Shown: positions 1 to 64,000 of the stretch, in pieces
Numbering within the stretch: the first letter of the stretch is position 1
Layout of the letters: the number at the start of each line of letters is the position of its first letter
From: Thermoanaerobaculia bacterium
GTDB lineage: Bacteria > Acidobacteriota > Thermoanaerobaculia > UBA5066
DNA: 64,000 nt
NCBI GenBank assembly: GCA_046331465.1
Contig: JAXLQV010000003.1
Span: forward strand, 1,344,420-1,408,419
Direction: 5' to 3'
The notes under the pieces: model-generated
What the model was told of the DNA's origin: nothing
The model's input: only the letters and a program-made list of their open reading frames with translations
Database searches by the model: none
Made by a program: the position numbers and the translations under genes

Positions 1-1068
1 GCGCACCTCGTGGCCGCGGGCTATCCCCCCGCGGCGCCCGCCGGGGGCCGGATCGTCCTCGCCGCGACGAGCGACGAGGAGGCGCGCGCAGGGTTCCTCC
101 GAGCGGTCGCCGCGGCGCTCGCGGGGCGCGCGAAGACGCCGCTCCCGGCCTGGCTGGCGACGGGCCTCGCCGAGTACCTCTCGACCTTCTCGGCCACCGA
201 GGCGAAGGCGACGCTCGGCCGGCTCGTCCCGGAGCACGTCGCGTCCCTCCGGAACGCGCGGTTCCCCGGGGCGGGCCCGATCCTCTTCCGGGAGACGACG
301 CTCTCGGGACCGGGGGCGACGGGGGCGCTCCTCCGCGCCGAGGCGTGGGCCGTCGTCCACGTCCTGCTCCAGGGAACCCCCGACGGGGAGGAGAGGCTCG
401 GACGCTACGCCGCGCTCCTCTCCGAAGGACGCGAGGCGTCGGACGCGTTTCGCGAGGCCTTCGGCGAGAACGAGCGGGCCCTCCTCTCCCGCGCGAGGGC
501 GCACGTCGTCGATTCGCGTCCGCTCGCGCGCGTCCTGCCCGTCCCCGCCTCGGCGCCGCCCGTCGGCCGCCTCCTGCCGCTGACCCGCGCGGGCGCCGCC
601 GGCGTCCTCGGCGGCGTTCCGAGGGGACGCCGGTCGCCGGAACCCGAGACGCCGGAGCCGGGTGCGCCGCCGGGCGCCGCCCCCGCGGGACCGCCCCTCT
701 CCACGTCCCCCGTGCGGCCGTCCGCCGCGGTCTCGCGCGACGTCCCGGCGGAGGTCGACCTCGTGAACCGCCTCGTCGACGAGGGGCGCGAGGAGGAGGC
801 GCTCGCCCGGCTCGAGGCGCTCCACGCCTCGCTCGGCCGCGACCCGGAGATGCAGCGCGCGCTAGGGTGGGACGTCCAGGAGGTGCGGCGCGTCGTCGTC
901 CACAACCGCCTCGTCCGCCGCTACAACGAGGCGATCGGCCTCCTCAACGCCGGCCGGCTCGACCTCGCGATCCCGATCTTCCGCGAGGTCGCCGCCGCGG
1001 CCGAGGACCCGGGGCTCCGGCGGCTCGCCTGGGAGCGGGCGACGGCGCCCGACGGCGGCCGGCGCTGA
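1..1068 (+). CDS. Hypothetical protein, 5'-partial (runs off window start); possible DUF1570-like putative peptidase domain followed by a helical/TPR-like C-terminal region
   Basis: ORF 10..1068 is in frame with position 1 with no upstream stop; W-L-x-x-G-L-A-E-Y motif (PAWLATGLAEY) resembles the conserved DUF1570 core; stop TGA 1066-1068. Confidence 0.5.
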   Translation, partial: AHLVAAGYPPAAPAGGRIVLAATSDEEARAGFLRAVAAALAGRAKTPLPAWLATGLAEYLSTFSATEAKATLGRLVPEHVASLRNARFPGAGPILFRETTLSGPGATGALLRAEAWAVVHVLLQGTPDGEERLGRYAALLSEGREASDAFREAFGENERALLSRARAHVVDSRPLARVLPVPASAPPVGRLLPLTRAGAAGVLGGVPRGRRSPEPETPEPGAPPGAAPAGPPLSTSPVRPSAAVSRDVPAEVDLVNRLVDEGREEEALARLEALHASLGRDPEMQRALGWDVQEVRRVVVHNRLVRRYNEAIGLLNAGRLDLAIPIFREVAAAAEDPGLRRLAWERATAPDGGRR

Positions 1069-1126
1069 AAGGGCGCCCAACCGCGGGCGCGGGGCGATAC
1101 TTTCCCCGACGACGAGGAGGTGCTCG

Positions 1127-2218
1127 ATGGACGACCACGACGAGGCGAAGAGGGACGGGGCGCTGGAGCGTCGGGACCTCCTGAAGCTCGGGGCCGCGGC
1201 GGCGGCAGGGCTCGTGGCCGGAACGCTCGGGGCGTCGGAGACGGCGGGCACGGCCCCGGCCGCGCCGGCGGCGAAGGGCGTGGCCGCGCACCCGTGGAAC
1301 CCGCGGACGGCGGAGGCGATGCCGACCCGGAACCTCGGGAAGACCGGCTTCCGCGTCGGGATCTTCAGCCTCGGCGGGCAGGCCTCCCTCGAGAAGCCCG
1401 AGAACGACGCCGTCGCCGTGCCGATCATCGAGCGGGCGCTCGACCTCGGCGTGAACTACGTCGACACGTCGGCCCGCTACGGCGGAGAGGCGCGCTGGAG
1501 CGAGCGCTACTTCGGGCAGGTGATGGCGCGGCGCCGGGGCGAGGCCTTCCTCGCCACGAAGACGCACGAGAGGACGCGCGACGGCTCGCTGAAGCTCCTC
1601 GAGACCTCGCTGAAGCTCCTCCGGACCGACCACGTCGACCTCTGGCAGCTCCACGCGATGAGCACGATGGACGACGTCGAGAAGGTCTGCGCGAAGGGGG
1701 GAGCCCTCGAGGCGTTCGCGGCGGCGCGCGAGCAGAAGCTCGTCCGCTTCCTCGGGATCACGGGGCACACCGACCCGGCCGTCCTCGCCGAGGCGATCCG
1801 CCGCTTTCCGTTCGACACGGTCCTCCTCGCCGTGAACGCGGCCGACCCGCACCACCTCCCGTTCGGGAGCGAGCTCCTGCCGCTCGCCGTGGAGAAGGAG
1901 ATGGGGATCGTCGGGATGAAGATCCCGGCGCGCGGCCGGATCCTCTCGACCTGGACCCCGCCGCCGCCCGAGGAGCAGCGGGGGCCGTTCAAGGCGACGC
2001 GCCCGGGGACGCTCACGATGCGCGACGCGATGCGCTACGTCCTCTCGCTCCCGGTCTCCACCGTGATCGTCGGCTGCGACACGATCGGGCAGCTCGAGGA
2101 GAACGTCGCGATCGCGAAGGCCTTCACGCCGCTGACCCGCGAGAGGATGGCCTCGCTCGAGAAGGACGCGGCGCCGGTCGCGAGGCAGGCGCTCTTCTTC
2201 CGGCGCTGGGAGGCGTAG
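1127..2218 (+). CDS. Aldo/keto reductase family oxidoreductase with N-terminal twin-arginine (Tat) signal
   Basis: 363 aa; RRDLLKLGAAAAAGLVAG Tat-like signal; AKR fold hallmarks (GxGxxxxG..., DLWQLH, IVGMK) along length. Confidence 0.85.
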   Translation: MDDHDEAKRDGALERRDLLKLGAAAAAGLVAGTLGASETAGTAPAAPAAKGVAAHPWNPRTAEAMPTRNLGKTGFRVGIFSLGGQASLEKPENDAVAVPIIERALDLGVNYVDTSARYGGEARWSERYFGQVMARRRGEAFLATKTHERTRDGSLKLLETSLKLLRTDHVDLWQLHAMSTMDDVEKVCAKGGALEAFAAAREQKLVRFLGITGHTDPAVLAEAIRRFPFDTVLLAVNAADPHHLPFGSELLPLAVEKEMGIVGMKIPARGRILSTWTPPPPEEQRGPFKATRPGTLTMRDAMRYVLSLPVSTVIVGCDTIGQLEENVAIAKAFTPLTRERMASLEKDAAPVARQALFFRRWEA

Positions 2219-2230
2219 CGGCCCGGACGC

Positions 2231-4888
2231 CTACCGGAAGTACCCGTTCACGTCGAGGATGACGTGGATCGGGGCCGTCGCGTCGTTCCGGACGGTGATG
2301 CGTCCCGCGCCGCCGGTCGTCGAGACGAGGAGCATCGCGTTGTTCGCCCGGGTCTTCCCGGCCCCGAAGGAGATCACCGTCGGGACGGGGAGCGACCCGT
2401 CGGAGGGGTAGACGCGGAGGCTCCCGGCGGCGGTTCCGCCCGTGACCGAGACGTTCGCCGAGACGACCTTCGCGTCCGCCGGGACGCCGCAGGCGGTGAC
2501 GATCGTGAAGACGCGTTCCGCGGGGGACGCCGCGAGGATCGGCCCGGCGAGCGGCCCGTCCGGCGCGTTCCGCGTGTCGAGGACCCGGCACGGGGTGACG
2601 GTGTAGAAGAGGAGCCCGGCGCCCGGCGCGACGTAGGTGTAGGCCAGGCTCTTCGTCCCCGAGGCGCCCCCCGGGTTCGTGACGACGACGTCGACGGTCC
2701 CGGCGGCGCGGGCCCCGGTGACGGCGGTGATCGTCGTGGCGGACGAGACGACGACCGAGGTCGCCGCGGCGCCGCCGATCGAGACCGTCGCGCCCGAGAC
2801 GAAGCCGGTCCCGGTGATCGTGACGGCGGTGCCGCCGGCGGTCGACCCCGTCGCGGGGGAGATGCCGGTCACGGTCGGCGCGGCCGGGCTCGTCGTGATC
2901 GTGAAGGAGGGCCGGCTGATCGCGAAGAAGACGTTCCCGACGCAGGAGACCTTCAGGCGGGCCGTGACGCCCGCGGTCGGGTAGCTCGGGAGCGTGACGG
3001 CTTCGCTGCCGTCGTTCGGCGTCGACGCGAAGAGCGTCGTCCCGAACGTGAGCCCGCCGTCCGTCGAGAGCTCGATCTTCACGTTCGCGCACGAGATCGG
3101 CGCCGCGGTCGTCCCCGCGACGTTCCACGTGACGGTCTGCGTCGAGCCGGCGGGCCAGCTGACGGCGGTGGAGGGGGAGGTCACGGCGAACGCGCTCCCC
3201 GTGTCCGTCACCGAGAGGACGGCGGTGTCGGAGTTCACGCCGCCGCCGCCGGCCCTGTTGTCGCGGGCGGTGAGGCGGAAGGTCAGCGTTCTCGTCGTCG
3301 TCGGCAGCGTCTCGCCGTACGTCGTCGTCCCGGCGAGGACGTCCGCGAGCGTCGGGAAGGTTCGCGTCGGGCTCGTCGTCGGGTCGAAGGAGCGGAAGAT
3401 GGGGCGCGAGCCGTTGTCGGTGAGCGGCGGGCCGGTCGTCCCCGAGCCCGCGTCGAGGTCCATCTCCTCCCAGCCGTACGTCAGGGTGTCGCCGTTCGGG
3501 TCGGTCGCCGAGCCGGTGAGGGCGAAGGGAGTCCTCGCCGGGATCCTGTAGTCCGCCCCGGCGCTCACCGTCGGGGCGGTGTTCCCGGTCGAGGTGCTCG
3601 TCGGGCAGGCGCCGCCGTAGTCCGGGCTCGTGTTGCTGATGTACGTGACGATCTCGTCGAACGAGACGGCGTGGAAGTACGGGTCGCTGTGAGGCTGCAG
3701 GTCCTCGGAGCCGCAGATTCCCGCGTACGCCATGATCGTCGACCCGCTCCCGACCTCGTAGGCCGTCGCGTCGTTCCGGTTCCCGCCTCCGCAGCTGCCG
3801 GCGGTGCCGTCGAAGGTGTGGTTGCCCCCGAACTGGTGCCCCATCTCGTGGGCGACGTAGTCGACCCAGAACGCGTCCCCCGTCGGGCTGGAGCTGCCGG
3901 TCACGCCCTGCGCCTTGTAGCCCGTCCAGCAGACGGCCTCCAGCATGGCAATCCCGCCGCCTCCGGTCGAGAAGACGTGACCGATGTCGTAGTTCGCGCT
4001 GCCGATGACCGCGTCGACGTTCGCCTGGTTCTGCCCGAGCATCGCGCCGCCGTCGCTGTTCGTGTACGGGTCCGTCGAGCCGTTCAGGTAGATGAGGCTG
4101 TCGTTGTTCGCGACGAGCGTCATCCGGACCCCGAGCTCGCGCTCGTAGATCCCGGTGACGCGGTTCACGGCGGTGACGAGCTCGGCGTGGACGAGCGGCA
4201 CGGTGCCGCCGAAGAACGCCGAGTACTCGCCCGTCGTCGCGAGCGCGAGCTTGTACGTCTTCAACGTCCCGCCGACGGTGAGGAGGGGCATCTGCGTCGG
4301 TCCGGCCTCGGTCCTGACCGACGGGAACGGGAGGACTTCCCGGGCGGGTCCCTTTGCCGGCCCCTCGCACCGGAAGGTGTTCTCCGGGTCGCGCAGGGCG
4401 TCGCGCCTGTGGTACGAGCCGACGACGTCGGCCTCGCCGGGCGCCCAGGGGTCGACGTACCAGGCGCCGAACGCCGAGAGGACCATCGCCGAGAAGCCGC
4501 GCGGGGAGACGTCGAACCGGACGGAGGCGGTCGGGTCGTCGATTCCCTCTCCCCGGAAGGTCCGGGTCTCCGGGAACTTCGCCGCGAGCTCCGCGGCCAT
4601 GACGGGCGACTCGATGACCCGGAAGCGGGCGAGGCCGCCGTCGGGGTGGGGGAGCTCGAGGAGCGTCGAGGGAGTCCCGACCTCGTCCGGCTTCTCGACC
4701 GAGACCCCGCGCATCGCGTCGGCGAAGGCCCGGGCGTCGAAGAGGAACGGGCGGACGGCGCGGGCGCGGATCGGGGTCGTGCCGAGGCGCGCCGCCTCCG
4801 CGGAGGTCTCGACCGGCCGGAACGGGCTGGCGGCGTACCCGGGGAACGCGAGGAGGAGCCCGGCGAGGGCGAGGAGGCGGCGAATCAC
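2231..4888 (-). CDS. Secreted zinc metalloprotease, reprolysin/M12B-like (HExxHxxGxxH metzincin motif) with IPT/TIG beta-sandwich domain and C-terminal extension
   Basis: 885 aa; signal peptide MIRRLLALAGLLLAFPGYAA; HEMGHQFGGNH zinc-binding motif; TIG-like segment VTGISPATGSTAGGTAVTITGTGF. Confidence 0.85.
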   Translation of the reverse strand: MIRRLLALAGLLLAFPGYAASPFRPVETSAEAARLGTTPIRARAVRPFLFDARAFADAMRGVSVEKPDEVGTPSTLLELPHPDGGLARFRVIESPVMAAELAAKFPETRTFRGEGIDDPTASVRFDVSPRGFSAMVLSAFGAWYVDPWAPGEADVVGSYHRRDALRDPENTFRCEGPAKGPAREVLPFPSVRTEAGPTQMPLLTVGGTLKTYKLALATTGEYSAFFGGTVPLVHAELVTAVNRVTGIYERELGVRMTLVANNDSLIYLNGSTDPYTNSDGGAMLGQNQANVDAVIGSANYDIGHVFSTGGGGIAMLEAVCWTGYKAQGVTGSSSPTGDAFWVDYVAHEMGHQFGGNHTFDGTAGSCGGGNRNDATAYEVGSGSTIMAYAGICGSEDLQPHSDPYFHAVSFDEIVTYISNTSPDYGGACPTSTSTGNTAPTVSAGADYRIPARTPFALTGSATDPNGDTLTYGWEEMDLDAGSGTTGPPLTDNGSRPIFRSFDPTTSPTRTFPTLADVLAGTTTYGETLPTTTRTLTFRLTARDNRAGGGGVNSDTAVLSVTDTGSAFAVTSPSTAVSWPAGSTQTVTWNVAGTTAAPISCANVKIELSTDGGLTFGTTLFASTPNDGSEAVTLPSYPTAGVTARLKVSCVGNVFFAISRPSFTITTSPAAPTVTGISPATGSTAGGTAVTITGTGFVSGATVSIGGAAATSVVVSSATTITAVTGARAAGTVDVVVTNPGGASGTKSLAYTYVAPGAGLLFYTVTPCRVLDTRNAPDGPLAGPILAASPAERVFTIVTACGVPADAKVVSANVSVTGGTAAGSLRVYPSDGSLPVPTVISFGAGKTRANNAMLLVSTTGGAGRITVRNDATAPIHVILDVNGYFR

Positions 4889-4948
4889 GCGCGGACTCTA
4901 AGCCCGCCGGGCGCCCTGGAAAAGGCTGAGCCTCCGGAAACGGGCATG

Positions 4949-4978
4949 GGCGGGAGGGGGCGGCTGCCCCCTCCCGCC
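4949..4978 (-). terminator. Putative intrinsic terminator hairpin downstream of tricorn protease gene
   Basis: Perfect 12-bp GC stem ggcgggaggggg / ccccctcccgcc with 6-nt loop, 15 bp past the tricorn gene stop (4993); short U-containing tract follows on minus-strand transcript. Confidence 0.45.
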
Positions 4979-4992
4979 GGACGGAGGACTCC

Positions 4993-7900
4993 CTACTTCT
5001 TCGGGTACGCCGGCTGCGGCGGGAAGGTGAACGGCTTCTCGGCGATCTGCTTCTTCAGCACCTCGACCGCCTTCTCGAGCTGGAGGTCCTTCCCGGCCGA
5101 CGCGGAGGCCGGGTCGTTCTCGAGGAGGACGTCGGGGTCCGCGCCGTGGTTCTCGACGAGCCACTTCCCCTCGCGCCCCCAGAACGCGTTGTTCGACTGG
5201 TTCACCGTGCCGCCGTCGACCGTCGCCTGGGCGTTCACGATCCCGACGAGGCCGCCCCACGACGGGACGCCGATGACGGTCCCGAGCTTCGCGGCCTTGA
5301 AGTGCTCGACGAACGCCTCGCCGTCGGAGCCGTTGTACTCGTTCGTCAGGACGGCGAGGTGCGCCTTCGTGGCGCCCGGCGGGTAGGGGAAGGCGTCCAT
5401 GTTCTTCAAGACGTTGAAGGCGGCCACCTTCCGCTCGAGCTTGTCGATGACGAAGTACTCGGTCCAGCCGCCGCCGTTGCCGCGGACGTCGATGACGAGC
5501 CCCTTCCGGTCGTGGAACGCGCGGTAGAAGCGGTCGAACTGGGCGATGTTCTCCGCCCCCATCGCCGTCAGGTGGAGGTAGCCCATCTCGCCATTCGAGG
5601 CCTTCTCGACGTACGCGAGGTTCTTCGCGACCCAGCGGTCGTAGCGGAGGTCGTACTCCGAGCGGAGCGGCTCGACCTCGACGACGCGGCTTCCCGTCCC
5701 GTCGGCCTTCGGGCCGACCGTGAGCCGGACCTTCTGCCCCTTCGCGACCTGGAGGAGGCGGTAGGGGTTCTCGGGCACCTTCAGGTCGACGCCGTCGACC
5801 GCGAGGAGGAACTCGCCGTCCTTCACGTTGACGTCGGGGCGGGCGAGAGGGGCCGGGTGGTCGCCGGTGAAGCCCGAGGGGCGGAAGACGGCGCGGAAGA
5901 CGTAGCGGCCGGAGGCGTCGGCCGCGAGGTCGGCGCCGAGGCGGCCTGTGAAGAGGAGCGGCTCGGGGGCCTTCTTCGGCCCGGTGTCGCCGCCGCCGAC
6001 GTAGGTGTGCGAGACGCAGAGCTCGCCGACCATCTGGGAGAGGAGCCAGTTCAGCTCGTTCCTCGAGCTCAGCTCGGGGACCATGGCGCGGTAGGCGGCG
6101 CCCATCGCCTTCCAGTCGCGGCCGTGCATCCCCGGGTCGTAGAAGAAGTCGCGGTACCAGCGCCAGGCGTCGTCGAAGACCTGCAGCCACTCGTCGCGCG
6201 GGTTCACCTTCACGACGAGCCGGTCGAGGGAGAGCGCCGTCCCGAGCGCCTTCGAGGAATAGAGCTTCTCGAGCGGCGTCGCGTGGTAGGTGGAGCCCTT
6301 CTTCACGACGGCCTGCTCGCCGTTCGGGGAGAGGCGCCAGTCGGAGATCGAGCCTTCGAGGGCGACCTCCTTCTGCGAGGCGACGTCGAAGACGCGCAGG
6401 CCGAGGAGGTCCTTCCCGAACGACGGGGTGAAGAGCTGCTCGATCTCGTCCTCGCCGAACTCCTCGGCGGCGCCCCAGGTCACGTATCCCTTCCCCGCCT
6501 TCAGGTGGAAATACGTTCCGGCCTTGACCGGGAGAGGGAAGAGGCGCGACGAGAGCCCCTCGACGTCGACGACGACCTTCGGGAGGGCGGGCGCGGAGGC
6601 CTTCGGGGCCTCCTTGCCGTCCTTTCCGGCCGCCTTCGCGCCGTCGGGCTTTGGCTCGGCCGGCTTCGCCTCTTCCTTCGGCCCCTTCTCGAACGGCGGC
6701 TTCTGCCCGGCCTTCAGCTGGACGGCGACGGGCATCGCGGGGTTCGGGATGATCGCGTCGTCCTCGAAGGTGTCGACCCTGGGCTCGAAGTGCCGGTAGG
6801 AAAGGAAGTAGAGGAGCTCGCCCTTCGGGTCGAAGGAGGGGTTGACGGAGTGGTAGAAGCCGTCCGTCACCGGCACCGTCTTCCCGGTCGCGACCTCGTG
6901 CAGGAAGATCCGGCCGTTCCGGTTCGGCCCGATCTGCGTGTAGGCGACCCAGGCGCCGTCGGGCGACCAGGCGTAGTCGGAGATCTCCCACGAGAACTCG
7001 TCGTTCGCGAGCTGGCGCGACTCGGCGATCTTCGTCCGCTTCTTCGTGGCGAGGTCGACGACGAAGAGGCGGAGGTCCTTGTCGCCGAAGAGGAGCTTCG
7101 TCCCGTCGGGCGACCACTCGGCGTGGTAGGAGGTACGGTCGAGGTCGGTCGTGATCGCGTCCCAGGGCTTCTCGCCCGTGACGTCCGCGACGTAGAGCTG
7201 GTACTCGCCCGTCCTGTCGGAGAAGAAGGCGACCTTTTTCCCGTCGGGGGAGAAGCGGGGGAAGCGCTCGCGGCTCTTCGGGGCGCGGGTCAGGTTCCGG
7301 GTCGGCCCGTTCTCTTCCGTCGAGACGAGGAAGATCTCGCCGCGGGCCTCGAACGCGGTCCACTTGCCGTCGTTCGAGGCGGCCATCGACTGGATCGTCT
7401 CCTTCGCGCTGACGGCCCGCTCGCCGAGCGCCCAGCGGTCGCTCGGGACGTCGACGTCGACCTTCTCGACCTTCGAGGTCGCGACGTCCATCCGGTAGAG
7501 GACCCCGGCGCGCGTGAAGACGACCGTCTTCCCGTCGGTCGCGGGCATCTGGACGTCGAAGTCCTCGTACGACGTGACGGCCGTCGCCGCCTTCGTCGCC
7601 GGGTCGAGGCGCCAGAGGTTCGCGACCCCCTTCGAGGCGCGGTCCGTGACGAAGAGGAGGCCGCCGCCGGCCCACATCGGGTAGGAGTTCTTCCCGACGT
7701 AGTCGGTGAGCGGCGCGTAGCTCTTCGCGGCGAAGTCGTAGAGCCAGATGTCCTGGTACTGGCCCCCCTTGTAGCGCTTCCAGTAGTACTCCTCGTCGCC
7801 GCGCCGGTTGTAGGCGAGCTTCGTCCCGTCGGGGGAGTACGCGGCGAGGACGCCCCTCTCCGGCGGGAGCGGCTCGGGGAGCTCCCCCTCGGGGGAGACC

Positions 7901-8316
7901 GCGTAGAGCCGTGGGACGGGGCGGAAGGTCGACTCGAAGCCGGAGCGGAAGACGACCTTCTTCCCGTCGGGGGTCCAGGTGACGGGCGAGGCGTTGCCGG
8001 TGTAGGTCAGGCGCTTCGGGACGCCCCCGTCCGCCGGCATCAGGTAGACCTCGTTCGGGCCGTCGTAGGAGGCGCGGAAGGCGACCCACTTCCCGTCGGG
8101 GGAGACCTTCGCGGCCTCCTCGTTGCCGGGGTGCGTCGTCATCCGGACGGCGGTCCCGCCGGCGAGCGGGACGCGGAAGAGGTCTCCCTCCCAGGAGAAG
8201 ACGACGGTCCCGCCGCGGACGTCCGGGGTCCTCACGAACCGCGGGGAGACGGCGGCGGCGGGGAGCGAGACGACGGCGAGGAGGAGGGCGAGGGTGCGGT
8301 ATCGACGGACGTGCAT
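4993..8316 (-). CDS. Tricorn protease homolog (S41 family; WD40/TolB-like beta-propellers + PDZ + C-terminal peptidase domain)
   Basis: 1107 aa; signal peptide; repeated 'SPDGK(W/K)VAF' propeller motifs; C-terminal S41 catalytic region (GNGGGW, VLTNEYNGSDGE). Confidence 0.9.
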   Translation of the reverse strand: MHVRRYRTLALLLAVVSLPAAAVSPRFVRTPDVRGGTVVFSWEGDLFRVPLAGGTAVRMTTHPGNEEAAKVSPDGKWVAFRASYDGPNEVYLMPADGGVPKRLTYTGNASPVTWTPDGKKVVFRSGFESTFRPVPRLYAVSPEGELPEPLPPERGVLAAYSPDGTKLAYNRRGDEEYYWKRYKGGQYQDIWLYDFAAKSYAPLTDYVGKNSYPMWAGGGLLFVTDRASKGVANLWRLDPATKAATAVTSYEDFDVQMPATDGKTVVFTRAGVLYRMDVATSKVEKVDVDVPSDRWALGERAVSAKETIQSMAASNDGKWTAFEARGEIFLVSTEENGPTRNLTRAPKSRERFPRFSPDGKKVAFFSDRTGEYQLYVADVTGEKPWDAITTDLDRTSYHAEWSPDGTKLLFGDKDLRLFVVDLATKKRTKIAESRQLANDEFSWEISDYAWSPDGAWVAYTQIGPNRNGRIFLHEVATGKTVPVTDGFYHSVNPSFDPKGELLYFLSYRHFEPRVDTFEDDAIIPNPAMPVAVQLKAGQKPPFEKGPKEEAKPAEPKPDGAKAAGKDGKEAPKASAPALPKVVVDVEGLSSRLFPLPVKAGTYFHLKAGKGYVTWGAAEEFGEDEIEQLFTPSFGKDLLGLRVFDVASQKEVALEGSISDWRLSPNGEQAVVKKGSTYHATPLEKLYSSKALGTALSLDRLVVKVNPRDEWLQVFDDAWRWYRDFFYDPGMHGRDWKAMGAAYRAMVPELSSRNELNWLLSQMVGELCVSHTYVGGGDTGPKKAPEPLLFTGRLGADLAADASGRYVFRAVFRPSGFTGDHPAPLARPDVNVKDGEFLLAVDGVDLKVPENPYRLLQVAKGQKVRLTVGPKADGTGSRVVEVEPLRSEYDLRYDRWVAKNLAYVEKASNGEMGYLHLTAMGAENIAQFDRFYRAFHDRKGLVIDVRGNGGGWTEYFVIDKLERKVAAFNVLKNMDAFPYPPGATKAHLAVLTNEYNGSDGEAFVEHFKAAKLGTVIGVPSWGGLVGIVNAQATVDGGTVNQSNNAFWGREGKWLVENHGADPDVLLENDPASASAGKDLQLEKAVEVLKKQIAEKPFTFPPQPAYPKK

Positions 8317-8379
8317 CGTGCGAGCCTCGCCCGGACGATACGGGCTTTTCCCCGGAAGGGTTGCGGCTGAGACGAGGCC

Positions 8380-8787
8380 TCAGCCTTTCTCGTATCGGAT
8401 CGCGACCGCGACGATCTGCCGGCCGTAGATCGGCGTGTGGTACCTCACCCACCACCCGCCGGTGACGTAGGTCCCGATCCGCTTCGTCCTGTCCTGGACG
8501 ACGACCGCCGCCTCGGCGCCGAGCTTCGCGGCCTCCTCCCGGAGGGCCTTCTCGATCTCGTCCGTCTTCGCGCCGTCGGACGGGGAGAGGAAGACCTCGC
8601 CGAGCCTCACGTGAGGGCGCTTCGGCTCGCGCCGGAGGATCTCGACCGAGGCCGGGGCCGTCGGGGCGACCTGCGGGACGCCCAGGTAGCGCTCCGAGGC
8701 GACGTCGACGGTCGCGCAGGCGGAGAGGGACGCGGCGAGGGCGGCCGCGAGGAGGGCGAGGGCGCGGCGGGAAGGGGCGGGTTTCAT
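8380..8787 (-). CDS. Small lipoprotein of unknown function
   Basis: ATG at 8785-8787 within ORF 8380..8919; MKPAPSRRALALLAAALAASLSAC lipobox-type signal; 135 aa. Confidence 0.6.
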   Translation of the reverse strand: MKPAPSRRALALLAAALAASLSACATVDVASERYLGVPQVAPTAPASVEILRREPKRPHVRLGEVFLSPSDGAKTDEIEKALREEAAKLGAEAAVVVQDRTKRIGTYVTGGWWVRYHTPIYGRQIVAVAIRYEKG

Positions 8788-8930
8788 GGCGGCCTCCATC
8801 CGGCGGATTGGACGCGCCGGGTGCCTCCGTGGTTGGCAGCGGCCTGCGCCCCGATCGCCCCGGGCGCGGGGAGAGGCGAGAATCCGGGCATGCCTGGATG
8901 CGAAGGCTCCGCGGCGCATCCCCTCGCGTG

Positions 8931-9878
<948 letters not shown>

Positions 9879-9912
9879 GCGGGAGGCCGCCCTCCCTATA
9901 CTCGCGTCTCCC

Positions 9913-12282
9913 ATGCACCTCTCGCCGGGTCTCCGCGTCGGGCCGTACGAGGTCCGCGAGCTCCGGGGCTCCGGCGCCTCGGGGGAGGTCTACCTCGCGC
10001 GCGACACGCGACTCGGCCGGGACGTCGCGCTGAAGGTCCTGGGCCCCGGCGCGCGGGACGGCAGCGCGGGCGCCCTCCTCGAGGAGGCGCGCGCGGCCTC
10101 GGCCCTGACGCACCCGGCCGTCGCGACGGTCTACGAGGCGGGCGAGGCGGAGGCGGAGGGGCGAGTTCTCGCCTACATCGCGATGGAGCTCGTCGACGGC
10201 CCGACGCTCGGCGAGTACGCACGCTCGGGCGCCCCGGTGGCCGACCTCGTCGCGCTCGTCGAGCAGGTGGCCGAGGGCCTCGCGGCCGCCCACGCGCGCG
10301 GCATCGTCCACCGCGACGTGAAGCCGTCGAACGTCCTCGTGGCGGAGGGGCGCGCGAAGCTCGTCGACTTCGGCCTCGCGACGCGCTGCGGCGCGCTCGA
10401 CCAGGACGCCCTCGAGACGCTCACGCCCGAGGAGGCCGCGCGCGTCTCGTCGGCCGGCATCGCCGGGACGGCGGCGTACATGTCGCCGGAGCAGGTCCGC
10501 GGCGAAGAGCTCGACGGGCGGAGCGACGTCTTCGCCCTCGGCGCCGTCCTCTGGGAGCTCCTCGCGGGGCGGCGCGCCTTCCCGGGGGAGACGGTGGGCG
10601 CCGTCCTCGCGTCCGTCCTCGGCCACGAGCCGGAGCCGCTCTCCGGGGCGAACCCCGCCGTCCCGGAGGCGCTCTCGCGCGTCGTCGCGCGGATGCTCGC
10701 GAAGGAGCGAGACCGCCGGTACGCCTCGATGCGCGAGGCGGCGGACGACCTCGCCGCCGCCCGGCGCGGCGAGCTCCCGGCGGTGCGGAGCGGCGGCACC
10801 GGCTCGGGGACGATCGCCGTCGCGCCCTTCGCGAACATCTCTTCCCGTCCCGAGGACGACTGGCTCGGGACGGGCCTCGCCGAGACGCTCGCGGCCGAAC
10901 TCCGGTCCGTCTCGGGCCCGGCCGTCGTCGCCGGGGAGCGGGTCCACGAGATGGTCCGCCGGCTCGCGGCCGAGCGGGGCATCTCGGGCCGCGGGATCGC
11001 CGAGGAGGCGGGGCGCCGCCTCGGCGTGAGGTGGGTCGCCTCCGGTGGGTTCCAGCGGGTCGGGGAGAGGCTCCGCGTCACGGCGCGCCTCGCCGACGCC
11101 GCCACGGGAGACGTCCTTCGCGCCCTGAAGGTCGACGGCGACCTCGCCGACCTCTTCGACCTCCAGGACCGCCTCGCCGACGGCGTCGTCTCCGCGCTCC
11201 GGGAGGTCTCGGGCTTCGCGGCTCCCGCCCCGTCGGCCGCGGCGGAGGAGACGCGGAACGTCGCCGCGTACGAGGCCTACGCGAAGGGCCTCGTCGACCT
11301 GCGCGAGGGGACCGTCGCCTCGCTCGAACGGGCCGCGGAGCTCCTCCGGGCTGCGACGGAGCTCGACCCGCGCTACGCGGCGGCCTGGGTCTCCCTCGGC
11401 TGGGCGATCCAGGACCGCGCCGAGTACCTCGGCCTCACCGCGCCGTCCGAGGAGGCGCTCGCGGCCTTCCGCCGCGCCCTCGAGCTGCGCCCCTCCTCGG
11501 CCGAGACGTACCGCGGCCTCGCCTACACCTACCTCCACCTCCGCCGCGACGACGAGGCGCTCGCCTCGGCCCGGACGGCGCTCTCGCTCGCGCCGGGCGA
11601 GGCCGCCGCGCAGCAGGCGCTCGCGCGTGTCCTCTTCGTGGCGAAGGGAGAGTTCCTCGAGGCGGCGCGCGCCTACGAGGCGGCGCTCGCGCTCAACCCG
11701 CAGGGAGGCTGGATCGCGCTCCAGCTCTCGCACTGCCTCGCCCTCGCGGGGGAGCTCCCGCGCGCCGACGCCGCCGCGCGGATCGCCATCCGGCTCCAGG
11801 ACGAGTCGCTCTCGGGGAAGGAGGGGCTCCGGATCGTCGGCGCGCACGTCCGCCTCGCGCACGTCCACGCCCTCTCCGGCCGCTGGGCCGAGGCCCTCGC
11901 CGAGCTGGAGGCGGAGAGGAGCTTCCTCGAGACCGTCGGCCACGCCCTCGCGGCCCGCGCGCACGTCGAGCTGAACGTCCGCTTCGGAAGCGTGCTCGGA
12001 AAGCTGGGCCGCGACGCCGAGGCCCGGGCGGCGCTCGCGGACGCCCTCGCGCGGTTCCGCGAGCGCCTCGCGAGCGGCGTCGACGACCCCTTCACGCGCT
12101 ACTACGCCGCGCAGGGGTGCGTCCTCCTCGGGGAGACCGAGGCCGCGCTCGACCTCCTCGCCGGCGCGGCGGCGCTGCGCCCCGCGCTCACGCTCCGCCG
12201 CGCCCTCGTCGAACCCGACTTCGCGCCGCTCCGCGCGGAGCCGGCGTTCCAGTCGCTCTCCCGCGCGCACGGAGTCTCATGA
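9913..12282 (+). CDS. Ser/Thr protein kinase with C-terminal TPR repeat domain
   Basis: 789 aa; Hanks kinase motifs (GxGxxGxV, VALK, HRDVKPSNVL, DFGLA, SPEQ); C-terminal half TPR-like repeats. Confidence 0.85.
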   Translation: MHLSPGLRVGPYEVRELRGSGASGEVYLARDTRLGRDVALKVLGPGARDGSAGALLEEARAASALTHPAVATVYEAGEAEAEGRVLAYIAMELVDGPTLGEYARSGAPVADLVALVEQVAEGLAAAHARGIVHRDVKPSNVLVAEGRAKLVDFGLATRCGALDQDALETLTPEEAARVSSAGIAGTAAYMSPEQVRGEELDGRSDVFALGAVLWELLAGRRAFPGETVGAVLASVLGHEPEPLSGANPAVPEALSRVVARMLAKERDRRYASMREAADDLAAARRGELPAVRSGGTGSGTIAVAPFANISSRPEDDWLGTGLAETLAAELRSVSGPAVVAGERVHEMVRRLAAERGISGRGIAEEAGRRLGVRWVASGGFQRVGERLRVTARLADAATGDVLRALKVDGDLADLFDLQDRLADGVVSALREVSGFAAPAPSAAAEETRNVAAYEAYAKGLVDLREGTVASLERAAELLRAATELDPRYAAAWVSLGWAIQDRAEYLGLTAPSEEALAAFRRALELRPSSAETYRGLAYTYLHLRRDDEALASARTALSLAPGEAAAQQALARVLFVAKGEFLEAARAYEAALALNPQGGWIALQLSHCLALAGELPRADAAARIAIRLQDESLSGKEGLRIVGAHVRLAHVHALSGRWAEALAELEAERSFLETVGHALAARAHVELNVRFGSVLGKLGRDAEARAALADALARFRERLASGVDDPFTRYYAAQGCVLLGETEAALDLLAGAAALRPALTLRRALVEPDFAPLRAEPAFQSLSRAHGVS

Positions 12283-13067
12283 CCGGGACGGGTCCCCGGA
12301 CGCCGGGGCCCGGCGCCGGTCCTGACGGGAGGGCACGTGAGGCGCGGGCGCGGCAGACGGGTGGGAGCGGCCCGGGCGCGGAGCCGGTGGCGGCCGGGGA
12401 TGGGGGAGCGGCGAGCATCTACGACCCCGCCGCCTACGGCGACGGATGCGCGCCGTACTACGACCAGCTGTACCCGAACGTGCCCGGCGGCGTCGTGGGC
12501 GCGCTCGCCGCCCTGGCCGGCGGTGGCCGGGCGCTCGAGCTCGGCCTGGCGACCGGCCGGGTCGCGGTTCCCCTCCGTGCCCGTGGCGTCGTCGTCCACG
12601 GGGTCGACGCCTCCCTCCTCATGCTCTCCCGGTTCCGGGCCCGGCCTTTGACCGCGCCGGTCCACGCCGCCGCGGGCGACATCTCAGCGCTCCCCTACGA
12701 GCGCGCCTTTCGCCTCGTCTTCGCGCTCGTCGGGACGCTCGGTCTCCTGCCGTCCGCCGGGCTGCAGCTCCGGTGCCTTCGAGAGGTCGTCCGCGTCCTC
12801 GAGCCCGGCGGCGCCTTCCTCTGCGAGACCTTCGACGAGGGCGCGGAGGCCAGACCGGCCACGCACAGCTACCCGGTCCTCACCCCCGGCGGCCCCGTGC
12901 GCTACGGCGTCACGTTCCTCCCCACGCCGTCCCGGATCCTCGACGAGCTCGCGGACGCCGCCGGCCTCGCCCTCTCCTCGCGCTGGGGGAGCTGGGCGCG
13001 GGCTCCTTTCGTGCCGGGACGGTCCCACTGCATCTCCGTCTACCGGACACCCGTCGCCTCGCCCTGA
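12279..13067 (+). CDS. Class I SAM-dependent methyltransferase
   Basis: ATG 12279 overlaps kinase stop (ATGA); motif I-like LELGLATGR, post-I VHGVDAS, motif II-like LEPGGAF; 262 aa. Confidence 0.75.
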   Translation: MTGTGPRTPGPGAGPDGRAREARARQTGGSGPGAEPVAAGDGGAASIYDPAAYGDGCAPYYDQLYPNVPGGVVGALAALAGGGRALELGLATGRVAVPLRARGVVVHGVDASLLMLSRFRARPLTAPVHAAAGDISALPYERAFRLVFALVGTLGLLPSAGLQLRCLREVVRVLEPGGAFLCETFDEGAEARPATHSYPVLTPGGPVRYGVTFLPTPSRILDELADAAGLALSSRWGSWARAPFVPGRSHCISVYRTPVASP

Positions 13068-13083
13068 CGCGCTGGCCCGGGAG

Positions 13084-13596
13084 TCAGGGCTTCAGCGGGT
13101 ACTCGGCGCCCAGGGGCCCGGCGCCGGCGAGGTACCTCCGCGCCCGGACCAGCTCGGCGACTTGGCGGACGTGGCCGAGGTCGTGGAGCGCCCACTCGTG
13201 GAGCATCTCCGAGAGGGTGATGACGCCGGCCGAAAGGTGCCGCGCCTCGCGGCGGCCGGCGTCGACCGGCAGACCCCGCAGGAGCCCGACGTTCGCCGCG
13301 CGCTCGCTCTCGAACCGGCCGAAGGCCTCGTCGAGGTCGGCGTTCCGGTAGAGCGCGAGATGCATCTGCGCGTCGTCGGGCTCGAGGACCGGCGCCTCCT
13401 CGGCCAGGAAGCGGTCGACGCGGGCCCGGTAGCAGTGCCCCTCGGAGTGCGCGAGGTGCGCGAGGACCTCGGCGATCGAGAACCGGTCGTCCGCGGGCTT
13501 CCACCGGGCGTCCTCCCGGGAGATCTCGCACGTCAGCCCCCGCAGGACGACCGGAGTCGCCGCGAGGAGGTCGAGGCACGGCAGCGCGTCGGTCAT
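13084..13596 (-). CDS. DinB/YfiT-like (DinB_2) putative metal-dependent hydrolase family protein
   Basis: 170 aa; His-rich four-helix DinB signature (HLAHSEGH...HEWALHDLGH). Confidence 0.8.
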   Translation of the reverse strand: MTDALPCLDLLAATPVVLRGLTCEISREDARWKPADDRFSIAEVLAHLAHSEGHCYRARVDRFLAEEAPVLEPDDAQMHLALYRNADLDEAFGRFESERAANVGLLRGLPVDAGRREARHLSAGVITLSEMLHEWALHDLGHVRQVAELVRARRYLAGAGPLGAEYPLKP

Positions 13597-13704
13597 TCCC
13601 CGATCCTACGCGGCCCGACCCGGGGCGTGTGCCGGCCCCCCGGTGGCACACTCGGCCCATCCAGGCCCGGACCCCTCTTCGGAGGGGAATGAAGAGGAGG
13701 CTCG
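13597..13704. promoter_or_regulatory. Divergent promoter region with 7-bp inverted repeat (gtgtgcc-N11-ggcacac) as candidate operator
   Basis: Intergenic between divergently transcribed 13084..13596(-) and 13705..14055(+); inverted repeat at about 13627-13651; GAGGAGG SD before the 13705 ATG. Confidence 0.3.
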
Positions 13705-14055
13705 ATGCCCGGCCACCGCATCTTCACCACGAGCGTCGCGAGCGTCTACCCGCACTACGTGCAGAAGGCGGAACGCAAGGGCCGCACGAAGGCGGACGTC
13801 GACCGGATCATCTGCTGGCTGACCGGGTACAGCGAGAAGCAGCTGCAGCAGCAGCTCGAGAAGGGGACCGACTTCGAGACCTTCTTCGCGAAGGCGCCGG
13901 CCCTCCACCCGAACAGCGCGCTCATCAAGGGCGTCGTCTGCGGCGTGAGCGTGGAGGAGGTCGAGGACCCGCTGATGCGGAAGATCCGCTGGCTCGACAA
14001 GCTCATCGACGAGCTCGCGAAGGGGCGGGCGATGGAGAAGATCCTGCGGACGTAG
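13705..14055 (+). CDS. DUF2200 family protein
   Basis: 116 aa; strong SD (gaagaggagg) 6 bp upstream; matches conserved DUF2200 length/sequence pattern ([25 protein letters not shown]...). Confidence 0.75.
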
Positions 14056-14081
14056 CTGCCGGTCGGGAATGGAGGACGCCC

Positions 14082-14561
14082 ATGGTCGCGAAGAACACGA
14101 TCTGCCTCTGGTACGACGGCACGGCCCTCGAGGCCGCCCGGTTCTACGCCCGCACCTTCCCCGACAGCTCCGTGGGAGCCGTCTGTCGCGCGCCCGCCGA
14201 CTATCCCTCGGGCAGGAAGGGCGACGTCCTGACGGTGGAGTTCACCCTGCTCGGCATCCCGTGCCTCGGCCTGAACGGCGGCCCGGCGTTCCGGCACAGC
14301 GAGGCCTTCTCGTTCCAGGTCGCGACGGACGACCAGGCCGAGACCGACCGCCTCTGGAACGCGATCGTGGAGAACGGCGGCCAGGAGAGCGCCTGCGGCT
14401 GGTGCAAGGACAGGTGGGGCCTCTCGTGGCAGATCACGCCGCGGGCGCTCACCGCCGCGATCGCGGACCCCGATCCCGCGGCGGCCCGGCGCGCCTTCGA
14501 GGCGATGATGCAGATGAGGAAGATCGACATCGCGGCCGTGGAAGCGGCCCGGCGAGGCTGA
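14082..14561 (+). CDS. VOC family protein, PhnB-like (3-demethylubiquinone-9 3-methyltransferase-type glyoxalase fold)
   Basis: ATG 14082 with GGAGGA SD at 14071; ICLWYDG...EAARFY...GWCKDRWGLSWQI typical of PhnB-like VOC proteins; 159 aa. Confidence 0.8.
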   Translation: MVAKNTICLWYDGTALEAARFYARTFPDSSVGAVCRAPADYPSGRKGDVLTVEFTLLGIPCLGLNGGPAFRHSEAFSFQVATDDQAETDRLWNAIVENGGQESACGWCKDRWGLSWQITPRALTAAIADPDPAAARRAFEAMMQMRKIDIAAVEAARRG

Positions 14562-14604
14562 CGCCCGGCGGCGGCCCGCAGAGCGGAGCAACGACAATCG
14601 CCTC

Positions 14605-14976
14605 ATGAGAGCCGTCGGTTCTCTCGAAGAGCTCACTGCGCAGGGCGTCGTCGAGGTCGTGGTGCCCGACCTCGGGGCGGCGCTCGCCTTCTACCGTCGC
14701 CTCGGATTCGCCGTGGAACGAGAGACGCCCACGTTCGTCACCCTGCGCTGGGAGAGCACGTTCCTCTTCGTCGCGCAGGACCCGGACGCCGGCTCCACGC
14801 CTCGCTGGGCAAGCCTCCGGATCGTCGTGGCCGACGTCGATGCCGTCTGGGCGCGTGTCTCGGAGCTCGAGTTTCCGATCGGGACTTCCCTGGCGGACCG
14901 TCCGTACGGGCTCCGCGACTTCACGGTCCGGGACCCCGCCGGCTTCGAGATCCGCTTCGCGCAGGTCATCGGGTGA
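14605..14976 (+). CDS. VOC (glyoxalase/bleomycin-resistance/dioxygenase) family protein
   Basis: 123 aa, two beta-alpha-beta-beta-beta modules; conserved RDFTVRDPAGFEIRF C-terminal motif. Confidence 0.75.
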   Translation: MRAVGSLEELTAQGVVEVVVPDLGAALAFYRRLGFAVERETPTFVTLRWESTFLFVAQDPDAGSTPRWASLRIVVADVDAVWARVSELEFPIGTSLADRPYGLRDFTVRDPAGFEIRFAQVIG

Positions 14977-15036
14977 GCGCACGGCACGCGGCACGGGCCT
15001 TTGGGCCGCTGCCGGGCCTTGCGCTAGCCTCCGGCG

Positions 15037-15540
15037 ATGAACCTCGACCTCGTCCTCGGCGTCGCCGTCGTCGGTGTGGGCGCGACCCTCGTCATGGACC
15101 TCTGGAACCTGTTCCTGAAGGCCGCGTTCGGCATCCCCTCGCTCGACCTCTGCCTCCTCGGGCGCTGGGTCGGGCACATGCCGGCCGGCACGTTCCGGCA
15201 CGAGCGGATCGGAAGCGCCGCGCCGAAAGCGGGGGAATGCGTGATCGGCCGGGTCGCGCACTACGGAATCGGGGTTGGGCTCGCCGCGGCCCTCGCGCTC
15301 CTCACCTCGGGGGAGTGCCTCCTGCACCCCGCAATCCTGCCCGCCCTCTTCTTCGGGCTCGTCACCGTCGTCTTCCCCTTCTTCCTCATGCAGCCGGCCC
15401 TCGGGCTCGGCCTCGCGTCGGCCCGCACGCCCGACCCGGCGCGGGCCCGCGTCAAGAGCCTCATGAGCCACGCCGCCTTCGGGCTCGGCCTCTACGTCGC
15501 GGCCCTTCCCGTCGCCCGATACCTCGGCGCTCACCCGTAG
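15037..15540 (+). CDS. DUF2938 family membrane protein
   Basis: 167 aa, 4 predicted TM helices, sequence pattern typical of DUF2938 (VMDLWNLFL...LLGRWVGHM). Confidence 0.7.
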   Translation: MNLDLVLGVAVVGVGATLVMDLWNLFLKAAFGIPSLDLCLLGRWVGHMPAGTFRHERIGSAAPKAGECVIGRVAHYGIGVGLAAALALLTSGECLLHPAILPALFFGLVTVVFPFFLMQPALGLGLASARTPDPARARVKSLMSHAAFGLGLYVAALPVARYLGAHP

Positions 15541-15575
15541 CGCGGGCCTCCGGGAGGACGAGGTAGCCTCGGCCC

Positions 15576-16097
15576 ATGACGACCGCGGAAGAGTCGGTGT
15601 CGAAGGCCTGGCGCATCAACTGCCGGGCGACGGCGTTCCTGGTCGAGCGCCTCCCGGCGGCCCTCTGGCCCCTGGCGCTCCCGGGCGCCCCGCGGCGGAC
15701 GGTCCGGGGGATGGCCGTTCACCTCCACGACTGCCGCTGCCTCTGGCTGAAGAGCCTCGCGCGGGGCTCGGGCGTCGCCGTCCCGCCGCGCCTCGGCCGC
15801 GGCGACGCCGGGCAGGCCGACGTGCTCGCGGCCCTCGCGACGAGCGAGGACGCCCTCCGGCGCCTCTTCGAGGTCGCCTTCCGGAGCGGCGGCCGCTTCC
15901 CGGGCGTCGCCTCCGCCTTCGTCTACGGAGCCATGCCCCGCGACGCCGTGATGTTCTGCGGTTACGCCCTGTCGCACGAGGCACACCACCGGGGACAGCT
16001 CGTCCTCGCGGCCCGCGCCCTCGGTCACCGCCTGCCGCCGGAGACGGTCCAGGGGCTCTGGCAGTGGTCGTCGCGCCTTCGCGAGAGCGAGGCGTAG
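15576..16097 (+). CDS. DinB superfamily protein
   Basis: 173 aa; conserved His triad context (HLHDCRC...HEAHHRGQL). Confidence 0.7.
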   Translation: MTTAEESVSKAWRINCRATAFLVERLPAALWPLALPGAPRRTVRGMAVHLHDCRCLWLKSLARGSGVAVPPRLGRGDAGQADVLAALATSEDALRRLFEVAFRSGGRFPGVASAFVYGAMPRDAVMFCGYALSHEAHHRGQLVLAARALGHRLPPETVQGLWQWSSRLRESEA

Positions 16098-16196
16098 GGC
16101 CGCCCGATCGTCGCCAGGCTCCGCGAGCAGGGTTCCAGGCGCGTCGAGCACCAGAGTCGACCGCTGCCCCGAGTGCCACGGAACGAGGAGGTCCCG

Positions 16197-17039
16197 ATGC
16201 ACGCAGACACCCGGAAGTACAACGCCGCCCTCGAGCCCGCCGACCGGAAGCTCTGCGAGCTCCTCGCGAAGGAGATCGACCGCGCGCTCCCCGACGCGGA
16301 GAACAAGGTCTGGCACGCCCACCCGGTCTGGTTTCTCGGCGGGAACCCGATCGTCGGGTACGGCAGGCTGAAGGACGGAATCCGCCTCCTCTTCTGGAGC
16401 GGGCAGTCGTTCGCGGAGAAGGGGCTCCGGAAGGAAGGGAGCTTCAAGGCGGCCGAGGCCCGGTACACCTCCGCCAGCGGGGTCGACACGGAGAAGCTCC
16501 GGCGCTGGCTCGCGGAGGCGCGCGAGGTCCAGTGGGACTACAGGAACATCGTCCGCCGCAGGGGCCGGCTCGAGCGGCTGAAGGCGGCGGCTCCCGCCGC
16601 CGCGCCGGCGCCGGGGAGGAAGTCCGCTCCGGCGCCGCCGAGCGCGAAGGCCGGGGAAGGGACCGACTGGAGGGCGCGGGCCCTCGCCCGCGTCCGGGCG
16701 CTCGTCCTCGAGGCCGTCCCGGGAGCCGTCGAGGAGGTGAAGTGGCGGAAGCCGTCGAACCCGGCGGGGGTCCCGGTCTGGTCCTCGGACGGGATGATCT
16801 GCACGGGCGAGACGTACCGGAGCGCCGTGAAGCTGACGTTCGCGAAGGGCGCGGCGCTGCCCGACCCGAAGGGGCTCTTCAACGCCGGCCTCGACGGTGG
16901 GACGCGGCGCGCGATCGACCTCCGCGAGGGCGACACGCTGGACGAGAAGGCCTTCAAGGCCCTCGTCCGCGCCGCCGCGGCCCGGAACGCATCGTCCGCC
17001 CGGCACCGGAACGGGGGCCTGCCCCTGCCGCGCGAGTGA
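16197..17039 (+). CDS. DUF1801 (YdhG-like) domain-containing protein, tandem duplicated domain
   Basis: ATG 16197 with GAGGAGG SD; two DUF1801-like halves (VWHAHPVWFLGGNPIVGY... and KWRKPSNPAGVPVWSSDGMICTGETY...). Confidence 0.75.
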   Translation: MHADTRKYNAALEPADRKLCELLAKEIDRALPDAENKVWHAHPVWFLGGNPIVGYGRLKDGIRLLFWSGQSFAEKGLRKEGSFKAAEARYTSASGVDTEKLRRWLAEAREVQWDYRNIVRRRGRLERLKAAAPAAAPAPGRKSAPAPPSAKAGEGTDWRARALARVRALVLEAVPGAVEEVKWRKPSNPAGVPVWSSDGMICTGETYRSAVKLTFAKGAALPDPKGLFNAGLDGGTRRAIDLREGDTLDEKAFKALVRAAAARNASSARHRNGGLPLPRE

Positions 17040-17089
17040 CGGGGACCACGGAGACGCGGCGGACGCGTGCCTATAGTGAAGACGTGAAG

Positions 17090-17569
17090 ATGGTCTGGCT
17101 CGTGCTGAAAGTCCTCGCGGGAGTCGTGGGTCTCCTCGTCCTCGCCGTCGTCCTCTTCGTGGGCCTCGTCCTCGTCCGGAAGTCGAACCTCTTCGTCCTG
17201 CGCGGCGACCTGGAGCAGATGACGGCCTCGGGGATCAGCCCCGCGGTCGCCTCCGGGATCTGCGGGACGAAGGTCGACATGCTGCGCGGCCTTCGCTGGG
17301 ACGGCCACGGCCCGGAGGACTACTTCCCCAAGGCGTCGGTCCGCTCGTGGCGGCCCTTCTTCCCGATGGAGGGGACGGCGTCCGTTCGGGTCGTGGGCGC
17401 GGGCTTCCACAGCCTTCCCTGGGACCGCGGGGGCGGGAGCGAGAAGGTCACCGGCCGCTGCGAGGGAACCGTCACGTTCCGCTACCGCTTCCACTGGGCG
17501 GACAACGGCCGGGCGGTCGTCCTCGAGAGCCAGTTCCTCGAGGGCCCCACGGTGGTCCGGGACCGCTGA
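17090..17569 (+). CDS. Hypothetical membrane-anchored protein
   Basis: ATG 17090 (GTG 17084 alternative) within ORF 16064..17569; N-terminal TM helix VWLVLKVLAGVVGLLVLAVVLFVGLVLV; non-biased composition. Confidence 0.5.
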   Translation: MVWLVLKVLAGVVGLLVLAVVLFVGLVLVRKSNLFVLRGDLEQMTASGISPAVASGICGTKVDMLRGLRWDGHGPEDYFPKASVRSWRPFFPMEGTASVRVVGAGFHSLPWDRGGGSEKVTGRCEGTVTFRYRFHWADNGRAVVLESQFLEGPTVVRDR

Positions 17570-17585
17570 GCCCGCGCCGCCGGGC

Positions 17586-18476
17586 TCAGCTCCCCCGAAG
17601 CTCCCCGAAGAAGCGCTGGACGAGCCGGACGGCGACGTGCCGGCGGTAGGCGGCCGTCGAGCGGACGTCGTCGATCGGCGAGACGTCGGCGAGGACGGCC
17701 CTCTCGACCTCGGCGTCCGCGATCTCCGCGAGCGGGCTCCGGAGGCCGAGGGCGCGCGTCGCCGGGAGGAGCGCCACGGTCGGCGCGACGGAAGCCATGC
17801 CGAGGCCGAGGCGCGTCGCGCGCCCCTTCTCCACGACCGCCACGCCGGCGAAGGCGACCTTCGAGATCGCCTGCGCCTGACGGGTCCCGACCTTCCGCCA
17901 CGCGAAGGGCGACCCCTCGGGCGGGAGCGCGACCTCGACCGCCTCGATCAGCTCGTCGGCGGCGAGGACGCTCTTCCGGTAGCCCGTGTAGAACTGCGCG
18001 AGCGGGACCCGCCGGGCGCCGCGGAGGCTCCGGAGGAGGAGCATGGCGTCGAGGGCGGCCAGCGCGCAGACGCCGTCGGCCGCGGGGGAGCCGGAGGCGA
18101 GGTTCCCGCCGAGAGTGCCGCGGGCCTGGATCTGGAGCGCGCCGACGTCGCGGGCCATCGCAGCGAGGAGCGGGCACCGCGCGGCGACGCGCGCGTCGTT
18201 TTTCATCTCGAGGTACGAGACCGCGGCCCCGACGCGGAGCGTGTCGCCCTCGAGGGCGATCCGCCGGAGCGCGTCGAGGCGGGAGACGTCGACGAGGAGC
18301 GGGAGCGCCCCTTCCTCTTCCGGCGGCGCGACGTGGCGTTCGACGAACCAGTCGGTTCCGCCGGCGAGGAGGACGCTCTTCTCCCCCTTCGCGGCGCGGG
18401 CGGAGAGCAGCGCGAGCGCCTCGGGGAGGTCGCGCGGGGCGGCGAAGGGGTGGAGGGCGACGCCGGCGAGGCTCAC
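17586..18476 (-). CDS. Xanthine dehydrogenase family / aerobic-type Mo-hydroxylase FAD-binding (medium) subunit (CoxM/XdhB-like)
   Basis: GTG at 18474-18476 overlapping stop of Fe-S subunit (GTGA); 296 aa; FAD-binding motifs (LLAGGTDW, TLGGNLASGSP). Confidence 0.8.
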   Translation of the reverse strand: MSLAGVALHPFAAPRDLPEALALLSARAAKGEKSVLLAGGTDWFVERHVAPPEEEGALPLLVDVSRLDALRRIALEGDTLRVGAAVSYLEMKNDARVAARCPLLAAMARDVGALQIQARGTLGGNLASGSPAADGVCALAALDAMLLLRSLRGARRVPLAQFYTGYRKSVLAADELIEAVEVALPPEGSPFAWRKVGTRQAQAISKVAFAGVAVVEKGRATRLGLGMASVAPTVALLPATRALGLRSPLAEIADAEVERAVLADVSPIDDVRSTAAYRRHVAVRLVQRFFGELRGS

Positions 18477-18943
18477 GGGCGCACCTCCCGCCGCTTCGCG
18501 GCCTCGGTCACGGCGTTCACGATCCGCTGGTAGCCGGTGCAGCGGCAGACGTTCCCCGCGATCGCCTCGCGGATCTCCCCCTCGGTCGGCCTCGGCCGCT
18601 CGCGGAGGAGCGCCTCGGCGGAGAGGAGCATCCCGGGCGTGCAGATGCCGCACTGCGCGCCCCCTTCCGTCACCATCGCCTCCTGGAGCGGCGTCAGGTG
18701 CGCGGCGTCGCCGAGCCCTTCCACCGTCGTCACCTCCCGCCCGGCGCACTGGCCGAGGGCGACGAGGCAGGAGTTCACCGGGACGCCGTCGAGAAGGACG
18801 GTGCAGGCGCCGCACTCCCCCTCGCCGCACCCTTCCTTCGTCCCGGTCAGGCCGAGCCTCTCGCGGAGGACGTCGAGGAGGCGCGCGGCGGGGGGCGCCT
18901 CGAGGGTCACCAGGGAACCGTTGACGGTGAGCGTCACGCTCAT
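18473..18943 (-). CDS. Mo-hydroxylase (2Fe-2S)-binding small subunit (CoxS/XdhC-like)
   Basis: 156 aa; plant-ferredoxin-type CGEGECGAC and second cluster CGICTPG / CRCTGY motifs; ATG overlaps large-subunit stop. Confidence 0.9.
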   Translation of the reverse strand: MSVTLTVNGSLVTLEAPPAARLLDVLRERLGLTGTKEGCGEGECGACTVLLDGVPVNSCLVALGQCAGREVTTVEGLGDAAHLTPLQEAMVTEGGAQCGICTPGMLLSAEALLRERPRPTEGEIREAIAGNVCRCTGYQRIVNAVTEAAKRREVRP

Positions 18944-21144
18944 CGCGCGCCTCCCTTCACGTACGTCTCGTAGAGGTCCTCGGGGAGCATCGGGACGCGG
19001 TCGAGGACGAGCCCCGTCGCGTGCTCGATCGCCGCGGCGACGGCGGGCGCGCCGCCGTCCATCGGCAGCTCGCCGACTCCCTTCGCCCCGCCCGGGCCGC
19101 GCGAGTAGGCCGCCTCGACGAGGACCGTCGTGAACGGCGGGGCGTCGAGGCTCGTCGGGACGATGTAGTTCGTCATCCGCGGGTTCAGGATCTTCCCGTC
19201 CCGCGTCACGAGCTTCTCCGTGAGCGCCCAGCCGATCGCCTGGAGGGTCCCCCCCTCGACCTGCCCGGCGCAGAGCGTCGGGTTGATGACGCGCCCGACG
19301 TCGACCGCGGCCCAGAAGCCGGTCACCTTCGTCTCGAAGGTGTCGAGGTCGACCTCCACCTCCGCCACGTCGCAGGCCCAGCCGTAGGCCGGGTAGGCGT
19401 CGCCCGAGTAGGTCGCGTCGTCCCAGACGACGCCCTCGGGCGGCTCGTACTGGACGAGGGCCGACGCCCGCGCCGGATCGGCGGCGAGGCGGTCCCACGC
19501 GGCCTCGCGCGTGAGGCCGGCGACGGTCGCCTCCTCGCCGACGCGGACCCGCAGCTCCTTCGCGGCGCGGTCGACGATCGAGCCGACGACCATGACGGTC
19601 CGCGAGGCGACGGTCGGCCCCGAGTCGGGAACGACCTTCGTCGACGGGACGGCGAAGTCGACGGCCGCGACGCCGATGCCGAGCGCGTCGGCGGCGATCT
19701 GCCGGAAGACGGTCTCGGTCCCCTGGCCGATGTCCGTCGAGGCGGTCCGCACGCGGGCGCGCCCGCCGGGGAGGAGGTCGACGGCGACCTTCCCCTTCAG
19801 GTACTTCTCTCCCGAGCCGGTGAAGCCGGCGCCGTGGAGGAAGACCGAGGCGCCGATGCCGCGCGCCGTGCGGCCGGAGACGGCCGGGCCGCGGGAGCGC
19901 TTCTCGAGGTACCCGCTCGCCGCGAGCGCCTTCTCGACGCACTCCTCGACGCCGACCGACTCCTTCAGCGTCTGCCCCGTGGCCGTCGTGTCGCCGAGGC
20001 GGAGGAGGTTCTTCCGCTTCAGCGCGACGGGATCGATGCCGAGCGTCCGTGCGACGCGGTCGAGGTGCCTTTCGATCGCCCAGACGGTCTGCGGTGCGCC
20101 GAAGCCGCGGAAGGCGCCGTTCGGCGGCGTGTTCGTCGCGACGGCGAGCGCCTCGACGGTGACGTCCTCCCAGCGGTAGGCGCCGCAGGCGTGGAGCGCG
20201 CCGCGCGAGAGGACGACGGGGGTGAGCGTGACGTAGGCGCCGCCGTCGAAGAGGACGCGGATGGAGACGGCGCGAAGCGTCCCGTCGCGGTCGCAGCCGC
20301 TCGCGATCTCGACGCGCGAGGGGTGCCGCTTCGTCGAGGCCTCGACGTCCTCCTGCCGGCCGTAGACGAGCTTCACGGGGCGGCCCGACTTCCTCGCGAG
20401 GAGGAGCGCGTGGAGCGCGACGAGCGTCGGGTACTCCTCCTTGCCGCCGAAGCCGCCGCCGGTGACGGCCTGCGTCACGTCGACGCCGTCGTCGGGGAGG
20501 CCGAAGACCCCCTTGATCCCCTTCTGGACGTAGAACGGGCACTGGAGCGACCCCTCGACGTGCGCGCCGTCGGCGTCCCAGAACGCGATCATCCCGTTCG
20601 GCTCGATGTAGACGTGCTCCTGCCAGCCGGTCTCGTAGACGCCGCGGACGACGACCTCGCACCCCTCGACGGCGTCGCCGCCGCGCCCCTTCGTGATGCG
20701 GTAGCGCTTGAAGACGTTGTCGGGGGGGCGGATCACCTCCCGCGCCGCGATCGCGTCGTCGATCGTGAGGACAGGCGAAAGCGGCTCGACGCGGAGCGTC
20801 ACGTGCCGGAGCGCCTTCTCGAGGCGGAGGCGGTCCTCGCAGGCGAGGAGCGCGACCGGCTCGTAGGCGTGCCGGATCTCCCCCTTCGCGAGGACGGGCT
20901 GGTCGTTCTCGATGAGCGGGACGGAGTTCACGGGGACGTCGTCGGCGGTGACGACGGTGATCCCGGTCCAGTCGAAGGCGGGGTCGAGGTCGACGCCGAG
21001 GAGGCGGCCGCGGGCGACGTCGCTCCGGACGGTCGCGCCGTGGAGCATGCCGGGGAGGACGAGGTCGTCGACGTAGCGGGCCGAGCCGGCCACCTTGGCG
21101 GGGCCGTCGACGCGCGGTACGGATGATCCGATCGAAGGCGCCAT
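18940..21144 (-). CDS. Xanthine dehydrogenase family molybdopterin-binding large subunit (CoxL/XdhA-like; aldehyde oxidase/xanthine dehydrogenase type)
   Basis: 734 aa; a/b-hammerhead plus MoCo-binding domains (GGGFGGKE, VGELPMDGGAPA); substrate specificity cannot be read from sequence. Confidence 0.9.
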   Translation of the reverse strand: MAPSIGSSVPRVDGPAKVAGSARYVDDLVLPGMLHGATVRSDVARGRLLGVDLDPAFDWTGITVVTADDVPVNSVPLIENDQPVLAKGEIRHAYEPVALLACEDRLRLEKALRHVTLRVEPLSPVLTIDDAIAAREVIRPPDNVFKRYRITKGRGGDAVEGCEVVVRGVYETGWQEHVYIEPNGMIAFWDADGAHVEGSLQCPFYVQKGIKGVFGLPDDGVDVTQAVTGGGFGGKEEYPTLVALHALLLARKSGRPVKLVYGRQEDVEASTKRHPSRVEIASGCDRDGTLRAVSIRVLFDGGAYVTLTPVVLSRGALHACGAYRWEDVTVEALAVATNTPPNGAFRGFGAPQTVWAIERHLDRVARTLGIDPVALKRKNLLRLGDTTATGQTLKESVGVEECVEKALAASGYLEKRSRGPAVSGRTARGIGASVFLHGAGFTGSGEKYLKGKVAVDLLPGGRARVRTASTDIGQGTETVFRQIAADALGIGVAAVDFAVPSTKVVPDSGPTVASRTVMVVGSIVDRAAKELRVRVGEEATVAGLTREAAWDRLAADPARASALVQYEPPEGVVWDDATYSGDAYPAYGWACDVAEVEVDLDTFETKVTGFWAAVDVGRVINPTLCAGQVEGGTLQAIGWALTEKLVTRDGKILNPRMTNYIVPTSLDAPPFTTVLVEAAYSRGPGGAKGVGELPMDGGAPAVAAAIEHATGLVLDRVPMLPEDLYETYVKGGAR

Positions 21145-21204
21145 CGGGGGAGTCTACGCGGGGCGGGGCCTCGGTGGCACGCCCGGGGGTCGGCCGGCGT
21201 CGGC

Positions 21205-22104
21205 TCAGCCCGGCGGGGGGGCGAGGAGGTCGGCGAGGGCCGGCTCGAGGCGCTCGAAGCGGAAGCGGAAGCCGAGGCGTGCGGCCTTCGCCGGGACCGC
21301 CTTCTGCCCTTCGAGGACGAGCGAGGCCATCTCTCCCATCGCGGCCCGGATCGCGAACGCGGGGGCCGGCGCGAACGCCGGGCGGCGGAGGACCTTCCCG
21401 AGCGTCGCGGCGAACTCGCGCATCGTGACGGGGGCGGGGGCGACGGCGTTGACGGGTCCCTCGTAGCGGGAGTCGCCGAGGGCGGCGACGAGGAGCGAGA
21501 CGAGGTCGTCGCGGTGGATCCAGGGCATCCACTGGCGGCCGCTCCCGAGCGGGCCGCCGACGCCGAGGCGGAACGGCAGGAGCATCTTCGCGAGGGCGCC
21601 CCCCTCCTCGCCGAGGACGATCCCGGTCCGCGCGAGGACGAGGCGAACGCCTTCAGGCGCGGCGCGGCGCGCCGCCTCTTCCCAGGCGACCGTCGTCTCG
21701 GCGAGGAAGCCGCGTCCTGCGGGGCTCGACTCGTCGAGCTCCTCGTCCCCGCGGTCTCCGTAGAAGCCGACGGCCGAGGCGTTCAGGAGGACGGCGGGCT
21801 TCGCCCTCGCGGCCCGGAGCGCCTCCCCGACCCGGGCGGCGGCCTCGGCGCGGCTCCCGACGATCCGCGACTTCGCGGCGCCCGTCCAGCGCTGGGCGAT
21901 CGTCTCCCCGGCCAGGTTCACGACGCCGCCGGCGCCGTCGACGACGCCCGGGAGATCGTTCCACGCGACGGCGCGGACGCCGGGGGGAAGCGTCGCCAGG
22001 GACGGGTCGCGGGAGACGACGGCGACCTCGTGCCCGTTTCGCTGGAGAACGGGGAGGAGGGCGCGGCCGAGGAACCCGGTCCCGCCGGTGACGACGACTC
22101 TCAC
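21205..22104 (-). CDS. TIGR01777 (YfcH) family NAD-dependent epimerase/dehydratase-like protein with DUF1731 C-terminus
   Basis: GTG 22102-22104 preceded by GGAGGGGGG; VVVTGGTGFLG Rossmann motif; C-terminal DUF1731-like region. Confidence 0.8.
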   Translation of the reverse strand: MRVVVTGGTGFLGRALLPVLQRNGHEVAVVSRDPSLATLPPGVRAVAWNDLPGVVDGAGGVVNLAGETIAQRWTGAAKSRIVGSRAEAAARVGEALRAARAKPAVLLNASAVGFYGDRGDEELDESSPAGRGFLAETTVAWEEAARRAAPEGVRLVLARTGIVLGEEGGALAKMLLPFRLGVGGPLGSGRQWMPWIHRDDLVSLLVAALGDSRYEGPVNAVAPAPVTMREFAATLGKVLRRPAFAPAPAFAIRAAMGEMASLVLEGQKAVPAKAARLGFRFRFERLEPALADLLAPPPG

Positions 22105-22117
22105 GCTCCCCCCTCCG

Positions 22118-22417
22118 TCACCCCTCCCCGCGGCGGATTCGATCGATCGCCCGGTCGCGGTCCGCCTCGATGCGGGAGCGGTCGATCCGGTACTCCTCCT
22201 CGGCCTTCTCCCGCTCCGCGGGGTCGTGGACCTTCCTGAGGGCGTCCCTGAAGAGGATCTCCCGCTCGGCGAGGCGCGCGGAGGCGACGGCGCGGGCCTC
22301 GGCGATGGACGCCTTCTGGGCGTCCGTGAGGGGGACCTCCTCGACGCCGGCCTCGCGGTCGGCGGCCTTGAGGCGCTCCATGGCAAGCTCGAAAGAGGAC
22401 TTCGGTGCGTTCGACAT
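22118..22417 (-). CDS. Small hypothetical coiled-coil protein
   Basis: 99 aa ORF with normal composition immediately upstream of the YfcH-family gene on the same strand. Confidence 0.45.
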   Translation of the reverse strand: MSNAPKSSFELAMERLKAADREAGVEEVPLTDAQKASIAEARAVASARLAEREILFRDALRKVHDPAEREKAEEEYRIDRSRIEADRDRAIDRIRRGEG

Positions 22418-22455
22418 GCCGCCATCGTACCGTCGCGCGGGAGCGTAGGGAGACC

Positions 22456-23346
22456 GTGGGCCGGCTCCTCCTCCTCCCGCTCTCGGTCTCCCTCCTCGCG
22501 TCCCCGGCCGCCCGCGGGGAGGCCGCCGCGCCCGGCCTCCCGTTCACGGCCGAGGAGCTGGTCCGGAAGGTCGCGTCGGCCCAGCGCCGGGTCGACCGGA
22601 CGCTGACGAACGCCACGTTCGACCAGGTCGAGGTCCGGACGACGTACGGAAAGGACGGCCGCCCGAAGGAGACGCGGCGCCGCCTCTTCCACTACTTCTC
22701 GGGCGACGCGCCGGGCGAGGCGACCCGCGACCTCGTCGAGGTCGACGGACGGCCGGCGACGGAGGACGAGAAGCGGGAGCAGGCGGAGGAGGACGCGAAG
22801 CAGCGAAGGAAGCAGCTCGAGAGGGAGGCCGCGGAGCGGGCCGCGCGGCCGCCGACGGTGACGGGCGACGACGACGACCCCCTCGTCGGCCCGCGCCGCC
22901 TCTCCGACCTCGTTGCCCGGTACGACTACGTCCTCGCCGGGGCGGTCGAGGAAGAGGGGCGGCTCCTCTACGCCCTCGAGTTCCGGCCGAAGCCGGGCCT
23001 CGCGGCGAAGTCGCTCGGCGACCGTGCCCTCAACGCGCTCGCGGGACGGGTCCTCGTCGACGCCGCGGACTTCCAGGTCGCCGCGGCCGACGCGCACCTC
23101 GTCGCGCCGCTGAAGGTCGCCGGCGGGCTCGCCGCGAACGTGAAGGCCGCGGCCGTCGCCTACCGCGCGACGAGGCTTCCCGGCGGGGGCTGGTTCCCGT
23201 GCGTCATAGAACTCCGCCTCGAGGGGAAGCAGGCCCTCCTCTTCCGCCTCGACGCCTCGTTCCGCTTCGAGTTCTCCGGCTTCGCCTCCTTCACGGTCGA
23301 GACGGAGAGCGAGGTCGGGCCCCCCTCCGTACAATCCGCGCCGTGA
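22456..23346 (+). CDS. Hypothetical exported protein
   Basis: GTG 22456 gives signal-like N-terminus (VGRLLLLPLSVSLLASPAARGEA); 296 aa non-biased protein; stop overlaps next gene start. Confidence 0.5.
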   Translation: MGRLLLLPLSVSLLASPAARGEAAAPGLPFTAEELVRKVASAQRRVDRTLTNATFDQVEVRTTYGKDGRPKETRRRLFHYFSGDAPGEATRDLVEVDGRPATEDEKREQAEEDAKQRRKQLEREAAERAARPPTVTGDDDDPLVGPRRLSDLVARYDYVLAGAVEEEGRLLYALEFRPKPGLAAKSLGDRALNALAGRVLVDAADFQVAAADAHLVAPLKVAGGLAANVKAAAVAYRATRLPGGGWFPCVIELRLEGKQALLFRLDASFRFEFSGFASFTVETESEVGPPSVQSAP

Positions 23347-23915
23347 CTCCGAGCAAGCGCCGCACCGTCTTCGCCGTGGCCCTCCTCGCCGCCTTCGCGG
23401 GCTTCTTCCTCGCGTACCGGTCGGCCCTCGTCCCGGCGACCCACGCCGACCACGATCACGGCCTCCTGAGCATCGACGCGGGCGGTCACCTCGACGTCGA
23501 GACCCGGGACGGCCGGGGGCGGAACCTCGTCGGCGCGCCGGGGCACGTCCTCGTCGTCCACTTCGCAGACCCCGACGACCCGGGCGCGGCGGCCGAGCTG
23601 CGCGCCCTCTTCGCGTTCCAGGAGAGCGTGAAGGGGGACGCGGGGACCGAGATCGTCGTCCTCGTGAAGACGCCCACGTTCGCCGAGCTCGACGCCTGGC
23701 TCGCGAAGAACGGCCTCGTCCCTCCCGTCCCCGCCTCGCTCTTCGTCGATCCCGAGGGGGAGACGACGAAGAAGTTCAACAGCAAGAGGCCGCTGGAGAC
23801 GATGTTCTTCGGCCCGGGCGGAAAGCTCGCCTCGCAGGCGCGCGGGCGCCTCGACTGGTCGCTCGACGCCCGGCGGCGGATCGCCGAGGCGGCAGGCGGC
23901 GCCAGCATCGAATGA
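23343..23915 (+). CDS. Hypothetical membrane-anchored protein (thioredoxin-like fold possible, no CxxC)
   Basis: GTG 23343 overlapping upstream stop (GTGA); N-terminal TM (VFAVALLAAFAGFFLAY); 190 aa. Confidence 0.45.
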   Translation: MTPSKRRTVFAVALLAAFAGFFLAYRSALVPATHADHDHGLLSIDAGGHLDVETRDGRGRNLVGAPGHVLVVHFADPDDPGAAAELRALFAFQESVKGDAGTEIVVLVKTPTFAELDAWLAKNGLVPPVPASLFVDPEGETTKKFNSKRPLETMFFGPGGKLASQARGRLDWSLDARRRIAEAAGGASIE

Positions 23916-23989
23916 GTCCCTGGCGGAGGTGAGCCGCCGGATGCGGCGCGGGGAGGGGCGTGGCGAGCCTCCCCGGCCCGCGGCCCGCG

Positions 23990-25750
23990 CTACCGGATCG
24001 TCAGCGGCGGCGCGGAGAGGACCCCTTCCTGCCGCTCCGCCTCCACCTGACGCAGGAGGGGCCGGAGGGGCTCGACGAGCCGCACGAGGGCGGTGAACGA
24101 GCTCTCGCCCTCCTCTTCTCCCGAGATCTTCGCCGCGAGCTCCTCGTACGGCGTCCGCTCCCGCGGGAAGACCGCCACCTTCACCTTCTCGCCCGCCGGG
24201 ATCTTCGCCGCCTCCTTCGCGAGCTTCAGCGCGGTCGGGAAGCCGCCGAGCTCGTCGACGAGGCCGAGCCCCTTCGCGTCCTCTCCGGTCCAGACGCGCC
24301 CCTTCGCGATCTCGAGGACCTTCTCCTTCGGGAGCTTCCGCCCCTCGGCGACCTTCGACGTGAAGTCGTCGTAGATCCGGTCGAGCCAGGCGTTGAAGCG
24401 GGCCCACTCGGCAGGGGAGAAGCTCCTCGACGCGTTCCACATGTTCGCGTTCGCGCCGACTTCGACCTGGTCGAACGTCAGCCCGACCTTCTCCCACATC
24501 GCGGGGGTCACCATCTTCCCGGCGAGGACGCCGATCGACGCGGTGATCGTGCCGGGCTGGGCGACGATCTTCGTCGCCGGTATCGAGACGAAGTAGCCGC
24601 CCGAGGCGGCCACGTCGCCCATCGAGATGATCACCGGCTTTCCGGCCTTCCTCGCGAGGACGACCTCGCGCCAGATCGTGTCGGAGGCGACGTAGGAGCC
24701 TCCGGGGCTCGAGACGCGGAAGAGGATCGCCGCGACGTCGCGGTCCTCGACGGCGGTCCGGATCGCCTTCGCGACCGTCTCCGATCCCATCGTCTGCCCG
24801 CCGGTGACCGGGTTGCCGCTGCTCCGGCCGCGGACGACGTTGCCGACGCCGTAGACGAGGGCGATCGTCCTCTTCCCCTCGGCGTGCGGCCGCCCCTCCC
24901 GCTTCAGGTAGGCCGGGAGTCCGAAGAGCTTCGAGTCCGTGCCCCCCTTCGCCCTGAGCTTCGCGAGGACCTCGTCCCGGTAGGCGAGGCCGTCGACGAG
25001 CTTCGCCTCGAGCGCCTCGGGCCCGAGGAACGGGCCGCGGTCGACGAGCGCGCGGACGTCGGCCTCCGTCATCTTCCGCCCCTCGGCGATCCCCTTCACC
25101 ATCTGCCCGTAGATCGACTCGAGGAGCGTCCTCGTCGCCTCCCGGTGCGCGTCGGTGAACTTCGTCTCCGTGTAGAGGTTCATCGCGTTCTTGAACTCGT
25201 GGCGCTGGCCGAACTCCGGCTTGACGCCGAGCTTGTCGAGCGTGCCGCGCAGGAACGGGCTCTCGCCGACGAGGCCGTTCAGGCCGACGTCTCCCGACGG
25301 CTGGAGCCAGATCTCGTCGAAGGCCGTCGCGAGGTAGTAGGAGCCGTTCCCCGGCGCGAACTCGCCGAACGTCTCCGCGTAGGCGACGGCGAACTTCTTC
25401 TTCGCCCGGAACGCCTTCACCGCGTCGCGGATCTCCTGGATCTCGGCGACGCCGAGCGGCGCGGCGCCGAGGCGCGCGACGAGGCCGACGACGTGCGGGT
25501 CGTCCCCCGCCTTCTCGAGGCCGTCGACGACGTCGCGCAGCGTGAAGGCCTTCTCGCCGCCGAAGACGGCGAAGGGGTTCTCGGGGGCCGCCTCGGGGAT
25601 CGCCCGCTCGAGGTCGAGCTCGAGGATCGCCCTCTTCGGGACCGACGGCTTCGCCTTCCCGGTGAGGAAGACGCCGGCGCCGACGAGGCCGGCGCCGAGG
25701 ACGACGATGACGAGGACGACGACGAGGAGACCCTTCCCGCCCTTGGCCAT
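23990..25750 (-). CDS. sppA: Signal peptide peptidase SppA, 67K type (S49 family)
   Basis: 586 aa; N-terminal TM; duplicated ClpP/crotonase-like S49 domains with SPGGS catalytic-serine motif and GDVAASGGY. Confidence 0.9.
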   Translation of the reverse strand: MAKGGKGLLVVVLVIVVLGAGLVGAGVFLTGKAKPSVPKRAILELDLERAIPEAAPENPFAVFGGEKAFTLRDVVDGLEKAGDDPHVVGLVARLGAAPLGVAEIQEIRDAVKAFRAKKKFAVAYAETFGEFAPGNGSYYLATAFDEIWLQPSGDVGLNGLVGESPFLRGTLDKLGVKPEFGQRHEFKNAMNLYTETKFTDAHREATRTLLESIYGQMVKGIAEGRKMTEADVRALVDRGPFLGPEALEAKLVDGLAYRDEVLAKLRAKGGTDSKLFGLPAYLKREGRPHAEGKRTIALVYGVGNVVRGRSSGNPVTGGQTMGSETVAKAIRTAVEDRDVAAILFRVSSPGGSYVASDTIWREVVLARKAGKPVIISMGDVAASGGYFVSIPATKIVAQPGTITASIGVLAGKMVTPAMWEKVGLTFDQVEVGANANMWNASRSFSPAEWARFNAWLDRIYDDFTSKVAEGRKLPKEKVLEIAKGRVWTGEDAKGLGLVDELGGFPTALKLAKEAAKIPAGEKVKVAVFPRERTPYEELAAKISGEEEGESSFTALVRLVEPLRPLLRQVEAERQEGVLSAPPLTIR

Positions 25751-25913
25751 GGAAACCTCACGGCCGGCCGGCTTCGGCCGGCGCGGCGTCGGCCATTATG
25801 GTCCGCGCCCGCGTGGGGGGCCGCCGCGCGCAGGGGCCGTGCGCCGGCCCGGGCACCCGTGCGAGACTCCTCCCCACGACCCCGGCCCGAACGAGTTCCC
25901 CAGAGGAGGCCGC

Positions 25914-26531
25914 ATGAAACGCGCCCGATGGATGACCCTTCCCCTCGTCGCCCTGGCCCTCGCCCTCCCCGCCCCCGCGGAGGAGAAGCCGGCCGCGAAG
26001 GCGGCGAAGCCCGCCGCCCCGTCGCAGGACGAGATGATGAAGGCCTGGACGGCCTACATGACCCCGGGCGAGCCCCACGCCCGCCTCGCGAAGCTCGCCG
26101 GGAGCTGGACGACGAAGACGAAGTCCTGGATGGACCCGGCCCAGCCCCCCGAGGAGACGACCGGCACGTGCGAGTTCCGGTCGGTCCTCGGCGGCCGCTA
26201 CGTCGAGCAGCGGTTCGAGGGGTCGATGATGGGCAAGCCGTTCTCCGGCATCGGCTTTACCGGCTTCGACAACGTCAAGAAGAGGTACGAGTCGTACTGG
26301 ATCGACACCTCCGGCACCGGGATGATGCTCATGACCGGGGCGCCGGACCCGTCGGGGAAGAAGACCGTCTACACCGGCTCGATGCTCGACCCGCTCACGA
26401 AGAAGGCGGTCGCGATGAAGGCGATCGAGACGAGGGCCGACGACGACAACGTCCAGTTCGACATGTGGGCGGCCGGGCCGGACGGGAAGATGGCGAAGGT
26501 CATGGAGATGACCTACACGCGGAAGAAGTAG
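25914..26531 (+). CDS. DUF1579 domain-containing secreted protein
   Basis: ATG 25914 with AGAGGAGG SD; signal peptide MKRARWMTLPLVALALALPAPA; 205 aa. Confidence 0.7.
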   Translation: MKRARWMTLPLVALALALPAPAEEKPAAKAAKPAAPSQDEMMKAWTAYMTPGEPHARLAKLAGSWTTKTKSWMDPAQPPEETTGTCEFRSVLGGRYVEQRFEGSMMGKPFSGIGFTGFDNVKKRYESYWIDTSGTGMMLMTGAPDPSGKKTVYTGSMLDPLTKKAVAMKAIETRADDDNVQFDMWAAGPDGKMAKVMEMTYTRKK

Positions 26532-26535
26532 GAGC

Positions 26536-28389
26536 TCACGGGGCGACCATCGCCTCCCAGACGGCGCGCGACATCTTCCGCGTCGCCTCGACGACCGCCT
26601 TCCGCCCCTCTTCGTTCGCGCCGAAGTCGGTCGCGAGGAGGACGAGGACGTACTCGCGCCCGTCGGGGAGGCGGACGACGGCCGAGTCGTGCTGCACCTT
26701 CGAGATGGTGCCGGTCTTGTGCGCGACGACGGCGCCCGCCTGCTTCGGGATGCCGGCCGGGATCTGGTCGTTGAACTCCTGCGCCGCGAGGATCTCGAAC
26801 GCGATGCGGCGCGACTCGGCCGAGAGCTTCGGCGTCCTCACGGCGGCCTCCATCAGCGCGGCCAGCCCGTCGGCGTCCGTCTCGTTCGAGATCCCGGCCT
26901 CATAGGCCTTCGTGTCCTCGACCATCCTCCGCACCTTCAGGGTCGGCGCGCCCAGCGCGTCGACGAAGCGCTGGACGTCCTTCGGCGGGCAGAGGCCGAG
27001 CATCAGGTTCGTCGCGACGTTCGAGGAGCGGACGATCATCTCCCGGGCGACGAAGTCGAGCCGCGCCGTCCCGCCGAGGAAGGGCGCGATCCGGTCATCG
27101 CCCCCCTTCTCGAGCTCGACGCGGAACGCGGAGCCGTCGACCATGCTCGGGAAGCAGTCGACGACGGGGACGCCGGTCGAGAGGGAGAGCGACCCCTCGT
27201 CGATCCTCCGGAGCGCCTCGAGGAGGACGGCCGTCTTCATCGTCGACGCCGCGTGCATCACGGTCGCCGCGTTCCGCTTCACCGTCACGCCGGTGCCGAG
27301 GTCCTTCACGACGATCCCGAACGTCGCCTTCGTCCCGGCGGCGATCGCGTCGAGCTCCTTCCCGAGCGCCTCGGCCTTCGCCTTCGTCAGGCCGGAGGGG
27401 CGCGGGGCGCCGGGGAGGGCGGCGAGGCGGCGGGCGTAGCGGAAGCGGGGCGCGAGCCGCTCGCTCTCGAAGGCCGTCTCCTTCGTCGACGGCACGCCGT
27501 ACTGCGTCGCCTGGAGGACCTCGCCGTCGCCCGCCCAGAACGCGACGTGGTCGATCTTCTCGGGAGTGCCGAAGAAGAGGAGGTCGCCCGGGGCGAGCTG
27601 GTCGCGCCGCACGGGGACGAGCTGCGGGTCGCGGAAGCACATCTCGGAGCTGTTGCGGAGGAGGAGGACCCCGTGCCTCTCGAGGACGCGCCAGACGAGG
27701 CCGGAGCAGTCGAAGCCCCACGGCGTCGTCCCGCCCCAGGTGTAGGGGGCGCCGAGGAAGCGGCGGGCCATCGCGAGCCAGGAGGCGGGGTCGAGGACGG
27801 GGGGCGCCTCGCGCGGACGCTCTGGGGCGACGTCGTCCGCCGAGACGAAGCCGTTCCGCCCGTCGGGGAGGAGGACCTCGCGCCAGGCGTGCTTCTCGGC
27901 CTCGAGCGTCCGGAGGCCTCCGAGCCGCGCGCCGAGCGGCGCGGTCGCGAGCGGGGGGGATTTCTCGAAGCTCGGCTCGCGGTAGACGTGCGCGAGGTTC
28001 GACGTCACCTCGAGCGGCTCCGCCGACGGGTCGGGGACCCCGGGGCGGAGGGCCGCGGCCTCGATCCAGCCGCGCGAGCCCGAACGGAGCTTCGCCCAGA
28101 CGAATCGCCCCTCGGCGCGAGAGGTCTCCACGGTCTCGCCGAGGATCGCCTGGTCGTCCACCGGCGCGAGCGTCTCCGGCCGCACGAGGAGGTTCGCGAA
28201 CGGGACGACGACGACCGCGGCGGAGGGGGCGGCCGCCTGCGGGCCGGGAGCCTGAGGGGCTGCGGCCGGAGCCGCGGCCTTCGACGCGGCCGTCGTCGCG
28301 GCCGGTGGCGTCTGCGCCGCGGCGGAGAGGGCGAGGAGGAACGCGAGGGGCGCGGCGAGGTGCGGCCGGGGAGCGCGGCGACGGCTCAT
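26536..28389 (-). CDS. Secreted tri-domain fusion: SH3b-like + NlpC/P60 (C40) peptidoglycan endopeptidase + class-A beta-lactamase-like serine hydrolase domain
   Basis: ATG at 28387-28389 in ORF 26536..29547; signal peptide; NlpC/P60 motifs GAPYTWGG...GFDCSGLV...GDLLFF...HVAF; C-terminal domain with class-A motifs STMK (SxxK), SSNVATN (SDN-like), KTG. Confidence 0.8.
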   Translation of the reverse strand: MSRRRAPRPHLAAPLAFLLALSAAAQTPPAATTAASKAAAPAAAPQAPGPQAAAPSAAVVVVPFANLLVRPETLAPVDDQAILGETVETSRAEGRFVWAKLRSGSRGWIEAAALRPGVPDPSAEPLEVTSNLAHVYREPSFEKSPPLATAPLGARLGGLRTLEAEKHAWREVLLPDGRNGFVSADDVAPERPREAPPVLDPASWLAMARRFLGAPYTWGGTTPWGFDCSGLVWRVLERHGVLLLRNSSEMCFRDPQLVPVRRDQLAPGDLLFFGTPEKIDHVAFWAGDGEVLQATQYGVPSTKETAFESERLAPRFRYARRLAALPGAPRPSGLTKAKAEALGKELDAIAAGTKATFGIVVKDLGTGVTVKRNAATVMHAASTMKTAVLLEALRRIDEGSLSLSTGVPVVDCFPSMVDGSAFRVELEKGGDDRIAPFLGGTARLDFVAREMIVRSSNVATNLMLGLCPPKDVQRFVDALGAPTLKVRRMVEDTKAYEAGISNETDADGLAALMEAAVRTPKLSAESRRIAFEILAAQEFNDQIPAGIPKQAGAVVAHKTGTISKVQHDSAVVRLPDGREYVLVLLATDFGANEEGRKAVVEATRKMSRAVWEAMVAP

Positions 28390-28407
28390 CGTGGGGATAA
28401 TCGTCGC

Positions 28408-29541
28408 ATGACCACGCCGCTGTCGCGCCGCGACCTCCTCGCCGTCTCCGGCTCCGTCGCCGCCTCCGCCCTCCTCCCGCGCCTCGCCGAGGCCGCGGCT
28501 CCGGCTCCCGCCGCCGCGACCGCGGCGACGCTCGACCTCGCGCCGATGCTCCTGAAGCTCCGGCACACCTGGACGATCTCGCGAAACTCCTCGAACGAGA
28601 AGAAGAACGGCCTCCTGACGCTGACGGCGGGCGGGATCACCGGCTACGGCGAGACCGCGGCGAACGTCCGCTACGGCCAGAGCTGGGAGAGCGGCGAGGC
28701 GGCCTTCGCGAAGGTGAAGGCGGCCTGCGCGGGGCTCTCGCCGTGGGAGCACCTCGCCTGGCTCGAGCGGGCCGAGGAGGCCGCGGGGGGCGACTCGCAG
28801 GTCGTCGCGGCGCTCGACATGGCACTCTGGGACTGGAAGGGAAAGGCGGTCGGCCAGCCCGTCTGGAGGCTCCTCGGCATCCCGACGGGGCGGATGGCGC
28901 AGACGACGTTCTCGATCGGCATCGACACGGCCGAGGCGATGAAGGAGAAGGTGAAGGAGGCGGAGCCCTATCCCCTCCTGAAGGTGAAGGTCGGGCTCGC
29001 GAACGACGAGGAGAACGTCACGGCGATCCGCTCCGTCACGAAGAAGCCGATCCGCGTCGACGCGAACGAGGGGTGGAAGAGCGCCGAGGAGGCGCTGAAG
29101 AAGATCGCCTGGCTGAAGACGATGGGGATCGAGTTCGTCGAGCAGCCGCTCCCGGCGGCGAAGAACGCCGAGATGAAGGCGGTGAAGGCCGGGTCGGCCC
29201 TCCCGCTCGTCGCGGACGAGTCGGTCCTCCACGTGAAGGACGTCCCCTCGCTCGTCGGCCTCTTCGACGGCGTGAACGCCAAGCTCGCCAAGTGCGGCGG
29301 GATCACCCGCGCGTACGAGCTCGCCGCGCTCGGCCGGGCGCTCGGCTTCAAGCTGATGCTCGGCTGCATGATCGAGTCGTCGCTCGGCATCGCGGCGGCC
29401 GTCGCCGTCGCGCCGCTCTTCGACTGGCTCGACCTCGACGGGAACCTGCTCGTCGCGAACGACCCGTGGAAGGGGCTGACGCTGAAGGAGGGGCGCTGGG
29501 AGCTCCCGGCGGCGCCGGGCCTCGGCGTCGTGCCGGCCTGA
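28408..29541 (+). CDS. L-Ala-D/L-Glu (dipeptide) epimerase, enolase superfamily (YkfB/YcjG-like), with predicted Tat signal peptide
   Basis: ATG 28408; RRDLLAVSGSVAASALLPRLAEAAAPA Tat-type signal; MR/MLE fold with conserved KVK(V)G, D-x-N-E, E, D, K metal/base residues; 377 aa. Confidence 0.8.
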   Translation: MTTPLSRRDLLAVSGSVAASALLPRLAEAAAPAPAAATAATLDLAPMLLKLRHTWTISRNSSNEKKNGLLTLTAGGITGYGETAANVRYGQSWESGEAAFAKVKAACAGLSPWEHLAWLERAEEAAGGDSQVVAALDMALWDWKGKAVGQPVWRLLGIPTGRMAQTTFSIGIDTAEAMKEKVKEAEPYPLLKVKVGLANDEENVTAIRSVTKKPIRVDANEGWKSAEEALKKIAWLKTMGIEFVEQPLPAAKNAEMKAVKAGSALPLVADESVLHVKDVPSLVGLFDGVNAKLAKCGGITRAYELAALGRALGFKLMLGCMIESSLGIAAAVAVAPLFDWLDLDGNLLVANDPWKGLTLKEGRWELPAAPGLGVVPA

Positions 29542-29560
29542 CGGCACCCGCGACGGCCTC

Positions 29561-31177
29561 CTAGGGGGCCTCGTCCTCCTCCGGCGGCGGGACGAACGGG
29601 CGGAGCTTTTCCGCGAGCTCGAGACCGCGCCGGATCACCTCGTTCCAGGGGAAGAGGGCGCCGGGGTCGGGCTTGCGCCCGGGGGCGACGTGCTGGTGGC
29701 CGGCGATCCAGGGGGCCTCGAGGCCGAGCTGCGCCGTCAGGACGCCGACGACCCGCACGACCGTCTCGACCTGGGCGCGGGTGAAGGGATAGCGGTTTCC
29801 GTCGCCCGTGATCTCGACCCCGACCGAGTCGCGGTTCAGGACGGTGCGGCCGTGGAGGTCCGAGGAGCCCGCGTGCCACGCCCGGTGCTCGAGCGAGACG
29901 AACTGCCAGAGCCGGCCGCTCCTCCCGACGAGGAAGTGCGAGGAGACGAAGCTTGCCGGGTCGAGGAAGAGCGAGATGCACGTCTCGTCCTCGTCCATCG
30001 CGGTGTGGTGGAGGACGAGCGTGTCGAGCGGCCGGATCTTCTCGGGGTGCCACCCTTCCCAGAAGGAGTTCGGCATCGGGACCAGGCAGCCGTCGTTCGG
30101 GTCGCCGCCCGCCCTCTCCCAGAGCTCCCAGAAGAGGCGGTCCGCGGGGCGGAAGACGCGCTCGAGGCCGGGCGCACCTCCCCTCGCCTCGAGCGGCGTC
30201 ACCTCGAGGCGCGCGAGCGCCGGCGCGAGGGGCCGTTCCGCCGAGAGGTCGATGCGGGGGCGGTCGGGGAGGTCCCGCGACCACTCGTCGACGATCTCCC
30301 TCGCGATCTCGCCCATCGCGCGGTTCGCGCTCACGGCGGCGCCGGGCTTGGTCGGGATCCGGTCGGCGAACATCGCGAAGACGAACGTCCCCTTCGGCGT
30401 CGCGAGGACCCCCGAGTCGACCCTCACTCCGCTCATCGTCCCGGTCTTGCCGGCCCAGGAGGTCCCGGGGCGCGAGGCGAGGAGGCGCGGGATCCGGTCG
30501 GCCGTCCTCGGGTTCGCCGCGAGGCGCATCGCGACGCGGCTCGACTCCCTGTCGAGGAGCGTCCCGGTCGCGGCGCGACGCCAGAGCTCGGCGGTGTCGC
30601 GCGGCGTCATCCGGCCGAGGGGCTTCCAGGGGACGTCCTCCTCGGGGGAGCCGAGGTCGGGGATCCGCCCGACGAGCTCGATCCCGGCGAGCCCGAGCTC
30701 CGCCATGCGGCAGTTCACCGCCTCGGCGCCGAAGGCGTCAATGAAGTGGTTCGCGGCGGTGTTGTCCGAGAGCGCCATCATGAGACGCAGGAGGTCCCTC
30801 TCCGTCGGCGCGAGCCACGGCTCGAACTCGTCGAGGACCCCCGAGCCGGCGGCCACGGATCGGGGCGTCAGGCGCCAGCGCTGCTCGAGGTCGAGCGTCC
30901 CCTCGCGCTGCCGCGCGAGCGCCTCGACGAGGAGCGCGAGCTTGACGACGCTCGCCCCCTCGAACGTCTCCGTGTCCCGCCACCGGAGCTCCCGGCCGCT
31001 CTCGACGTGGAGGGCGACGATCCCCATCCGCGCGCCGCTCTCCTCCGCCCGCCGCGCGACGCGCCGGGCGAGCGTCTCGGACGCGGGGCGAACGGAGAGG
31101 CCCGGGGGTGGGGCGGTGGAGCAGGCGGCGAGGAGGAGGAGGAGCGCGGCGAGCGCCGCGGCCGGGCGGCAGGTCAC
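29561..31177 (-). CDS. Lipoprotein fusion: class-A beta-lactamase-like domain + N-acetylmuramoyl-L-alanine amidase (Amidase_2, AmpD/AmiD-like)
   Basis: GTG 31175-31177 overlapping GGDEF gene stop; lipobox LLLLLAACS; N-domain SVVK / SDNTAAN / KTGT class-A motifs; C-domain AmpD signature (HHTA...AWHAG...GVEI...GHQHVAPGRKPDPG). Confidence 0.8.
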   Translation of the reverse strand: MTCRPAAALAALLLLLAACSTAPPPGLSVRPASETLARRVARRAEESGARMGIVALHVESGRELRWRDTETFEGASVVKLALLVEALARQREGTLDLEQRWRLTPRSVAAGSGVLDEFEPWLAPTERDLLRLMMALSDNTAANHFIDAFGAEAVNCRMAELGLAGIELVGRIPDLGSPEEDVPWKPLGRMTPRDTAELWRRAATGTLLDRESSRVAMRLAANPRTADRIPRLLASRPGTSWAGKTGTMSGVRVDSGVLATPKGTFVFAMFADRIPTKPGAAVSANRAMGEIAREIVDEWSRDLPDRPRIDLSAERPLAPALARLEVTPLEARGGAPGLERVFRPADRLFWELWERAGGDPNDGCLVPMPNSFWEGWHPEKIRPLDTLVLHHTAMDEDETCISLFLDPASFVSSHFLVGRSGRLWQFVSLEHRAWHAGSSDLHGRTVLNRDSVGVEITGDGNRYPFTRAQVETVVRVVGVLTAQLGLEAPWIAGHQHVAPGRKPDPGALFPWNEVIRRGLELAEKLRPFVPPPEEDEAP

Positions 31178-32967
31178 GCGGGGGCGTCCTCCTCGGGCGG
31201 GGCGGAGACGATCCGGTTCTTGCCGGTCGTCTTCGCCTCGTAGAGCGCGGCGTCGGCGCGCTTGACGACCACGTCCGCGTGCGGCGCGGCGGGGTGGGTC
31301 GTCGTCGCGACGCCGGCGCTGATCGTGACCTGGAGGCGGAGCCGCTCGGCGGCGCTCCCGTCGCCCGCCGGGAAGCGCGGGAGGTCGTAGAAGGCGTCCG
31401 TCTCGACGGCGTGGCGGATCCGCTCGGCGACGATCGCGGCGCCCGCGGCGTCGGTGTCGGGGAGGACGGCCAGGAACTCCTCGCCCCCCCAGCGCCCGAC
31501 GAGGTCGCAGGAGCGGAGCGCGGAGCGGAGGACGAGCGCCGTCCGCCGGAGCATCTCGTCGCCCGTGTGGTGGCCGTGCTCGTCGTTGAAGACCGAGAAG
31601 TCGTCGATGTCGATCATGACGACGGAGAGGGGCGGCGCCGGCCGCATCTCCTCGGCCTCCCCCCGGGAGAGGGCGAAGGCGCCGGAACGCCGGCGGAGCC
31701 GCTCCCACTCGCGCGCCAGCGCCTCCTCCGTGGCGCGCCGGTTCGGCAGGCCGGTCAGGTAGTCGGTCCTCGCGGAGGTGACGAGCGTCGTCACGTCGTG
31801 GAACGTCGCGAGCTGGAGGAGCCCGGAGGGGAGCCGGACGGCCCGGATCGCCATCTGCACGTCCCTCCGCTCGCCGCCCGGCAGGGCGAGCGCCGTCTCG
31901 AACGCCTCGGGCGACGCCGAGGCGAGGAGCCGCGCGAGGCGCGCCCGCTCGGGGGGCGGGACGAGCTCGAGGAAGAGCCGGCGCCCGACGAGCTCGGCCC
32001 GCGTCGTCCCGGCGAGGCGGACCGCCGCGTCGTTGGCGTGGACGACGAACCCGTCGCGGAGCGTCACGAGGGCCTGCCCGGCGTCGGAGAGCGCCTCCAT
32101 GAGCGCCGTCTTCTCGAGGAGCTCGGCACGGCGGCGCGCCTCCTCGCGTCCCCGCTGGAGCGCCTGGCCCACCAGCGGGGCGAGCGTCCCGAGGAGCTCG
32201 GCGTCGGCCGCGTCGTGCTCGACGCCTCCCGAGGCCCAGACGACGAGGGCGCCGAGGTCCGCGCCGAGCGGGGCGCCGAGCCACGAGGTCGACGGGACCG
32301 GAGCGGAGGCGAGCCGGCCCGCGGCCCGCTCCGCCTCCCAGGCCGCGGGACCGAGGCTGGCCGGCTCCCCGTCCGCGAGGATCCGCCCGGCCACGGCCCA
32401 CATCGCGTCCCGCACGTCCTCCCCGAGGCTCTCGGGAGCCGAGTAGAGGAGCTCGACGCGCGCCGTCTCGGGGTCGAGGCCGACGACGGCGAAGCAGGGC
32501 GCCGGGACGAGCCGCGCGAGGAGCGCGTGCGCGACCGGGAAGAGCTCGGCCGGCGACGGCGACTCGCGGACGCTCCGGAGGAGCGCGAGGAGGCAGTCGT
32601 GGACGGCCGCCGCCCGCCGCTCCGCCGTCACGTCGCGCGCCGCGACGGCGAGCCCTCCCGCCGTCGGCGAGAGAGAGAGCTCGGCGAAGAAGATCGACCC
32701 GTCGACCCGGCGGTGCCGGACGACGCCCTGGAACCCCTCCGCGAGCGGTTCCGGGAGGGGGGGCGGCGCCCCCGGCCGGGAAACGACGAGGTCGCGGAGG
32801 AGGACGTTCCCGAGGGAGCCGTCGGGAGCCCCGTGCAGCGCGTGGAACGCCGCGTTCGCCCACGTGATGCGGCCCGAAGCGTCCGCGACGGCGAGTGCCG
32901 TCCCGGCCGCGGCGAAGGCGCGCGCGAAGACCTCTCCCGCCGTCATCGTTCCGTTCGTCGCGAGCAT
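31174..32967 (-). CDS. Diguanylate cyclase (GGDEF) with N-terminal PAS/GAF-type sensor domains
   Basis: 597 aa; RWGGEEF active-site motif, I-site-like RxxD; stop overlaps downstream amidase start. Confidence 0.8.
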   Translation of the reverse strand: MLATNGTMTAGEVFARAFAAAGTALAVADASGRITWANAAFHALHGAPDGSLGNVLLRDLVVSRPGAPPPLPEPLAEGFQGVVRHRRVDGSIFFAELSLSPTAGGLAVAARDVTAERRAAAVHDCLLALLRSVRESPSPAELFPVAHALLARLVPAPCFAVVGLDPETARVELLYSAPESLGEDVRDAMWAVAGRILADGEPASLGPAAWEAERAAGRLASAPVPSTSWLGAPLGADLGALVVWASGGVEHDAADAELLGTLAPLVGQALQRGREEARRRAELLEKTALMEALSDAGQALVTLRDGFVVHANDAAVRLAGTTRAELVGRRLFLELVPPPERARLARLLASASPEAFETALALPGGERRDVQMAIRAVRLPSGLLQLATFHDVTTLVTSARTDYLTGLPNRRATEEALAREWERLRRRSGAFALSRGEAEEMRPAPPLSVVMIDIDDFSVFNDEHGHHTGDEMLRRTALVLRSALRSCDLVGRWGGEEFLAVLPDTDAAGAAIVAERIRHAVETDAFYDLPRFPAGDGSAAERLRLQVTISAGVATTTHPAAPHADVVVKRADAALYEAKTTGKNRIVSAPPEEDAPA

Positions 32968-33011
32968 TCCCCAAAAGGATACGGCGTCCGGCGGGCAGAC
33001 GGTTCACTAGA

Positions 33012-34154
33012 ATGAATGGGTTGACGGCCGAGACACCTCCCTCCCCGGTCCCCTCCGGCCGGCTCGCCGCCCTCGACCTCTTCCGGGGCGCGACGGTGGC
33101 CGCGATGCTCTTCGTGAACAACCCGGGGAGCTGGTCGCACATCCTGCCGCCGTTCGAGCACGCCGAGTGGAACGGCTGCACCCCGACGGACCTCGTCTTC
33201 CCGTTCTTCCTCTTCATCGTCGGCACGGCCTCGGTCCTCTCGCTCGGGAAGCGCGCCGCTCAGGGGGCGAGCCGCGGGGCGCTCGCGCGGCACGCGGTGC
33301 GGCGGGGCGCGACGATCGTCCTCGTCGGCTGGGCGCTCACCGCCTTCCCGTTCAACCTGCAGCGTCTCCTGCACCTCCGGATCCCGGGCGTCCTCCCGCG
33401 CATCGGGGTCGTCTACGCGCTCGGCGCGCTGCTCCTCGTCGCCGCGCCGGTGCGCCGGAAGGCCCTCTTCCTCGGACTCGCCACGGCGCTCCTCCTCGCC
33501 CTCCACACGGCGCTCCTCTCCCTGCCGGGCTACGACCTGACGATCGAGGGGAACCTCCAGACGGCGATCGACCTCGCGCTCCTGAAGGGGCACCTCTGGA
33601 AGAAGGCGTGGGACCCGGAGGGGGTCCTCTCCACGCTGACCGCCCTCGCGACGATGCTGACGGGAGCGCTCACCGGGCTCCTCCTGACGTCGAAGGCCTC
33701 CCTGAAGGAGCGGCTCGCCGGCCTCGGCGCCGCGGGAGCCGCGGGCGTCGCGGCTGGGCTCGCGTGGCAGGCGCTCGGCCTCCCGCTCAACAAGGGGCTC
33801 TGGACCGGCTCCTACGTCCTCTTCACCTCGGGCGCGGCGTGCCTCTCTCTCCTCGCCGCGATCGCCGTCGTCGACCTCCTCGGCGTGAGGAGGCCCTTCG
33901 CCCCGCTCTTCACGTTCGGGACGAACCCGCTCCTCGCGTTCGTCCTCTCGGGCCTCCTCGCGAAGATCCTCGGCATGGTGAAGGTGGCCGGGGCGGACGG
34001 CCGCGTGTCGCTCACCTCGTTCCTCTACGAGCGGGTCTTCCTCCGCGTCGGCGACCCGTACCTCGCCTCGCATCTCCAGGCGCTCGCGTTCCTCGCGGTC
34101 ATCTGGGCGGTCCTCCGGTACTGCGAGAGGCGCGGCTGGTACTGGAAGGTCTGA
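33012..34154 (+). CDS. DUF1624 / HGSNAT-like (heparan-alpha-glucosaminide N-acetyltransferase catalytic-domain-like; NagX-like) multi-pass membrane acyltransferase family protein
   Basis: ATG 33012; LDLFRG motif near N-terminus, ~10 TM helices, typical of acyltransferase-3/DUF1624 NagX-like proteins found in amino-sugar loci. Confidence 0.65.
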   Translation: MNGLTAETPPSPVPSGRLAALDLFRGATVAAMLFVNNPGSWSHILPPFEHAEWNGCTPTDLVFPFFLFIVGTASVLSLGKRAAQGASRGALARHAVRRGATIVLVGWALTAFPFNLQRLLHLRIPGVLPRIGVVYALGALLLVAAPVRRKALFLGLATALLLALHTALLSLPGYDLTIEGNLQTAIDLALLKGHLWKKAWDPEGVLSTLTALATMLTGALTGLLLTSKASLKERLAGLGAAGAAGVAAGLAWQALGLPLNKGLWTGSYVLFTSGAACLSLLAAIAVVDLLGVRRPFAPLFTFGTNPLLAFVLSGLLAKILGMVKVAGADGRVSLTSFLYERVFLRVGDPYLASHLQALAFLAVIWAVLRYCERRGWYWKV

Positions 34155-34155
34155 C

Positions 34156-35157
34156 TCAGCCGGAGGCGAGGAGCCGGCGCGGCGTCTCCGAGGCGGCGTG
34201 CCGCGCCTCGTCGAACGTCGCCGCGCCGCAGGCAGCGAGCCTCTCCACGCAGTCGTCGAGGAGGGCGACGCTCCCCGCGAGGCCGCCCGAGGCGTTCCGG
34301 ACGGCCCCGGCGGAGACCGTGAGCGTCTCGCCCCAGACGGAGTAGTCCCCGTCGGCGAGGCCGGCGCAGGGCGCCGCGTCGCTGATCAGGACGAACCCCT
34401 CCGGCCCCTTGCAGCGCCGGACGAGGGCGAGCATCTCGGGGGAGAGGTGGTGGAGGTCGGCGATGACGTCGACCGTCGCGCCGTCGCGGAGGAGCCCCCA
34501 GCCGACCGGACCGGCGTCGCGGTGGTGGAGCGGCTTCATCGCGTTGCCGAAGTGGGTCATGTGCCGGGCGCCGCGCGCGAGCGCCGCGTCGAGCGTCGCG
34601 ACGTCGGCCTCGGTGTGGCCGAGGGCGACGACGAAGCCGCGGCGGACGAACGCCGAGACGAGGTCGAGGCCCCCCGGGATCTCGGGGGCCATCGTGACGA
34701 CGGGGCGGCCGGGGAGCTCGCCGACGGCGTCGAAGAACGCGTCGACGACCCGCGGGTCGCACCCGTCGAGGAGGCACGCGCGGTGGAGGGCGCCCGAGCG
34801 GTTCGGCGAGACGAACGGCCCCTCGAGGTGGATCCCGAGCGGCATCGCGCCGCGCCCGTCCCCCTCGCTCCGCGAGCGGACCCACGCGGAGAGGCGCGCG
34901 AGGAGCGGCGCGAGGTCGCCGAGGGGGACCGGGACGAGCGTCGGGACGAAGCCGGTCACGCCGCGCGCCTCGAGGCCGAGGGCGAGGCGGTCGAGCTCGG
35001 CCTCGCCCGCGGTCAGGACGTCGACGCCGAAGGCGCCGTGGATGTGGAGGTCGACGAGGCCGGCGGCGCTCAGGACGGCTCCTCCTCGAGGGCGCGTGCG
35101 ACGTTGCCGTTCCGCGCGGCGATCCACTCGCGCGCCTTCTCGAGAGGGAGGCTCCAC
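34156..35157 (-). CDS. nagA: N-acetylglucosamine-6-phosphate deacetylase (NagA), short-N-terminus variant; start uncertain (GTG 35157 or 35127)
   Basis: Metal-binding DLHIHG...HLEGP...HTEA...HFGNAM...D motifs of amidohydrolase NagA; N-terminal ~25 aa Arg-rich and overlaps murQ 3' end. Confidence 0.75.
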   Translation of the reverse strand: MEPPSREGARVDRRAERQRRTRPRGGAVLSAAGLVDLHIHGAFGVDVLTAGEAELDRLALGLEARGVTGFVPTLVPVPLGDLAPLLARLSAWVRSRSEGDGRGAMPLGIHLEGPFVSPNRSGALHRACLLDGCDPRVVDAFFDAVGELPGRPVVTMAPEIPGGLDLVSAFVRRGFVVALGHTEADVATLDAALARGARHMTHFGNAMKPLHHRDAGPVGWGLLRDGATVDVIADLHHLSPEMLALVRRCKGPEGFVLISDAAPCAGLADGDYSVWGETLTVSAGAVRNASGGLAGSVALLDDCVERLAACGAATFDEARHAASETPRRLLASG

Positions 35158-35915
35158 CGCTCCGAGACGAGTGCCAGGGGGAGCTCCCAGTCGGCCTTAA
35201 CGAGGAGCCGCTCGGCGGGCTCGGGGGGGAGCGCGAGGAGGCGGCCGAGGATGTCGATCGCGCGCCGCTTCAGCTTCGCGTTCGTCGGGCGCATCGCGAC
35301 CATCTCGCCCCGCCAGACGAGGCCGCGCCGCGCCATGACGGCCGTCGAGAGCATGTTGAGGACGAGCTTCTGCGCCGTCCCCGCCTTCATCCGCGTCGAG
35401 CCGCGGAGCACCTCGGGCCCCGTCTCGACGACGAGGGCGAGGTCGGCGATCGACGCGAGCCGCGAGCCGGGCACGCCGACGAGGGCGACCGCGAGCGCCC
35501 CGATTCCCTTCCCCCAGCGGAGCGCGCCGGCGACGTACGGCGTCGCGCCGCTCGCGGCGATCCCGAGGACGACGTCGCGCGCCGTGACGCCCGCCATCTT
35601 CACGTCCTCGGCCCCCTGCGCCTCGTCGTCCTCCGCCCCCTCGACGGCGTGGACGAGCGCCTCGCTTCCGCCGGCGACGATCCCGGTGACGAGGCGGGGG
35701 GGGACGCCGAAGGTCGGCGGGAGCTCCGAGGCGTCGAGGACGCCGAGCCGTCCGCTCGTCCCGGCGCCGGCGTTGATCCACTTCCCGCCGGCGTCGAGGC
35801 GCGCGGCGATCTCGTCGGCGGCGTGCGCGACCTCCGGGAGGATCCTCCCGACGGCGCGGACCGCCTCCAGGTCGGCCTCGTGGATCGCCGCGAGGAGGGC
35901 GAGCGTGTCGGTCAA
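35070..35915 (-). CDS. murQ: N-acetylmuramic acid 6-phosphate etherase MurQ (SIS domain)
   Basis: 281 aa; near-identical core motifs to E. coli MurQ (GAGTSGRLGVLDASELPPTFGV, HAVEGAEDD, RMKAGTAQKLVLNMLST); ATG overlaps kinase stop. Confidence 0.9.
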   Translation of the reverse strand: MTDTLALLAAIHEADLEAVRAVGRILPEVAHAADEIAARLDAGGKWINAGAGTSGRLGVLDASELPPTFGVPPRLVTGIVAGGSEALVHAVEGAEDDEAQGAEDVKMAGVTARDVVLGIAASGATPYVAGALRWGKGIGALAVALVGVPGSRLASIADLALVVETGPEVLRGSTRMKAGTAQKLVLNMLSTAVMARRGLVWRGEMVAMRPTNAKLKRRAIDILGRLLALPPEPAERLLVKADWELPLALVSERWSLPLEKAREWIAARNGNVARALEEEPS

Positions 35916-36847
35916 GGCGTCCCCTCGGCGAGGGCGAGCCGGATCGCGCCGATCTCCGGGACGTGCGCGGGCGGACCGAGGCGCGCCCGCGGCGCGCCCG
36001 CGAGGAGCCGCTCGCGCAGCGGGGCGAGGACGAGCTCGCCCGCGACGAAGACGCCGCCGACGGTCGCCACCGTCACCTCGTCCTGCGCGATGCCGAGCTT
36101 GCGGAGGACGGTGAGCGACGTGAGCGCGAGCTCGCCCGCCGCCCAGCGGAGGATCTCGAGGGCGATCCCGTCGCCGTCCCGGGCGGCGTCGAGGACGACC
36201 GGGAAGTAGGCCGCCACGTCGGTCGGCCCCGCGTCGGGACGGAAGAGCCTCCGCACCATCTCGACGGCCGACCGCGTCCCCTCCGTCGAGTGGAGCCCCT
36301 CGCGCATCTTCGTCCGCGGTCCGCGCCCGTCGACGTCGCGCGCGACGGCGGCGAGGCCGCGCCGCGCGATTTCGGAGGCGGAGCCCTCGTCGCCGATGAG
36401 CGCGCCCCAGCCGCCCGCCCGCTCCTCGAGGCCGTGGGAGTTCCGGCCGAAGCAGATCGCCCCCGTCCCCGCGATGAGGACGGCGCCCGAGTCGGCGACC
36501 GGGTCGCGGAGCGCCCCGGCGAGCGCGATCCGCGCGTCCGTCGTGACCCGGATCCTGCCGGCGCCGTAGACGGCCTCGAGCGCCGAGACGAGGCGCCCCT
36601 TCATCGCCGACGCCTCGACGCCGGCGAGGCCGCAGGAGACGACGGCGACGTCGGCGCGCGCCGCACCGGCCGCCTCGAGGGCATCGTCGACGGCCTCCGT
36701 GACGGACTGGACGAGGCGCGGGACGGGGACGGTCGAGGCGTTCGCGGGGCCCGACGCGCCGCGGCCGAGGGCGAGGAGGTCGGAGGCGGTGACGACGGCG
36801 CGGGTCCGGGTGCCGCCGCCGTCGACGCCGACGTAGAGGCTGGGCAT
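35912..36847 (-). CDS. BadF/BadG/BcrA/BcrD-type ATPase family sugar kinase, predicted N-acetylglucosamine/N-acetylmuramic acid kinase (MurK/NagK-like)
   Basis: ATG 36845-36847; LYVGVDGGGTRTR phosphate-1 motif; ASKHA fold; genomic coupling to murQ. Confidence 0.75.
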   Translation of the reverse strand: MPSLYVGVDGGGTRTRAVVTASDLLALGRGASGPANASTVPVPRLVQSVTEAVDDALEAAGAARADVAVVSCGLAGVEASAMKGRLVSALEAVYGAGRIRVTTDARIALAGALRDPVADSGAVLIAGTGAICFGRNSHGLEERAGGWGALIGDEGSASEIARRGLAAVARDVDGRGPRTKMREGLHSTEGTRSAVEMVRRLFRPDAGPTDVAAYFPVVLDAARDGDGIALEILRWAAGELALTSLTVLRKLGIAQDEVTVATVGGVFVAGELVLAPLRERLLAGAPRARLGPPAHVPEIGAIRLALAEGTP

Positions 36848-36938
36848 GCGGAGATCGTAACGCCGAGGAAGCCGTCTCCGACGCTCCGGAGGAACATCCC
36901 GCGGCGCGCCCGCCGCGACGGCTCTAACATCCGCGCCG

Positions 36939-38795
36939 ATGAGCGCGCGCCGCCACCTCCCGCTTCTCCTCGCGGCGCTGGCGGTCCTCGGCGCCCGGCT
37001 CCTCGTCGTCGCAGCGCTCGGGGACCACCCGCTCCTCCAGCCCGCCGACGGGCTCGACACGGGGGCCTACGTCGCCCTCGCGCGGAAGATCGCGGGCGGG
37101 GACGTCCTCCTCCGCTCCGTCCCGGCGCCGTTCTTCGTCTCGCCGCTCTACGCCTGGTTCCTCGGCGCGGTGCTCGCGGCGACCGGCGGCTCTCTCCACG
37201 CGGTCCTCTGGGTCCAGGCGCTCCTCGGGGCAGCCGCGGCCTGGCTCGCGGGAGACGCGGCGCGCCGCCTCCTTGACGATCGGGCCGCCGTCCCGGCCGC
37301 GGTGTTTCTGGGCCTCACGGGCGTCGTGGCCTTCCACGAAGCGCTCCTTCTTCAGGCCGCGCTCGACCCGTTCCTCACTGCTCTCGCGCTCTGGCTCCTC
37401 GTCCGGGCGCTCGAGGGCGCGCCACGGACACGTGCCTTCCTTCTCGCCGGTCTCGCGCTCGGCGTCCTCTCCCTGAACCGGCCGAACGTCCTCCCGTGGG
37501 CCGCGCTCGTCGTCGCGCTCCTCGTCTTCGCGCGAGGCTTCCGGGCGGGAACGCGCCCCGCGGCGGCTTTCCTCCTCGGCGCGGCACTCGGCGTCCTCCC
37601 CGCGGCGGCCCGGAACCTCGCCGTCTCGGGCGAGCCGGTCCTCGTCTCCTCCCACGGCGGGCTCAACCTCCTCGTCGGGAACGGCCCCGGCGCAAGCGGC
37701 GTCTACCGCTGGCTCGACGGCATCACGCCCGACATCGCCGGCCAGGCGGCGGACGCGAAGCGGGTCGCCGAGGCCGAGGCGGGACGGACTCTCTCCGCGC
37801 GGGAAGTCTCGGCGCATTTCGCGGCGAAGGCGTGGGAGTGGATCGCCGCGAACCCGGGCGCGGCAGCGCGCCTCTTCGCGAGGAAGTGCTGGTACGTCCT
37901 CTCGGGTGACGAGGCGCCGCTCAACTTCAGCTTCCCGTGGTACCGGCGCGAGGCGGGTGTCCTGAAGCTTCTCTTCGTCGGGCCCGGCCTCCTCGTCCCG
38001 CTCGGAGGAGCCGGTCTCGTCCTTCTCCTCCTCGGGAGCGGCCGCCTCCCGCGCCGCGACGCCCTCGTCTGGGCCTCGTTCGCCCCCGCGTACGTCCTCC
38101 TCGTCGCGGCCTTCTTCGTCGCGACCCGCTACCGCCTGCCGCTCTACGTCCCGCTCGCGACGGCGGGCGGGGGCGGGCTCGTACTGCTCCTCGACGCTCT
38201 CCGCGCTCGCGACGTCCGCCGCCTCGCCCTCGCTGGCTCCGTGGCGCTCCCTCTCGCGGCGGTCTCGCTCTGGCCGACCGGCCTCGATGACGGATCGTCC
38301 GAGGAGGAGACGCAGTGGATCCTCGTCCGCGTCGAGCGGGGGGACGTCGCCGAGGCCGTGCGCCGGGCGGAGTCGCTCGCGAAGAGCCACCCGCAGCCGG
38401 GCGTCCTCTGGTTCCGCCTCGGCCAGGCCGAGGCGCAGGCGGGGCGGCTCGACGACGCCGCCGATGCCCTCCGCCGCTCGCTCGGGATCGACGCGGGACA
38501 GGTCGAGACCGAGAGGGTCCTCGCAGCCGTCCTCGAGAGGCGCGGGATGGAACGGGCCGCTGCGCGCGACCTCGCGGGAGCGGCGGCCGACCTCGAGGAG
38601 GTTGCCCGCCTCGACCGCGCAAACGCGACCGTGCGCCTCAACCTCGCGGCCGTCCTCGCGGAGCGGGGCGACCTCGACCGGGCCCGGGTCCTGGCCTCCG
38701 AGGCGCTCGCGCTGAAGCCCGGGTACGGGAAGGCCGAGGCGCTCCTCCGGGCGCTCGGACCCGAGCGGACCGGGCCACCTCCGCGCGGCCGCTGA
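36939..38795 (+). CDS. Glycosyltransferase family 39 (ArnT/PMT-like) membrane protein with C-terminal TPR repeats
   Basis: 618 aa; multiple N-terminal TM helices; GT-C features; C-terminal TPR repeats (AEAQAGRLDDAADALRRSLGID...). Confidence 0.7.
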   Translation: MSARRHLPLLLAALAVLGARLLVVAALGDHPLLQPADGLDTGAYVALARKIAGGDVLLRSVPAPFFVSPLYAWFLGAVLAATGGSLHAVLWVQALLGAAAAWLAGDAARRLLDDRAAVPAAVFLGLTGVVAFHEALLLQAALDPFLTALALWLLVRALEGAPRTRAFLLAGLALGVLSLNRPNVLPWAALVVALLVFARGFRAGTRPAAAFLLGAALGVLPAAARNLAVSGEPVLVSSHGGLNLLVGNGPGASGVYRWLDGITPDIAGQAADAKRVAEAEAGRTLSAREVSAHFAAKAWEWIAANPGAAARLFARKCWYVLSGDEAPLNFSFPWYRREAGVLKLLFVGPGLLVPLGGAGLVLLLLGSGRLPRRDALVWASFAPAYVLLVAAFFVATRYRLPLYVPLATAGGGGLVLLLDALRARDVRRLALAGSVALPLAAVSLWPTGLDDGSSEEETQWILVRVERGDVAEAVRRAESLAKSHPQPGVLWFRLGQAEAQAGRLDDAADALRRSLGIDAGQVETERVLAAVLERRGMERAAARDLAGAAADLEEVARLDRANATVRLNLAAVLAERGDLDRARVLASEALALKPGYGKAEALLRALGPERTGPPPRGR

Positions 38796-38837
38796 GGAGC
38801 CCGTCCCGACGCGACGACCCCGGGGGCGAAAGGGAAA

Positions 38838-38861
38838 GGGCCCGGCGTTTCCGCCGGGCCC
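38838..38861 (-). terminator. Hairpin between convergent genes, likely terminator of TonB-dependent receptor gene
   Basis: gggcccggcg-tttc-cgccgggccc perfect 10-bp stem; U-containing tract (cccuuucccuuu) follows on minus-strand transcript. Confidence 0.45.
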
Positions 38862-38915
38862 TCGAATCGGCCGGATCGTCGGGGCTGCTCTCGGGCAGCG
38901 CCGACGACCGCTTGG

Positions 38916-41666
38916 TCAGAAGCTGAAGAGCGCCGAGAGGGTGAACCGCCGCGGCGAGGTCCAGCTCGTCGCCTGGCCGAACGTCGGGTTCGGCTGCTTG
39001 GTCCCCTGCGGGCCCAGCGTGCTCGCCGGGTTCCCGTCGACGTACGGATCGAGGTACTCGGTAGAGCTGACGCCCGTGACCGTCTGGCTGTCGAAGAGGT
39101 TCTGGACGCGCCCCTCGAGGCGGAGCGAGTTGCCGCCGCCCAGCTTGAAGTTGTAGGCGAGCAGCATGTCGAGGTTCGTCCGGGTCGGGAGGCGGCGCGA
39201 GCCGGCTGGCTCGAGGTAACGGCCGTAGGTGGTGCTCGGCGTGGCGCCGCGGGCCTCCCAGGGGGTCCCGCTCTGGACGCGGAGGTAGCCGCCGAGCGTG
39301 AAGCCGTAGACGTCGTAGCTCGCCATCAGCTTGAAGATGTGCGGCCGGTCCTGGAGGAGCGTGCCGTACCGGTTCGGCTCCGCGCTGTTGAACCCCGGCT
39401 CGTCCTCGAGGTACGACGAGGTGCTGTACTGGCCGGCCGAGAAGTCCTCGTCCCAGTTCCCGCGGAGGCGGCTGTAGGTGTAGCTGACGCTCGCGTACCA
39501 GTTGTCGGCCTGGCGCTTCGTCACTTCGAACGAATAGCCGCGGTAGATGCGGGTCGCGTCCGGGAACGTCTTCGCCTGGAACGAGCCGAAGTAGTTGTTC
39601 GGGTCGACGGGCGTGTCCTCGAACGGGTTGTTGAGGCTCTTGTACTGGTAGTGGACGTCGAAGGAGAGGACCTTGCCGACCGGAGCTTCGTAGCCGAGGA
39701 CGTACTCGTCCTGGGTGGGGGACGTCAGGTCGGACGGGATGTACTTGCCGGACGAGGAGCCGCGGAACGAGGTGGAGATGAAGGCACCGGTGTCCCTGCG
39801 CCAGTAGGTCTGGTTCTCGCGGATCCGGTAGGGGGCGAACGACCGGAGGGTGTTCTTCTGGTCGAGGCCGGCGTACCTCCCGTAGTTCGCGTAGACCTTG
39901 TCGCCCGTCAGGAGCTCGGTGTTGTAGACGATGCCGATGCGGGGCTGGACCTGGTCGCCCCACCGGAAGGTCATGAAGTTGTAGCGCATCTCTTCCGTCA
40001 GCGGCGGGGCGGTCGTGGACTGGCTGCAGACCATCCCCGGCTCGCAGATCTGGGCGAAGTCGTCGTAGTTGAAGAGGACGCCGACCGTCGCCGAGAGGCG
40101 CTTCCAGGTGACCGTGTCCTGGAGGAACGCGGAGTAGGTTCGGGCCTTCCCGAGCTGCTCCGGCTGGAATTCGTAGTAGCGGGCCCGGACGGCCGCGACG
40201 CCCCCCGTCGAGGTGTAGATCAGGGTCCCCCAGCCGTTCGACTGCCGGGCGAAGGTGAGGTCGACGAACTCGGCGCCGCCGCCGACCTTGATCTGGTGCT
40301 GCGTCTCGCCCCAGTCGAGGAACTGGCTCGCGACGAGCTTCACCTCGTCGCGGGTGTAGTTCTCGCCCGTGTTCGTGTACGGGTAGACGCCGGTGTTGCC
40401 GCCGCCCCGCGTCGGGTCGTAGTAGCCGCCGTAGGCGCCCAGGTTCGTCGTCTGGGGGAGCGGGCTCGGCCGGTTCGTCAGGATTGTGTTGGCCTGGACC
40501 GTCGGGTTGTCGGTCGAGTGGACGTACTTGAGCTCGACGAGCGTGTTCTGGCCCGCGAACCAGTTCGCCGCGAAGTTCCCGATGTAGTTCGTGTTGTCCT
40601 GGCCCCAGCCCGCGGAGGCCACGTCGTAGGCATTGTCGAAGCCGTTCGTCGTCTTGGTCGGGAGGCCGCGGAACCCGGCGTTGAAGAGCCAGTGGTCGCC
40701 GGCGTAGGCGGTCAGCTTCCCGAAGTAGTCCCAGTTCGTCGTCTTCGTGTCGGGCTGCGTCGTCGTGACGCCGCTGATCGTCGCCGACTGGCCGCTCGTC
40801 TTCGTGTCCGAGTAGCGGGCCGAGACGTACCCGAAGAGGGTGTCCTTGACGATGGGGAAGCCGAGGCTCGCCGCACCGTTCCAGGTGTCGACGTCGGAGG
40901 AGACTCCGTGCTCGTTCGCGGACTGGAACGACGAGGGGCGCCCCTCGACGCGGAAGCTCCCGTGGAACTCGTTCGTCCCCGACTTCGTGACGGCGTTCAC
41001 GACGGCGCCCGTCGTCCGGCCGGACTCGGCCGAGATGGCGCCCGTCTTCACGTTCACGTCGGCGATGTCGAGCTCGTTCGTCTCGACGCCGAGGTTGCCG
41101 TAGCCCCCGTTCGTGATGTTGACGCCGTCGATGAGGTACTTGTTCTCCTGGCGGGTCCCTCCGGCGACGGCGACGTAGCCGCTGCTGCCGTCGGATGCTG
41201 GGGCGCTCGGGATCAGGTTGAGGAGGCCCTCGTAGCTCCGGGCGACCGGGAGCTGCCGGACGTCCTGAGACGCGAAGTTCGTCGCGACCTCGGTCGACTT
41301 CTGGTCGACGCTCGCGGCCGTAACCTCGACGGTGACCGCGGTCGATCCCTTCAGAACGAGGTCGACCTGGTAGTCGCGGTCGATCTGGACGTCGACGGTC
41401 TTGCTCGCCTGGCCGAGTCCCTGGAGGGCGGCCTCGACGGTGTACTTGCCGGGGAGGAGCCGCTGGAAGTTGTAGGCGCCGTTTGATCCGGTGACGAACG
41501 AGCGGCCCGCCGGGAGCTGGGCTCCCGAGACCTTCACCATGACGCCGGGGAGCGCGCCGCCGTTCGCGTCGGCGACCTTCCCCGAGATGGAGCCCGTCTC
41601 GCCCGCGAACGCCACGGACGCGGCGACGAGCAGGACGACGGCCATCAGAATTCGGAACGACCTCAT
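38916..41666 (-). CDS. TonB-dependent receptor-like outer membrane protein with N-terminal carboxypeptidase-regulatory-like (CarbopepD_reg) domain
   Basis: ATG 41664-41666 preceded by GGAGAGGAGAGG; signal peptide; CarbopepD_reg-type N-terminus (GSISGKV...GALPGVMVKV); C-terminal beta-barrel ending in aromatic residue (F). Confidence 0.85.
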   Translation of the reverse strand: MRSFRILMAVVLLVAASVAFAGETGSISGKVADANGGALPGVMVKVSGAQLPAGRSFVTGSNGAYNFQRLLPGKYTVEAALQGLGQASKTVDVQIDRDYQVDLVLKGSTAVTVEVTAASVDQKSTEVATNFASQDVRQLPVARSYEGLLNLIPSAPASDGSSGYVAVAGGTRQENKYLIDGVNITNGGYGNLGVETNELDIADVNVKTGAISAESGRTTGAVVNAVTKSGTNEFHGSFRVEGRPSSFQSANEHGVSSDVDTWNGAASLGFPIVKDTLFGYVSARYSDTKTSGQSATISGVTTTQPDTKTTNWDYFGKLTAYAGDHWLFNAGFRGLPTKTTNGFDNAYDVASAGWGQDNTNYIGNFAANWFAGQNTLVELKYVHSTDNPTVQANTILTNRPSPLPQTTNLGAYGGYYDPTRGGGNTGVYPYTNTGENYTRDEVKLVASQFLDWGETQHQIKVGGGAEFVDLTFARQSNGWGTLIYTSTGGVAAVRARYYEFQPEQLGKARTYSAFLQDTVTWKRLSATVGVLFNYDDFAQICEPGMVCSQSTTAPPLTEEMRYNFMTFRWGDQVQPRIGIVYNTELLTGDKVYANYGRYAGLDQKNTLRSFAPYRIRENQTYWRRDTGAFISTSFRGSSSGKYIPSDLTSPTQDEYVLGYEAPVGKVLSFDVHYQYKSLNNPFEDTPVDPNNYFGSFQAKTFPDATRIYRGYSFEVTKRQADNWYASVSYTYSRLRGNWDEDFSAGQYSTSSYLEDEPGFNSAEPNRYGTLLQDRPHIFKLMASYDVYGFTLGGYLRVQSGTPWEARGATPSTTYGRYLEPAGSRRLPTRTNLDMLLAYNFKLGGGNSLRLEGRVQNLFDSQTVTGVSSTEYLDPYVDGNPASTLGPQGTKQPNPTFGQATSWTSPRRFTLSALFSF

Positions 41667-41827
41667 AAAGCCTCTCCTCTCCTTCCTTGCCCCGAAATGG
41701 ACCATTAGAAAAACCTTGGAAGATAGACGGTCGGGAGCCTAGCGCCTCGAGGTCAGGAATTCCAGCGGTGAAGTCTCCCGGGCCGATGGCCTTCGGCTGG
41801 GGAAAGGGCTGCCAGAATCGGAACGCG
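41667..41827. promoter_or_regulatory. AT-enriched divergent promoter region (TonB-dependent receptor / GDPD gene)
   Basis: Only markedly AT-richer stretch in window (aaatggaccattagaaaaaccttggaagatagacgg) lying between divergent gene starts. Confidence 0.3.
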
Positions 41828-42619
41828 ATGCCGCCCCCCGCGCCGCGCGAGCCAGGGCCCCCCCCGCCCGGCCTCTCCCTCGCCCTCCCCGGGCGCGCGA
41901 AGCCGTACGTGATGGCCCACCGGGGGAACCGGGTCGCCTGCCCCGAGAACACGCTCGCGTCGTTCCGGCGGGCCGTCGAGGACGGAGCCGACATCCTCGA
42001 GACGGACCTCTACCTCTCGGCCGACGGCACCTTCGTCTGCATTCACGACCCGACCCTCGAGAGGACGACGGACGGGACGGGCCCGGTCGAGGCGCGGACG
42101 CTCGCGGAGCTGAAGTCTCTCTCGGCCTCCTGCGGCCGGCCGGAGTTCGCCTCCGAGCGGATCCCGACGCTCGCCGAGGTGGCGGCGCTCCTGCCGCCCG
42201 ACCGGGGGCTCGCCCTGGAGCTGAAGAGCGACCGGTTCCTCGACCCGGAAGTCGGCCGTCGGCTCGGAAAGGAGCTGAGTGACCTCGACGTCCTCGGGAG
42301 GAGCTTCGTGATCTCCTTCTCCCGTGCCCGCCTCGACGCGACCCGGGTCGGGGCGCCGGGCCTTCCGTCGGGCTGGATCACGCTCAAGGAGGCCCGGCCC
42401 GTGCGGGGCGTCGAGCTCCTCGGCCCGTTCTGGCCCCTCCTCCTCGTGAACCCGCTCTACGTCGTCCGGGCGCACCGGCGGGGGCAGGCCGTGGCGCCGC
42501 TCGACCCGACGCCCGACGGGCGCCTCTGGCTCTACCGGCTCCTCGGCTGCGACGCCGTCCTGACGGACGACCCGGAGAAGACGATCCGGCAACTCGGGCG
42601 CGCCGTCTCCCGTACATGA
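41828..42619 (+). CDS. Glycerophosphodiester phosphodiesterase (GDPD) family protein; start ambiguous (ATG 41828 or GTG/ATG 41909/41912)
   Basis: HRGN...E-x-D catalytic motif (MAHRGNRVACPENTLASFRRAVEDGADILETDL); 263 aa from 41828. Confidence 0.65.
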   Translation: MPPPAPREPGPPPPGLSLALPGRAKPYVMAHRGNRVACPENTLASFRRAVEDGADILETDLYLSADGTFVCIHDPTLERTTDGTGPVEARTLAELKSLSASCGRPEFASERIPTLAEVAALLPPDRGLALELKSDRFLDPEVGRRLGKELSDLDVLGRSFVISFSRARLDATRVGAPGLPSGWITLKEARPVRGVELLGPFWPLLLVNPLYVVRAHRRGQAVAPLDPTPDGRLWLYRLLGCDAVLTDDPEKTIRQLGRAVSRT

Positions 42620-42680
42620 GAAGTGCGCCGGCCCCGGCGCGATAATGAGATTTCCGTTCAATTCGGAGGGAGGATTCCAC

Positions 42681-44864
42681 TTGAAGAAAGCGCTCCGCCT
42701 CACCGTCGTCCTCGTGGCGGCCCTCTGCACCACGCTCCCCCTCGCCGCCGACGAGGGGATGTGGATGCCCCAGCAGATCCCCGACCTCGCCCCCCGCCTG
42801 AAGGAGCTCGGCTTCACGGGCGACGCGAAGATGTGGGCCGACCTGACCGGCTTCCCGATGAACGCGATCGTCTCGCTCGGGGGCTGCAGCGCGTCGTTCA
42901 TCTCGCCCGACGGCCTCATCGCGACGAACAACCACTGCGTCCAGGGGTCGCTCCAATACAACTCGACCCCCGAGCAGAACCTCATCGTCGACGGCTACCT
43001 CGCGCGGACCCGCGAGGAGGAGCTCTCGAACGGCCCCGGCTCCCGCGTCTGGGTCACGGTCTCCGTCAAGGAGGTCACCGACCAGATCACCGGCAAGATC
43101 GACCCGAAGCTGACCGACCGGAAGCGCTTCGACGTCATCGAGCGCCGGGTCAAGGAACAGACCGCGGCCTGCGAGAAGGACGGCCTCCGCTGCCGCGTCG
43201 CCTCCTTCTTCGAGGGGCTTCGCTGGTTCGAGATCGCCCAGCTCGAGATCAACGACGTCCGCCTCGTCTACTCCCCCCCGCAGGGAATCGGCAACTACGG
43301 CGGCGAGACCGACAACTGGCAGTGGCCGCGCCACACGGGCGACTTCTCCTTCTACCGCGCCTACGTCGGCAAGGACGGCAAGCCGGCGGCCTACTCGAAG
43401 GAGAACGTCCCGTACCACCCGAAGCACTTCCTCAAGGTCTCCCCGAAGGGGGCGAGCCCGGGCGAGCTCATCTTCGTCGCCGGCTACCCGGGCCGGACGC
43501 AGCGCCACGAGACGTATGCCGAGGTCAAGGACCGGACGGAGTGGGCGCTCCCGCAGTCGGTCAAGCGCAGCAAGGAGATGATCGCCCTCCTCGAGGAGAC
43601 GACGAAGGGGAACAAGGAGCTCGCGATCAAGGCCGAGCCGAGGATGCGCGGCCTCCTGAACGGCATGAAGAAGAACGAGGGGGTCCTCGCCGGGCTCCTG
43701 AAGGGCGGGATCCTCGCCCGGAAGGAGGAGAAGCAGAAGGCCCTCGAGGCGTGGATCGCCGCCGACCCGCAGCGTCAGAAGGAGTACGGCCCGGTCCTGA
43801 CGGAGCTGGCGGCGATGCAGGCCGAGTCGCTCAAGACGCGCGAGCGTGACACGGCGCTCGCCACGATCGGCTTCGGCTCGACCCTCCTCGGTACCGCCGA
43901 GAACCTCTACCGCCTCTCGCTGGAGCGCCCGAAGAAGGACGTCGACCGCGACCCGGCCTTCCAGGAGCGCAACTGGACGCGGACGAAGGAAGGCCTCGAG
44001 CGGATGCAGCGGACCTACGACCACCGGCTCGACCGCCCGATGCTCCGCTACGGCCTTCTCACGGCGGCCGCCCTCCCGGCAGACCAGCGGATCGCGCCCG
44101 TCGACACGCTCGTCGGCCTCGCCCCCGGGATGGCGAAGGACGACGCCGCGAAGAAGGTCGACGCCTACCTCGACGGGCTTTACGCCGGGACGAAGCTCGG
44201 CGAGAAGGAGTTCCGCCTCGCGCTGTTCGAGAAGTCGACGAAGGAGATCGTCGACACGAAGGACACCGCGATCCAGCTCGCCGTGGCCCTCTACCCGGTG
44301 AACGAGGCGAACCGCGAGAAGGAGAAGGCGAACGACGGGAAGCGCTCGCGCCTCCGCCCGCAGTACATGCGCGCCCTCCTCGCGCAGGGCGGCGGCCTCG
44401 TCGCCCCCGACGCGAACTCCACGCTCCGCGTCACGTTCGGCCGCGTCATGGGCGTCGACCCGCGCGACGGGATGCGCTACCTGCCGCAGACGACGCTGAA
44501 GGGCGTCGTCGAGAAGGCGACGGGCGAGGGCGAGTTCAACGCCCCGAAGCGCCAGCTCGAGGCGATCCAGGCTCTCCGCGCCGGGAAGAAGACCCCCTAC
44601 TTCGACGCGAAGCTCGGCGACGTGCCGGTCAACTTCATGTCCGACGTCGACACGACGGGCGGCAACTCCGGCTCGGCCGTCCTGAACTCGCAGGGCGAGC
44701 TCGTCGGCCTCCTCTTCGACGGGACGCTCGAGACGGTCGCCTCCGACTTCCTCTTCGAGACGGAGAAGACCCGGTCGATCCAGGTCGACACGCGCTACAT
44801 GCTCTGGACCTGGGACGCCGTCGAAGGGGCGAAGAACCTCCTCGACGAGGTCGGCATCAAGTAG
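42681..44864 (+). CDS. S46 family dipeptidyl-peptidase (DPP7/DPP11-like)
   Basis: TTG 42681 with GGAGGGAGGA SD 7 bp upstream (ORF opens at 42645); signal peptide; catalytic motifs NHC (His), D, and C-terminal TGGNSGS (Ser). Confidence 0.85.
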   Translation: MKKALRLTVVLVAALCTTLPLAADEGMWMPQQIPDLAPRLKELGFTGDAKMWADLTGFPMNAIVSLGGCSASFISPDGLIATNNHCVQGSLQYNSTPEQNLIVDGYLARTREEELSNGPGSRVWVTVSVKEVTDQITGKIDPKLTDRKRFDVIERRVKEQTAACEKDGLRCRVASFFEGLRWFEIAQLEINDVRLVYSPPQGIGNYGGETDNWQWPRHTGDFSFYRAYVGKDGKPAAYSKENVPYHPKHFLKVSPKGASPGELIFVAGYPGRTQRHETYAEVKDRTEWALPQSVKRSKEMIALLEETTKGNKELAIKAEPRMRGLLNGMKKNEGVLAGLLKGGILARKEEKQKALEAWIAADPQRQKEYGPVLTELAAMQAESLKTRERDTALATIGFGSTLLGTAENLYRLSLERPKKDVDRDPAFQERNWTRTKEGLERMQRTYDHRLDRPMLRYGLLTAAALPADQRIAPVDTLVGLAPGMAKDDAAKKVDAYLDGLYAGTKLGEKEFRLALFEKSTKEIVDTKDTAIQLAVALYPVNEANREKEKANDGKRSRLRPQYMRALLAQGGGLVAPDANSTLRVTFGRVMGVDPRDGMRYLPQTTLKGVVEKATGEGEFNAPKRQLEAIQALRAGKKTPYFDAKLGDVPVNFMSDVDTTGGNSGSAVLNSQGELVGLLFDGTLETVASDFLFETEKTRSIQVDTRYMLWTWDAVEGAKNLLDEVGIK

Positions 44865-44890
44865 GCCCCGGAGATACCCGGAAGATCGAG

Positions 44891-44930
44891 CGGCCCGCGT
44901 CCCTTCGGGGGCGCGGGCCGCGCTCTTTTT
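44891..44930 (+). terminator. Rho-independent terminator after S46 peptidase gene
   Basis: 9-bp GC stem cggcccgcg / cgcgggccg followed by ctcttttt U-tract, 27 bp after stop. Confidence 0.6.
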
Positions 44931-44953
44931 CGGGCGGGGTCCCGCCCCGGGCG

Positions 44954-46069
44954 TCAGCGCTGGAGGTGCGAGAGGAGGACGAGGAGCGCGATCGCGGCGA
45001 GGACGGCGGCGAGGATCTTCGGGACCGAGAACGGGGCGTTCCCGTCGACCTTCCCGGTGACGCCGTTCACGAGGAAGCGGAACGGCTTGCCGGCGTACTG
45101 GTAGGCCGAGATCCAGACCGGCAGGAGCGCGTTCTTGCACGCGAGGCCGGACCAGGCCGTCGCGACCTGGAGGTTCCGGTAGGTGTCGCCCGGGACCTCC
45201 GCCCCGCAGGCGGCGTAGACCTCGGCCGTCATCCGCTCCTTCGCGACGCCGACGGCCTCGGGGAGGTCGACGGCGTACTCCTCGGCGAGAAAGCCCGAGA
45301 GGTACTGCGGGTCGTACGGGACGAGCCCGCCGGTCGGGAACGGCTCGACGCCGCGCGCCAGGCCCGGCGGAAGCCCCTTCGACGCGGGGACCGGGACGTC
45401 GTCGAACGCCTTCTCCAGGAACCCCGAGGCCGGCTCCCAGCGGGTCCGCGTCTCGGAGCGCATCACGCGCTGCCCGTTCTCGATCGCCTCGACCTGCACG
45501 GTGTAGTGGTAGCCCGCCTCGGCGGCCCAGCGGTTGTGGGTGAGGGCGTCGAACGTCCAGAACGGGACGTAGACCCCCTGCATCTCCGTCACGGCCGACT
45601 TCGCCTTCAGGTCGTTCGGCCGGAACCAGAGGCCGGAGACCCAGCTCCGGAAGCGCTGCGCGGCGCCGTTCCGGTCGATCGCGAACGGGAGGAGACCGGC
45701 CGGGCGGACGTGGTCCGACGCGGCGGGCGCCTCGACGACGGACGGCGTCGCGCAGAACGCACAGCGCGAGGCGGCCAGCCCTGGGTCGAACGTCGTCGTC
45801 GCGCCGCACTTCGTGCACCTCACGCTCTTGCGCTCGGCGCCCCAGCCGAGGTCGCGCGGCGCGCGGAGCGCCTCCTCGAGCGGCCGCTCGACGACCTGGT
45901 CGGAGGAGGTCGGGAGGGGCGTCTCGCTCCCGCAGTAAGGGCACTTCAGCGCCGAGGCGCCGGGGCTCCAGACGACGTCGGCGCCGCAGGCGCCGCACGG
46001 GAACTTCCGGGCCTTCGCGGAGACGGGAGCCCCGCCCGTCTCCGGGCGGGGCGCGTCAGCGGCGGGCAT
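44954..46069 (-). CDS. Zinc-ribbon membrane protein (B. subtilis YdjG-like): two N-terminal CxxC-CxxC zinc ribbons, central conserved domain, C-terminal TM anchor
   Basis: 371 aa; CGACG...CPYCG and CTKCG...CAFC; C-terminal TM ILAAVLAAIALLVLL; 15 bp downstream of SPFH gene, same strand. Confidence 0.65.
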   Translation of the reverse strand: MPAADAPRPETGGAPVSAKARKFPCGACGADVVWSPGASALKCPYCGSETPLPTSSDQVVERPLEEALRAPRDLGWGAERKSVRCTKCGATTTFDPGLAASRCAFCATPSVVEAPAASDHVRPAGLLPFAIDRNGAAQRFRSWVSGLWFRPNDLKAKSAVTEMQGVYVPFWTFDALTHNRWAAEAGYHYTVQVEAIENGQRVMRSETRTRWEPASGFLEKAFDDVPVPASKGLPPGLARGVEPFPTGGLVPYDPQYLSGFLAEEYAVDLPEAVGVAKERMTAEVYAACGAEVPGDTYRNLQVATAWSGLACKNALLPVWISAYQYAGKPFRFLVNGVTGKVDGNAPFSVPKILAAVLAAIALLVLLSHLQR

Positions 46070-46084
46070 CGGGGAGAGCGTCGC

Positions 46085-47263
46085 TCAGCGGGCCGGCGGC
46101 GGGGGAGGGGGCGGCGCCACGCCGGGGTTCGTCGTCTCGAAGCCGGGGTACGTCTGGATCGGAGCCCAGCCGGAGGCACCCGGGTGCCAGGCGAGCGTCG
46201 AAGGAGCCACCTGCCCGGTCGCGATCATCCCCTTCAGCGCCTCGTCGGTGTACGGACCGTACGTCTTCCCGTCGACGGTGAGCGACCAGCGCGGCGCGGC
46301 GGGGGCCGGCGGCGGCGGGGGCGCGGCCGCGCCCGGGGCAGGGGGCGGGGCGGGGGCGTAGGCCGGCGGCGCGGCCTGAGGCTGCATCATCGGCTGGAAG
46401 GCCTGGCCCATCACGCCGCCGATCGCCATCCCGGCGCCGAGGCCCGCTCCGGCGCCGGCGAGGCCGCCGGAGGGGTTCGCGGCGGCGATCTTGATCGCGT
46501 CGGCCGCCTGGAGCTGCGTGTACTGCCCCATCCGGTCGCCGAGGACGCCGAGCTTCGTCCGCTGGTCGATCGCCTGCTCGACCTCCTCGGGGAGGGAGAC
46601 GTTCTCGATGAAGAAGCGCGAGAGCTCGAGGCCGAAGCCGCCGAACTCGGGGGCGAGCTTCTGCTTGCCGAACGCGGAGAGCTCGTCGTACTTGGAGGCG
46701 ATGTCGAGTGCCGGGATCTTCGACTCGGCGATCGCGTCGGAGAGCTTCGAGAGGACGATCGACCGGAGCTGGCCGGTGATCTCGTCCGTCGTCGTCAGCC
46801 CCTGCGTCCCGACGATCGTGTTGAAGAAGACCTTCGGGTCGGCGATCTTCATCGCGTAGGTCCCGAAGGCGCGGATCCGGATCATCCCGAAGTCGGCGTC
46901 CCGCATCATGACGGGGTTCGTCGTCCCCCACTTCAGGTCGGTGTAGAGGCGGGTGTTGAAGAAGTAGACCTCCGCCTTGAACGGGGACTGGAAGCCGTAC
47001 TTCCAGCCGCGGAGCGTCGTCAGGATCGGGACGTTCTGCGTCGTGATCTCGTAGCGGCCCGGCCCGAAGAGGTCCGCCGCCTTCCCCTCGTTGATGAAGA
47101 GGGCAGCCTGGTTCTCGCGCACCGTCAGCTGCGCGCCCATCTTGATCTCCTGGTTGTAGACCGGGAACCGGTAGACGAGCGAGTCGTCCGACTCGTCCAG
47201 CCACTGGATGATCTCGATGAACTGCGAGCCGATCTGCTGCTTGATGTTGTCGAGAAGGCCCAT
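46085..47263 (-). CDS. SPFH/band-7 (flotillin/YdjI-like) domain protein with Pro/Ala-rich linker and C-terminal DUF4339 (GYF-like) domain
   Basis: 392 aa; SPFH core along N-terminal 280 aa; C-terminal WSLTVDGKTYGPYTDEALKGMIATGQVAPSTLAWHPGASGWAPI matches DUF4339 pattern. Confidence 0.8.
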   Translation of the reverse strand: MGLLDNIKQQIGSQFIEIIQWLDESDDSLVYRFPVYNQEIKMGAQLTVRENQAALFINEGKAADLFGPGRYEITTQNVPILTTLRGWKYGFQSPFKAEVYFFNTRLYTDLKWGTTNPVMMRDADFGMIRIRAFGTYAMKIADPKVFFNTIVGTQGLTTTDEITGQLRSIVLSKLSDAIAESKIPALDIASKYDELSAFGKQKLAPEFGGFGLELSRFFIENVSLPEEVEQAIDQRTKLGVLGDRMGQYTQLQAADAIKIAAANPSGGLAGAGAGLGAGMAIGGVMGQAFQPMMQPQAAPPAYAPAPPPAPGAAAPPPPPAPAAPRWSLTVDGKTYGPYTDEALKGMIATGQVAPSTLAWHPGASGWAPIQTYPGFETTNPGVAPPPPPPPAR

Positions 47264-47301
47264 GGACTCCTCCTTACTGGGAAGGGAAACAGTCTATCGC
47301 C

Positions 47302-48570
47302 ATGATACGTAGGACCGGCGAGGGGGTTTGGAGAGTGAGCGACGTCACGGAGACGGACACGACGCCCGGAAGGGGCCCGGAGGACTACCGGGACTTCTGG
47401 CGCGGGACCCTGCTCTCGCCCTACCCGGCGGTGGCGATGCTCCTCGGCGCGGCGTTGACCTGGCTTCTGAACCGGGGCTTCCCCGGGTCCCGGGGGCTCG
47501 GGTTCGGGGCGTTCATCGGCCTCTGCTGCTACCTCCTCTGCGTCGTCGCGGAGCGGCTCCTGCACGAGCCGATCTCCCGCCTCCCGGCGGGCCGCGGAGG
47601 CCTCGTGCGCGGGGTCGTCTTCTGTCTCGCCGGGGTGTCGGGGTTCGTCTTCGGCCAGTCGATCGGGCGCCCGCTCTTCCTCGGGCAGCCGCTGGCCCTT
47701 CCCGACCTGAGAGGGGGCCTCGGCGTCGCGCTCGGCGTCTCGGCGGCGCTCTCGGCCCTCGTCGGCCTCCCGATCAGCGCCTACGAGCTTCTCAAGCGCC
47801 GCCTCGCCGACTCGATCGCGCGACTGAAGGAAGCCGAGTACGCCGAGAAGGAGCTGGAGCTCGCGCGCGCGATCCAGCAGAGGCTCCTGCCGCCCGCGTC
47901 GATCGAGGGCCCCGGCTTCGCGGTCGCGGCCCGCTGCGTCCCGGCGCGGCACGTGGGGGGAGACTTCTACGACGTCCTCCACCTCGAGGAGGGGAAGCTC
48001 GGCCTCGCCGTGGCCGACGTCGCCGGGAAGGGGATGGGGGCGGCGCTGGTCATGGCGAGCGCGAAAGCCGTCGTCCCGCTCCTGGCGACCTCCGGGGACC
48101 CTGCCGCGACGCTCGAGGCCCTCGACGGGAAGCTGCGGAAGGAGCTCGGGAAACGGGAGTTCGTCGCCCTCGCCTTCGCCGTCTACGACCCGGCGAGCGG
48201 CGCGCTCCGCCTGGCGAACGCGGGCCTCCCGGACCCGTATCTCCTGAGGCCCGGCGTGCCGCCGCGATCACTCTCGTGCCCGGGGCCGAGGCTCCCGCTC
48301 GGCCTGAAGGCGGACGTCCGCCGGGAGACGCTCTCCGTGCGGCTCGAGCCGGGCGACCGGGTCGTCCTCTTCTCCGACGGCCTCCCGGAGGCGCCGCGGC
48401 CGGGAGGCGAGCCGCTCGGCTACGCCGCCCTCGAGTCGCTCCTCGACCTCCCCGGGGAGGTTCCCCCCGGGGAGGCGGTGGAGCAGCTCCTCAGGCGTGT
48501 CGCCGCGGCGGCGGGGGCGGGCCCTGAGGACGACGCGACGGTCCTCCTCCTGGAGCGCCGGCCGGCCTGA
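47302..48570 (+). CDS. Membrane-anchored PP2C-family Ser/Thr phosphatase (SpoIIE/RsbU-like)
   Basis: 422 aa; N-terminal TM helices; PP2C metal-binding motifs (GGDFYD, DVAGKG, DGL). Confidence 0.8.
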   Translation: MIRRTGEGVWRVSDVTETDTTPGRGPEDYRDFWRGTLLSPYPAVAMLLGAALTWLLNRGFPGSRGLGFGAFIGLCCYLLCVVAERLLHEPISRLPAGRGGLVRGVVFCLAGVSGFVFGQSIGRPLFLGQPLALPDLRGGLGVALGVSAALSALVGLPISAYELLKRRLADSIARLKEAEYAEKELELARAIQQRLLPPASIEGPGFAVAARCVPARHVGGDFYDVLHLEEGKLGLAVADVAGKGMGAALVMASAKAVVPLLATSGDPAATLEALDGKLRKELGKREFVALAFAVYDPASGALRLANAGLPDPYLLRPGVPPRSLSCPGPRLPLGLKADVRRETLSVRLEPGDRVVLFSDGLPEAPRPGGEPLGYAALESLLDLPGEVPPGEAVEQLLRRVAAAAGAGPEDDATVLLLERRPA

Positions 48571-49921
48571 CGGGAGGGCGCTGCGGGAGCGGGCCTCGCC
48601 GGGCGGCGCCCGCCGCCCGGGCCGCGTCGGCCGCGGCCTGGCGCCGGGCCTTCTCGTCGATGCGGGCCCTCATCTCGGCCTCGTGCTGCCCGCGGCGCTC
48701 GGCCTTCTCCTTCGCGCGGGCCCGTTCCTGAGCCTTGCGCGCGCGGATCTCGGCGATCCGCTCGGCGATCGGGACCTCGAGCCGCTCGGTGGCCCTCTTC
48801 GAGTAGTCGAAGCCGGGGAGCGTGACGCGCGGGAGGCGCCGGCCGACGGCGCGCTCGATGGCGCCGAGGTCCCCCTCCTCGTCGGGCGCGACGAACGTGA
48901 ACGCGTCGCCCGTCGCCTCGGCGCGGGCCGTCCGGCCGACCCGGTGGATGTAGTCGTCGGGGACGTGCGGGACGTCGAAGTTCACGACGTGCGAGAGCTC
49001 CTCGACGTCGATGCCGCGCGCGGCGATGTCGGTCGCGACGAGGACGCGGTACTTCCCGTTCTTGAAGCCGGCGAGCGCCTCGGTCCGCTGCGCCTGCGAG
49101 CGGTTCCCGTGGATCCGCTCGCACGCCACGGCGTGCTTCTTGAGGAAGTCGGCGAGCCGGTTCGCACGGTGCTTCGTCCGCGTGAAGGCGATGACGCTCT
49201 TGATCTCGCCCCTCGAGAGGAGCTCGAGGAGGAGCTGCGACTTCAGCTCCTGCGCGACCGGGTAGACGGCCTGCGTGATGCCGACGGCCGGCGCGGACTT
49301 CCGCTCGAGGTTGATCGTCGCCGGGGCGTGCAGGATGTCGCGCGAGAGCTCCGCGATCGGTCCCGGCATCGTGGCCGAGAAGAGGAGGTTCTGCCGCTTC
49401 GCCGGGATGTGCCGGAGGACCCTCTTGATGTCGGGGAGGAATCCCATGTCGAGCATCCGGTCGGCCTCGTCGATGACGAGGACCTCGAGCCTCTCGAGCT
49501 TCGCGTAGCCGAAGCGGAAGTGGTCGAGGAGGCGGCCGGGCGTCGCGACGATGATGTCGACGCCGGCGCGGAAGGCGTGCTCCTGGGGACCCATGCCGAC
49601 GCCCCCGAAGACGGCGGCGCTCGTGAGAGGCGTGTGGACGGCCAGCTCCCGGGTGTGCTCGTCGATCTGGGCCGCGAGCTCGCGGGTCGGCGTGATGACG
49701 AGGGCGCGCGTGACGCCCCGCGGCTTCGCGATGAGGCGGTTCAGGATCGGGAGGATGAAGGCGGCCGTCTTGCCGCTCCCCGTCATCGCGCAGGCGAGGA
49801 GGTCCTTGCCGGCGAGCGCGGGGGGAATGGCGTCGTTCTGGATCGGGGTGGGCCGGGTGAAGCCCAGCTCCTTGACGCCGCGGAGAAGATCGGGGTGGAG
49901 GCCGAAGGACGAGAAGGGCAT
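48491..49921 (-). CDS. DEAD-box ATP-dependent RNA helicase (RhlE-like) with Arg/Pro-rich C-terminal tail
   Basis: ATG 49919-49921 gives canonical N-terminus MPFSSFGLHPDLL; Q-motif, AMTGSGKT, DEAD, SAT, HRVGRTAR motifs. Confidence 0.9.
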   Translation of the reverse strand: MPFSSFGLHPDLLRGVKELGFTRPTPIQNDAIPPALAGKDLLACAMTGSGKTAAFILPILNRLIAKPRGVTRALVITPTRELAAQIDEHTRELAVHTPLTSAAVFGGVGMGPQEHAFRAGVDIIVATPGRLLDHFRFGYAKLERLEVLVIDEADRMLDMGFLPDIKRVLRHIPAKRQNLLFSATMPGPIAELSRDILHAPATINLERKSAPAVGITQAVYPVAQELKSQLLLELLSRGEIKSVIAFTRTKHRANRLADFLKKHAVACERIHGNRSQAQRTEALAGFKNGKYRVLVATDIAARGIDVEELSHVVNFDVPHVPDDYIHRVGRTARAEATGDAFTFVAPDEEGDLGAIERAVGRRLPRVTLPGFDYSKRATERLEVPIAERIAEIRARKAQERARAKEKAERRGQHEAEMRARIDEKARRQAAADAARAAGAARRGPLPQRPPVRPAGAPGGGPSRRPQGPPPPPRRHA

Positions 49922-50072
49922 TCCGTGTTCACTTTCCGGCGGCCCGAGGCCGCGCGAACTGCACAGCATGTCACGGCGCCCGAGGCAAGTAAAGGCCTGA
50001 CCCCGCGGCGGTTGACCCCTCGGTGGCGACGAGCCCGGAGCCGCGACGGCGCGGGCGGATTCCGTAGGGACG

Positions 50073-51464
50073 TCAGAGTCCGGCGGCCTTCAGGGCGCGG
50101 CCGTTCGCGCACCCGTTCGCATCCTTCTCCTGGCAGGCCTTCACGAAGAGGGCGAGGGCGCGTTTCGGGTCCTTCGCCACCCCCTCGCCGTCGCGGGTCA
50201 TCTCCCCGAGGCGGTTGCAGCTCCAGGCGTGCCCGCCGTCGCAGGCCCGCTCGAACCAGCGCGCCGCCTCCGCCGGGTCGGCCGGCACGCCCCTCCCCGC
50301 GAGGTGCGCGCTCCCGACCATCGCGCACGCCCACGCGCCCTTCGCCTCGCAGGCCCGGGTGAAGAGCGCGAGGGACCTCGGGAGGTCCTTCTCGACCCCG
50401 TCGCCCTCCTGGTACGCCTTCGCGAGCTCCTGGCAGTCGAGGTAGTCGCCGGCCGCGCAGTTGTACTCGCGCTCGGCGAGGCGGACCGGCGCGAACGACG
50501 AGGGCCGCCCTTCCGCGCGGAAGCGGGCGAGCCACGTCGCGCAGGGGCCCCCGGGGGCGAGCGCCGCGGCGAGGCTCTCGCCGGCCTTCACGAGTCCGGG
50601 CGAGGAGCTCTTGCTCCGCGCCGCGACGAGCACGCGGGCGAGCTCCTCCGGGCTCTGTCCCGCGTCGTTCCGGAGCGCCGGGTCGGCCCCCGAGGCGCAG
50701 AGCTCGAAGACCCCCTCCGTGCGGCCGGAACCCTCGGCGCCGCGCACGGCGGAGTGGAGCGACGTGTCCCCGTTGATCGGTATTGCGCCGTCGAGGCGCT
50801 TCATCGTCGTCACCTTCGCGTTCGGGTCGGCACCGGCGAGGAGGAGCGCCTCGAGGAGAACCCCCTGCCGGAAGTACGCGACGAAGTGGAGAGGCGTCTG
50901 CCCCTCGCCGTCCCGCAGCGCCGCCGTGCCGGGCTGCGCGAGGAAGAGGTGGAGGAGCGGAAGCCTCCGGGACTCGTCGCCGCCCTTGTTGAGGAGGGCG
51001 TGGACCGGTGTCCGGCCGCCGTCGTCGAGCGGGTCGAGACGGGCCCCGCGCGAAAGGAGCATCTCCGCGATCCGCACCTCGCTCCCGTCGGCCGCCTCGA
51101 GGCCGGCGACGGCGTGGAGCGGGGTCAGGCGGCTGTCGACACCGGCACGGTTCGGGTCCAGGCCGGCGGCGAGGAGGAGCTCGACGAGCTCGGGCTTCCC
51201 CGAGGAGACCGCCGCCGTCAGCATCGTCCCGATCTCCCGGAAGCGCCCCTTGCGCGGGTAGAACCGGTCGGCGGCGTTCGCGAGGGAGGGGTCCTCCGCA
51301 AGCATCCTCTTCACCTTCGGGAGGTCCCCTGCCTTTGCGGCGGCGATCGCCTCGTCCTCGACGGCGCGTCGCGCGGCCGCGGCCTTCTGCTTCGCGACCC
51401 AGCCGCAGCCCGCGAGGGACGTGACGAGGCCGAAGGCCAGGAGAACCCGTGTCGTCCTGCTCAT
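50073..51464 (-). CDS. Lipoprotein with ankyrin repeats (N-terminal half) and Sel1/SLR repeats (C-terminal half)
   Basis: 463 aa; lipobox LVTSLAGCG; ANK consensus (TPLH.A...G....LL..GAD) x4; Sel1-like repeats with paired Cys. Confidence 0.75.
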   Translation of the reverse strand: MSRTTRVLLAFGLVTSLAGCGWVAKQKAAAARRAVEDEAIAAAKAGDLPKVKRMLAEDPSLANAADRFYPRKGRFREIGTMLTAAVSSGKPELVELLLAAGLDPNRAGVDSRLTPLHAVAGLEAADGSEVRIAEMLLSRGARLDPLDDGGRTPVHALLNKGGDESRRLPLLHLFLAQPGTAALRDGEGQTPLHFVAYFRQGVLLEALLLAGADPNAKVTTMKRLDGAIPINGDTSLHSAVRGAEGSGRTEGVFELCASGADPALRNDAGQSPEELARVLVAARSKSSSPGLVKAGESLAAALAPGGPCATWLARFRAEGRPSSFAPVRLAEREYNCAAGDYLDCQELAKAYQEGDGVEKDLPRSLALFTRACEAKGAWACAMVGSAHLAGRGVPADPAEAARWFERACDGGHAWSCNRLGEMTRDGEGVAKDPKRALALFVKACQEKDANGCANGRALKAAGL

Positions 51465-51513
51465 GAAACCGACGGAGTCTAGGGAAAACCGGGCCGCGGC
51501 AGAAGCCCCGGCC

Positions 51514-52317
51514 TCAGGGCGAGGGGAGCTTCGCCGGGTCGCCGAGGAGGAGGGACGGGTCGACGCGGGCCCCGCGCCACTTGAGGCCGAAGTGGAGGTG
51601 CGGGCCGCTGACGCGGCCGGTCGCGCCGGAGAGGCCGAGGACGTCTCCCCGCGCGACCCGCTGGCCCGCCTTCACCCCGATCTTCGAGAGGTGCATGTAC
51701 ATCGACACGAGCCCTCCGCCGTGGTCGACGAAGACGCTCCTCCCGGCGAAGAAGTGGTCGCCGACGAGGACGACGAGCCCCTTCTCGGTCGCGAGGACGG
51801 GAGTTCCCGTCGCGGCCCTGTAGTCGGCGCCGCCGTGGGGGGAACGGGGCTCGCCGTTGAAGACGCGCCGCATCCCGAAGTTGCGGGGGGCGGGCGCCTT
51901 CGCGAGCGGCGGGGCGAACGGGAGCGAGAAGACCGGCTCCGTCCGGAGGGAGAAGACGGGCGCGATCTCCTTCCGCTCGCGCTCGACGCGGCGCAGGTCC
52001 TTCTCGGAGAGCTTCACCTTCCGCGGGTCGACCGTGACCTTCTCCTCCGCGTAGGGCGGGGGGAGGACGCGGAGCGTTGCCGACTCGCGAACGCCCTGAC
52101 GCTCGCGGTGGATCGCGAGCGTCCCGGCCTCGGTGCCCAGGTCGACCGGGTAGTAGCAGGCGCCGCCGAGCGGCTTCCACGTCTCGCGGGCGTCGCCGCA
52201 GAGCGTGATGCCGTCTCCCGGCCACCGGACGAGCCCTCCCGGCACGACGTCGACGACCCGTTCGGCGCCGAGCGCCGGGGCCGCGAGGGCAAGGGCGAGG
52301 AGGAGGGCGCGCTTCAC
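51514..52317 (-). CDS. M23 family metallopeptidase (LytM/lysostaphin-like)
   Basis: GTG 52315-52317 overlapping radical-SAM gene stop (GTGA); signal peptide; HGGADY...D and YMHLS...GPHLHFG zinc-ligand motifs. Confidence 0.8.
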   Translation of the reverse strand: MKRALLLALALAAPALGAERVVDVVPGGLVRWPGDGITLCGDARETWKPLGGACYYPVDLGTEAGTLAIHRERQGVRESATLRVLPPPYAEEKVTVDPRKVKLSEKDLRRVERERKEIAPVFSLRTEPVFSLPFAPPLAKAPAPRNFGMRRVFNGEPRSPHGGADYRAATGTPVLATEKGLVVLVGDHFFAGRSVFVDHGGGLVSMYMHLSKIGVKAGQRVARGDVLGLSGATGRVSGPHLHFGLKWRGARVDPSLLLGDPAKLPSP

Positions 52318-53942
52318 GACTTGGAGATGAACCCCCACGGCGAGGCCTGGCGGGCCGCGACGTCGAAGACGCCTCGCGCCGCGGCCGGGACGCGCGTCTC
52401 CGGGCGGGCGACGGCGAGAAGCGTCGCGCGGTGCTCCTTGACGAGCCGTCGGACGGGCGAACCCGCGGCCGCCTGAGCGAGGATCGGCCCCGACTCCAGC
52501 CCCATCTTGGCGAGGTAGGCCTCCCAGATCGCCTCGGTCACTGGCATCCCGCGGAACGTGACGTTCGGCATCCCCTTGAACGCCCCCTCGAGCTTCCTCA
52601 TCTTCCGTGCGAGCTCGTCGGGGTCGTCGAGGACCTCGGTCTCGAACGGCGTGTGCGGCTTCGGGATGAAGGCGTTCACGCTCGGGACGAGCGTCGCGAG
52701 CCGGCCGAGCTTCCGTCCCTCCTCGAGCATGACGAGCCGGAGGTCGTCGACCATCCTCACGAGGTCGTCGACGTCCTCCTCGGTCTCCCCCGGGAGGCCG
52801 ACCTGGAGGTAGAGCTTCAGGTTCGTGAAGCCGGCCCGCGCGACGAGCCGCACCTTCTCGCGGAGCATCGCGTCGGAGACCTTCTTGTTGATCGCCCGCC
52901 GGAGCCGCTCGTTGCCGGCCTCGGGGGCGATCGAGAGCGACTTCTCCCCCTGCCGGGCGAGGACGGCGAGGAGCTCCTCGGAGATCGCGTCGATCTTGAT
53001 CGACGAGAGGGCGATGTGGAACCCGAGCGAGGAGAGGCCGTCGAGGATCGGGAGGATCTCGGGATGGTCCGCGACCGCCGTCGCGATGAGGCCGACGCGC
53101 GAGGTGAGGGGGCGGCAGCGCTCCGCGACGGCGAGGATCGACGAGGCGGGGACGCGCACCTGCGGTGCCATGGCGTAGGCCGCCCAGCAGAAGCGGCACA
53201 TCTCCGAGCAGCCGCGCGCGATCTCGATGAGGAGCTTGTCGGAGAGCTCGGTGTGCGGCGTCAGGATCGTCGTGTGCGGGGGCTCCCGCGTCGCCCCCTC
53301 GGCCGCGCGGAGCTGGTCGACGACGACCTTCCCCTCGTCGGCCCCCTCCGCCTGCTCGCCGTGGACCGCAGGGACGTAGAGCCCCTTCAGCGCCGCGAGC
53401 CGCTCGAGCGCCGCCGCGCGCGGGAGCTCGGCGCGGAGGACGTCGGCGATCCCCGGCACGAGCTTCTCCCCGTCCCCCATCGCGAAGGCGTCGACGTACG
53501 GCGTCAGCGGGAGGGGGTTGATCCGGGCGCAGTCGCCCCCGACGAGGACGATCGGGTCGCCCTCGCCCCGCTCGCGTCGGTCGAGCGGGATGCGCGCCGC
53601 CGGGAGGATCCGGAGGAAGTGGACGTAGTCCATCTCCCACGAGATCGAGAAGGCGACGAGCGGGAAGGCCCCGAGCGGCGTCTCGCTCTCGAGCGTCCGC
53701 GGCCCGCGGCCCGCCAGGTCGGCCTCGTCGAAGAAGAAGCGCTCGCAGGAGACGTCGTCCTCGCGGTTCAGGAGGCGGAAGACCCACTGGAAGCCGAGGT
53801 TCGACATCCCGATCTCGTAGGAGTTCGGGAAGCCGAGGGCGACCCGTTGCCGGCCGGCGCGGCCGAAGCTCTCCGTCGCCCTCTCGGCGGCGAGGAGCTT
53901 CTGGCGCCTTTCGGCGGGGCGGGCGGGACGGCGGGGGTTCAT
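52314..53942 (-). CDS. B12-binding-domain radical SAM protein (TIGR03960-like)
   Basis: 542 aa; CSEMCRFC (CxxxCxxC) cluster motif; N-terminal B12-binding-like region. Confidence 0.8.
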   Translation of the reverse strand: MNPRRPARPAERRQKLLAAERATESFGRAGRQRVALGFPNSYEIGMSNLGFQWVFRLLNREDDVSCERFFFDEADLAGRGPRTLESETPLGAFPLVAFSISWEMDYVHFLRILPAARIPLDRRERGEGDPIVLVGGDCARINPLPLTPYVDAFAMGDGEKLVPGIADVLRAELPRAAALERLAALKGLYVPAVHGEQAEGADEGKVVVDQLRAAEGATREPPHTTILTPHTELSDKLLIEIARGCSEMCRFCWAAYAMAPQVRVPASSILAVAERCRPLTSRVGLIATAVADHPEILPILDGLSSLGFHIALSSIKIDAISEELLAVLARQGEKSLSIAPEAGNERLRRAINKKVSDAMLREKVRLVARAGFTNLKLYLQVGLPGETEEDVDDLVRMVDDLRLVMLEEGRKLGRLATLVPSVNAFIPKPHTPFETEVLDDPDELARKMRKLEGAFKGMPNVTFRGMPVTEAIWEAYLAKMGLESGPILAQAAAGSPVRRLVKEHRATLLAVARPETRVPAAARGVFDVAARQASPWGFISKS

Positions 53943-54121
53943 CGCGGCGGGGTCCTGCGAGGACGTCTCATGCTACCCCGCCCGGCGCCGCGGCGCCGGG
54001 CGACCCGGAACGCGGCTTTCCCGTGCGACCGGGCCGTCGGGAGCCGGGCCTTCCGGTACGATTCCACGGCGCGGAAACCTTCTTCGCGCGTTTGACGTTT
54101 CGGTGGGGTGAGAGGCACACG

Positions 54122-54562
54122 ATGTATTACGTCATCGGCGGCGATGGACAGCAGTACGGACCGATCGACGAGGCGACGCTGCGCGGGTGGCTCGGCGAGG
54201 GCCGGATCGCCGCGGCGAGCCTCTCCTTCAAGACGGGCGAGGCCCAGTGGATCCCCCTGCGCGACCGCCCCGAGCTCGCGGACGTCCTCGCGCTGCCGCC
54301 CGCGGCGCGCCCGCCGGCGGGTCCCCCGGCGGGGCCGGTGCCGGTGACGCCCGACACGCCGAAGGACTGGCTCGTCGCCCTCCTTCTCTCGATCTTCCTC
54401 GGGACGTTCGGCGTCGACCGCTTCTACCTCGGCCACATCGGGCTCGGCATCGGCAAGCTCCTCACGTTCGGCGGCTGCGGCATCTGGTGGCTCATCGACG
54501 TCATCCTGATCGCCGTCGGCAACGTCACCGACGCGAAGGGGCGCCCGCTCGTCAAGAACTGA
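54122..54562 (+). CDS. DUF4339 (GYF-like) + TM2 domain membrane protein
   Basis: ATG 54122; N-terminal YYVIGGDGQQYGPIDEATLRGWLGEGRI...AQWIPL (DUF4339 pattern); C-terminal TM2 motif GTFGVDRFYLGHIGLGIGKLLTFGGCGIWWLID. Confidence 0.7.
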   Translation: MYYVIGGDGQQYGPIDEATLRGWLGEGRIAAASLSFKTGEAQWIPLRDRPELADVLALPPAARPPAGPPAGPVPVTPDTPKDWLVALLLSIFLGTFGVDRFYLGHIGLGIGKLLTFGGCGIWWLIDVILIAVGNVTDAKGRPLVKN

Positions 54563-54584
54563 CGGGCGGCCGGCGGGGCGGCTC

Positions 54585-55616
54585 CTACCCGGCGGGCGGG
54601 GCGGCGATCCGCCCCGCGACGAACTCCACCGCGCGCTCCTCCGCCCAGTAGCGGACCCGGAACGGGCTCCTCCCGGCGATGAAGCCGGTGTGCCCGCCGT
54701 GCCGCGTCGCCACGAGGCGGACCGCGCCGGAGGCGTTCGCGGCGACGCGGTCGAGGACCGACGCGGGGAGGAACGGGTCGTCCTCGGCCGAGAGGCAGAG
54801 CGTCGGCGTCGCGATCCGGGCGACCCAGTTCACCGAGCTCGAGGAGTCGTAGTAGTGCTTCGCGCCGCGGAAGCCGTGGAGCGGCCCGGTGACGGCGTCG
54901 TCGAACTCGAAGAAGGTCCGCGCGGTCCGCAGCCGCGTCAGGTCGATCCGCGTCGCCGCCTCGGGGTGCCGCGCCAGGAGCTGGCGCGCCTTCTTCCGGA
55001 GCCCCCGGAGGAACGTCGCGGTGTAGACCGGCCCGAGCCCCTTCTCGAGGTTCCTCGCCCCCGCCTCGAGGTCGAACGGCACCGAGATCGTCGCGGCCGC
55101 GGCGAGGAGCCGTTGCCCGGGGTTCTCGCCGAGCCACTTCAGGAGGACGTTCCCGCCGAGCGAGATGCCGATCGCCGCGTGGAGGACGCCCGGCTCCGTC
55201 CCCGCGACCGTCCTGGCGACGTGGTCGAAGTCGCCCGTCTCGCCGGAGTGGTAGAGCCGCGCGCCGCGGTTCGGGATGTTCCGGTTGAGGGCCGGGAGCG
55301 CTCGGGCGCAGGAGCGGAAGTTGAGGGCGACGGCCCGGAGGCCGCGCTCCCGGAGGAGGGCGAGGAGGCCCTGCATGTAGACCGAGTGGGCGCTCCCCTC
55401 GAGGCCGTGGAGGAGGAAGACGCGCGGCGCGCCCGCGGGCCCGTCGAGGTGGTCGAGGACGAGCTCGTCGCCGTCGGGCGTCGGGAGGACCTCCCTCCGG
55501 AGCGGGACGAGGAGGCGCGGGCGGGTGAGGCGCCCCCAGAACGTCTGGACGTGCCGGTGCCCGAGGGCGGGGGCGGGCTCGAACGAAGGGATCGTCTCGT
55601 CGGGAGGGGTCGACAC
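54585..55616 (-). CDS. YheT-family alpha/beta hydrolase
   Basis: GTG 55614-55616 (ATG 55677-55679 would leave 9 bp to divergent neighbour); HRHVQTFW N-terminal YheT pattern; GISLGG nucleophile elbow; 343 aa. Confidence 0.7.
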   Translation of the reverse strand: MSTPPDETIPSFEPAPALGHRHVQTFWGRLTRPRLLVPLRREVLPTPDGDELVLDHLDGPAGAPRVFLLHGLEGSAHSVYMQGLLALLRERGLRAVALNFRSCARALPALNRNIPNRGARLYHSGETGDFDHVARTVAGTEPGVLHAAIGISLGGNVLLKWLGENPGQRLLAAAATISVPFDLEAGARNLEKGLGPVYTATFLRGLRKKARQLLARHPEAATRIDLTRLRTARTFFEFDDAVTGPLHGFRGAKHYYDSSSSVNWVARIATPTLCLSAEDDPFLPASVLDRVAANASGAVRLVATRHGGHTGFIAGRSPFRVRYWAEERAVEFVAGRIAAPPAG

Positions 55617-55688
55617 GGGAACCTCGGCCGGGCCCGAGTTTAGGCGACGCCGGGACGCCGCCGCCGGGGCGGCTAACATCCGGCCTCC

Positions 55689-56840
55689 ATGCCGCGCCCC
55701 CCCGAGCTGTCGCCCGCCGCCACGTCGATCAAGGGTTCCGTCTACTCGTCGGTTCTCCATCGCCTCGCCAGCTACCACGGGGAGGTCTACCCCCTGAACG
55801 TCGGCGATACCTGGCTGGAGCCGGCGGACGGCTGCCGGATGGAGGACCTGACGGTCGCGGCCCACCCCGGGATGCACAGGTACGCGCCCCCGCAGGGGCT
55901 CCCGCCCCTCGTCGACGCCGTCGTCGAGCGGCTCCGCGCACGGACCGGCGTCCCGCTCGAGCGGCCGAACGTCTTCGTCGCCGGCGGGGCGACGTCGGGG
56001 CTCGCGTGCGTCGTCGGCGCGATCGTCGCGCCGGGCGACGAGGTGCTCCTCCTCGCGCCCCACTGGCCGCTCATCGAGGGGCACGTGAGGATGGCGGGGG
56101 GCGTTCCCGTCGACGTGCCGTTCTTCGGCGTGGCGGAGTCGCCGGAGTCTGCGGCCGCCGCCGTCGAGGCGGCGCTCTCGCCGCGGGCCGTCGCCCTCTA
56201 CGTCAACACCCCGAGCAACCCGACGGGGCGCGTCGTCCCGCGGGCGTGGCTCGAGGCGCTCGTCGACCTCGCGCGCCGGCGCGGCCTCTGGCTCGTCTTC
56301 GACGAGGTCTACGAGGACTACGTCTGGCGTGGCGAGCACGTCCCGGGGATCGCCCTCGCGCCCGAGCGCTCGTTCGCAGTCCATTCCTTCTCGAAGGCCT
56401 ACGGGATGGCCGGGAACCGCGTCGGCTGGGTGGCGGGCCCGGCGCCGGCGGTGGCCGAGGCGCTCAAGCTCTCGACGCACACGGTCTACGCGGCCCCGAC
56501 GGCCGCGCAGCTCGCGGCGCTCCGGATCCTCGAGGGAGCGGGAGACGCCTGGGTCGCGCGGACGCGCGAGCTCTACCGGGGCCTCGGGGAAGCCGCGGCC
56601 GACCGGCTCGGCGTCCCGCGCCCCGACGGCTCGACGTTCCTCTTCCTCGACGTCGCCGCGCGCCTCGACGGCCGGGGCCTGACCGGCTTCCTCGAGGACG
56701 CCGCGGACCGGGGCCTCCTCCTCGCGCCGGGCCCGAGCTTCGGCCCTTATCCGACCCACGTGCGGGTCTGCTACACGGCCGCTCCGCCCGACGTCGTCAC
56801 GCGCGGCGTCGAGGTCCTCGCCGCGCTCCTCGGGCGGTAG
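55689..56840 (+). CDS. Pyridoxal-phosphate-dependent aminotransferase, class I/II
   Basis: 383 aa; SFSKAYGMAGNRVGW PLP-lysine motif; fold-type I pattern throughout. Confidence 0.85.
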   Translation: MPRPPELSPAATSIKGSVYSSVLHRLASYHGEVYPLNVGDTWLEPADGCRMEDLTVAAHPGMHRYAPPQGLPPLVDAVVERLRARTGVPLERPNVFVAGGATSGLACVVGAIVAPGDEVLLLAPHWPLIEGHVRMAGGVPVDVPFFGVAESPESAAAAVEAALSPRAVALYVNTPSNPTGRVVPRAWLEALVDLARRRGLWLVFDEVYEDYVWRGEHVPGIALAPERSFAVHSFSKAYGMAGNRVGWVAGPAPAVAEALKLSTHTVYAAPTAAQLAALRILEGAGDAWVARTRELYRGLGEAAADRLGVPRPDGSTFLFLDVAARLDGRGLTGFLEDAADRGLLLAPGPSFGPYPTHVRVCYTAAPPDVVTRGVEVLAALLGR

Positions 56841-56892
56841 CCGCGCCCGCCCGGTGCTATCGTCCCCGGGCCGATCGGAGGGAGAGGGGACG

Positions 56893-58818
56893 ATGCCTTT
56901 CGGGCCGGGCCGCGACGAGAACGCGACGGCGGCGCACGGCGCGGCCGTCCTCGTCGTGGACGACAACGAGGCGAACCGCGACCTGCTGTCGCGGCGGCTC
57001 GTGTCGGCGGGCTACGCGGTCGCGGTGGCGTCGTCGGGGCCCGAGGCGCTCGCGGCGCTCTCCGAGGGGCGTTTCGACGCCGTCCTCCTCGACGTGATGA
57101 TGCCGGAGATGGACGGCCTCGAGGTCCTCCGGCGCATCCGCGCGCGCTTCGGCGTGAGCGAGCTCCCGGTCGTCATGGCGAGCGCGCTCGGCGAGAGCCG
57201 CGACCTCGTCGAGGCGCTCCGGCTCGGCGCGAACGACTACGTCACCAAGCCGCTCGACATGCCGATCGTCCTCGCGCGCCTCGGCACGCAGCTCGCGCTC
57301 CGCCGGGCGGGCCAGGACGTCGCCCGGCTCGCGGCGCAGCTCCGGGCCGCCCAGGAGCGGATCTCGACGCTCCTCTCGACGGGTGGGGAGGCGTTCCTCG
57401 ACTTCGGCCGCTGGGCCCGCTCGATGGCCGAGGGGGTCGGAGGCACGCTCGGCGCCCGCGAGCTCTCGGTCTGGCTCCTCCAGGAGGAGGCCTTCGTCTC
57501 CGTCGCCGGCGCCTCCGCCGCGCCTCCGGCGCCCGCGGCGGTCGCGCTCCTCCCCGCCGGGGGACCGCTCGCGATCTCCGGCGAGCGCGCCGTCGCGCCG
57601 GTCCGCGGCCCGAGGGGCGACCTCCTCGGCGCGCTCGTGGCCGACGGGAAGCGGGAGTGGGACGACGTCGAGCGGGGGCTCCTCCTCGGCTTCGCGCACC
57701 AGCTCGGCGGGGCCCTCGAGCTGCAGCGGATGAAGGAGCAGCTCGCGGCGGCCCGGCAGAAGTCGTCCCGCTTCCCCGGGACGACGCAGGCCCTCGAGAT
57801 CCTCTACGTCTGCCCGTCGTGCGGCCGCTGCTACGGCCCCCACGAGAAGGCGTGCGCCGTCGATGGGACGCCCCTCTCCGAGCCGCGCAGCCTCCCGCAC
57901 CGCGTCCTCGACCGGTACGAGCTGACCCGCGTCGTCGGGGAGGGGGGGATGGGGACGGTCTTCGAGGCGTACGACGAGAAGCTCGACCGGATCGTCGCGG
58001 TCAAGGTCGTCAAGCCGGAGCATTTCCAGAACGCGACGGTGAGGCGGCGGTTCGTGCGGGAGGCCCACGCGATCGCCGCGATCCGGCACCCGAACGTCGT
58101 CGACCTCTTCGACTCGGGGGACCTCGGCGACGGCTCGATGTTCCTCGTCATGGAACGGCTCGAAGGGCGCGACCTCTCCGACCTCCACCGCCTCTCCGGC
58201 TGCGGCACGCCCGCGCAGGTCGCGTCCCTCCTCCGGCAGGGGGCGGCGGCCCTCGGCGCCGCCCACCGGCAGGGGATCGTCCACCGCGACATCAAGCCCG
58301 AGAACGTCTTCCTCTGCCCGGACGGGAGCGGATTCCGCGTGAGGCTCCTCGACTTCGGCCTCGCCAAGCGGGTCGACGGCGACCGGAAGCTGACGCAGAG
58401 CGGCCTCATCGTCGGGACCCCGGCCTGGATGCCGCCGGAACAGATCTCCGGCCGCGAGGTGGACGAGAGGACGGACGTCTACTCGTTCGCGGCGGTCTGC
58501 TACCTCGCGCTCGTCGGCCGCGGGGTCACGACGGAGTCGGACCTCGACCGGGTCTTCGTCGACGTCGTGAGGAACCCGCCCCCCCTCGTCTCGACGCTCC
58601 TCCCGGGGACGCCGTCCGCGGTGGACGAGTCCTTCCGGGCCGCCCTCGCGAAGGACCCCGCCGCCCGCCCGCGCGACGTGGAGGCGTGGGCAGGCGAGCT
58701 CGCGGAGCGCCTCGAAGGCCTCCCGGCCCGCGGGGCGGGGTGGGTCTTCGCGGAGGCGGGGGCCGGGTTCCGGGGTTCGACGGCGACGACGGTCATCACC
58801 GCCCGTCCCCCCGGCTGA
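56893..58818 (+). CDS. Fusion protein: response-regulator receiver (REC) domain + GAF-like domain + Hanks-type Ser/Thr protein kinase
   Basis: ATG 56893 after GGAGGGAGAGGGGA; REC motifs (VLVVDD, DAVLLDVMMP, phospho-Asp context, K in YVTKP); kinase motifs VAVK, HRDIKPEN, DFGLA, PPEQ in C-terminal 300 aa; CxxC-x11-C element between. Confidence 0.8.
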   Translation: MPFGPGRDENATAAHGAAVLVVDDNEANRDLLSRRLVSAGYAVAVASSGPEALAALSEGRFDAVLLDVMMPEMDGLEVLRRIRARFGVSELPVVMASALGESRDLVEALRLGANDYVTKPLDMPIVLARLGTQLALRRAGQDVARLAAQLRAAQERISTLLSTGGEAFLDFGRWARSMAEGVGGTLGARELSVWLLQEEAFVSVAGASAAPPAPAAVALLPAGGPLAISGERAVAPVRGPRGDLLGALVADGKREWDDVERGLLLGFAHQLGGALELQRMKEQLAAARQKSSRFPGTTQALEILYVCPSCGRCYGPHEKACAVDGTPLSEPRSLPHRVLDRYELTRVVGEGGMGTVFEAYDEKLDRIVAVKVVKPEHFQNATVRRRFVREAHAIAAIRHPNVVDLFDSGDLGDGSMFLVMERLEGRDLSDLHRLSGCGTPAQVASLLRQGAAALGAAHRQGIVHRDIKPENVFLCPDGSGFRVRLLDFGLAKRVDGDRKLTQSGLIVGTPAWMPPEQISGREVDERTDVYSFAAVCYLALVGRGVTTESDLDRVFVDVVRNPPPLVSTLLPGTPSAVDESFRAALAKDPAARPRDVEAWAGELAERLEGLPARGAGWVFAEAGAGFRGSTATTVITARPPG

Positions 58819-58873
58819 CCCCACCCCTGCTAGCCTCGCCGGGGGGCGCGCTCTCCGGGGGGCGCTGTTCGCG

Positions 58874-58962
58874 GCCCCCCGGACCCCCCAGACCCCGTGA
58901 ATCGGCGATCGCCCTCGACGTCTGGCCGGGACACGCGAGACGCAGCCCCCCGGACCCCCCAG
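58874..58962. repeat. Two copies of an 18-bp perfect direct repeat (gccccccggaccccccag) 71 bp apart in the 5' region of the STAS gene
   Basis: Copies at 58874-58891 and 58945-58962, intergenic 58819-59013. Confidence 0.5.
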
Positions 58963-59013
58963 GCCTGGAAAGGGGCCGCACCGTACCCACAGGGCTGCTA
59001 GGATGGTTCCACC

Positions 59014-59370
59014 ATGCACGTCGAGGTCCGAAAGAAGGGCGACGTCGTCGTCGCCGACCTGAGCGGAAGGCTCGTGGGCGGGATCGGGGACGAGATCCTC
59101 CGGGAGGTCATCAACGAGCTCCTGGCCGAGGGGTGGAAGAAGATCCTCCTGAACCTCTCGGGGGTCCAGGTCGTCGACAGCGCCGGGATCGGCGAGCTCG
59201 TCGCGAGCCACAAGCTCTGCCACAAGTTCGGCGCCCAGCTCCGGCTCCTGAGGCTCCCGAAGCGGGTGAAGGAGACGCTCCACCTGGCGGCGCTCCTCCC
59301 CGTCTTCCACGTCTTCGAGGACGAGTCGGACGCCCTGCACGACCTGTCCGTCCCGCCCGCCCAGGCCTGA
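59014..59370 (+). CDS. STAS-domain anti-sigma-factor antagonist (SpoIIAA/RsbV-like)
   Basis: 118 aa; STAS pattern with conserved phosphorylatable-Ser context (VVDSAGIGELV). Confidence 0.8.
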   Translation: MHVEVRKKGDVVVADLSGRLVGGIGDEILREVINELLAEGWKKILLNLSGVQVVDSAGIGELVASHKLCHKFGAQLRLLRLPKRVKETLHLAALLPVFHVFEDESDALHDLSVPPAQA

Positions 59371-59385
59371 CAGGGCTCCCCGCCC

Positions 59386-62300
59386 CTACGGCCCCGCCGG
59401 GCGCTCCGGGACGACGGGCGGGATCCCCGCCGCCGCGAGCGCCGCGTTGAATCCCGAGACCCCTTCGCCGAGCGCGTCGCGCGCGCCCGCCTCGGCGGCC
59501 GCCAGGGTCCCCTTCAGCTCGGCCCAGTAGGCGAGGGCGCCGGCCGTCGGCGGCGCGTCGGCGCTCGCGACCGCGCCGACGAGCCCGACGACCTGGTGGT
59601 CGAGCGCCGGCGGGAAGTTCAGGACGTCCTGCTCGCTCTTCAGCTTCGGGTTGACGAGCTTCTCCTCGGCGGCGAGGAGGCGCCCGTCGAGAAGCGTCGC
59701 CGCGTCGGCGACGGTGGCGGGGGCGCCCGCCTTCTTCGCGCGGGCGGCGATCGCGGCGACCTGCGCCCTGGCGTCGCGGAGCGCGCGGACGGTCTCGTGC
59801 GTCCGCGAGAGGGCCGCGTTCAGCTCGGCGAGGAAGGCCGCCTGCCGCCCGAGCTCCTCGCGGGAGAACGCCACGTTCGGGTTCGGGGCGACCTCGACGG
59901 GGACGGTCCGCGTCTCGCCGAAGGCGGTCAGCCGGACGGCGTAGCGGCCGGGCGCGACGAGCGGCCCCTCCCTCGAGCCCCAGAGGACCGCCTTCGGGAC
60001 GAGCGCCGGCCCGAGTATCCGGAGGTCCCACGAGAAGCGGTTCAGTCCAGCCGTCACGGCAAGCGGCTTCTCGCGGGGGCCGTCCGCCTCCGCGTCGGCC
60101 TTCTCGTCCACCTTCTCGCTCGTGAAGCGGCGGAGGACCTTCTCCCCCTCGAGGACGTCGAGCGTCACGACCTCCTTCTCCTTCGGCGCCTCCTTCAGCC
60201 AGAACGAGACGAGCGCGCCGCCGGGGGCGTTCTGCCCCGCCCCCTTCGGCGGCTTGCCCGAGTCGCCGCCTCCCGGGAATCGGACGGCGACGGGAGGCGA
60301 GAAGAGGTGGACTTTCTCGCCCTCGATCCCGGCCGTCCACTGACGGAGCGGCGAGAGGTCGTCGAGGATCCAGAAGGCCCGGCCCTGCGTCGCGACGACG
60401 AGGTCGCCGTCCTTCACGGCGAGGTCGGTGACCGGAACGACCGGGAGGTTCCGCTGGAACCGGGTCCACCCCTTCCCGTCGTCGAAGGAGACGAAGAGCC
60501 CCGTCTCCGTCCCGGCGAAGAGGAGGCCGCGGCGGACCGGGTCCTCGCGGACGACGCGCGTGAAGGCATCGCGCGGGATCCCGGCGTCGATCCGCGTCCA
60601 GGTGGCGCCGAAATCGACCGTCTTCCAGAGGTGGGGCGTGAAGTCGCCGAGCTTGTAGAGCGTCGCGGCGACGTACGCGGCGCCGGCGGCGTGAGGGGAA
60701 GCCTCGATGGAGTTGACCTGGATCCCCTCGGGAAGCCCCTTCGGCGTCACGTTCGTCCACGTCGCCCCGCCGTCGCGCGTCACGTGGACGAGGCCGTCGT
60801 CGCTCCCGGCCCAGAGGAGCCCCTTCTCGAGCGGCGACTCGGCGAGGGCGAAGATCGTCCCGTAGACCTCGACGCCGGTGTTGTCCTTCGTGATCGGCCC
60901 GCCCGACGACCCCTGTTTCGCCTTCTCGTTCCGCGTCAGGTCGGGGGAGACCTCCCTCCACGTCTGCCCCTCGTCGCGCGACTCGAGGAGGACCTGCGCC
61001 GCGTGCCAGAGGACCTTCGGGTCGTGCCTCGAGACGAGGATCGGCGCGTTCCACTGGAAGCGGTACTTCAGGTCGCTCGCCGGGCGGCCGATCGCGAGCT
61101 GCGGCCAGGCCGTGACCTGCCGCTCCTCGCCCGTCCGGTGGTCGTACCGCGTGATCGAGCCGCCGTAGCAGCCGGCGTAGACGACCTCCGGGTCGCCCGG
61201 CTTCGGCGCGACCCAGCCGCTCTCGCAGCCGCCGACGTCGTGCCACTCCTCGCGGCCGATCTCCCCGCCGCGCGAGCGGCTCGCGATCGCGACCGTCGAG
61301 TTGTCCTGCTGCGCCCCGTAGACGCGATACGGGAAGCGGTCGTCGACGGCGACGCGGTAGAACTGCCCCGTCGGCTGGTTCTCGATCGACGACCAGCTCT
61401 GCGCGCCGTCGTACGTCACGTAGGCCCCGCCGTCGTCTCCCGCGACCATGTGGGTCGGGTCGTCGGGGTCGATCCAGAGGTCGTGGTGGTCGCCGTGCGG
61501 CGTCGGGATCCGCGCGAAGCTCTTCCCGCCGTCGACGGAGCGCCAGAACTGGACGTTCTGGACGCAGACGGTGTCGGCGCTCTTCGGGTCGGCGAAGACC
61601 TCCGTGTAGTACCAGGCGCGCTGGCGGAGGGAGTTCTCGTCGTTCACCTTCGTCCAGCTCCCGCCCCAGTCGTCCGACCGGAAGAGGCCCCCCTTCTCCG
61701 CCTCGACGAGCGCCCAGACGCGTCCGGGCCTCGCGCCCGACGGCGCGACGCCGACCTTCCCCCACGTCCCCTCCGGGAGCCCCTTCGTCAGCCTCGTCCA
61801 GGTGTCGCCGCCGTCGTCCGAGCGCCAGAGGCCGCTCCCGGGGCCGCCCGAGACGAGCTCCCAGGGACGCCGCACGACCTGCCACGTCCCCGCGTAGAGG
61901 ACGCGCGGGTTCGTCGGGTCGAGCGCGAGGTCGCTCGCGCCCGTCGACGCGTCGACGAAGAGGACGCGCGTCCAGCTCTTCCCGCCGTCCCTGGTCCGGT
62001 AGACGCCCCGCTCCTCGCTCGGCCCCCAGACCTTCCCCTGCGCGGCGACCCATGCGACGTCGGGGTCCTTCGGGTGGACGCGGATCGCGGAGATCTGCTG
62101 CGTCCCGGCGAGGCCGACGCTCTTCCAGCTCCGCCCCGCGTCGAGCGACCGCCAGACGCCGTCGCCGTGCGAGACGTTCCCCCGGATCGGTGCTTCGCCC
62201 ATCCCGGCCCAGACGACGTTCGGGTCCGACTCGGCCACGGCGACCGCGCCGACGGAGCCGGTCCGGAAGAACTTGTCCGTCACGGGCTCCCAGCTCGTCC

Positions 62301-62553
62301 CGCCGTCCGTCGTCTTCCAGACGCCGCCCCCGGTCCCGCCGAAGTAGTGGACGTTCCGCTGGCCCCGGACCCCGGCGACCGCGGTGACCCGCCCGCCCCG
62401 GAACGGGCCGATGTTCCGGAACCGCATCCCCTCCATGCGGCTCTCGAACGCCGGCTCCCTCGGCGCGTCCTTGGCGGGCGCGGGAGCGGCGAGCGTCGGA
62501 AGGGCGGCCGCGGCGAGGAGGAGGACGGGAGCGAGTCGTGTGGCGTGCTTCAA
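59386..62553 (-). CDS. Secreted BNR/Asp-box repeat glycosyl-hydrolase-like protein (sortilin/Vps10 or GH74-like twin beta-propeller)
   Basis: 1055 aa; signal peptide; many S-x-D-x-G-x-T-W Asp-box repeats (TTDGGTSW, SLDAGRSW, TRDGGKSW, SDDGGDTW, SVDGGKSF, TRDGGATW, FDDGKGW). Confidence 0.8.
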   Translation of the reverse strand: MKHATRLAPVLLLAAAALPTLAAPAPAKDAPREPAFESRMEGMRFRNIGPFRGGRVTAVAGVRGQRNVHYFGGTGGGVWKTTDGGTSWEPVTDKFFRTGSVGAVAVAESDPNVVWAGMGEAPIRGNVSHGDGVWRSLDAGRSWKSVGLAGTQQISAIRVHPKDPDVAWVAAQGKVWGPSEERGVYRTRDGGKSWTRVLFVDASTGASDLALDPTNPRVLYAGTWQVVRRPWELVSGGPGSGLWRSDDGGDTWTRLTKGLPEGTWGKVGVAPSGARPGRVWALVEAEKGGLFRSDDWGGSWTKVNDENSLRQRAWYYTEVFADPKSADTVCVQNVQFWRSVDGGKSFARIPTPHGDHHDLWIDPDDPTHMVAGDDGGAYVTYDGAQSWSSIENQPTGQFYRVAVDDRFPYRVYGAQQDNSTVAIASRSRGGEIGREEWHDVGGCESGWVAPKPGDPEVVYAGCYGGSITRYDHRTGEERQVTAWPQLAIGRPASDLKYRFQWNAPILVSRHDPKVLWHAAQVLLESRDEGQTWREVSPDLTRNEKAKQGSSGGPITKDNTGVEVYGTIFALAESPLEKGLLWAGSDDGLVHVTRDGGATWTNVTPKGLPEGIQVNSIEASPHAAGAAYVAATLYKLGDFTPHLWKTVDFGATWTRIDAGIPRDAFTRVVREDPVRRGLLFAGTETGLFVSFDDGKGWTRFQRNLPVVPVTDLAVKDGDLVVATQGRAFWILDDLSPLRQWTAGIEGEKVHLFSPPVAVRFPGGGDSGKPPKGAGQNAPGGALVSFWLKEAPKEKEVVTLDVLEGEKVLRRFTSEKVDEKADAEADGPREKPLAVTAGLNRFSWDLRILGPALVPKAVLWGSREGPLVAPGRYAVRLTAFGETRTVPVEVAPNPNVAFSREELGRQAAFLAELNAALSRTHETVRALRDARAQVAAIAARAKKAGAPATVADAATLLDGRLLAAEEKLVNPKLKSEQDVLNFPPALDHQVVGLVGAVASADAPPTAGALAYWAELKGTLAAAEAGARDALGEGVSGFNAALAAAGIPPVVPERPAGP

Positions 62554-62699
62554 GGGGAGCCTCCGCGGGGAACGATACCGGAGCGGGCGAGGCCGGGGCG
62601 CGCCCGATCCCCGCCGGTGGAGGCAAATCCCGCGACGGCCGTAGCGTCGTAAGGGAGGCGAGCGGGGCGGGGAACGCCGCCGCGGGAAAGCGAGACGAC

Positions 62700-62903
62700 A
62701 TGGACGGGACGCCGACGACGAAACCCCGATCGGGAGACGAGGTCGACCGCAGGATCCGCATCGAGTGGGCGGCCCGCCAGGTCCGGAAGGGCTTCATGGA
62801 CCTCCAGGAAGCCGCTCTCGCCGCGCGGGTCCCCGTCACCGCTCTCGCGTCCGTCGTCGGAGCCGACGCCCGGGGCGTCGCCGCCGGGGCGCACGCGGCC
62901 TGA
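62700..62903 (+). CDS. Possible small hypothetical protein (weak)
   Basis: 67-aa ORF with unbiased composition between two minus-strand genes; no homolog recognised. Confidence 0.2.
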   Translation: MDGTPTTKPRSGDEVDRRIRIEWAARQVRKGFMDLQEAALAARVPVTALASVVGADARGVAAGAHAA

Positions 62904-63047
62904 AGCGGTTCGGGGAGGCCCGTCGAGGGCCTCCCGGCGGCGGCAGCGTCGCCTCCCCTCGAGACGGAAACCGGAGACGTATGAGAAGGAAACGGGGGCG
63001 GCGACCGCGACGGCCGCCGCCCCCGTCGGGCTCCGAATCCGGGCGGC

Positions 63048-64000
63048 CTAGGGCTGCAGCTCGGACGTGATGACCGCGCCCCCCATCTGCGGGAGCGTCG
63101 TCGAGGTCTTCACGACCTTCCGGGTCGCCTTGTCGATCCAGAGCGTCGTCGAGCCGGGGTCTCCCTCGGCCGAGGTCAGCTCGACCTTCCACGCCTGGAA
63201 CGTCCCCGCGGCGACCTTCACCTCCTCGGCGCCGGCCACCTTCGCCTGCTTGAGCGCGGGCTTCTGCTTCTGGACGTCGAAGTTCCGGAACGTCACCTGG
63301 TAGCCGTCGGCGAGCGGGAGGCAGCCGATCGCGGCGTGGGTCGCGTTCCCGTCGGCCCAGATCGGGCCGCCGAGGTCGACGGAGACCGGCTTCGGCTCGG
63401 CCCCCATCGCCATCGTCCCGGTCGCCTTGCCCCCCGCGAAGGCGAGCTCGATCGCGGCCGGGCCCTGCTTGATGCTCCGCTTGACCGGGACGAGCGTCCC
63501 CTTCTCGACCGTCGTCGCGTCGGTGGCTTCGCCCATCGGCATCTTCGCCGTGTCGGTGACGACCCAGGTGTTCCCCTCTTCCTTGACGACGCGCGTCGAG
63601 GAAATCTGCATCGTCTGGCCTCCCGCGGAGAGCGACCCGGCGTACGACCAGGTCCCGGCGGCGAGGTCGGCGGCCGGCTTCGGCACGCCGACGGCGGCCG
63701 TGTCGACCTTCTTCGCGAGGACGACCGTCTTCGGGTCGACCGTGATCTCCTTCAGGCGCGCGACGACCTCGGGCGTCCCGCCCACCTGGTGCCGTCCCCC
63801 GAGGTACTTGCCGAGGAACGCCTCGGCCGCGTCCATCATCGCCATGTTGTTGACGGGCCGGGCGAAGCCGTGCCCCTCGTCGGGCGCGCAGATGTACTCG
63901 ACCGGGAAGCCGCGGTCGCGGAGCGCGACGACGATCTGCTCCGACTCGGCCTTCTTCACGCGCGGGTCGTTCGCCCCCTGGACGACGAGGAGCGGCGTCT
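63048..64000 (-). CDS. S9 family peptidase (prolyl oligopeptidase/DPP-type alpha/beta hydrolase) C-terminal part with extra C-terminal beta-domain; 5' end beyond window
   Basis: ORF continues past 64000 on minus strand; catalytic His context DEGHGF plus upstream PRO-oligopeptidase-like sequence; stop at 63048. Confidence 0.7.
   Translation of the reverse strand, partial: TPLLVVQGANDPRVKKAESEQIVVALRDRGFPVEYICAPDEGHGFARPVNNMAMMDAAEAFLGKYLGGRHQVGGTPEVVARLKEITVDPKTVVLAKKVDTAAVGVPKPAADLAAGTWSYAGSLSAGGQTMQISSTRVVKEEGNTWVVTDTAKMPMGEATDATTVEKGTLVPVKRSIKQGPAAIELAFAGGKATGTMAMGAEPKPVSVDLGGPIWADGNATHAAIGCLPLADGYQVTFRNFDVQKQKPALKQAKVAGAEEVKVAAGTFQAWKVELTSAEGDPGSTTLWIDKATRKVVKTSTTLPQMGGAVITSELQP

Follow-up and report, generated by a model that had tools for sequence, protein, structure and literature searches.

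What would a protein do that carries, in a single chain, a domain with the motifs of a class A beta-lactamase and a cell-wall amidase? The question is raised by the gene at 29561..31177, on the reverse strand of the 64,000-nucleotide stretch of Thermoanaerobaculia DNA analysed here (the window). An earlier note had described the product as a beta-lactamase-like domain fused to an AmpD/AmiD-type amidase in a lipoprotein, an architecture that it believed undescribed, and had suggested either a bifunctional muropeptide hydrolase or a beta-lactam-sensing amidase.

Architecture and distribution of the fusion protein

The open reading frame and its translation, Pfam and the homologues describe a 538-aa lipoprotein in which a PBP-A-like domain of class A fold precedes an Amidase_2 domain. 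The signal peptide and lipobox (VTCRPAAALAALLLLLAAC; Cys19), read from the sequence, occupy 31121..31177 on the reverse strand, as do all parts of the gene. Cys19 was invariant in alignment A1 and present in 85 of the 86 sequences of alignment A2, a set of family members with identities spanning 55–95%, 76 of them fused. From this conserved lipobox we infer export of the protein and its lipidation at Cys19. The N-terminal domain with the class A beta-lactamase fold (PBP-A/LRA-5-like) extends over aa ~28–300 (30278..31096), and the C-terminal zinc amidase domain, recognised by Pfam PF01510 and PDB matches and including a conserved N-terminal extension, over aa ~328–528 (29594..30196). The linker between them (aa ~301–327, 30197..30277) is proline-rich and variable in alignment A1, with a lower pLDDT in the predicted model, averaging 67 over the 10-residue block of aa 311–320.

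The covalent fusion of a class A-fold domain to Amidase_2 in a lipoprotein was borne out by the Pfam matches (E 3e-43 for Beta-lactamase2 and 2e-28 for Amidase_2) and by the conserved Cys19, and the motifs quoted in the earlier note were all present in the translation. An artefact or a frameshift fusion was ruled out, as the same single open reading frame was found in more than 100 clusters at 90% identity and in ~43–50 species-level genomes, all from uncultured Holophagales/Thermoanaerobaculia. More than 100 full-length homologue clusters showed both Pfam domains. The fusion is confirmed as a genuine, conserved lipoprotein of uncultured Acidobacteria, in which a PBP-like domain is joined to a cell-wall amidase. 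The homologues are annotated as "serine hydrolase", and the source labels of some read "beta-lactamase class A".

An HMMER scan of 1.84 billion representatives returned only two full-length clusters at 50% identity, P0051 and P0121. A wide spread of the architecture was rejected, the other long matches being of different composition: two Bla2 domains, Bla2 with Peptidase_S11 and PG_binding, Bla2 with SLH, or two Amidase_2 domains. No published account of the Beta-lactamase2 and Amidase_2 combination was found in literature searches. The claim of novelty stands with respect to the literature, but the architecture is not rare within the clade: it is unpublished but not unique, and uncharacterised rather than unseen.

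The N-terminal domain and the missing glutamate

Could the N-domain be a true class A beta-lactamase conferring resistance, fused to an AmpD-like amidase regulating beta-lactamase induction? The strong Pfam Beta-lactamase2 match, the class A label of some homologues and the correct order and spacing of the three class A motifs speak for it. The SxxK motif SVVK lies at 30941..30952 (aa 76–79, with the nucleophile Ser76 and Lys79 at Ambler 70 and 73) and was conserved in 86/86 sequences, so that the catalytic Ser/Lys motif expected by the earlier note is in place. The SDN motif (30761..30769, aa 137–139, Ambler 130–132) showed S and N in 86/86 and D in 85/86; in the KTG motif (30440..30448, aa 244–246, Ambler 234–236), K, T/S and G were each found in 86/86. 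Against this reading stands the omega-loop segment GRIPDLG (30650..30670), which has Ile172 and not Glu at Ambler 166. This residue aligns with Glu166 of TEM-1, Val166 of LRA-5 and Leu158 of PBP-A, and the corresponding position in alignment A2 was Ile in 84/86 relatives and Glu in none. The Glu166 equivalent about which the earlier note had asked is not intact. The Asn170-equivalent position is also not conserved, being Gly or variable in the family. Scored against the NCBIfam class A beta-lactamase model NF033103, the N-domain reached 89.3 bits for a cut-off of 200 bits, and it remained far under the cut-offs of all named bla families. The beta-lactamase activity of LRA-5, a protein without Glu166, was reported as negligible and biologically insignificant, and is restored by V166E together with Y69Q (PMC12777564); judged by LRA-5 and PBP-A, a protein of this fold without Glu166 has negligible turnover (PMC12777564, PMC11189452). 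A true beta-lactamase was rejected on the missing Glu166 and the NCBIfam cut-offs, and this reading is very improbable. The fold and the three motifs of a beta-lactamase-like domain are there; the identity as a beta-lactamase is not.

Because Glu166 is replaced by Ile172 and the NCBIfam score is below the cut-off, we read the N-domain as PBP-A/LRA-5-like. Comparison with the class A fold gave TM values of 0.85–0.88. The nearest solved structures are class A-fold proteins lacking Glu166, namely 4EWF (E 2e-24), LRA-5 (6e-17) and PBP-A (1.5e-15), whereas TEM was matched at only ~1e-6 (PDB sequence matches). The closest structures, 4EWF and 6V4W, are structural-genomics entries without assigned function. 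LRA-5 (PDB 8EO5; PMC12777564) is a class A "beta-lactamase precursor" from a soil metagenome, related to proteins of Pyrinomonadaceae (Acidobacteriota). It resembles the N-domain in its fold and motifs, in having Val at 166 where Ile172 stands here, and in its environmental, acidobacterial lineage; it differs in being single-domain and only ~27% identical.

PBP-A (Tll2115 of Thermosynechococcus elongatus; PDB 2J7V) is a DD-carboxypeptidase/DD-endopeptidase by experiment (PMC11189452). In its class A-like fold, its complete acylation triad and the lack of an acidic side chain at Ambler 166, the N-domain resembles PBP-A, and by analogy it is most probably a DD-peptidase of this kind rather than a beta-lactamase. 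It lies outside the cyanobacterial PBP-A clade, all family members found being Acidobacteriota; PBP-A proteins occur only in cyanobacteria according to PMC11189452. PBP-A is also a single-domain protein, whereas here the domain forms the head of a lipoprotein fused to an amidase. The DD-peptidase specificity is an extrapolation, since PBP-A is only ~24–30% identical to the N-domain, with ~24–25% in the structure-based alignments, and its family is described as cyanobacterial. The N-domain might instead cleave another substrate, acting on stem peptides as an LD-/D-amino-acid amidase or carboxypeptidase, or as an esterase (O-acetyl, depsipeptide), and would then still serve the breakdown of cell-wall fragments. 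This seems distinctly unlikely, given that, among characterised proteins, the DD-peptidase PBP-A comes closest in both sequence and fold, and that the SDN and KTG motifs are typical of penicillin-recognising enzymes.

A probably exported amidase of the AmiD/AmpDh2 type

The C-domain matched PF01510 (Amidase_2) with E 1.7e-28 and 100 bits, for a cut-off of 26 bits. The amidase fold is preceded by a conserved extension of ~50 aa (RV.R..DR.FW.LW..AGG...CL.P.PNSWWEG, then LHHT, in alignment A1). The candidate zinc-ligand and catalytic residues, His390 or His391, Glu455, His494, Lys502 and Asp504, were conserved in 76/76 fused sequences and align with those of AmpDh2. They were assigned by homology to His34, Glu116, His154, Lys162 and Asp164 of AmpD.

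The best PDB matches were AmpDh2 (E 2e-21) and AmiD (1.5e-17), followed by AmpD (1e-15). The NCBIfam AmpD model was the top model for the C-domain, yet with 105.9 bits it stayed below the 143-bit cut-off, and the match covered profile positions 76–180. The lipoprotein signal combined with Amidase_2 is the arrangement of AmiD and AmpDh2. On sequence grounds the amidase belongs with the exported lipoproteins AmiD and AmpDh2 and not with cytoplasmic AmpD; the AmiD half of the "AmpD/AmiD-type" description was upheld and the AmpD half (106 against 143 bits) was not. AmpD (PDB 1J3G), a 1,6-anhydro-MurNAc-L-Ala amidase, shares the Amidase_2 fold and catalytic residues but is cytoplasmic, single-domain and tied to AmpG/AmpR/AmpC signalling. 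None of AmpC, AmpR or AmpG was seen among the cluster genes (Pfam, NCBIfam), which, with the amidase being an exported lipoprotein, also counts against the beta-lactamase reading. An AmpD orthologue with a role in AmpC induction was ruled out by the export, the sub-cut-off score and the gene context. As the amidase is exported, the analogy with AmpD and AmpC induction drawn in the earlier note is irrelevant.

AmiD of E. coli and AmpDh2/AmpDh3 of P. aeruginosa (PDB 2BH7, 4BJ4, 4BXD) are periplasmic Amidase_2 enzymes, AmiD and AmpDh2 being lipoproteins. AmiD and AmpDh2 share with the fusion the zinc-ligand and catalytic residues, the export and the lipid anchor, and the C-domain is closest to them in sequence. 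They possess a C-terminal peptidoglycan-binding domain, whereas the fusion gave no Pfam match to PG_binding, its chain terminating ~20–30 aa past the amidase fold; unlike them, the fusion has the N-terminal PBP-like domain and the extension ahead of the amidase fold.

It is conceivable that the N-domain takes the place of that C-terminal domain, as a non-catalytic or slow-turnover module recognising stem peptides (D-Ala-D-Ala or D-Ala-mDAP) and targeting or gating the amidase, or that it is a sensor titratable by beta-lactams. The lack of a PG_binding domain in a protein ending ~20 aa past the amidase fold would fit, and beta-lactams should form a stable adduct with a domain without Glu166, as they do with PBP-A (acyl-enzyme PDB 2J8Y; PMC11189452). 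In a singleton relative, P0121, the amidase is intact but the N-domain in front of it has lost SxxK, SDN and KTG, a hint that this domain may also serve without catalysis. P0121 bears little weight, because it is one sequence on a 3.9-kb contig (homology search), and the invariance of the acylation residues in 86/86 other family members argues for retained chemistry. Also in favour of a sensor, a PAS-GAF-PAS-GGDEF gene for a predicted diguanylate cyclase (31174..32967, reverse strand; Pfam) lies upstream of the fusion gene in the close clade and is translationally coupled to it (GTGA overlap). Its product, however, shows no convincing transmembrane segment and appears cytoplasmic, the gene was linked in only 11/33 loci, and no signalling partner was found to read out a periplasmic event. 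We consider a recognition or sensor role unlikely overall, and the beta-lactam-sensing amidase of the earlier note found no positive support. Orthologous stand-alone Beta-lactamase2 lipoproteins, with no amidase, are found at the same place in related loci such as L005, so the activities of the two domains need not be coupled.

The gene neighbourhood

A peptidoglycan recycling/catabolism cluster is present in the window and conserved in related Acidobacteriota loci, MurQ being the only member to clear a curated cut-off; the names epimerase, NagA, NagK and NagX designate best NCBIfam matches below cut-off. Next to the fusion gene, at 28408..29541 on the forward strand, lies the gene for a dipeptide-epimerase-like member of the enolase superfamily that bears a twin-arginine signal (Pfam MR_MLE_N/C, TAT_signal); its best NCBIfam models were the DgcA racemase and the L-Ala-D/L-Glu epimerase. 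It was found in 32/34 loci, and the RR motif was kept in all 34 orthologue N-termini examined. An exported, YkfC-like protein with SH3b and NlpC/P60 domains, which also carries a Beta-lactamase2 domain at its C-terminus (Pfam), is encoded at 26536..28389 (reverse strand) and was present in 27 of the 30 related loci with enough flank. The Beta-lactamase2 domains of this protein and of the fusion were only 29% identical (pairwise), which ruled out a recent duplication.

The most constant neighbour (34/36 loci) was a divergent gene for a NagX/HGSNAT-like transmembrane acetyltransferase (33012..34154, forward strand; Pfam, NCBIfam NagX-like). The reverse strand then carries genes for a NagA-like deacetylase (34156-35157; Pfam), the MurNAc-6-P etherase MurQ (35070-35915; Pfam, and NCBIfam at 328 bits, above the 168-bit cut-off) and a NagK-like BcrAD_BadFG sugar kinase (35912-36841; Pfam). 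These three were found in 17–19 of 27–29 loci (NagA and MurQ in 19/29). At the head of the cluster (38916..41705, reverse strand) is the gene for a TonB-dependent receptor-like outer-membrane protein (Pfam CarboxypepD_reg, OMP_b-brl_4, TonB_dep_Rec_b-barrel), homologues of which stand upstream in many related loci. A literature search on Acidobacteriota with MurQ and peptidoglycan returned nothing.

The SH3b-NlpC/P60 and epimerase-like pair, adjoining an amidase, recalls two pathways of murein-peptide catabolism, YkfB/YkfC of Bacillus and YcjG/MpaA of E. coli (PMC2954226). YkfC-type enzymes require a free N-terminal L-Ala and work alongside an L-Ala-D/L-Glu epimerase (PMC2954226). The pair differs from those pathways in the TAT signal of the epimerase and in the signal peptide and extra Beta-lactamase2 domain of the NlpC/P60 protein. 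No LD-carboxypeptidase (YkfA/LdcA) is present in the cluster, and the peptide branch appears to be wholly periplasmic.

A proposed role in peptidoglycan breakdown

We propose that the fusion is a bifunctional periplasmic muropeptide hydrolase, a DD-peptidase and MurNAc-L-Ala amidase in one, acting in a peptidoglycan scavenging or recycling pathway. We give this reading a probability of about 0.6; of the ideas in the earlier note, a DD-carboxy/endopeptidase joined to an amidase is the one best supported. In this model, a two-headed hydrolase would be held in the periplasm by its lipid anchor. The Amidase_2 head would cut the MurNAc-L-Ala bond and so detach the stem peptides of muropeptides or of glycan strands, a cleavage predicted because the zinc-ligand and catalytic residues are intact and invariant. 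The N-domain would act like PBP-A as a DD-carboxypeptidase/endopeptidase, removing the terminal D-Ala and/or opening D-Ala-mDAP cross-links, and penicillins would, by analogy with PBP-A and LRA-5, acylate it rather than be hydrolysed. Such behaviour is expected because the Ser-Lys, Ser-Asp-Asn and Lys-Thr-Gly acylation machinery is intact while an invariant Ile replaces the deacylating Glu166. Together, the two heads would turn muropeptides that are cross-linked or carry pentapeptides into single, free stem peptides, bearing the N-terminal L-Ala needed by the neighbouring YkfC-like NlpC/P60 enzyme. The TAT-exported epimerase would come next, acting on L-Ala-D-Glu, and the NagK-like kinase, MurQ and NagA would deal with the sugars. 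That the three enzymes acting on the peptides are all exported, and that the cluster includes a TonB-dependent receptor, suggests that peptidoglycan fragments are handled in the periplasm; these may be products of the cell's own turnover or scavenged necromass.

Proteins of class A fold lacking Glu166, PBP-A, LRA-5 and many soil-metagenome "putative beta-lactamases" among them, are routinely tallied as resistance genes, and few have an established natural role. In the present cluster one such domain is welded to an amidase and a paralogue to a YkfC-like endopeptidase, both in conserved company with MurQ, NagA and an epimerase, which offers a concrete and testable physiological context: the trimming or un-cross-linking of stem peptides in peptidoglycan recycling or scavenging. 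If true, this would put right the way Acidobacteriota are annotated in the resistome, and the fusion would represent a new bifunctional peptidoglycan hydrolase architecture in a periplasmic route of peptidoglycan-peptide catabolism, TAT-exported epimerase included, in an abundant uncultured lineage of soil and wastewater. More tentatively, the Holophagales/Thermoanaerobaculia clade may have moved the whole stem-peptide branch to the periplasm, fed by the TonB-dependent receptor, with the L-Ala-D/L-Glu epimerase, a cytoplasmic enzyme elsewhere, exported by TAT and two different class A-fold DD-peptidase domains tethered to the AmiD-like amidase and to the YkfC-like NlpC/P60 enzyme, as a machine dedicated to the consumption of foreign cell walls (necromass). 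This would give the widespread environmental "beta-lactamase precursors" without Glu166 a natural function, in a pathway directly inhibitable by environmental beta-lactams.

The fusion protein and its distribution

The minus-strand open reading frame at 29561–31177, in a window of about 73% G+C, was translated into a product of 538 aa. A Beta-lactamase2 domain (PF13354, residues 52–270, E 3.4e-43) and an Amidase_2 domain (PF01510, residues 382–506, E 1.7e-28) were recognized by Pfam. All the motifs quoted in the earlier note were found at the expected positions: SVVK (76–79), SDN (137–139) and KTG (244–246) in the first domain, LHHT (389–392), AWHAG (433–437) and GHQHVAPGRKPDPG (493–506) in the second. 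GVEI occupied residues 453–456. The N-terminus, VTCRPAAALAALLLLLAAC, was closed by a lipobox. All 27 full-length relatives compared shared its Cys19, as did 85 of the 86 relatives in the larger alignment. The AlphaFold2 model computed from the 86-sequence alignment (mean pLDDT 88.6, pTM 0.69) displayed two well-folded domains and a lower-confidence linker at approximately residues 301–327. The two-domain organization was confirmed by the reading frame, Pfam, the motifs and the model.

A word-indexed search of 5.8 billion proteins retrieved the PF13354 and PF01510 pair in more than 100 clusters (defined at 90% identity), with identities of 55–95%. All belonged to MAGs of Holophagales, Thermoanaerobaculia or unclassified Acidobacteriota, and those bearing a name were annotated as "serine hydrolase", "beta-lactamase class A" or "N-acetylmuramoyl-L-alanine amidase". 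Among 1.84 billion 50%-identity representatives scanned with HMMER, only the homologues P0051 (62%) and P0121 (46%) were full-length, the remaining long matches being different fusions. In 185,579 species genomes there were approximately 50 loci with a fusion-type match of at least 55% identity, of which 43 counted as full-length, non-redundant cases. Every locus lay in a MAG and none in a cultured isolate. The literature search found no paper on this domain pair, which the earlier note had called, to its knowledge, undescribed; the protein clusters already contain it.

The locus L049, a 1.17-Mb contig labelled "uncultured Gammaproteobacteria" (CAWDOO010000004.1), contained the entire gene cluster with 76–96% protein identity to the window. 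Because the same cluster was present at such high identity, the label is probably a taxonomic or binning error. Orthologues of the N-terminal domain also existed as stand-alone proteins of about 310–360 aa (55–61% identity) with a lipobox. At locus L005/L055 (GCA_037443065.1, 3350–4309), a 319-aa Beta-lactamase2 lipoprotein orthologous to this domain (58% identity) and devoid of the amidase domain took the usual place of the fusion beside the NagX, epimerase and NlpC/P60-Bla2 genes, and a spermine-synthase-like gene was inserted nearby.

The N-terminal domain

The closest solved structures by sequence were class A-fold proteins lacking Glu166 (Ambler numbering): 4EWF from Sphaerobacter, obtained by structural genomics (E 2e-24), LRA-5 (E 6e-17) and PBP-A/Tll2115 (E 1.5e-15). 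The E-value for TEM was about 1e-6. In the HMMER alignments, Val166 of LRA-5 and Leu158 of PBP-A corresponded to Ile172 in the fusion segment GRIPDLG, the column at which the engineered 8EO7 (V166E) and 2J9O (L158E) depart from the wild type. MAFFT placed Glu166/Pro167 of TEM-1 over Ile172/Pro173. The 86 family members had Ile (84), Val (1) or Tyr (1) at position 166 and never Glu, and among them the Asn170 position was not conserved. The acylation residues were kept in all 86, D131 in 85, and K(T/S)G throughout. With the NCBIfam class A model the fusion reached 89 bits, below the 200-bit cut-off. Position 166 and this score argue against a true beta-lactamase. The earlier note had asked whether the Glu166 equivalent was intact; Ile172 stands in its place.

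LRA-5, without Glu166, has a biologically insignificant beta-lactamase activity, and the Y69Q/V166E variant shows a kcat/Km up to 11,000-fold higher, linked to Glu166 being present (PMC12777564). PBP-A has no omega-loop glutamate and was demonstrated by experiment to be a DD-carboxypeptidase and DD-endopeptidase (PMC11189452); its identity with the N-terminal domain is only about a quarter. From the Glu166-less relatives, the conserved acylation residues, the score below the cut-off and the LRA-5 and PBP-A results, we infer by homology that the N-terminal domain is a penicillin-binding DD-peptidase-type enzyme.

The amidase domain

An AmiD/AmpDh2-like amidase forms the C-terminal domain. Among solved structures, the periplasmic lipoproteins AmpDh2 (E 2e-21) and AmiD (E 1.5e-17) matched it best, followed by AmpD (E 1e-15) and AmpDh3 (E 1e-11). 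In all 76 fused sequences, residues were kept that match the zinc ligands His34, His154 and Asp164 of AmpD and its catalytic Glu116 and Lys162. Of the proposed AmpD/AmiD type, the Amidase_2 fold and the AmiD likeness stood, but not AmpD itself, the domain scoring 106 bits against the 143-bit cut-off of the AmpD equivalog model. The analogy with the control of AmpC induction by AmpD is inapplicable because the fusion is predicted to be exported. This predicted export, the genomic context, the absence of Glu166 and the unmet score cut-offs make a genuine beta-lactamase associated with an AmpD-type regulator highly improbable. A stretch of about 50 aa ahead of the Amidase_2 Pfam domain was conserved (RV.R..DR.FW.LW..AGG...CL.P.PNSWWEG) and modelled with high confidence.

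AmiD and AmpDh2 possess a C-terminal peptidoglycan-binding domain, whereas Pfam found none in the fusion. This would suit an N-terminal domain acting mostly as a binding, gating or beta-lactam-titratable module, as would P0121, in which the amidase is intact while SxxK is changed to LSAR, SDN to SDE and KTG to PSE. Such a role is unlikely, as the acylation residues are conserved in the 86 aligned family members. P0121 was a singleton in the 5.8-billion-protein collection, on a 3.9-kb Logan contig.

The gene cluster

Upstream of the fusion, the minus strand encodes a TonB-dependent receptor-like outer-membrane protein (38916–41705), a BcrAD_BadFG/NagK-like kinase (35912–36841), MurQ (35070–35915; 328 bits, above the 168-bit cut-off), a NagA-like deacetylase (34156–35157) and a PAS-GAF-PAS-GGDEF protein (31174–32967); a NagX/HGSNAT-like membrane acetyltransferase gene (33012–34154) is on the plus strand. 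On the other side are a plus-strand MR_MLE epimerase-like gene with a twin-arginine signal (28408–29541) and a minus-strand gene (26536–28389) for a protein with a signal peptide, SH3_16, NlpC/P60 and a second Beta-lactamase2 domain (NlpC/P60-Bla2). Neighbours were counted in those of the 43 non-redundant loci with enough flanking sequence: NagX in 34/36, the epimerase in 32/34, NlpC/P60-Bla2 in 27/30, NagA and MurQ in 19/29, NagK in 17/27 and the long GGDEF gene in 11/33.

NagX was the most constant neighbour and was divergent in all cases; speculatively, its role might be to put acetyl groups, across the membrane, back on de-N-acetylated amino sugars from wall fragments. The GTG start of the fusion overlaps the TGA stop of the PAS-GAF-PAS-GGDEF gene, a predicted diguanylate cyclase (GTGA), coupling their translation, and in a clade of roughly 60% identity (L002) a shorter PAS-GGDEF gene is located downstream instead. 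The adjacency in both arrangements suggests that c-di-GMP signalling is recurrently tied to the cluster, by a mechanism that is not obvious. Genes for a tandem Peptidase_S49 protein (SppA-like; 23990–25795, minus strand), a Peptidase_S46 protein (dipeptidyl-peptidase 7/11-like; 42564–44864, plus strand) and a GDPD phosphodiesterase (41669–42619, plus strand), predicted to be more exported degradative enzymes, flank the cluster.

The epimerase signal, MTTPLSRRDLLAVSG..., contained the S/T-R-R-x-L-L motif found in 34/34 orthologue N-termini examined. YkfB, YcjG and similar L-Ala-D/L-Glu epimerases are cytoplasmic as a rule, which makes a TAT-exported enzyme of this kind unusual. YkfB epimerases, in contrast to this one, have no signal peptides, and YkfC-type enzymes require substrates whose N-terminal L-Ala is free and act jointly with an L-Ala-D/L-Glu epimerase (PMC2954226). 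The NlpC/P60-Bla2 and epimerase genes diverge, and only 18 bp separate their start codons (28389–28408), with an identical gap at the related locus L001; the promoters must therefore lie within the opposite coding regions, or the real starts further in.

In the exported, YkfC-like NlpC/P60-Bla2 protein, a class A-fold domain has been tethered to a stem-peptide hydrolase a second time and independently; its C-terminal Beta-lactamase2 domain has ASTMK, SSN and HKTG. P0131, P0138, P0145 and P0169 (about 590–650 aa), with a Beta-lactamase2-like match on the C-terminal side in the representative search, may have the same architecture. The Beta-lactamase2 domains of the fusion and of NlpC/P60-Bla2 are only 29% identical. 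Two such divergent paralogues, in a cluster without an LdcA/YkfA equivalent, could point to another hydrolytic specificity of the N-terminal domain, for example LD-carboxypeptidase or esterase, which we consider quite unlikely.

Proposed pathway and significance

Processing of peptidoglycan fragments in the periplasm would agree with the presence of a TonB-dependent receptor and with all three peptide enzymes being exported; the fragments could come from turnover of the cell's own wall or from scavenging. We propose that the fusion would be anchored in the periplasm by its lipid. The amidase head would free stem peptides from MurNAc, and the DD-peptidase-type, PBP-like head would remove the terminal D-Ala and/or open 4-3 cross-links. 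Monomeric peptides with a free L-Ala would then pass to the YkfC-like enzyme and to the exported epimerase, and the amino sugars would be taken up and handled by the kinase, MurQ and NagA.

Each of the two domains falls into a known family, and the cluster follows the logic of known peptidoglycan-recycling pathways. What is new is that a Glu166-less class A-fold domain is covalently paired with Amidase_2, and its paralogue with NlpC/P60; that such pairing is confined to one uncultured clade of acidobacteria; and that the entire peptide branch, TAT-exported epimerase included, apparently lies in the periplasm. The fusion is a good biochemical target and, rather than a new principle, a useful corrective to resistome annotation.
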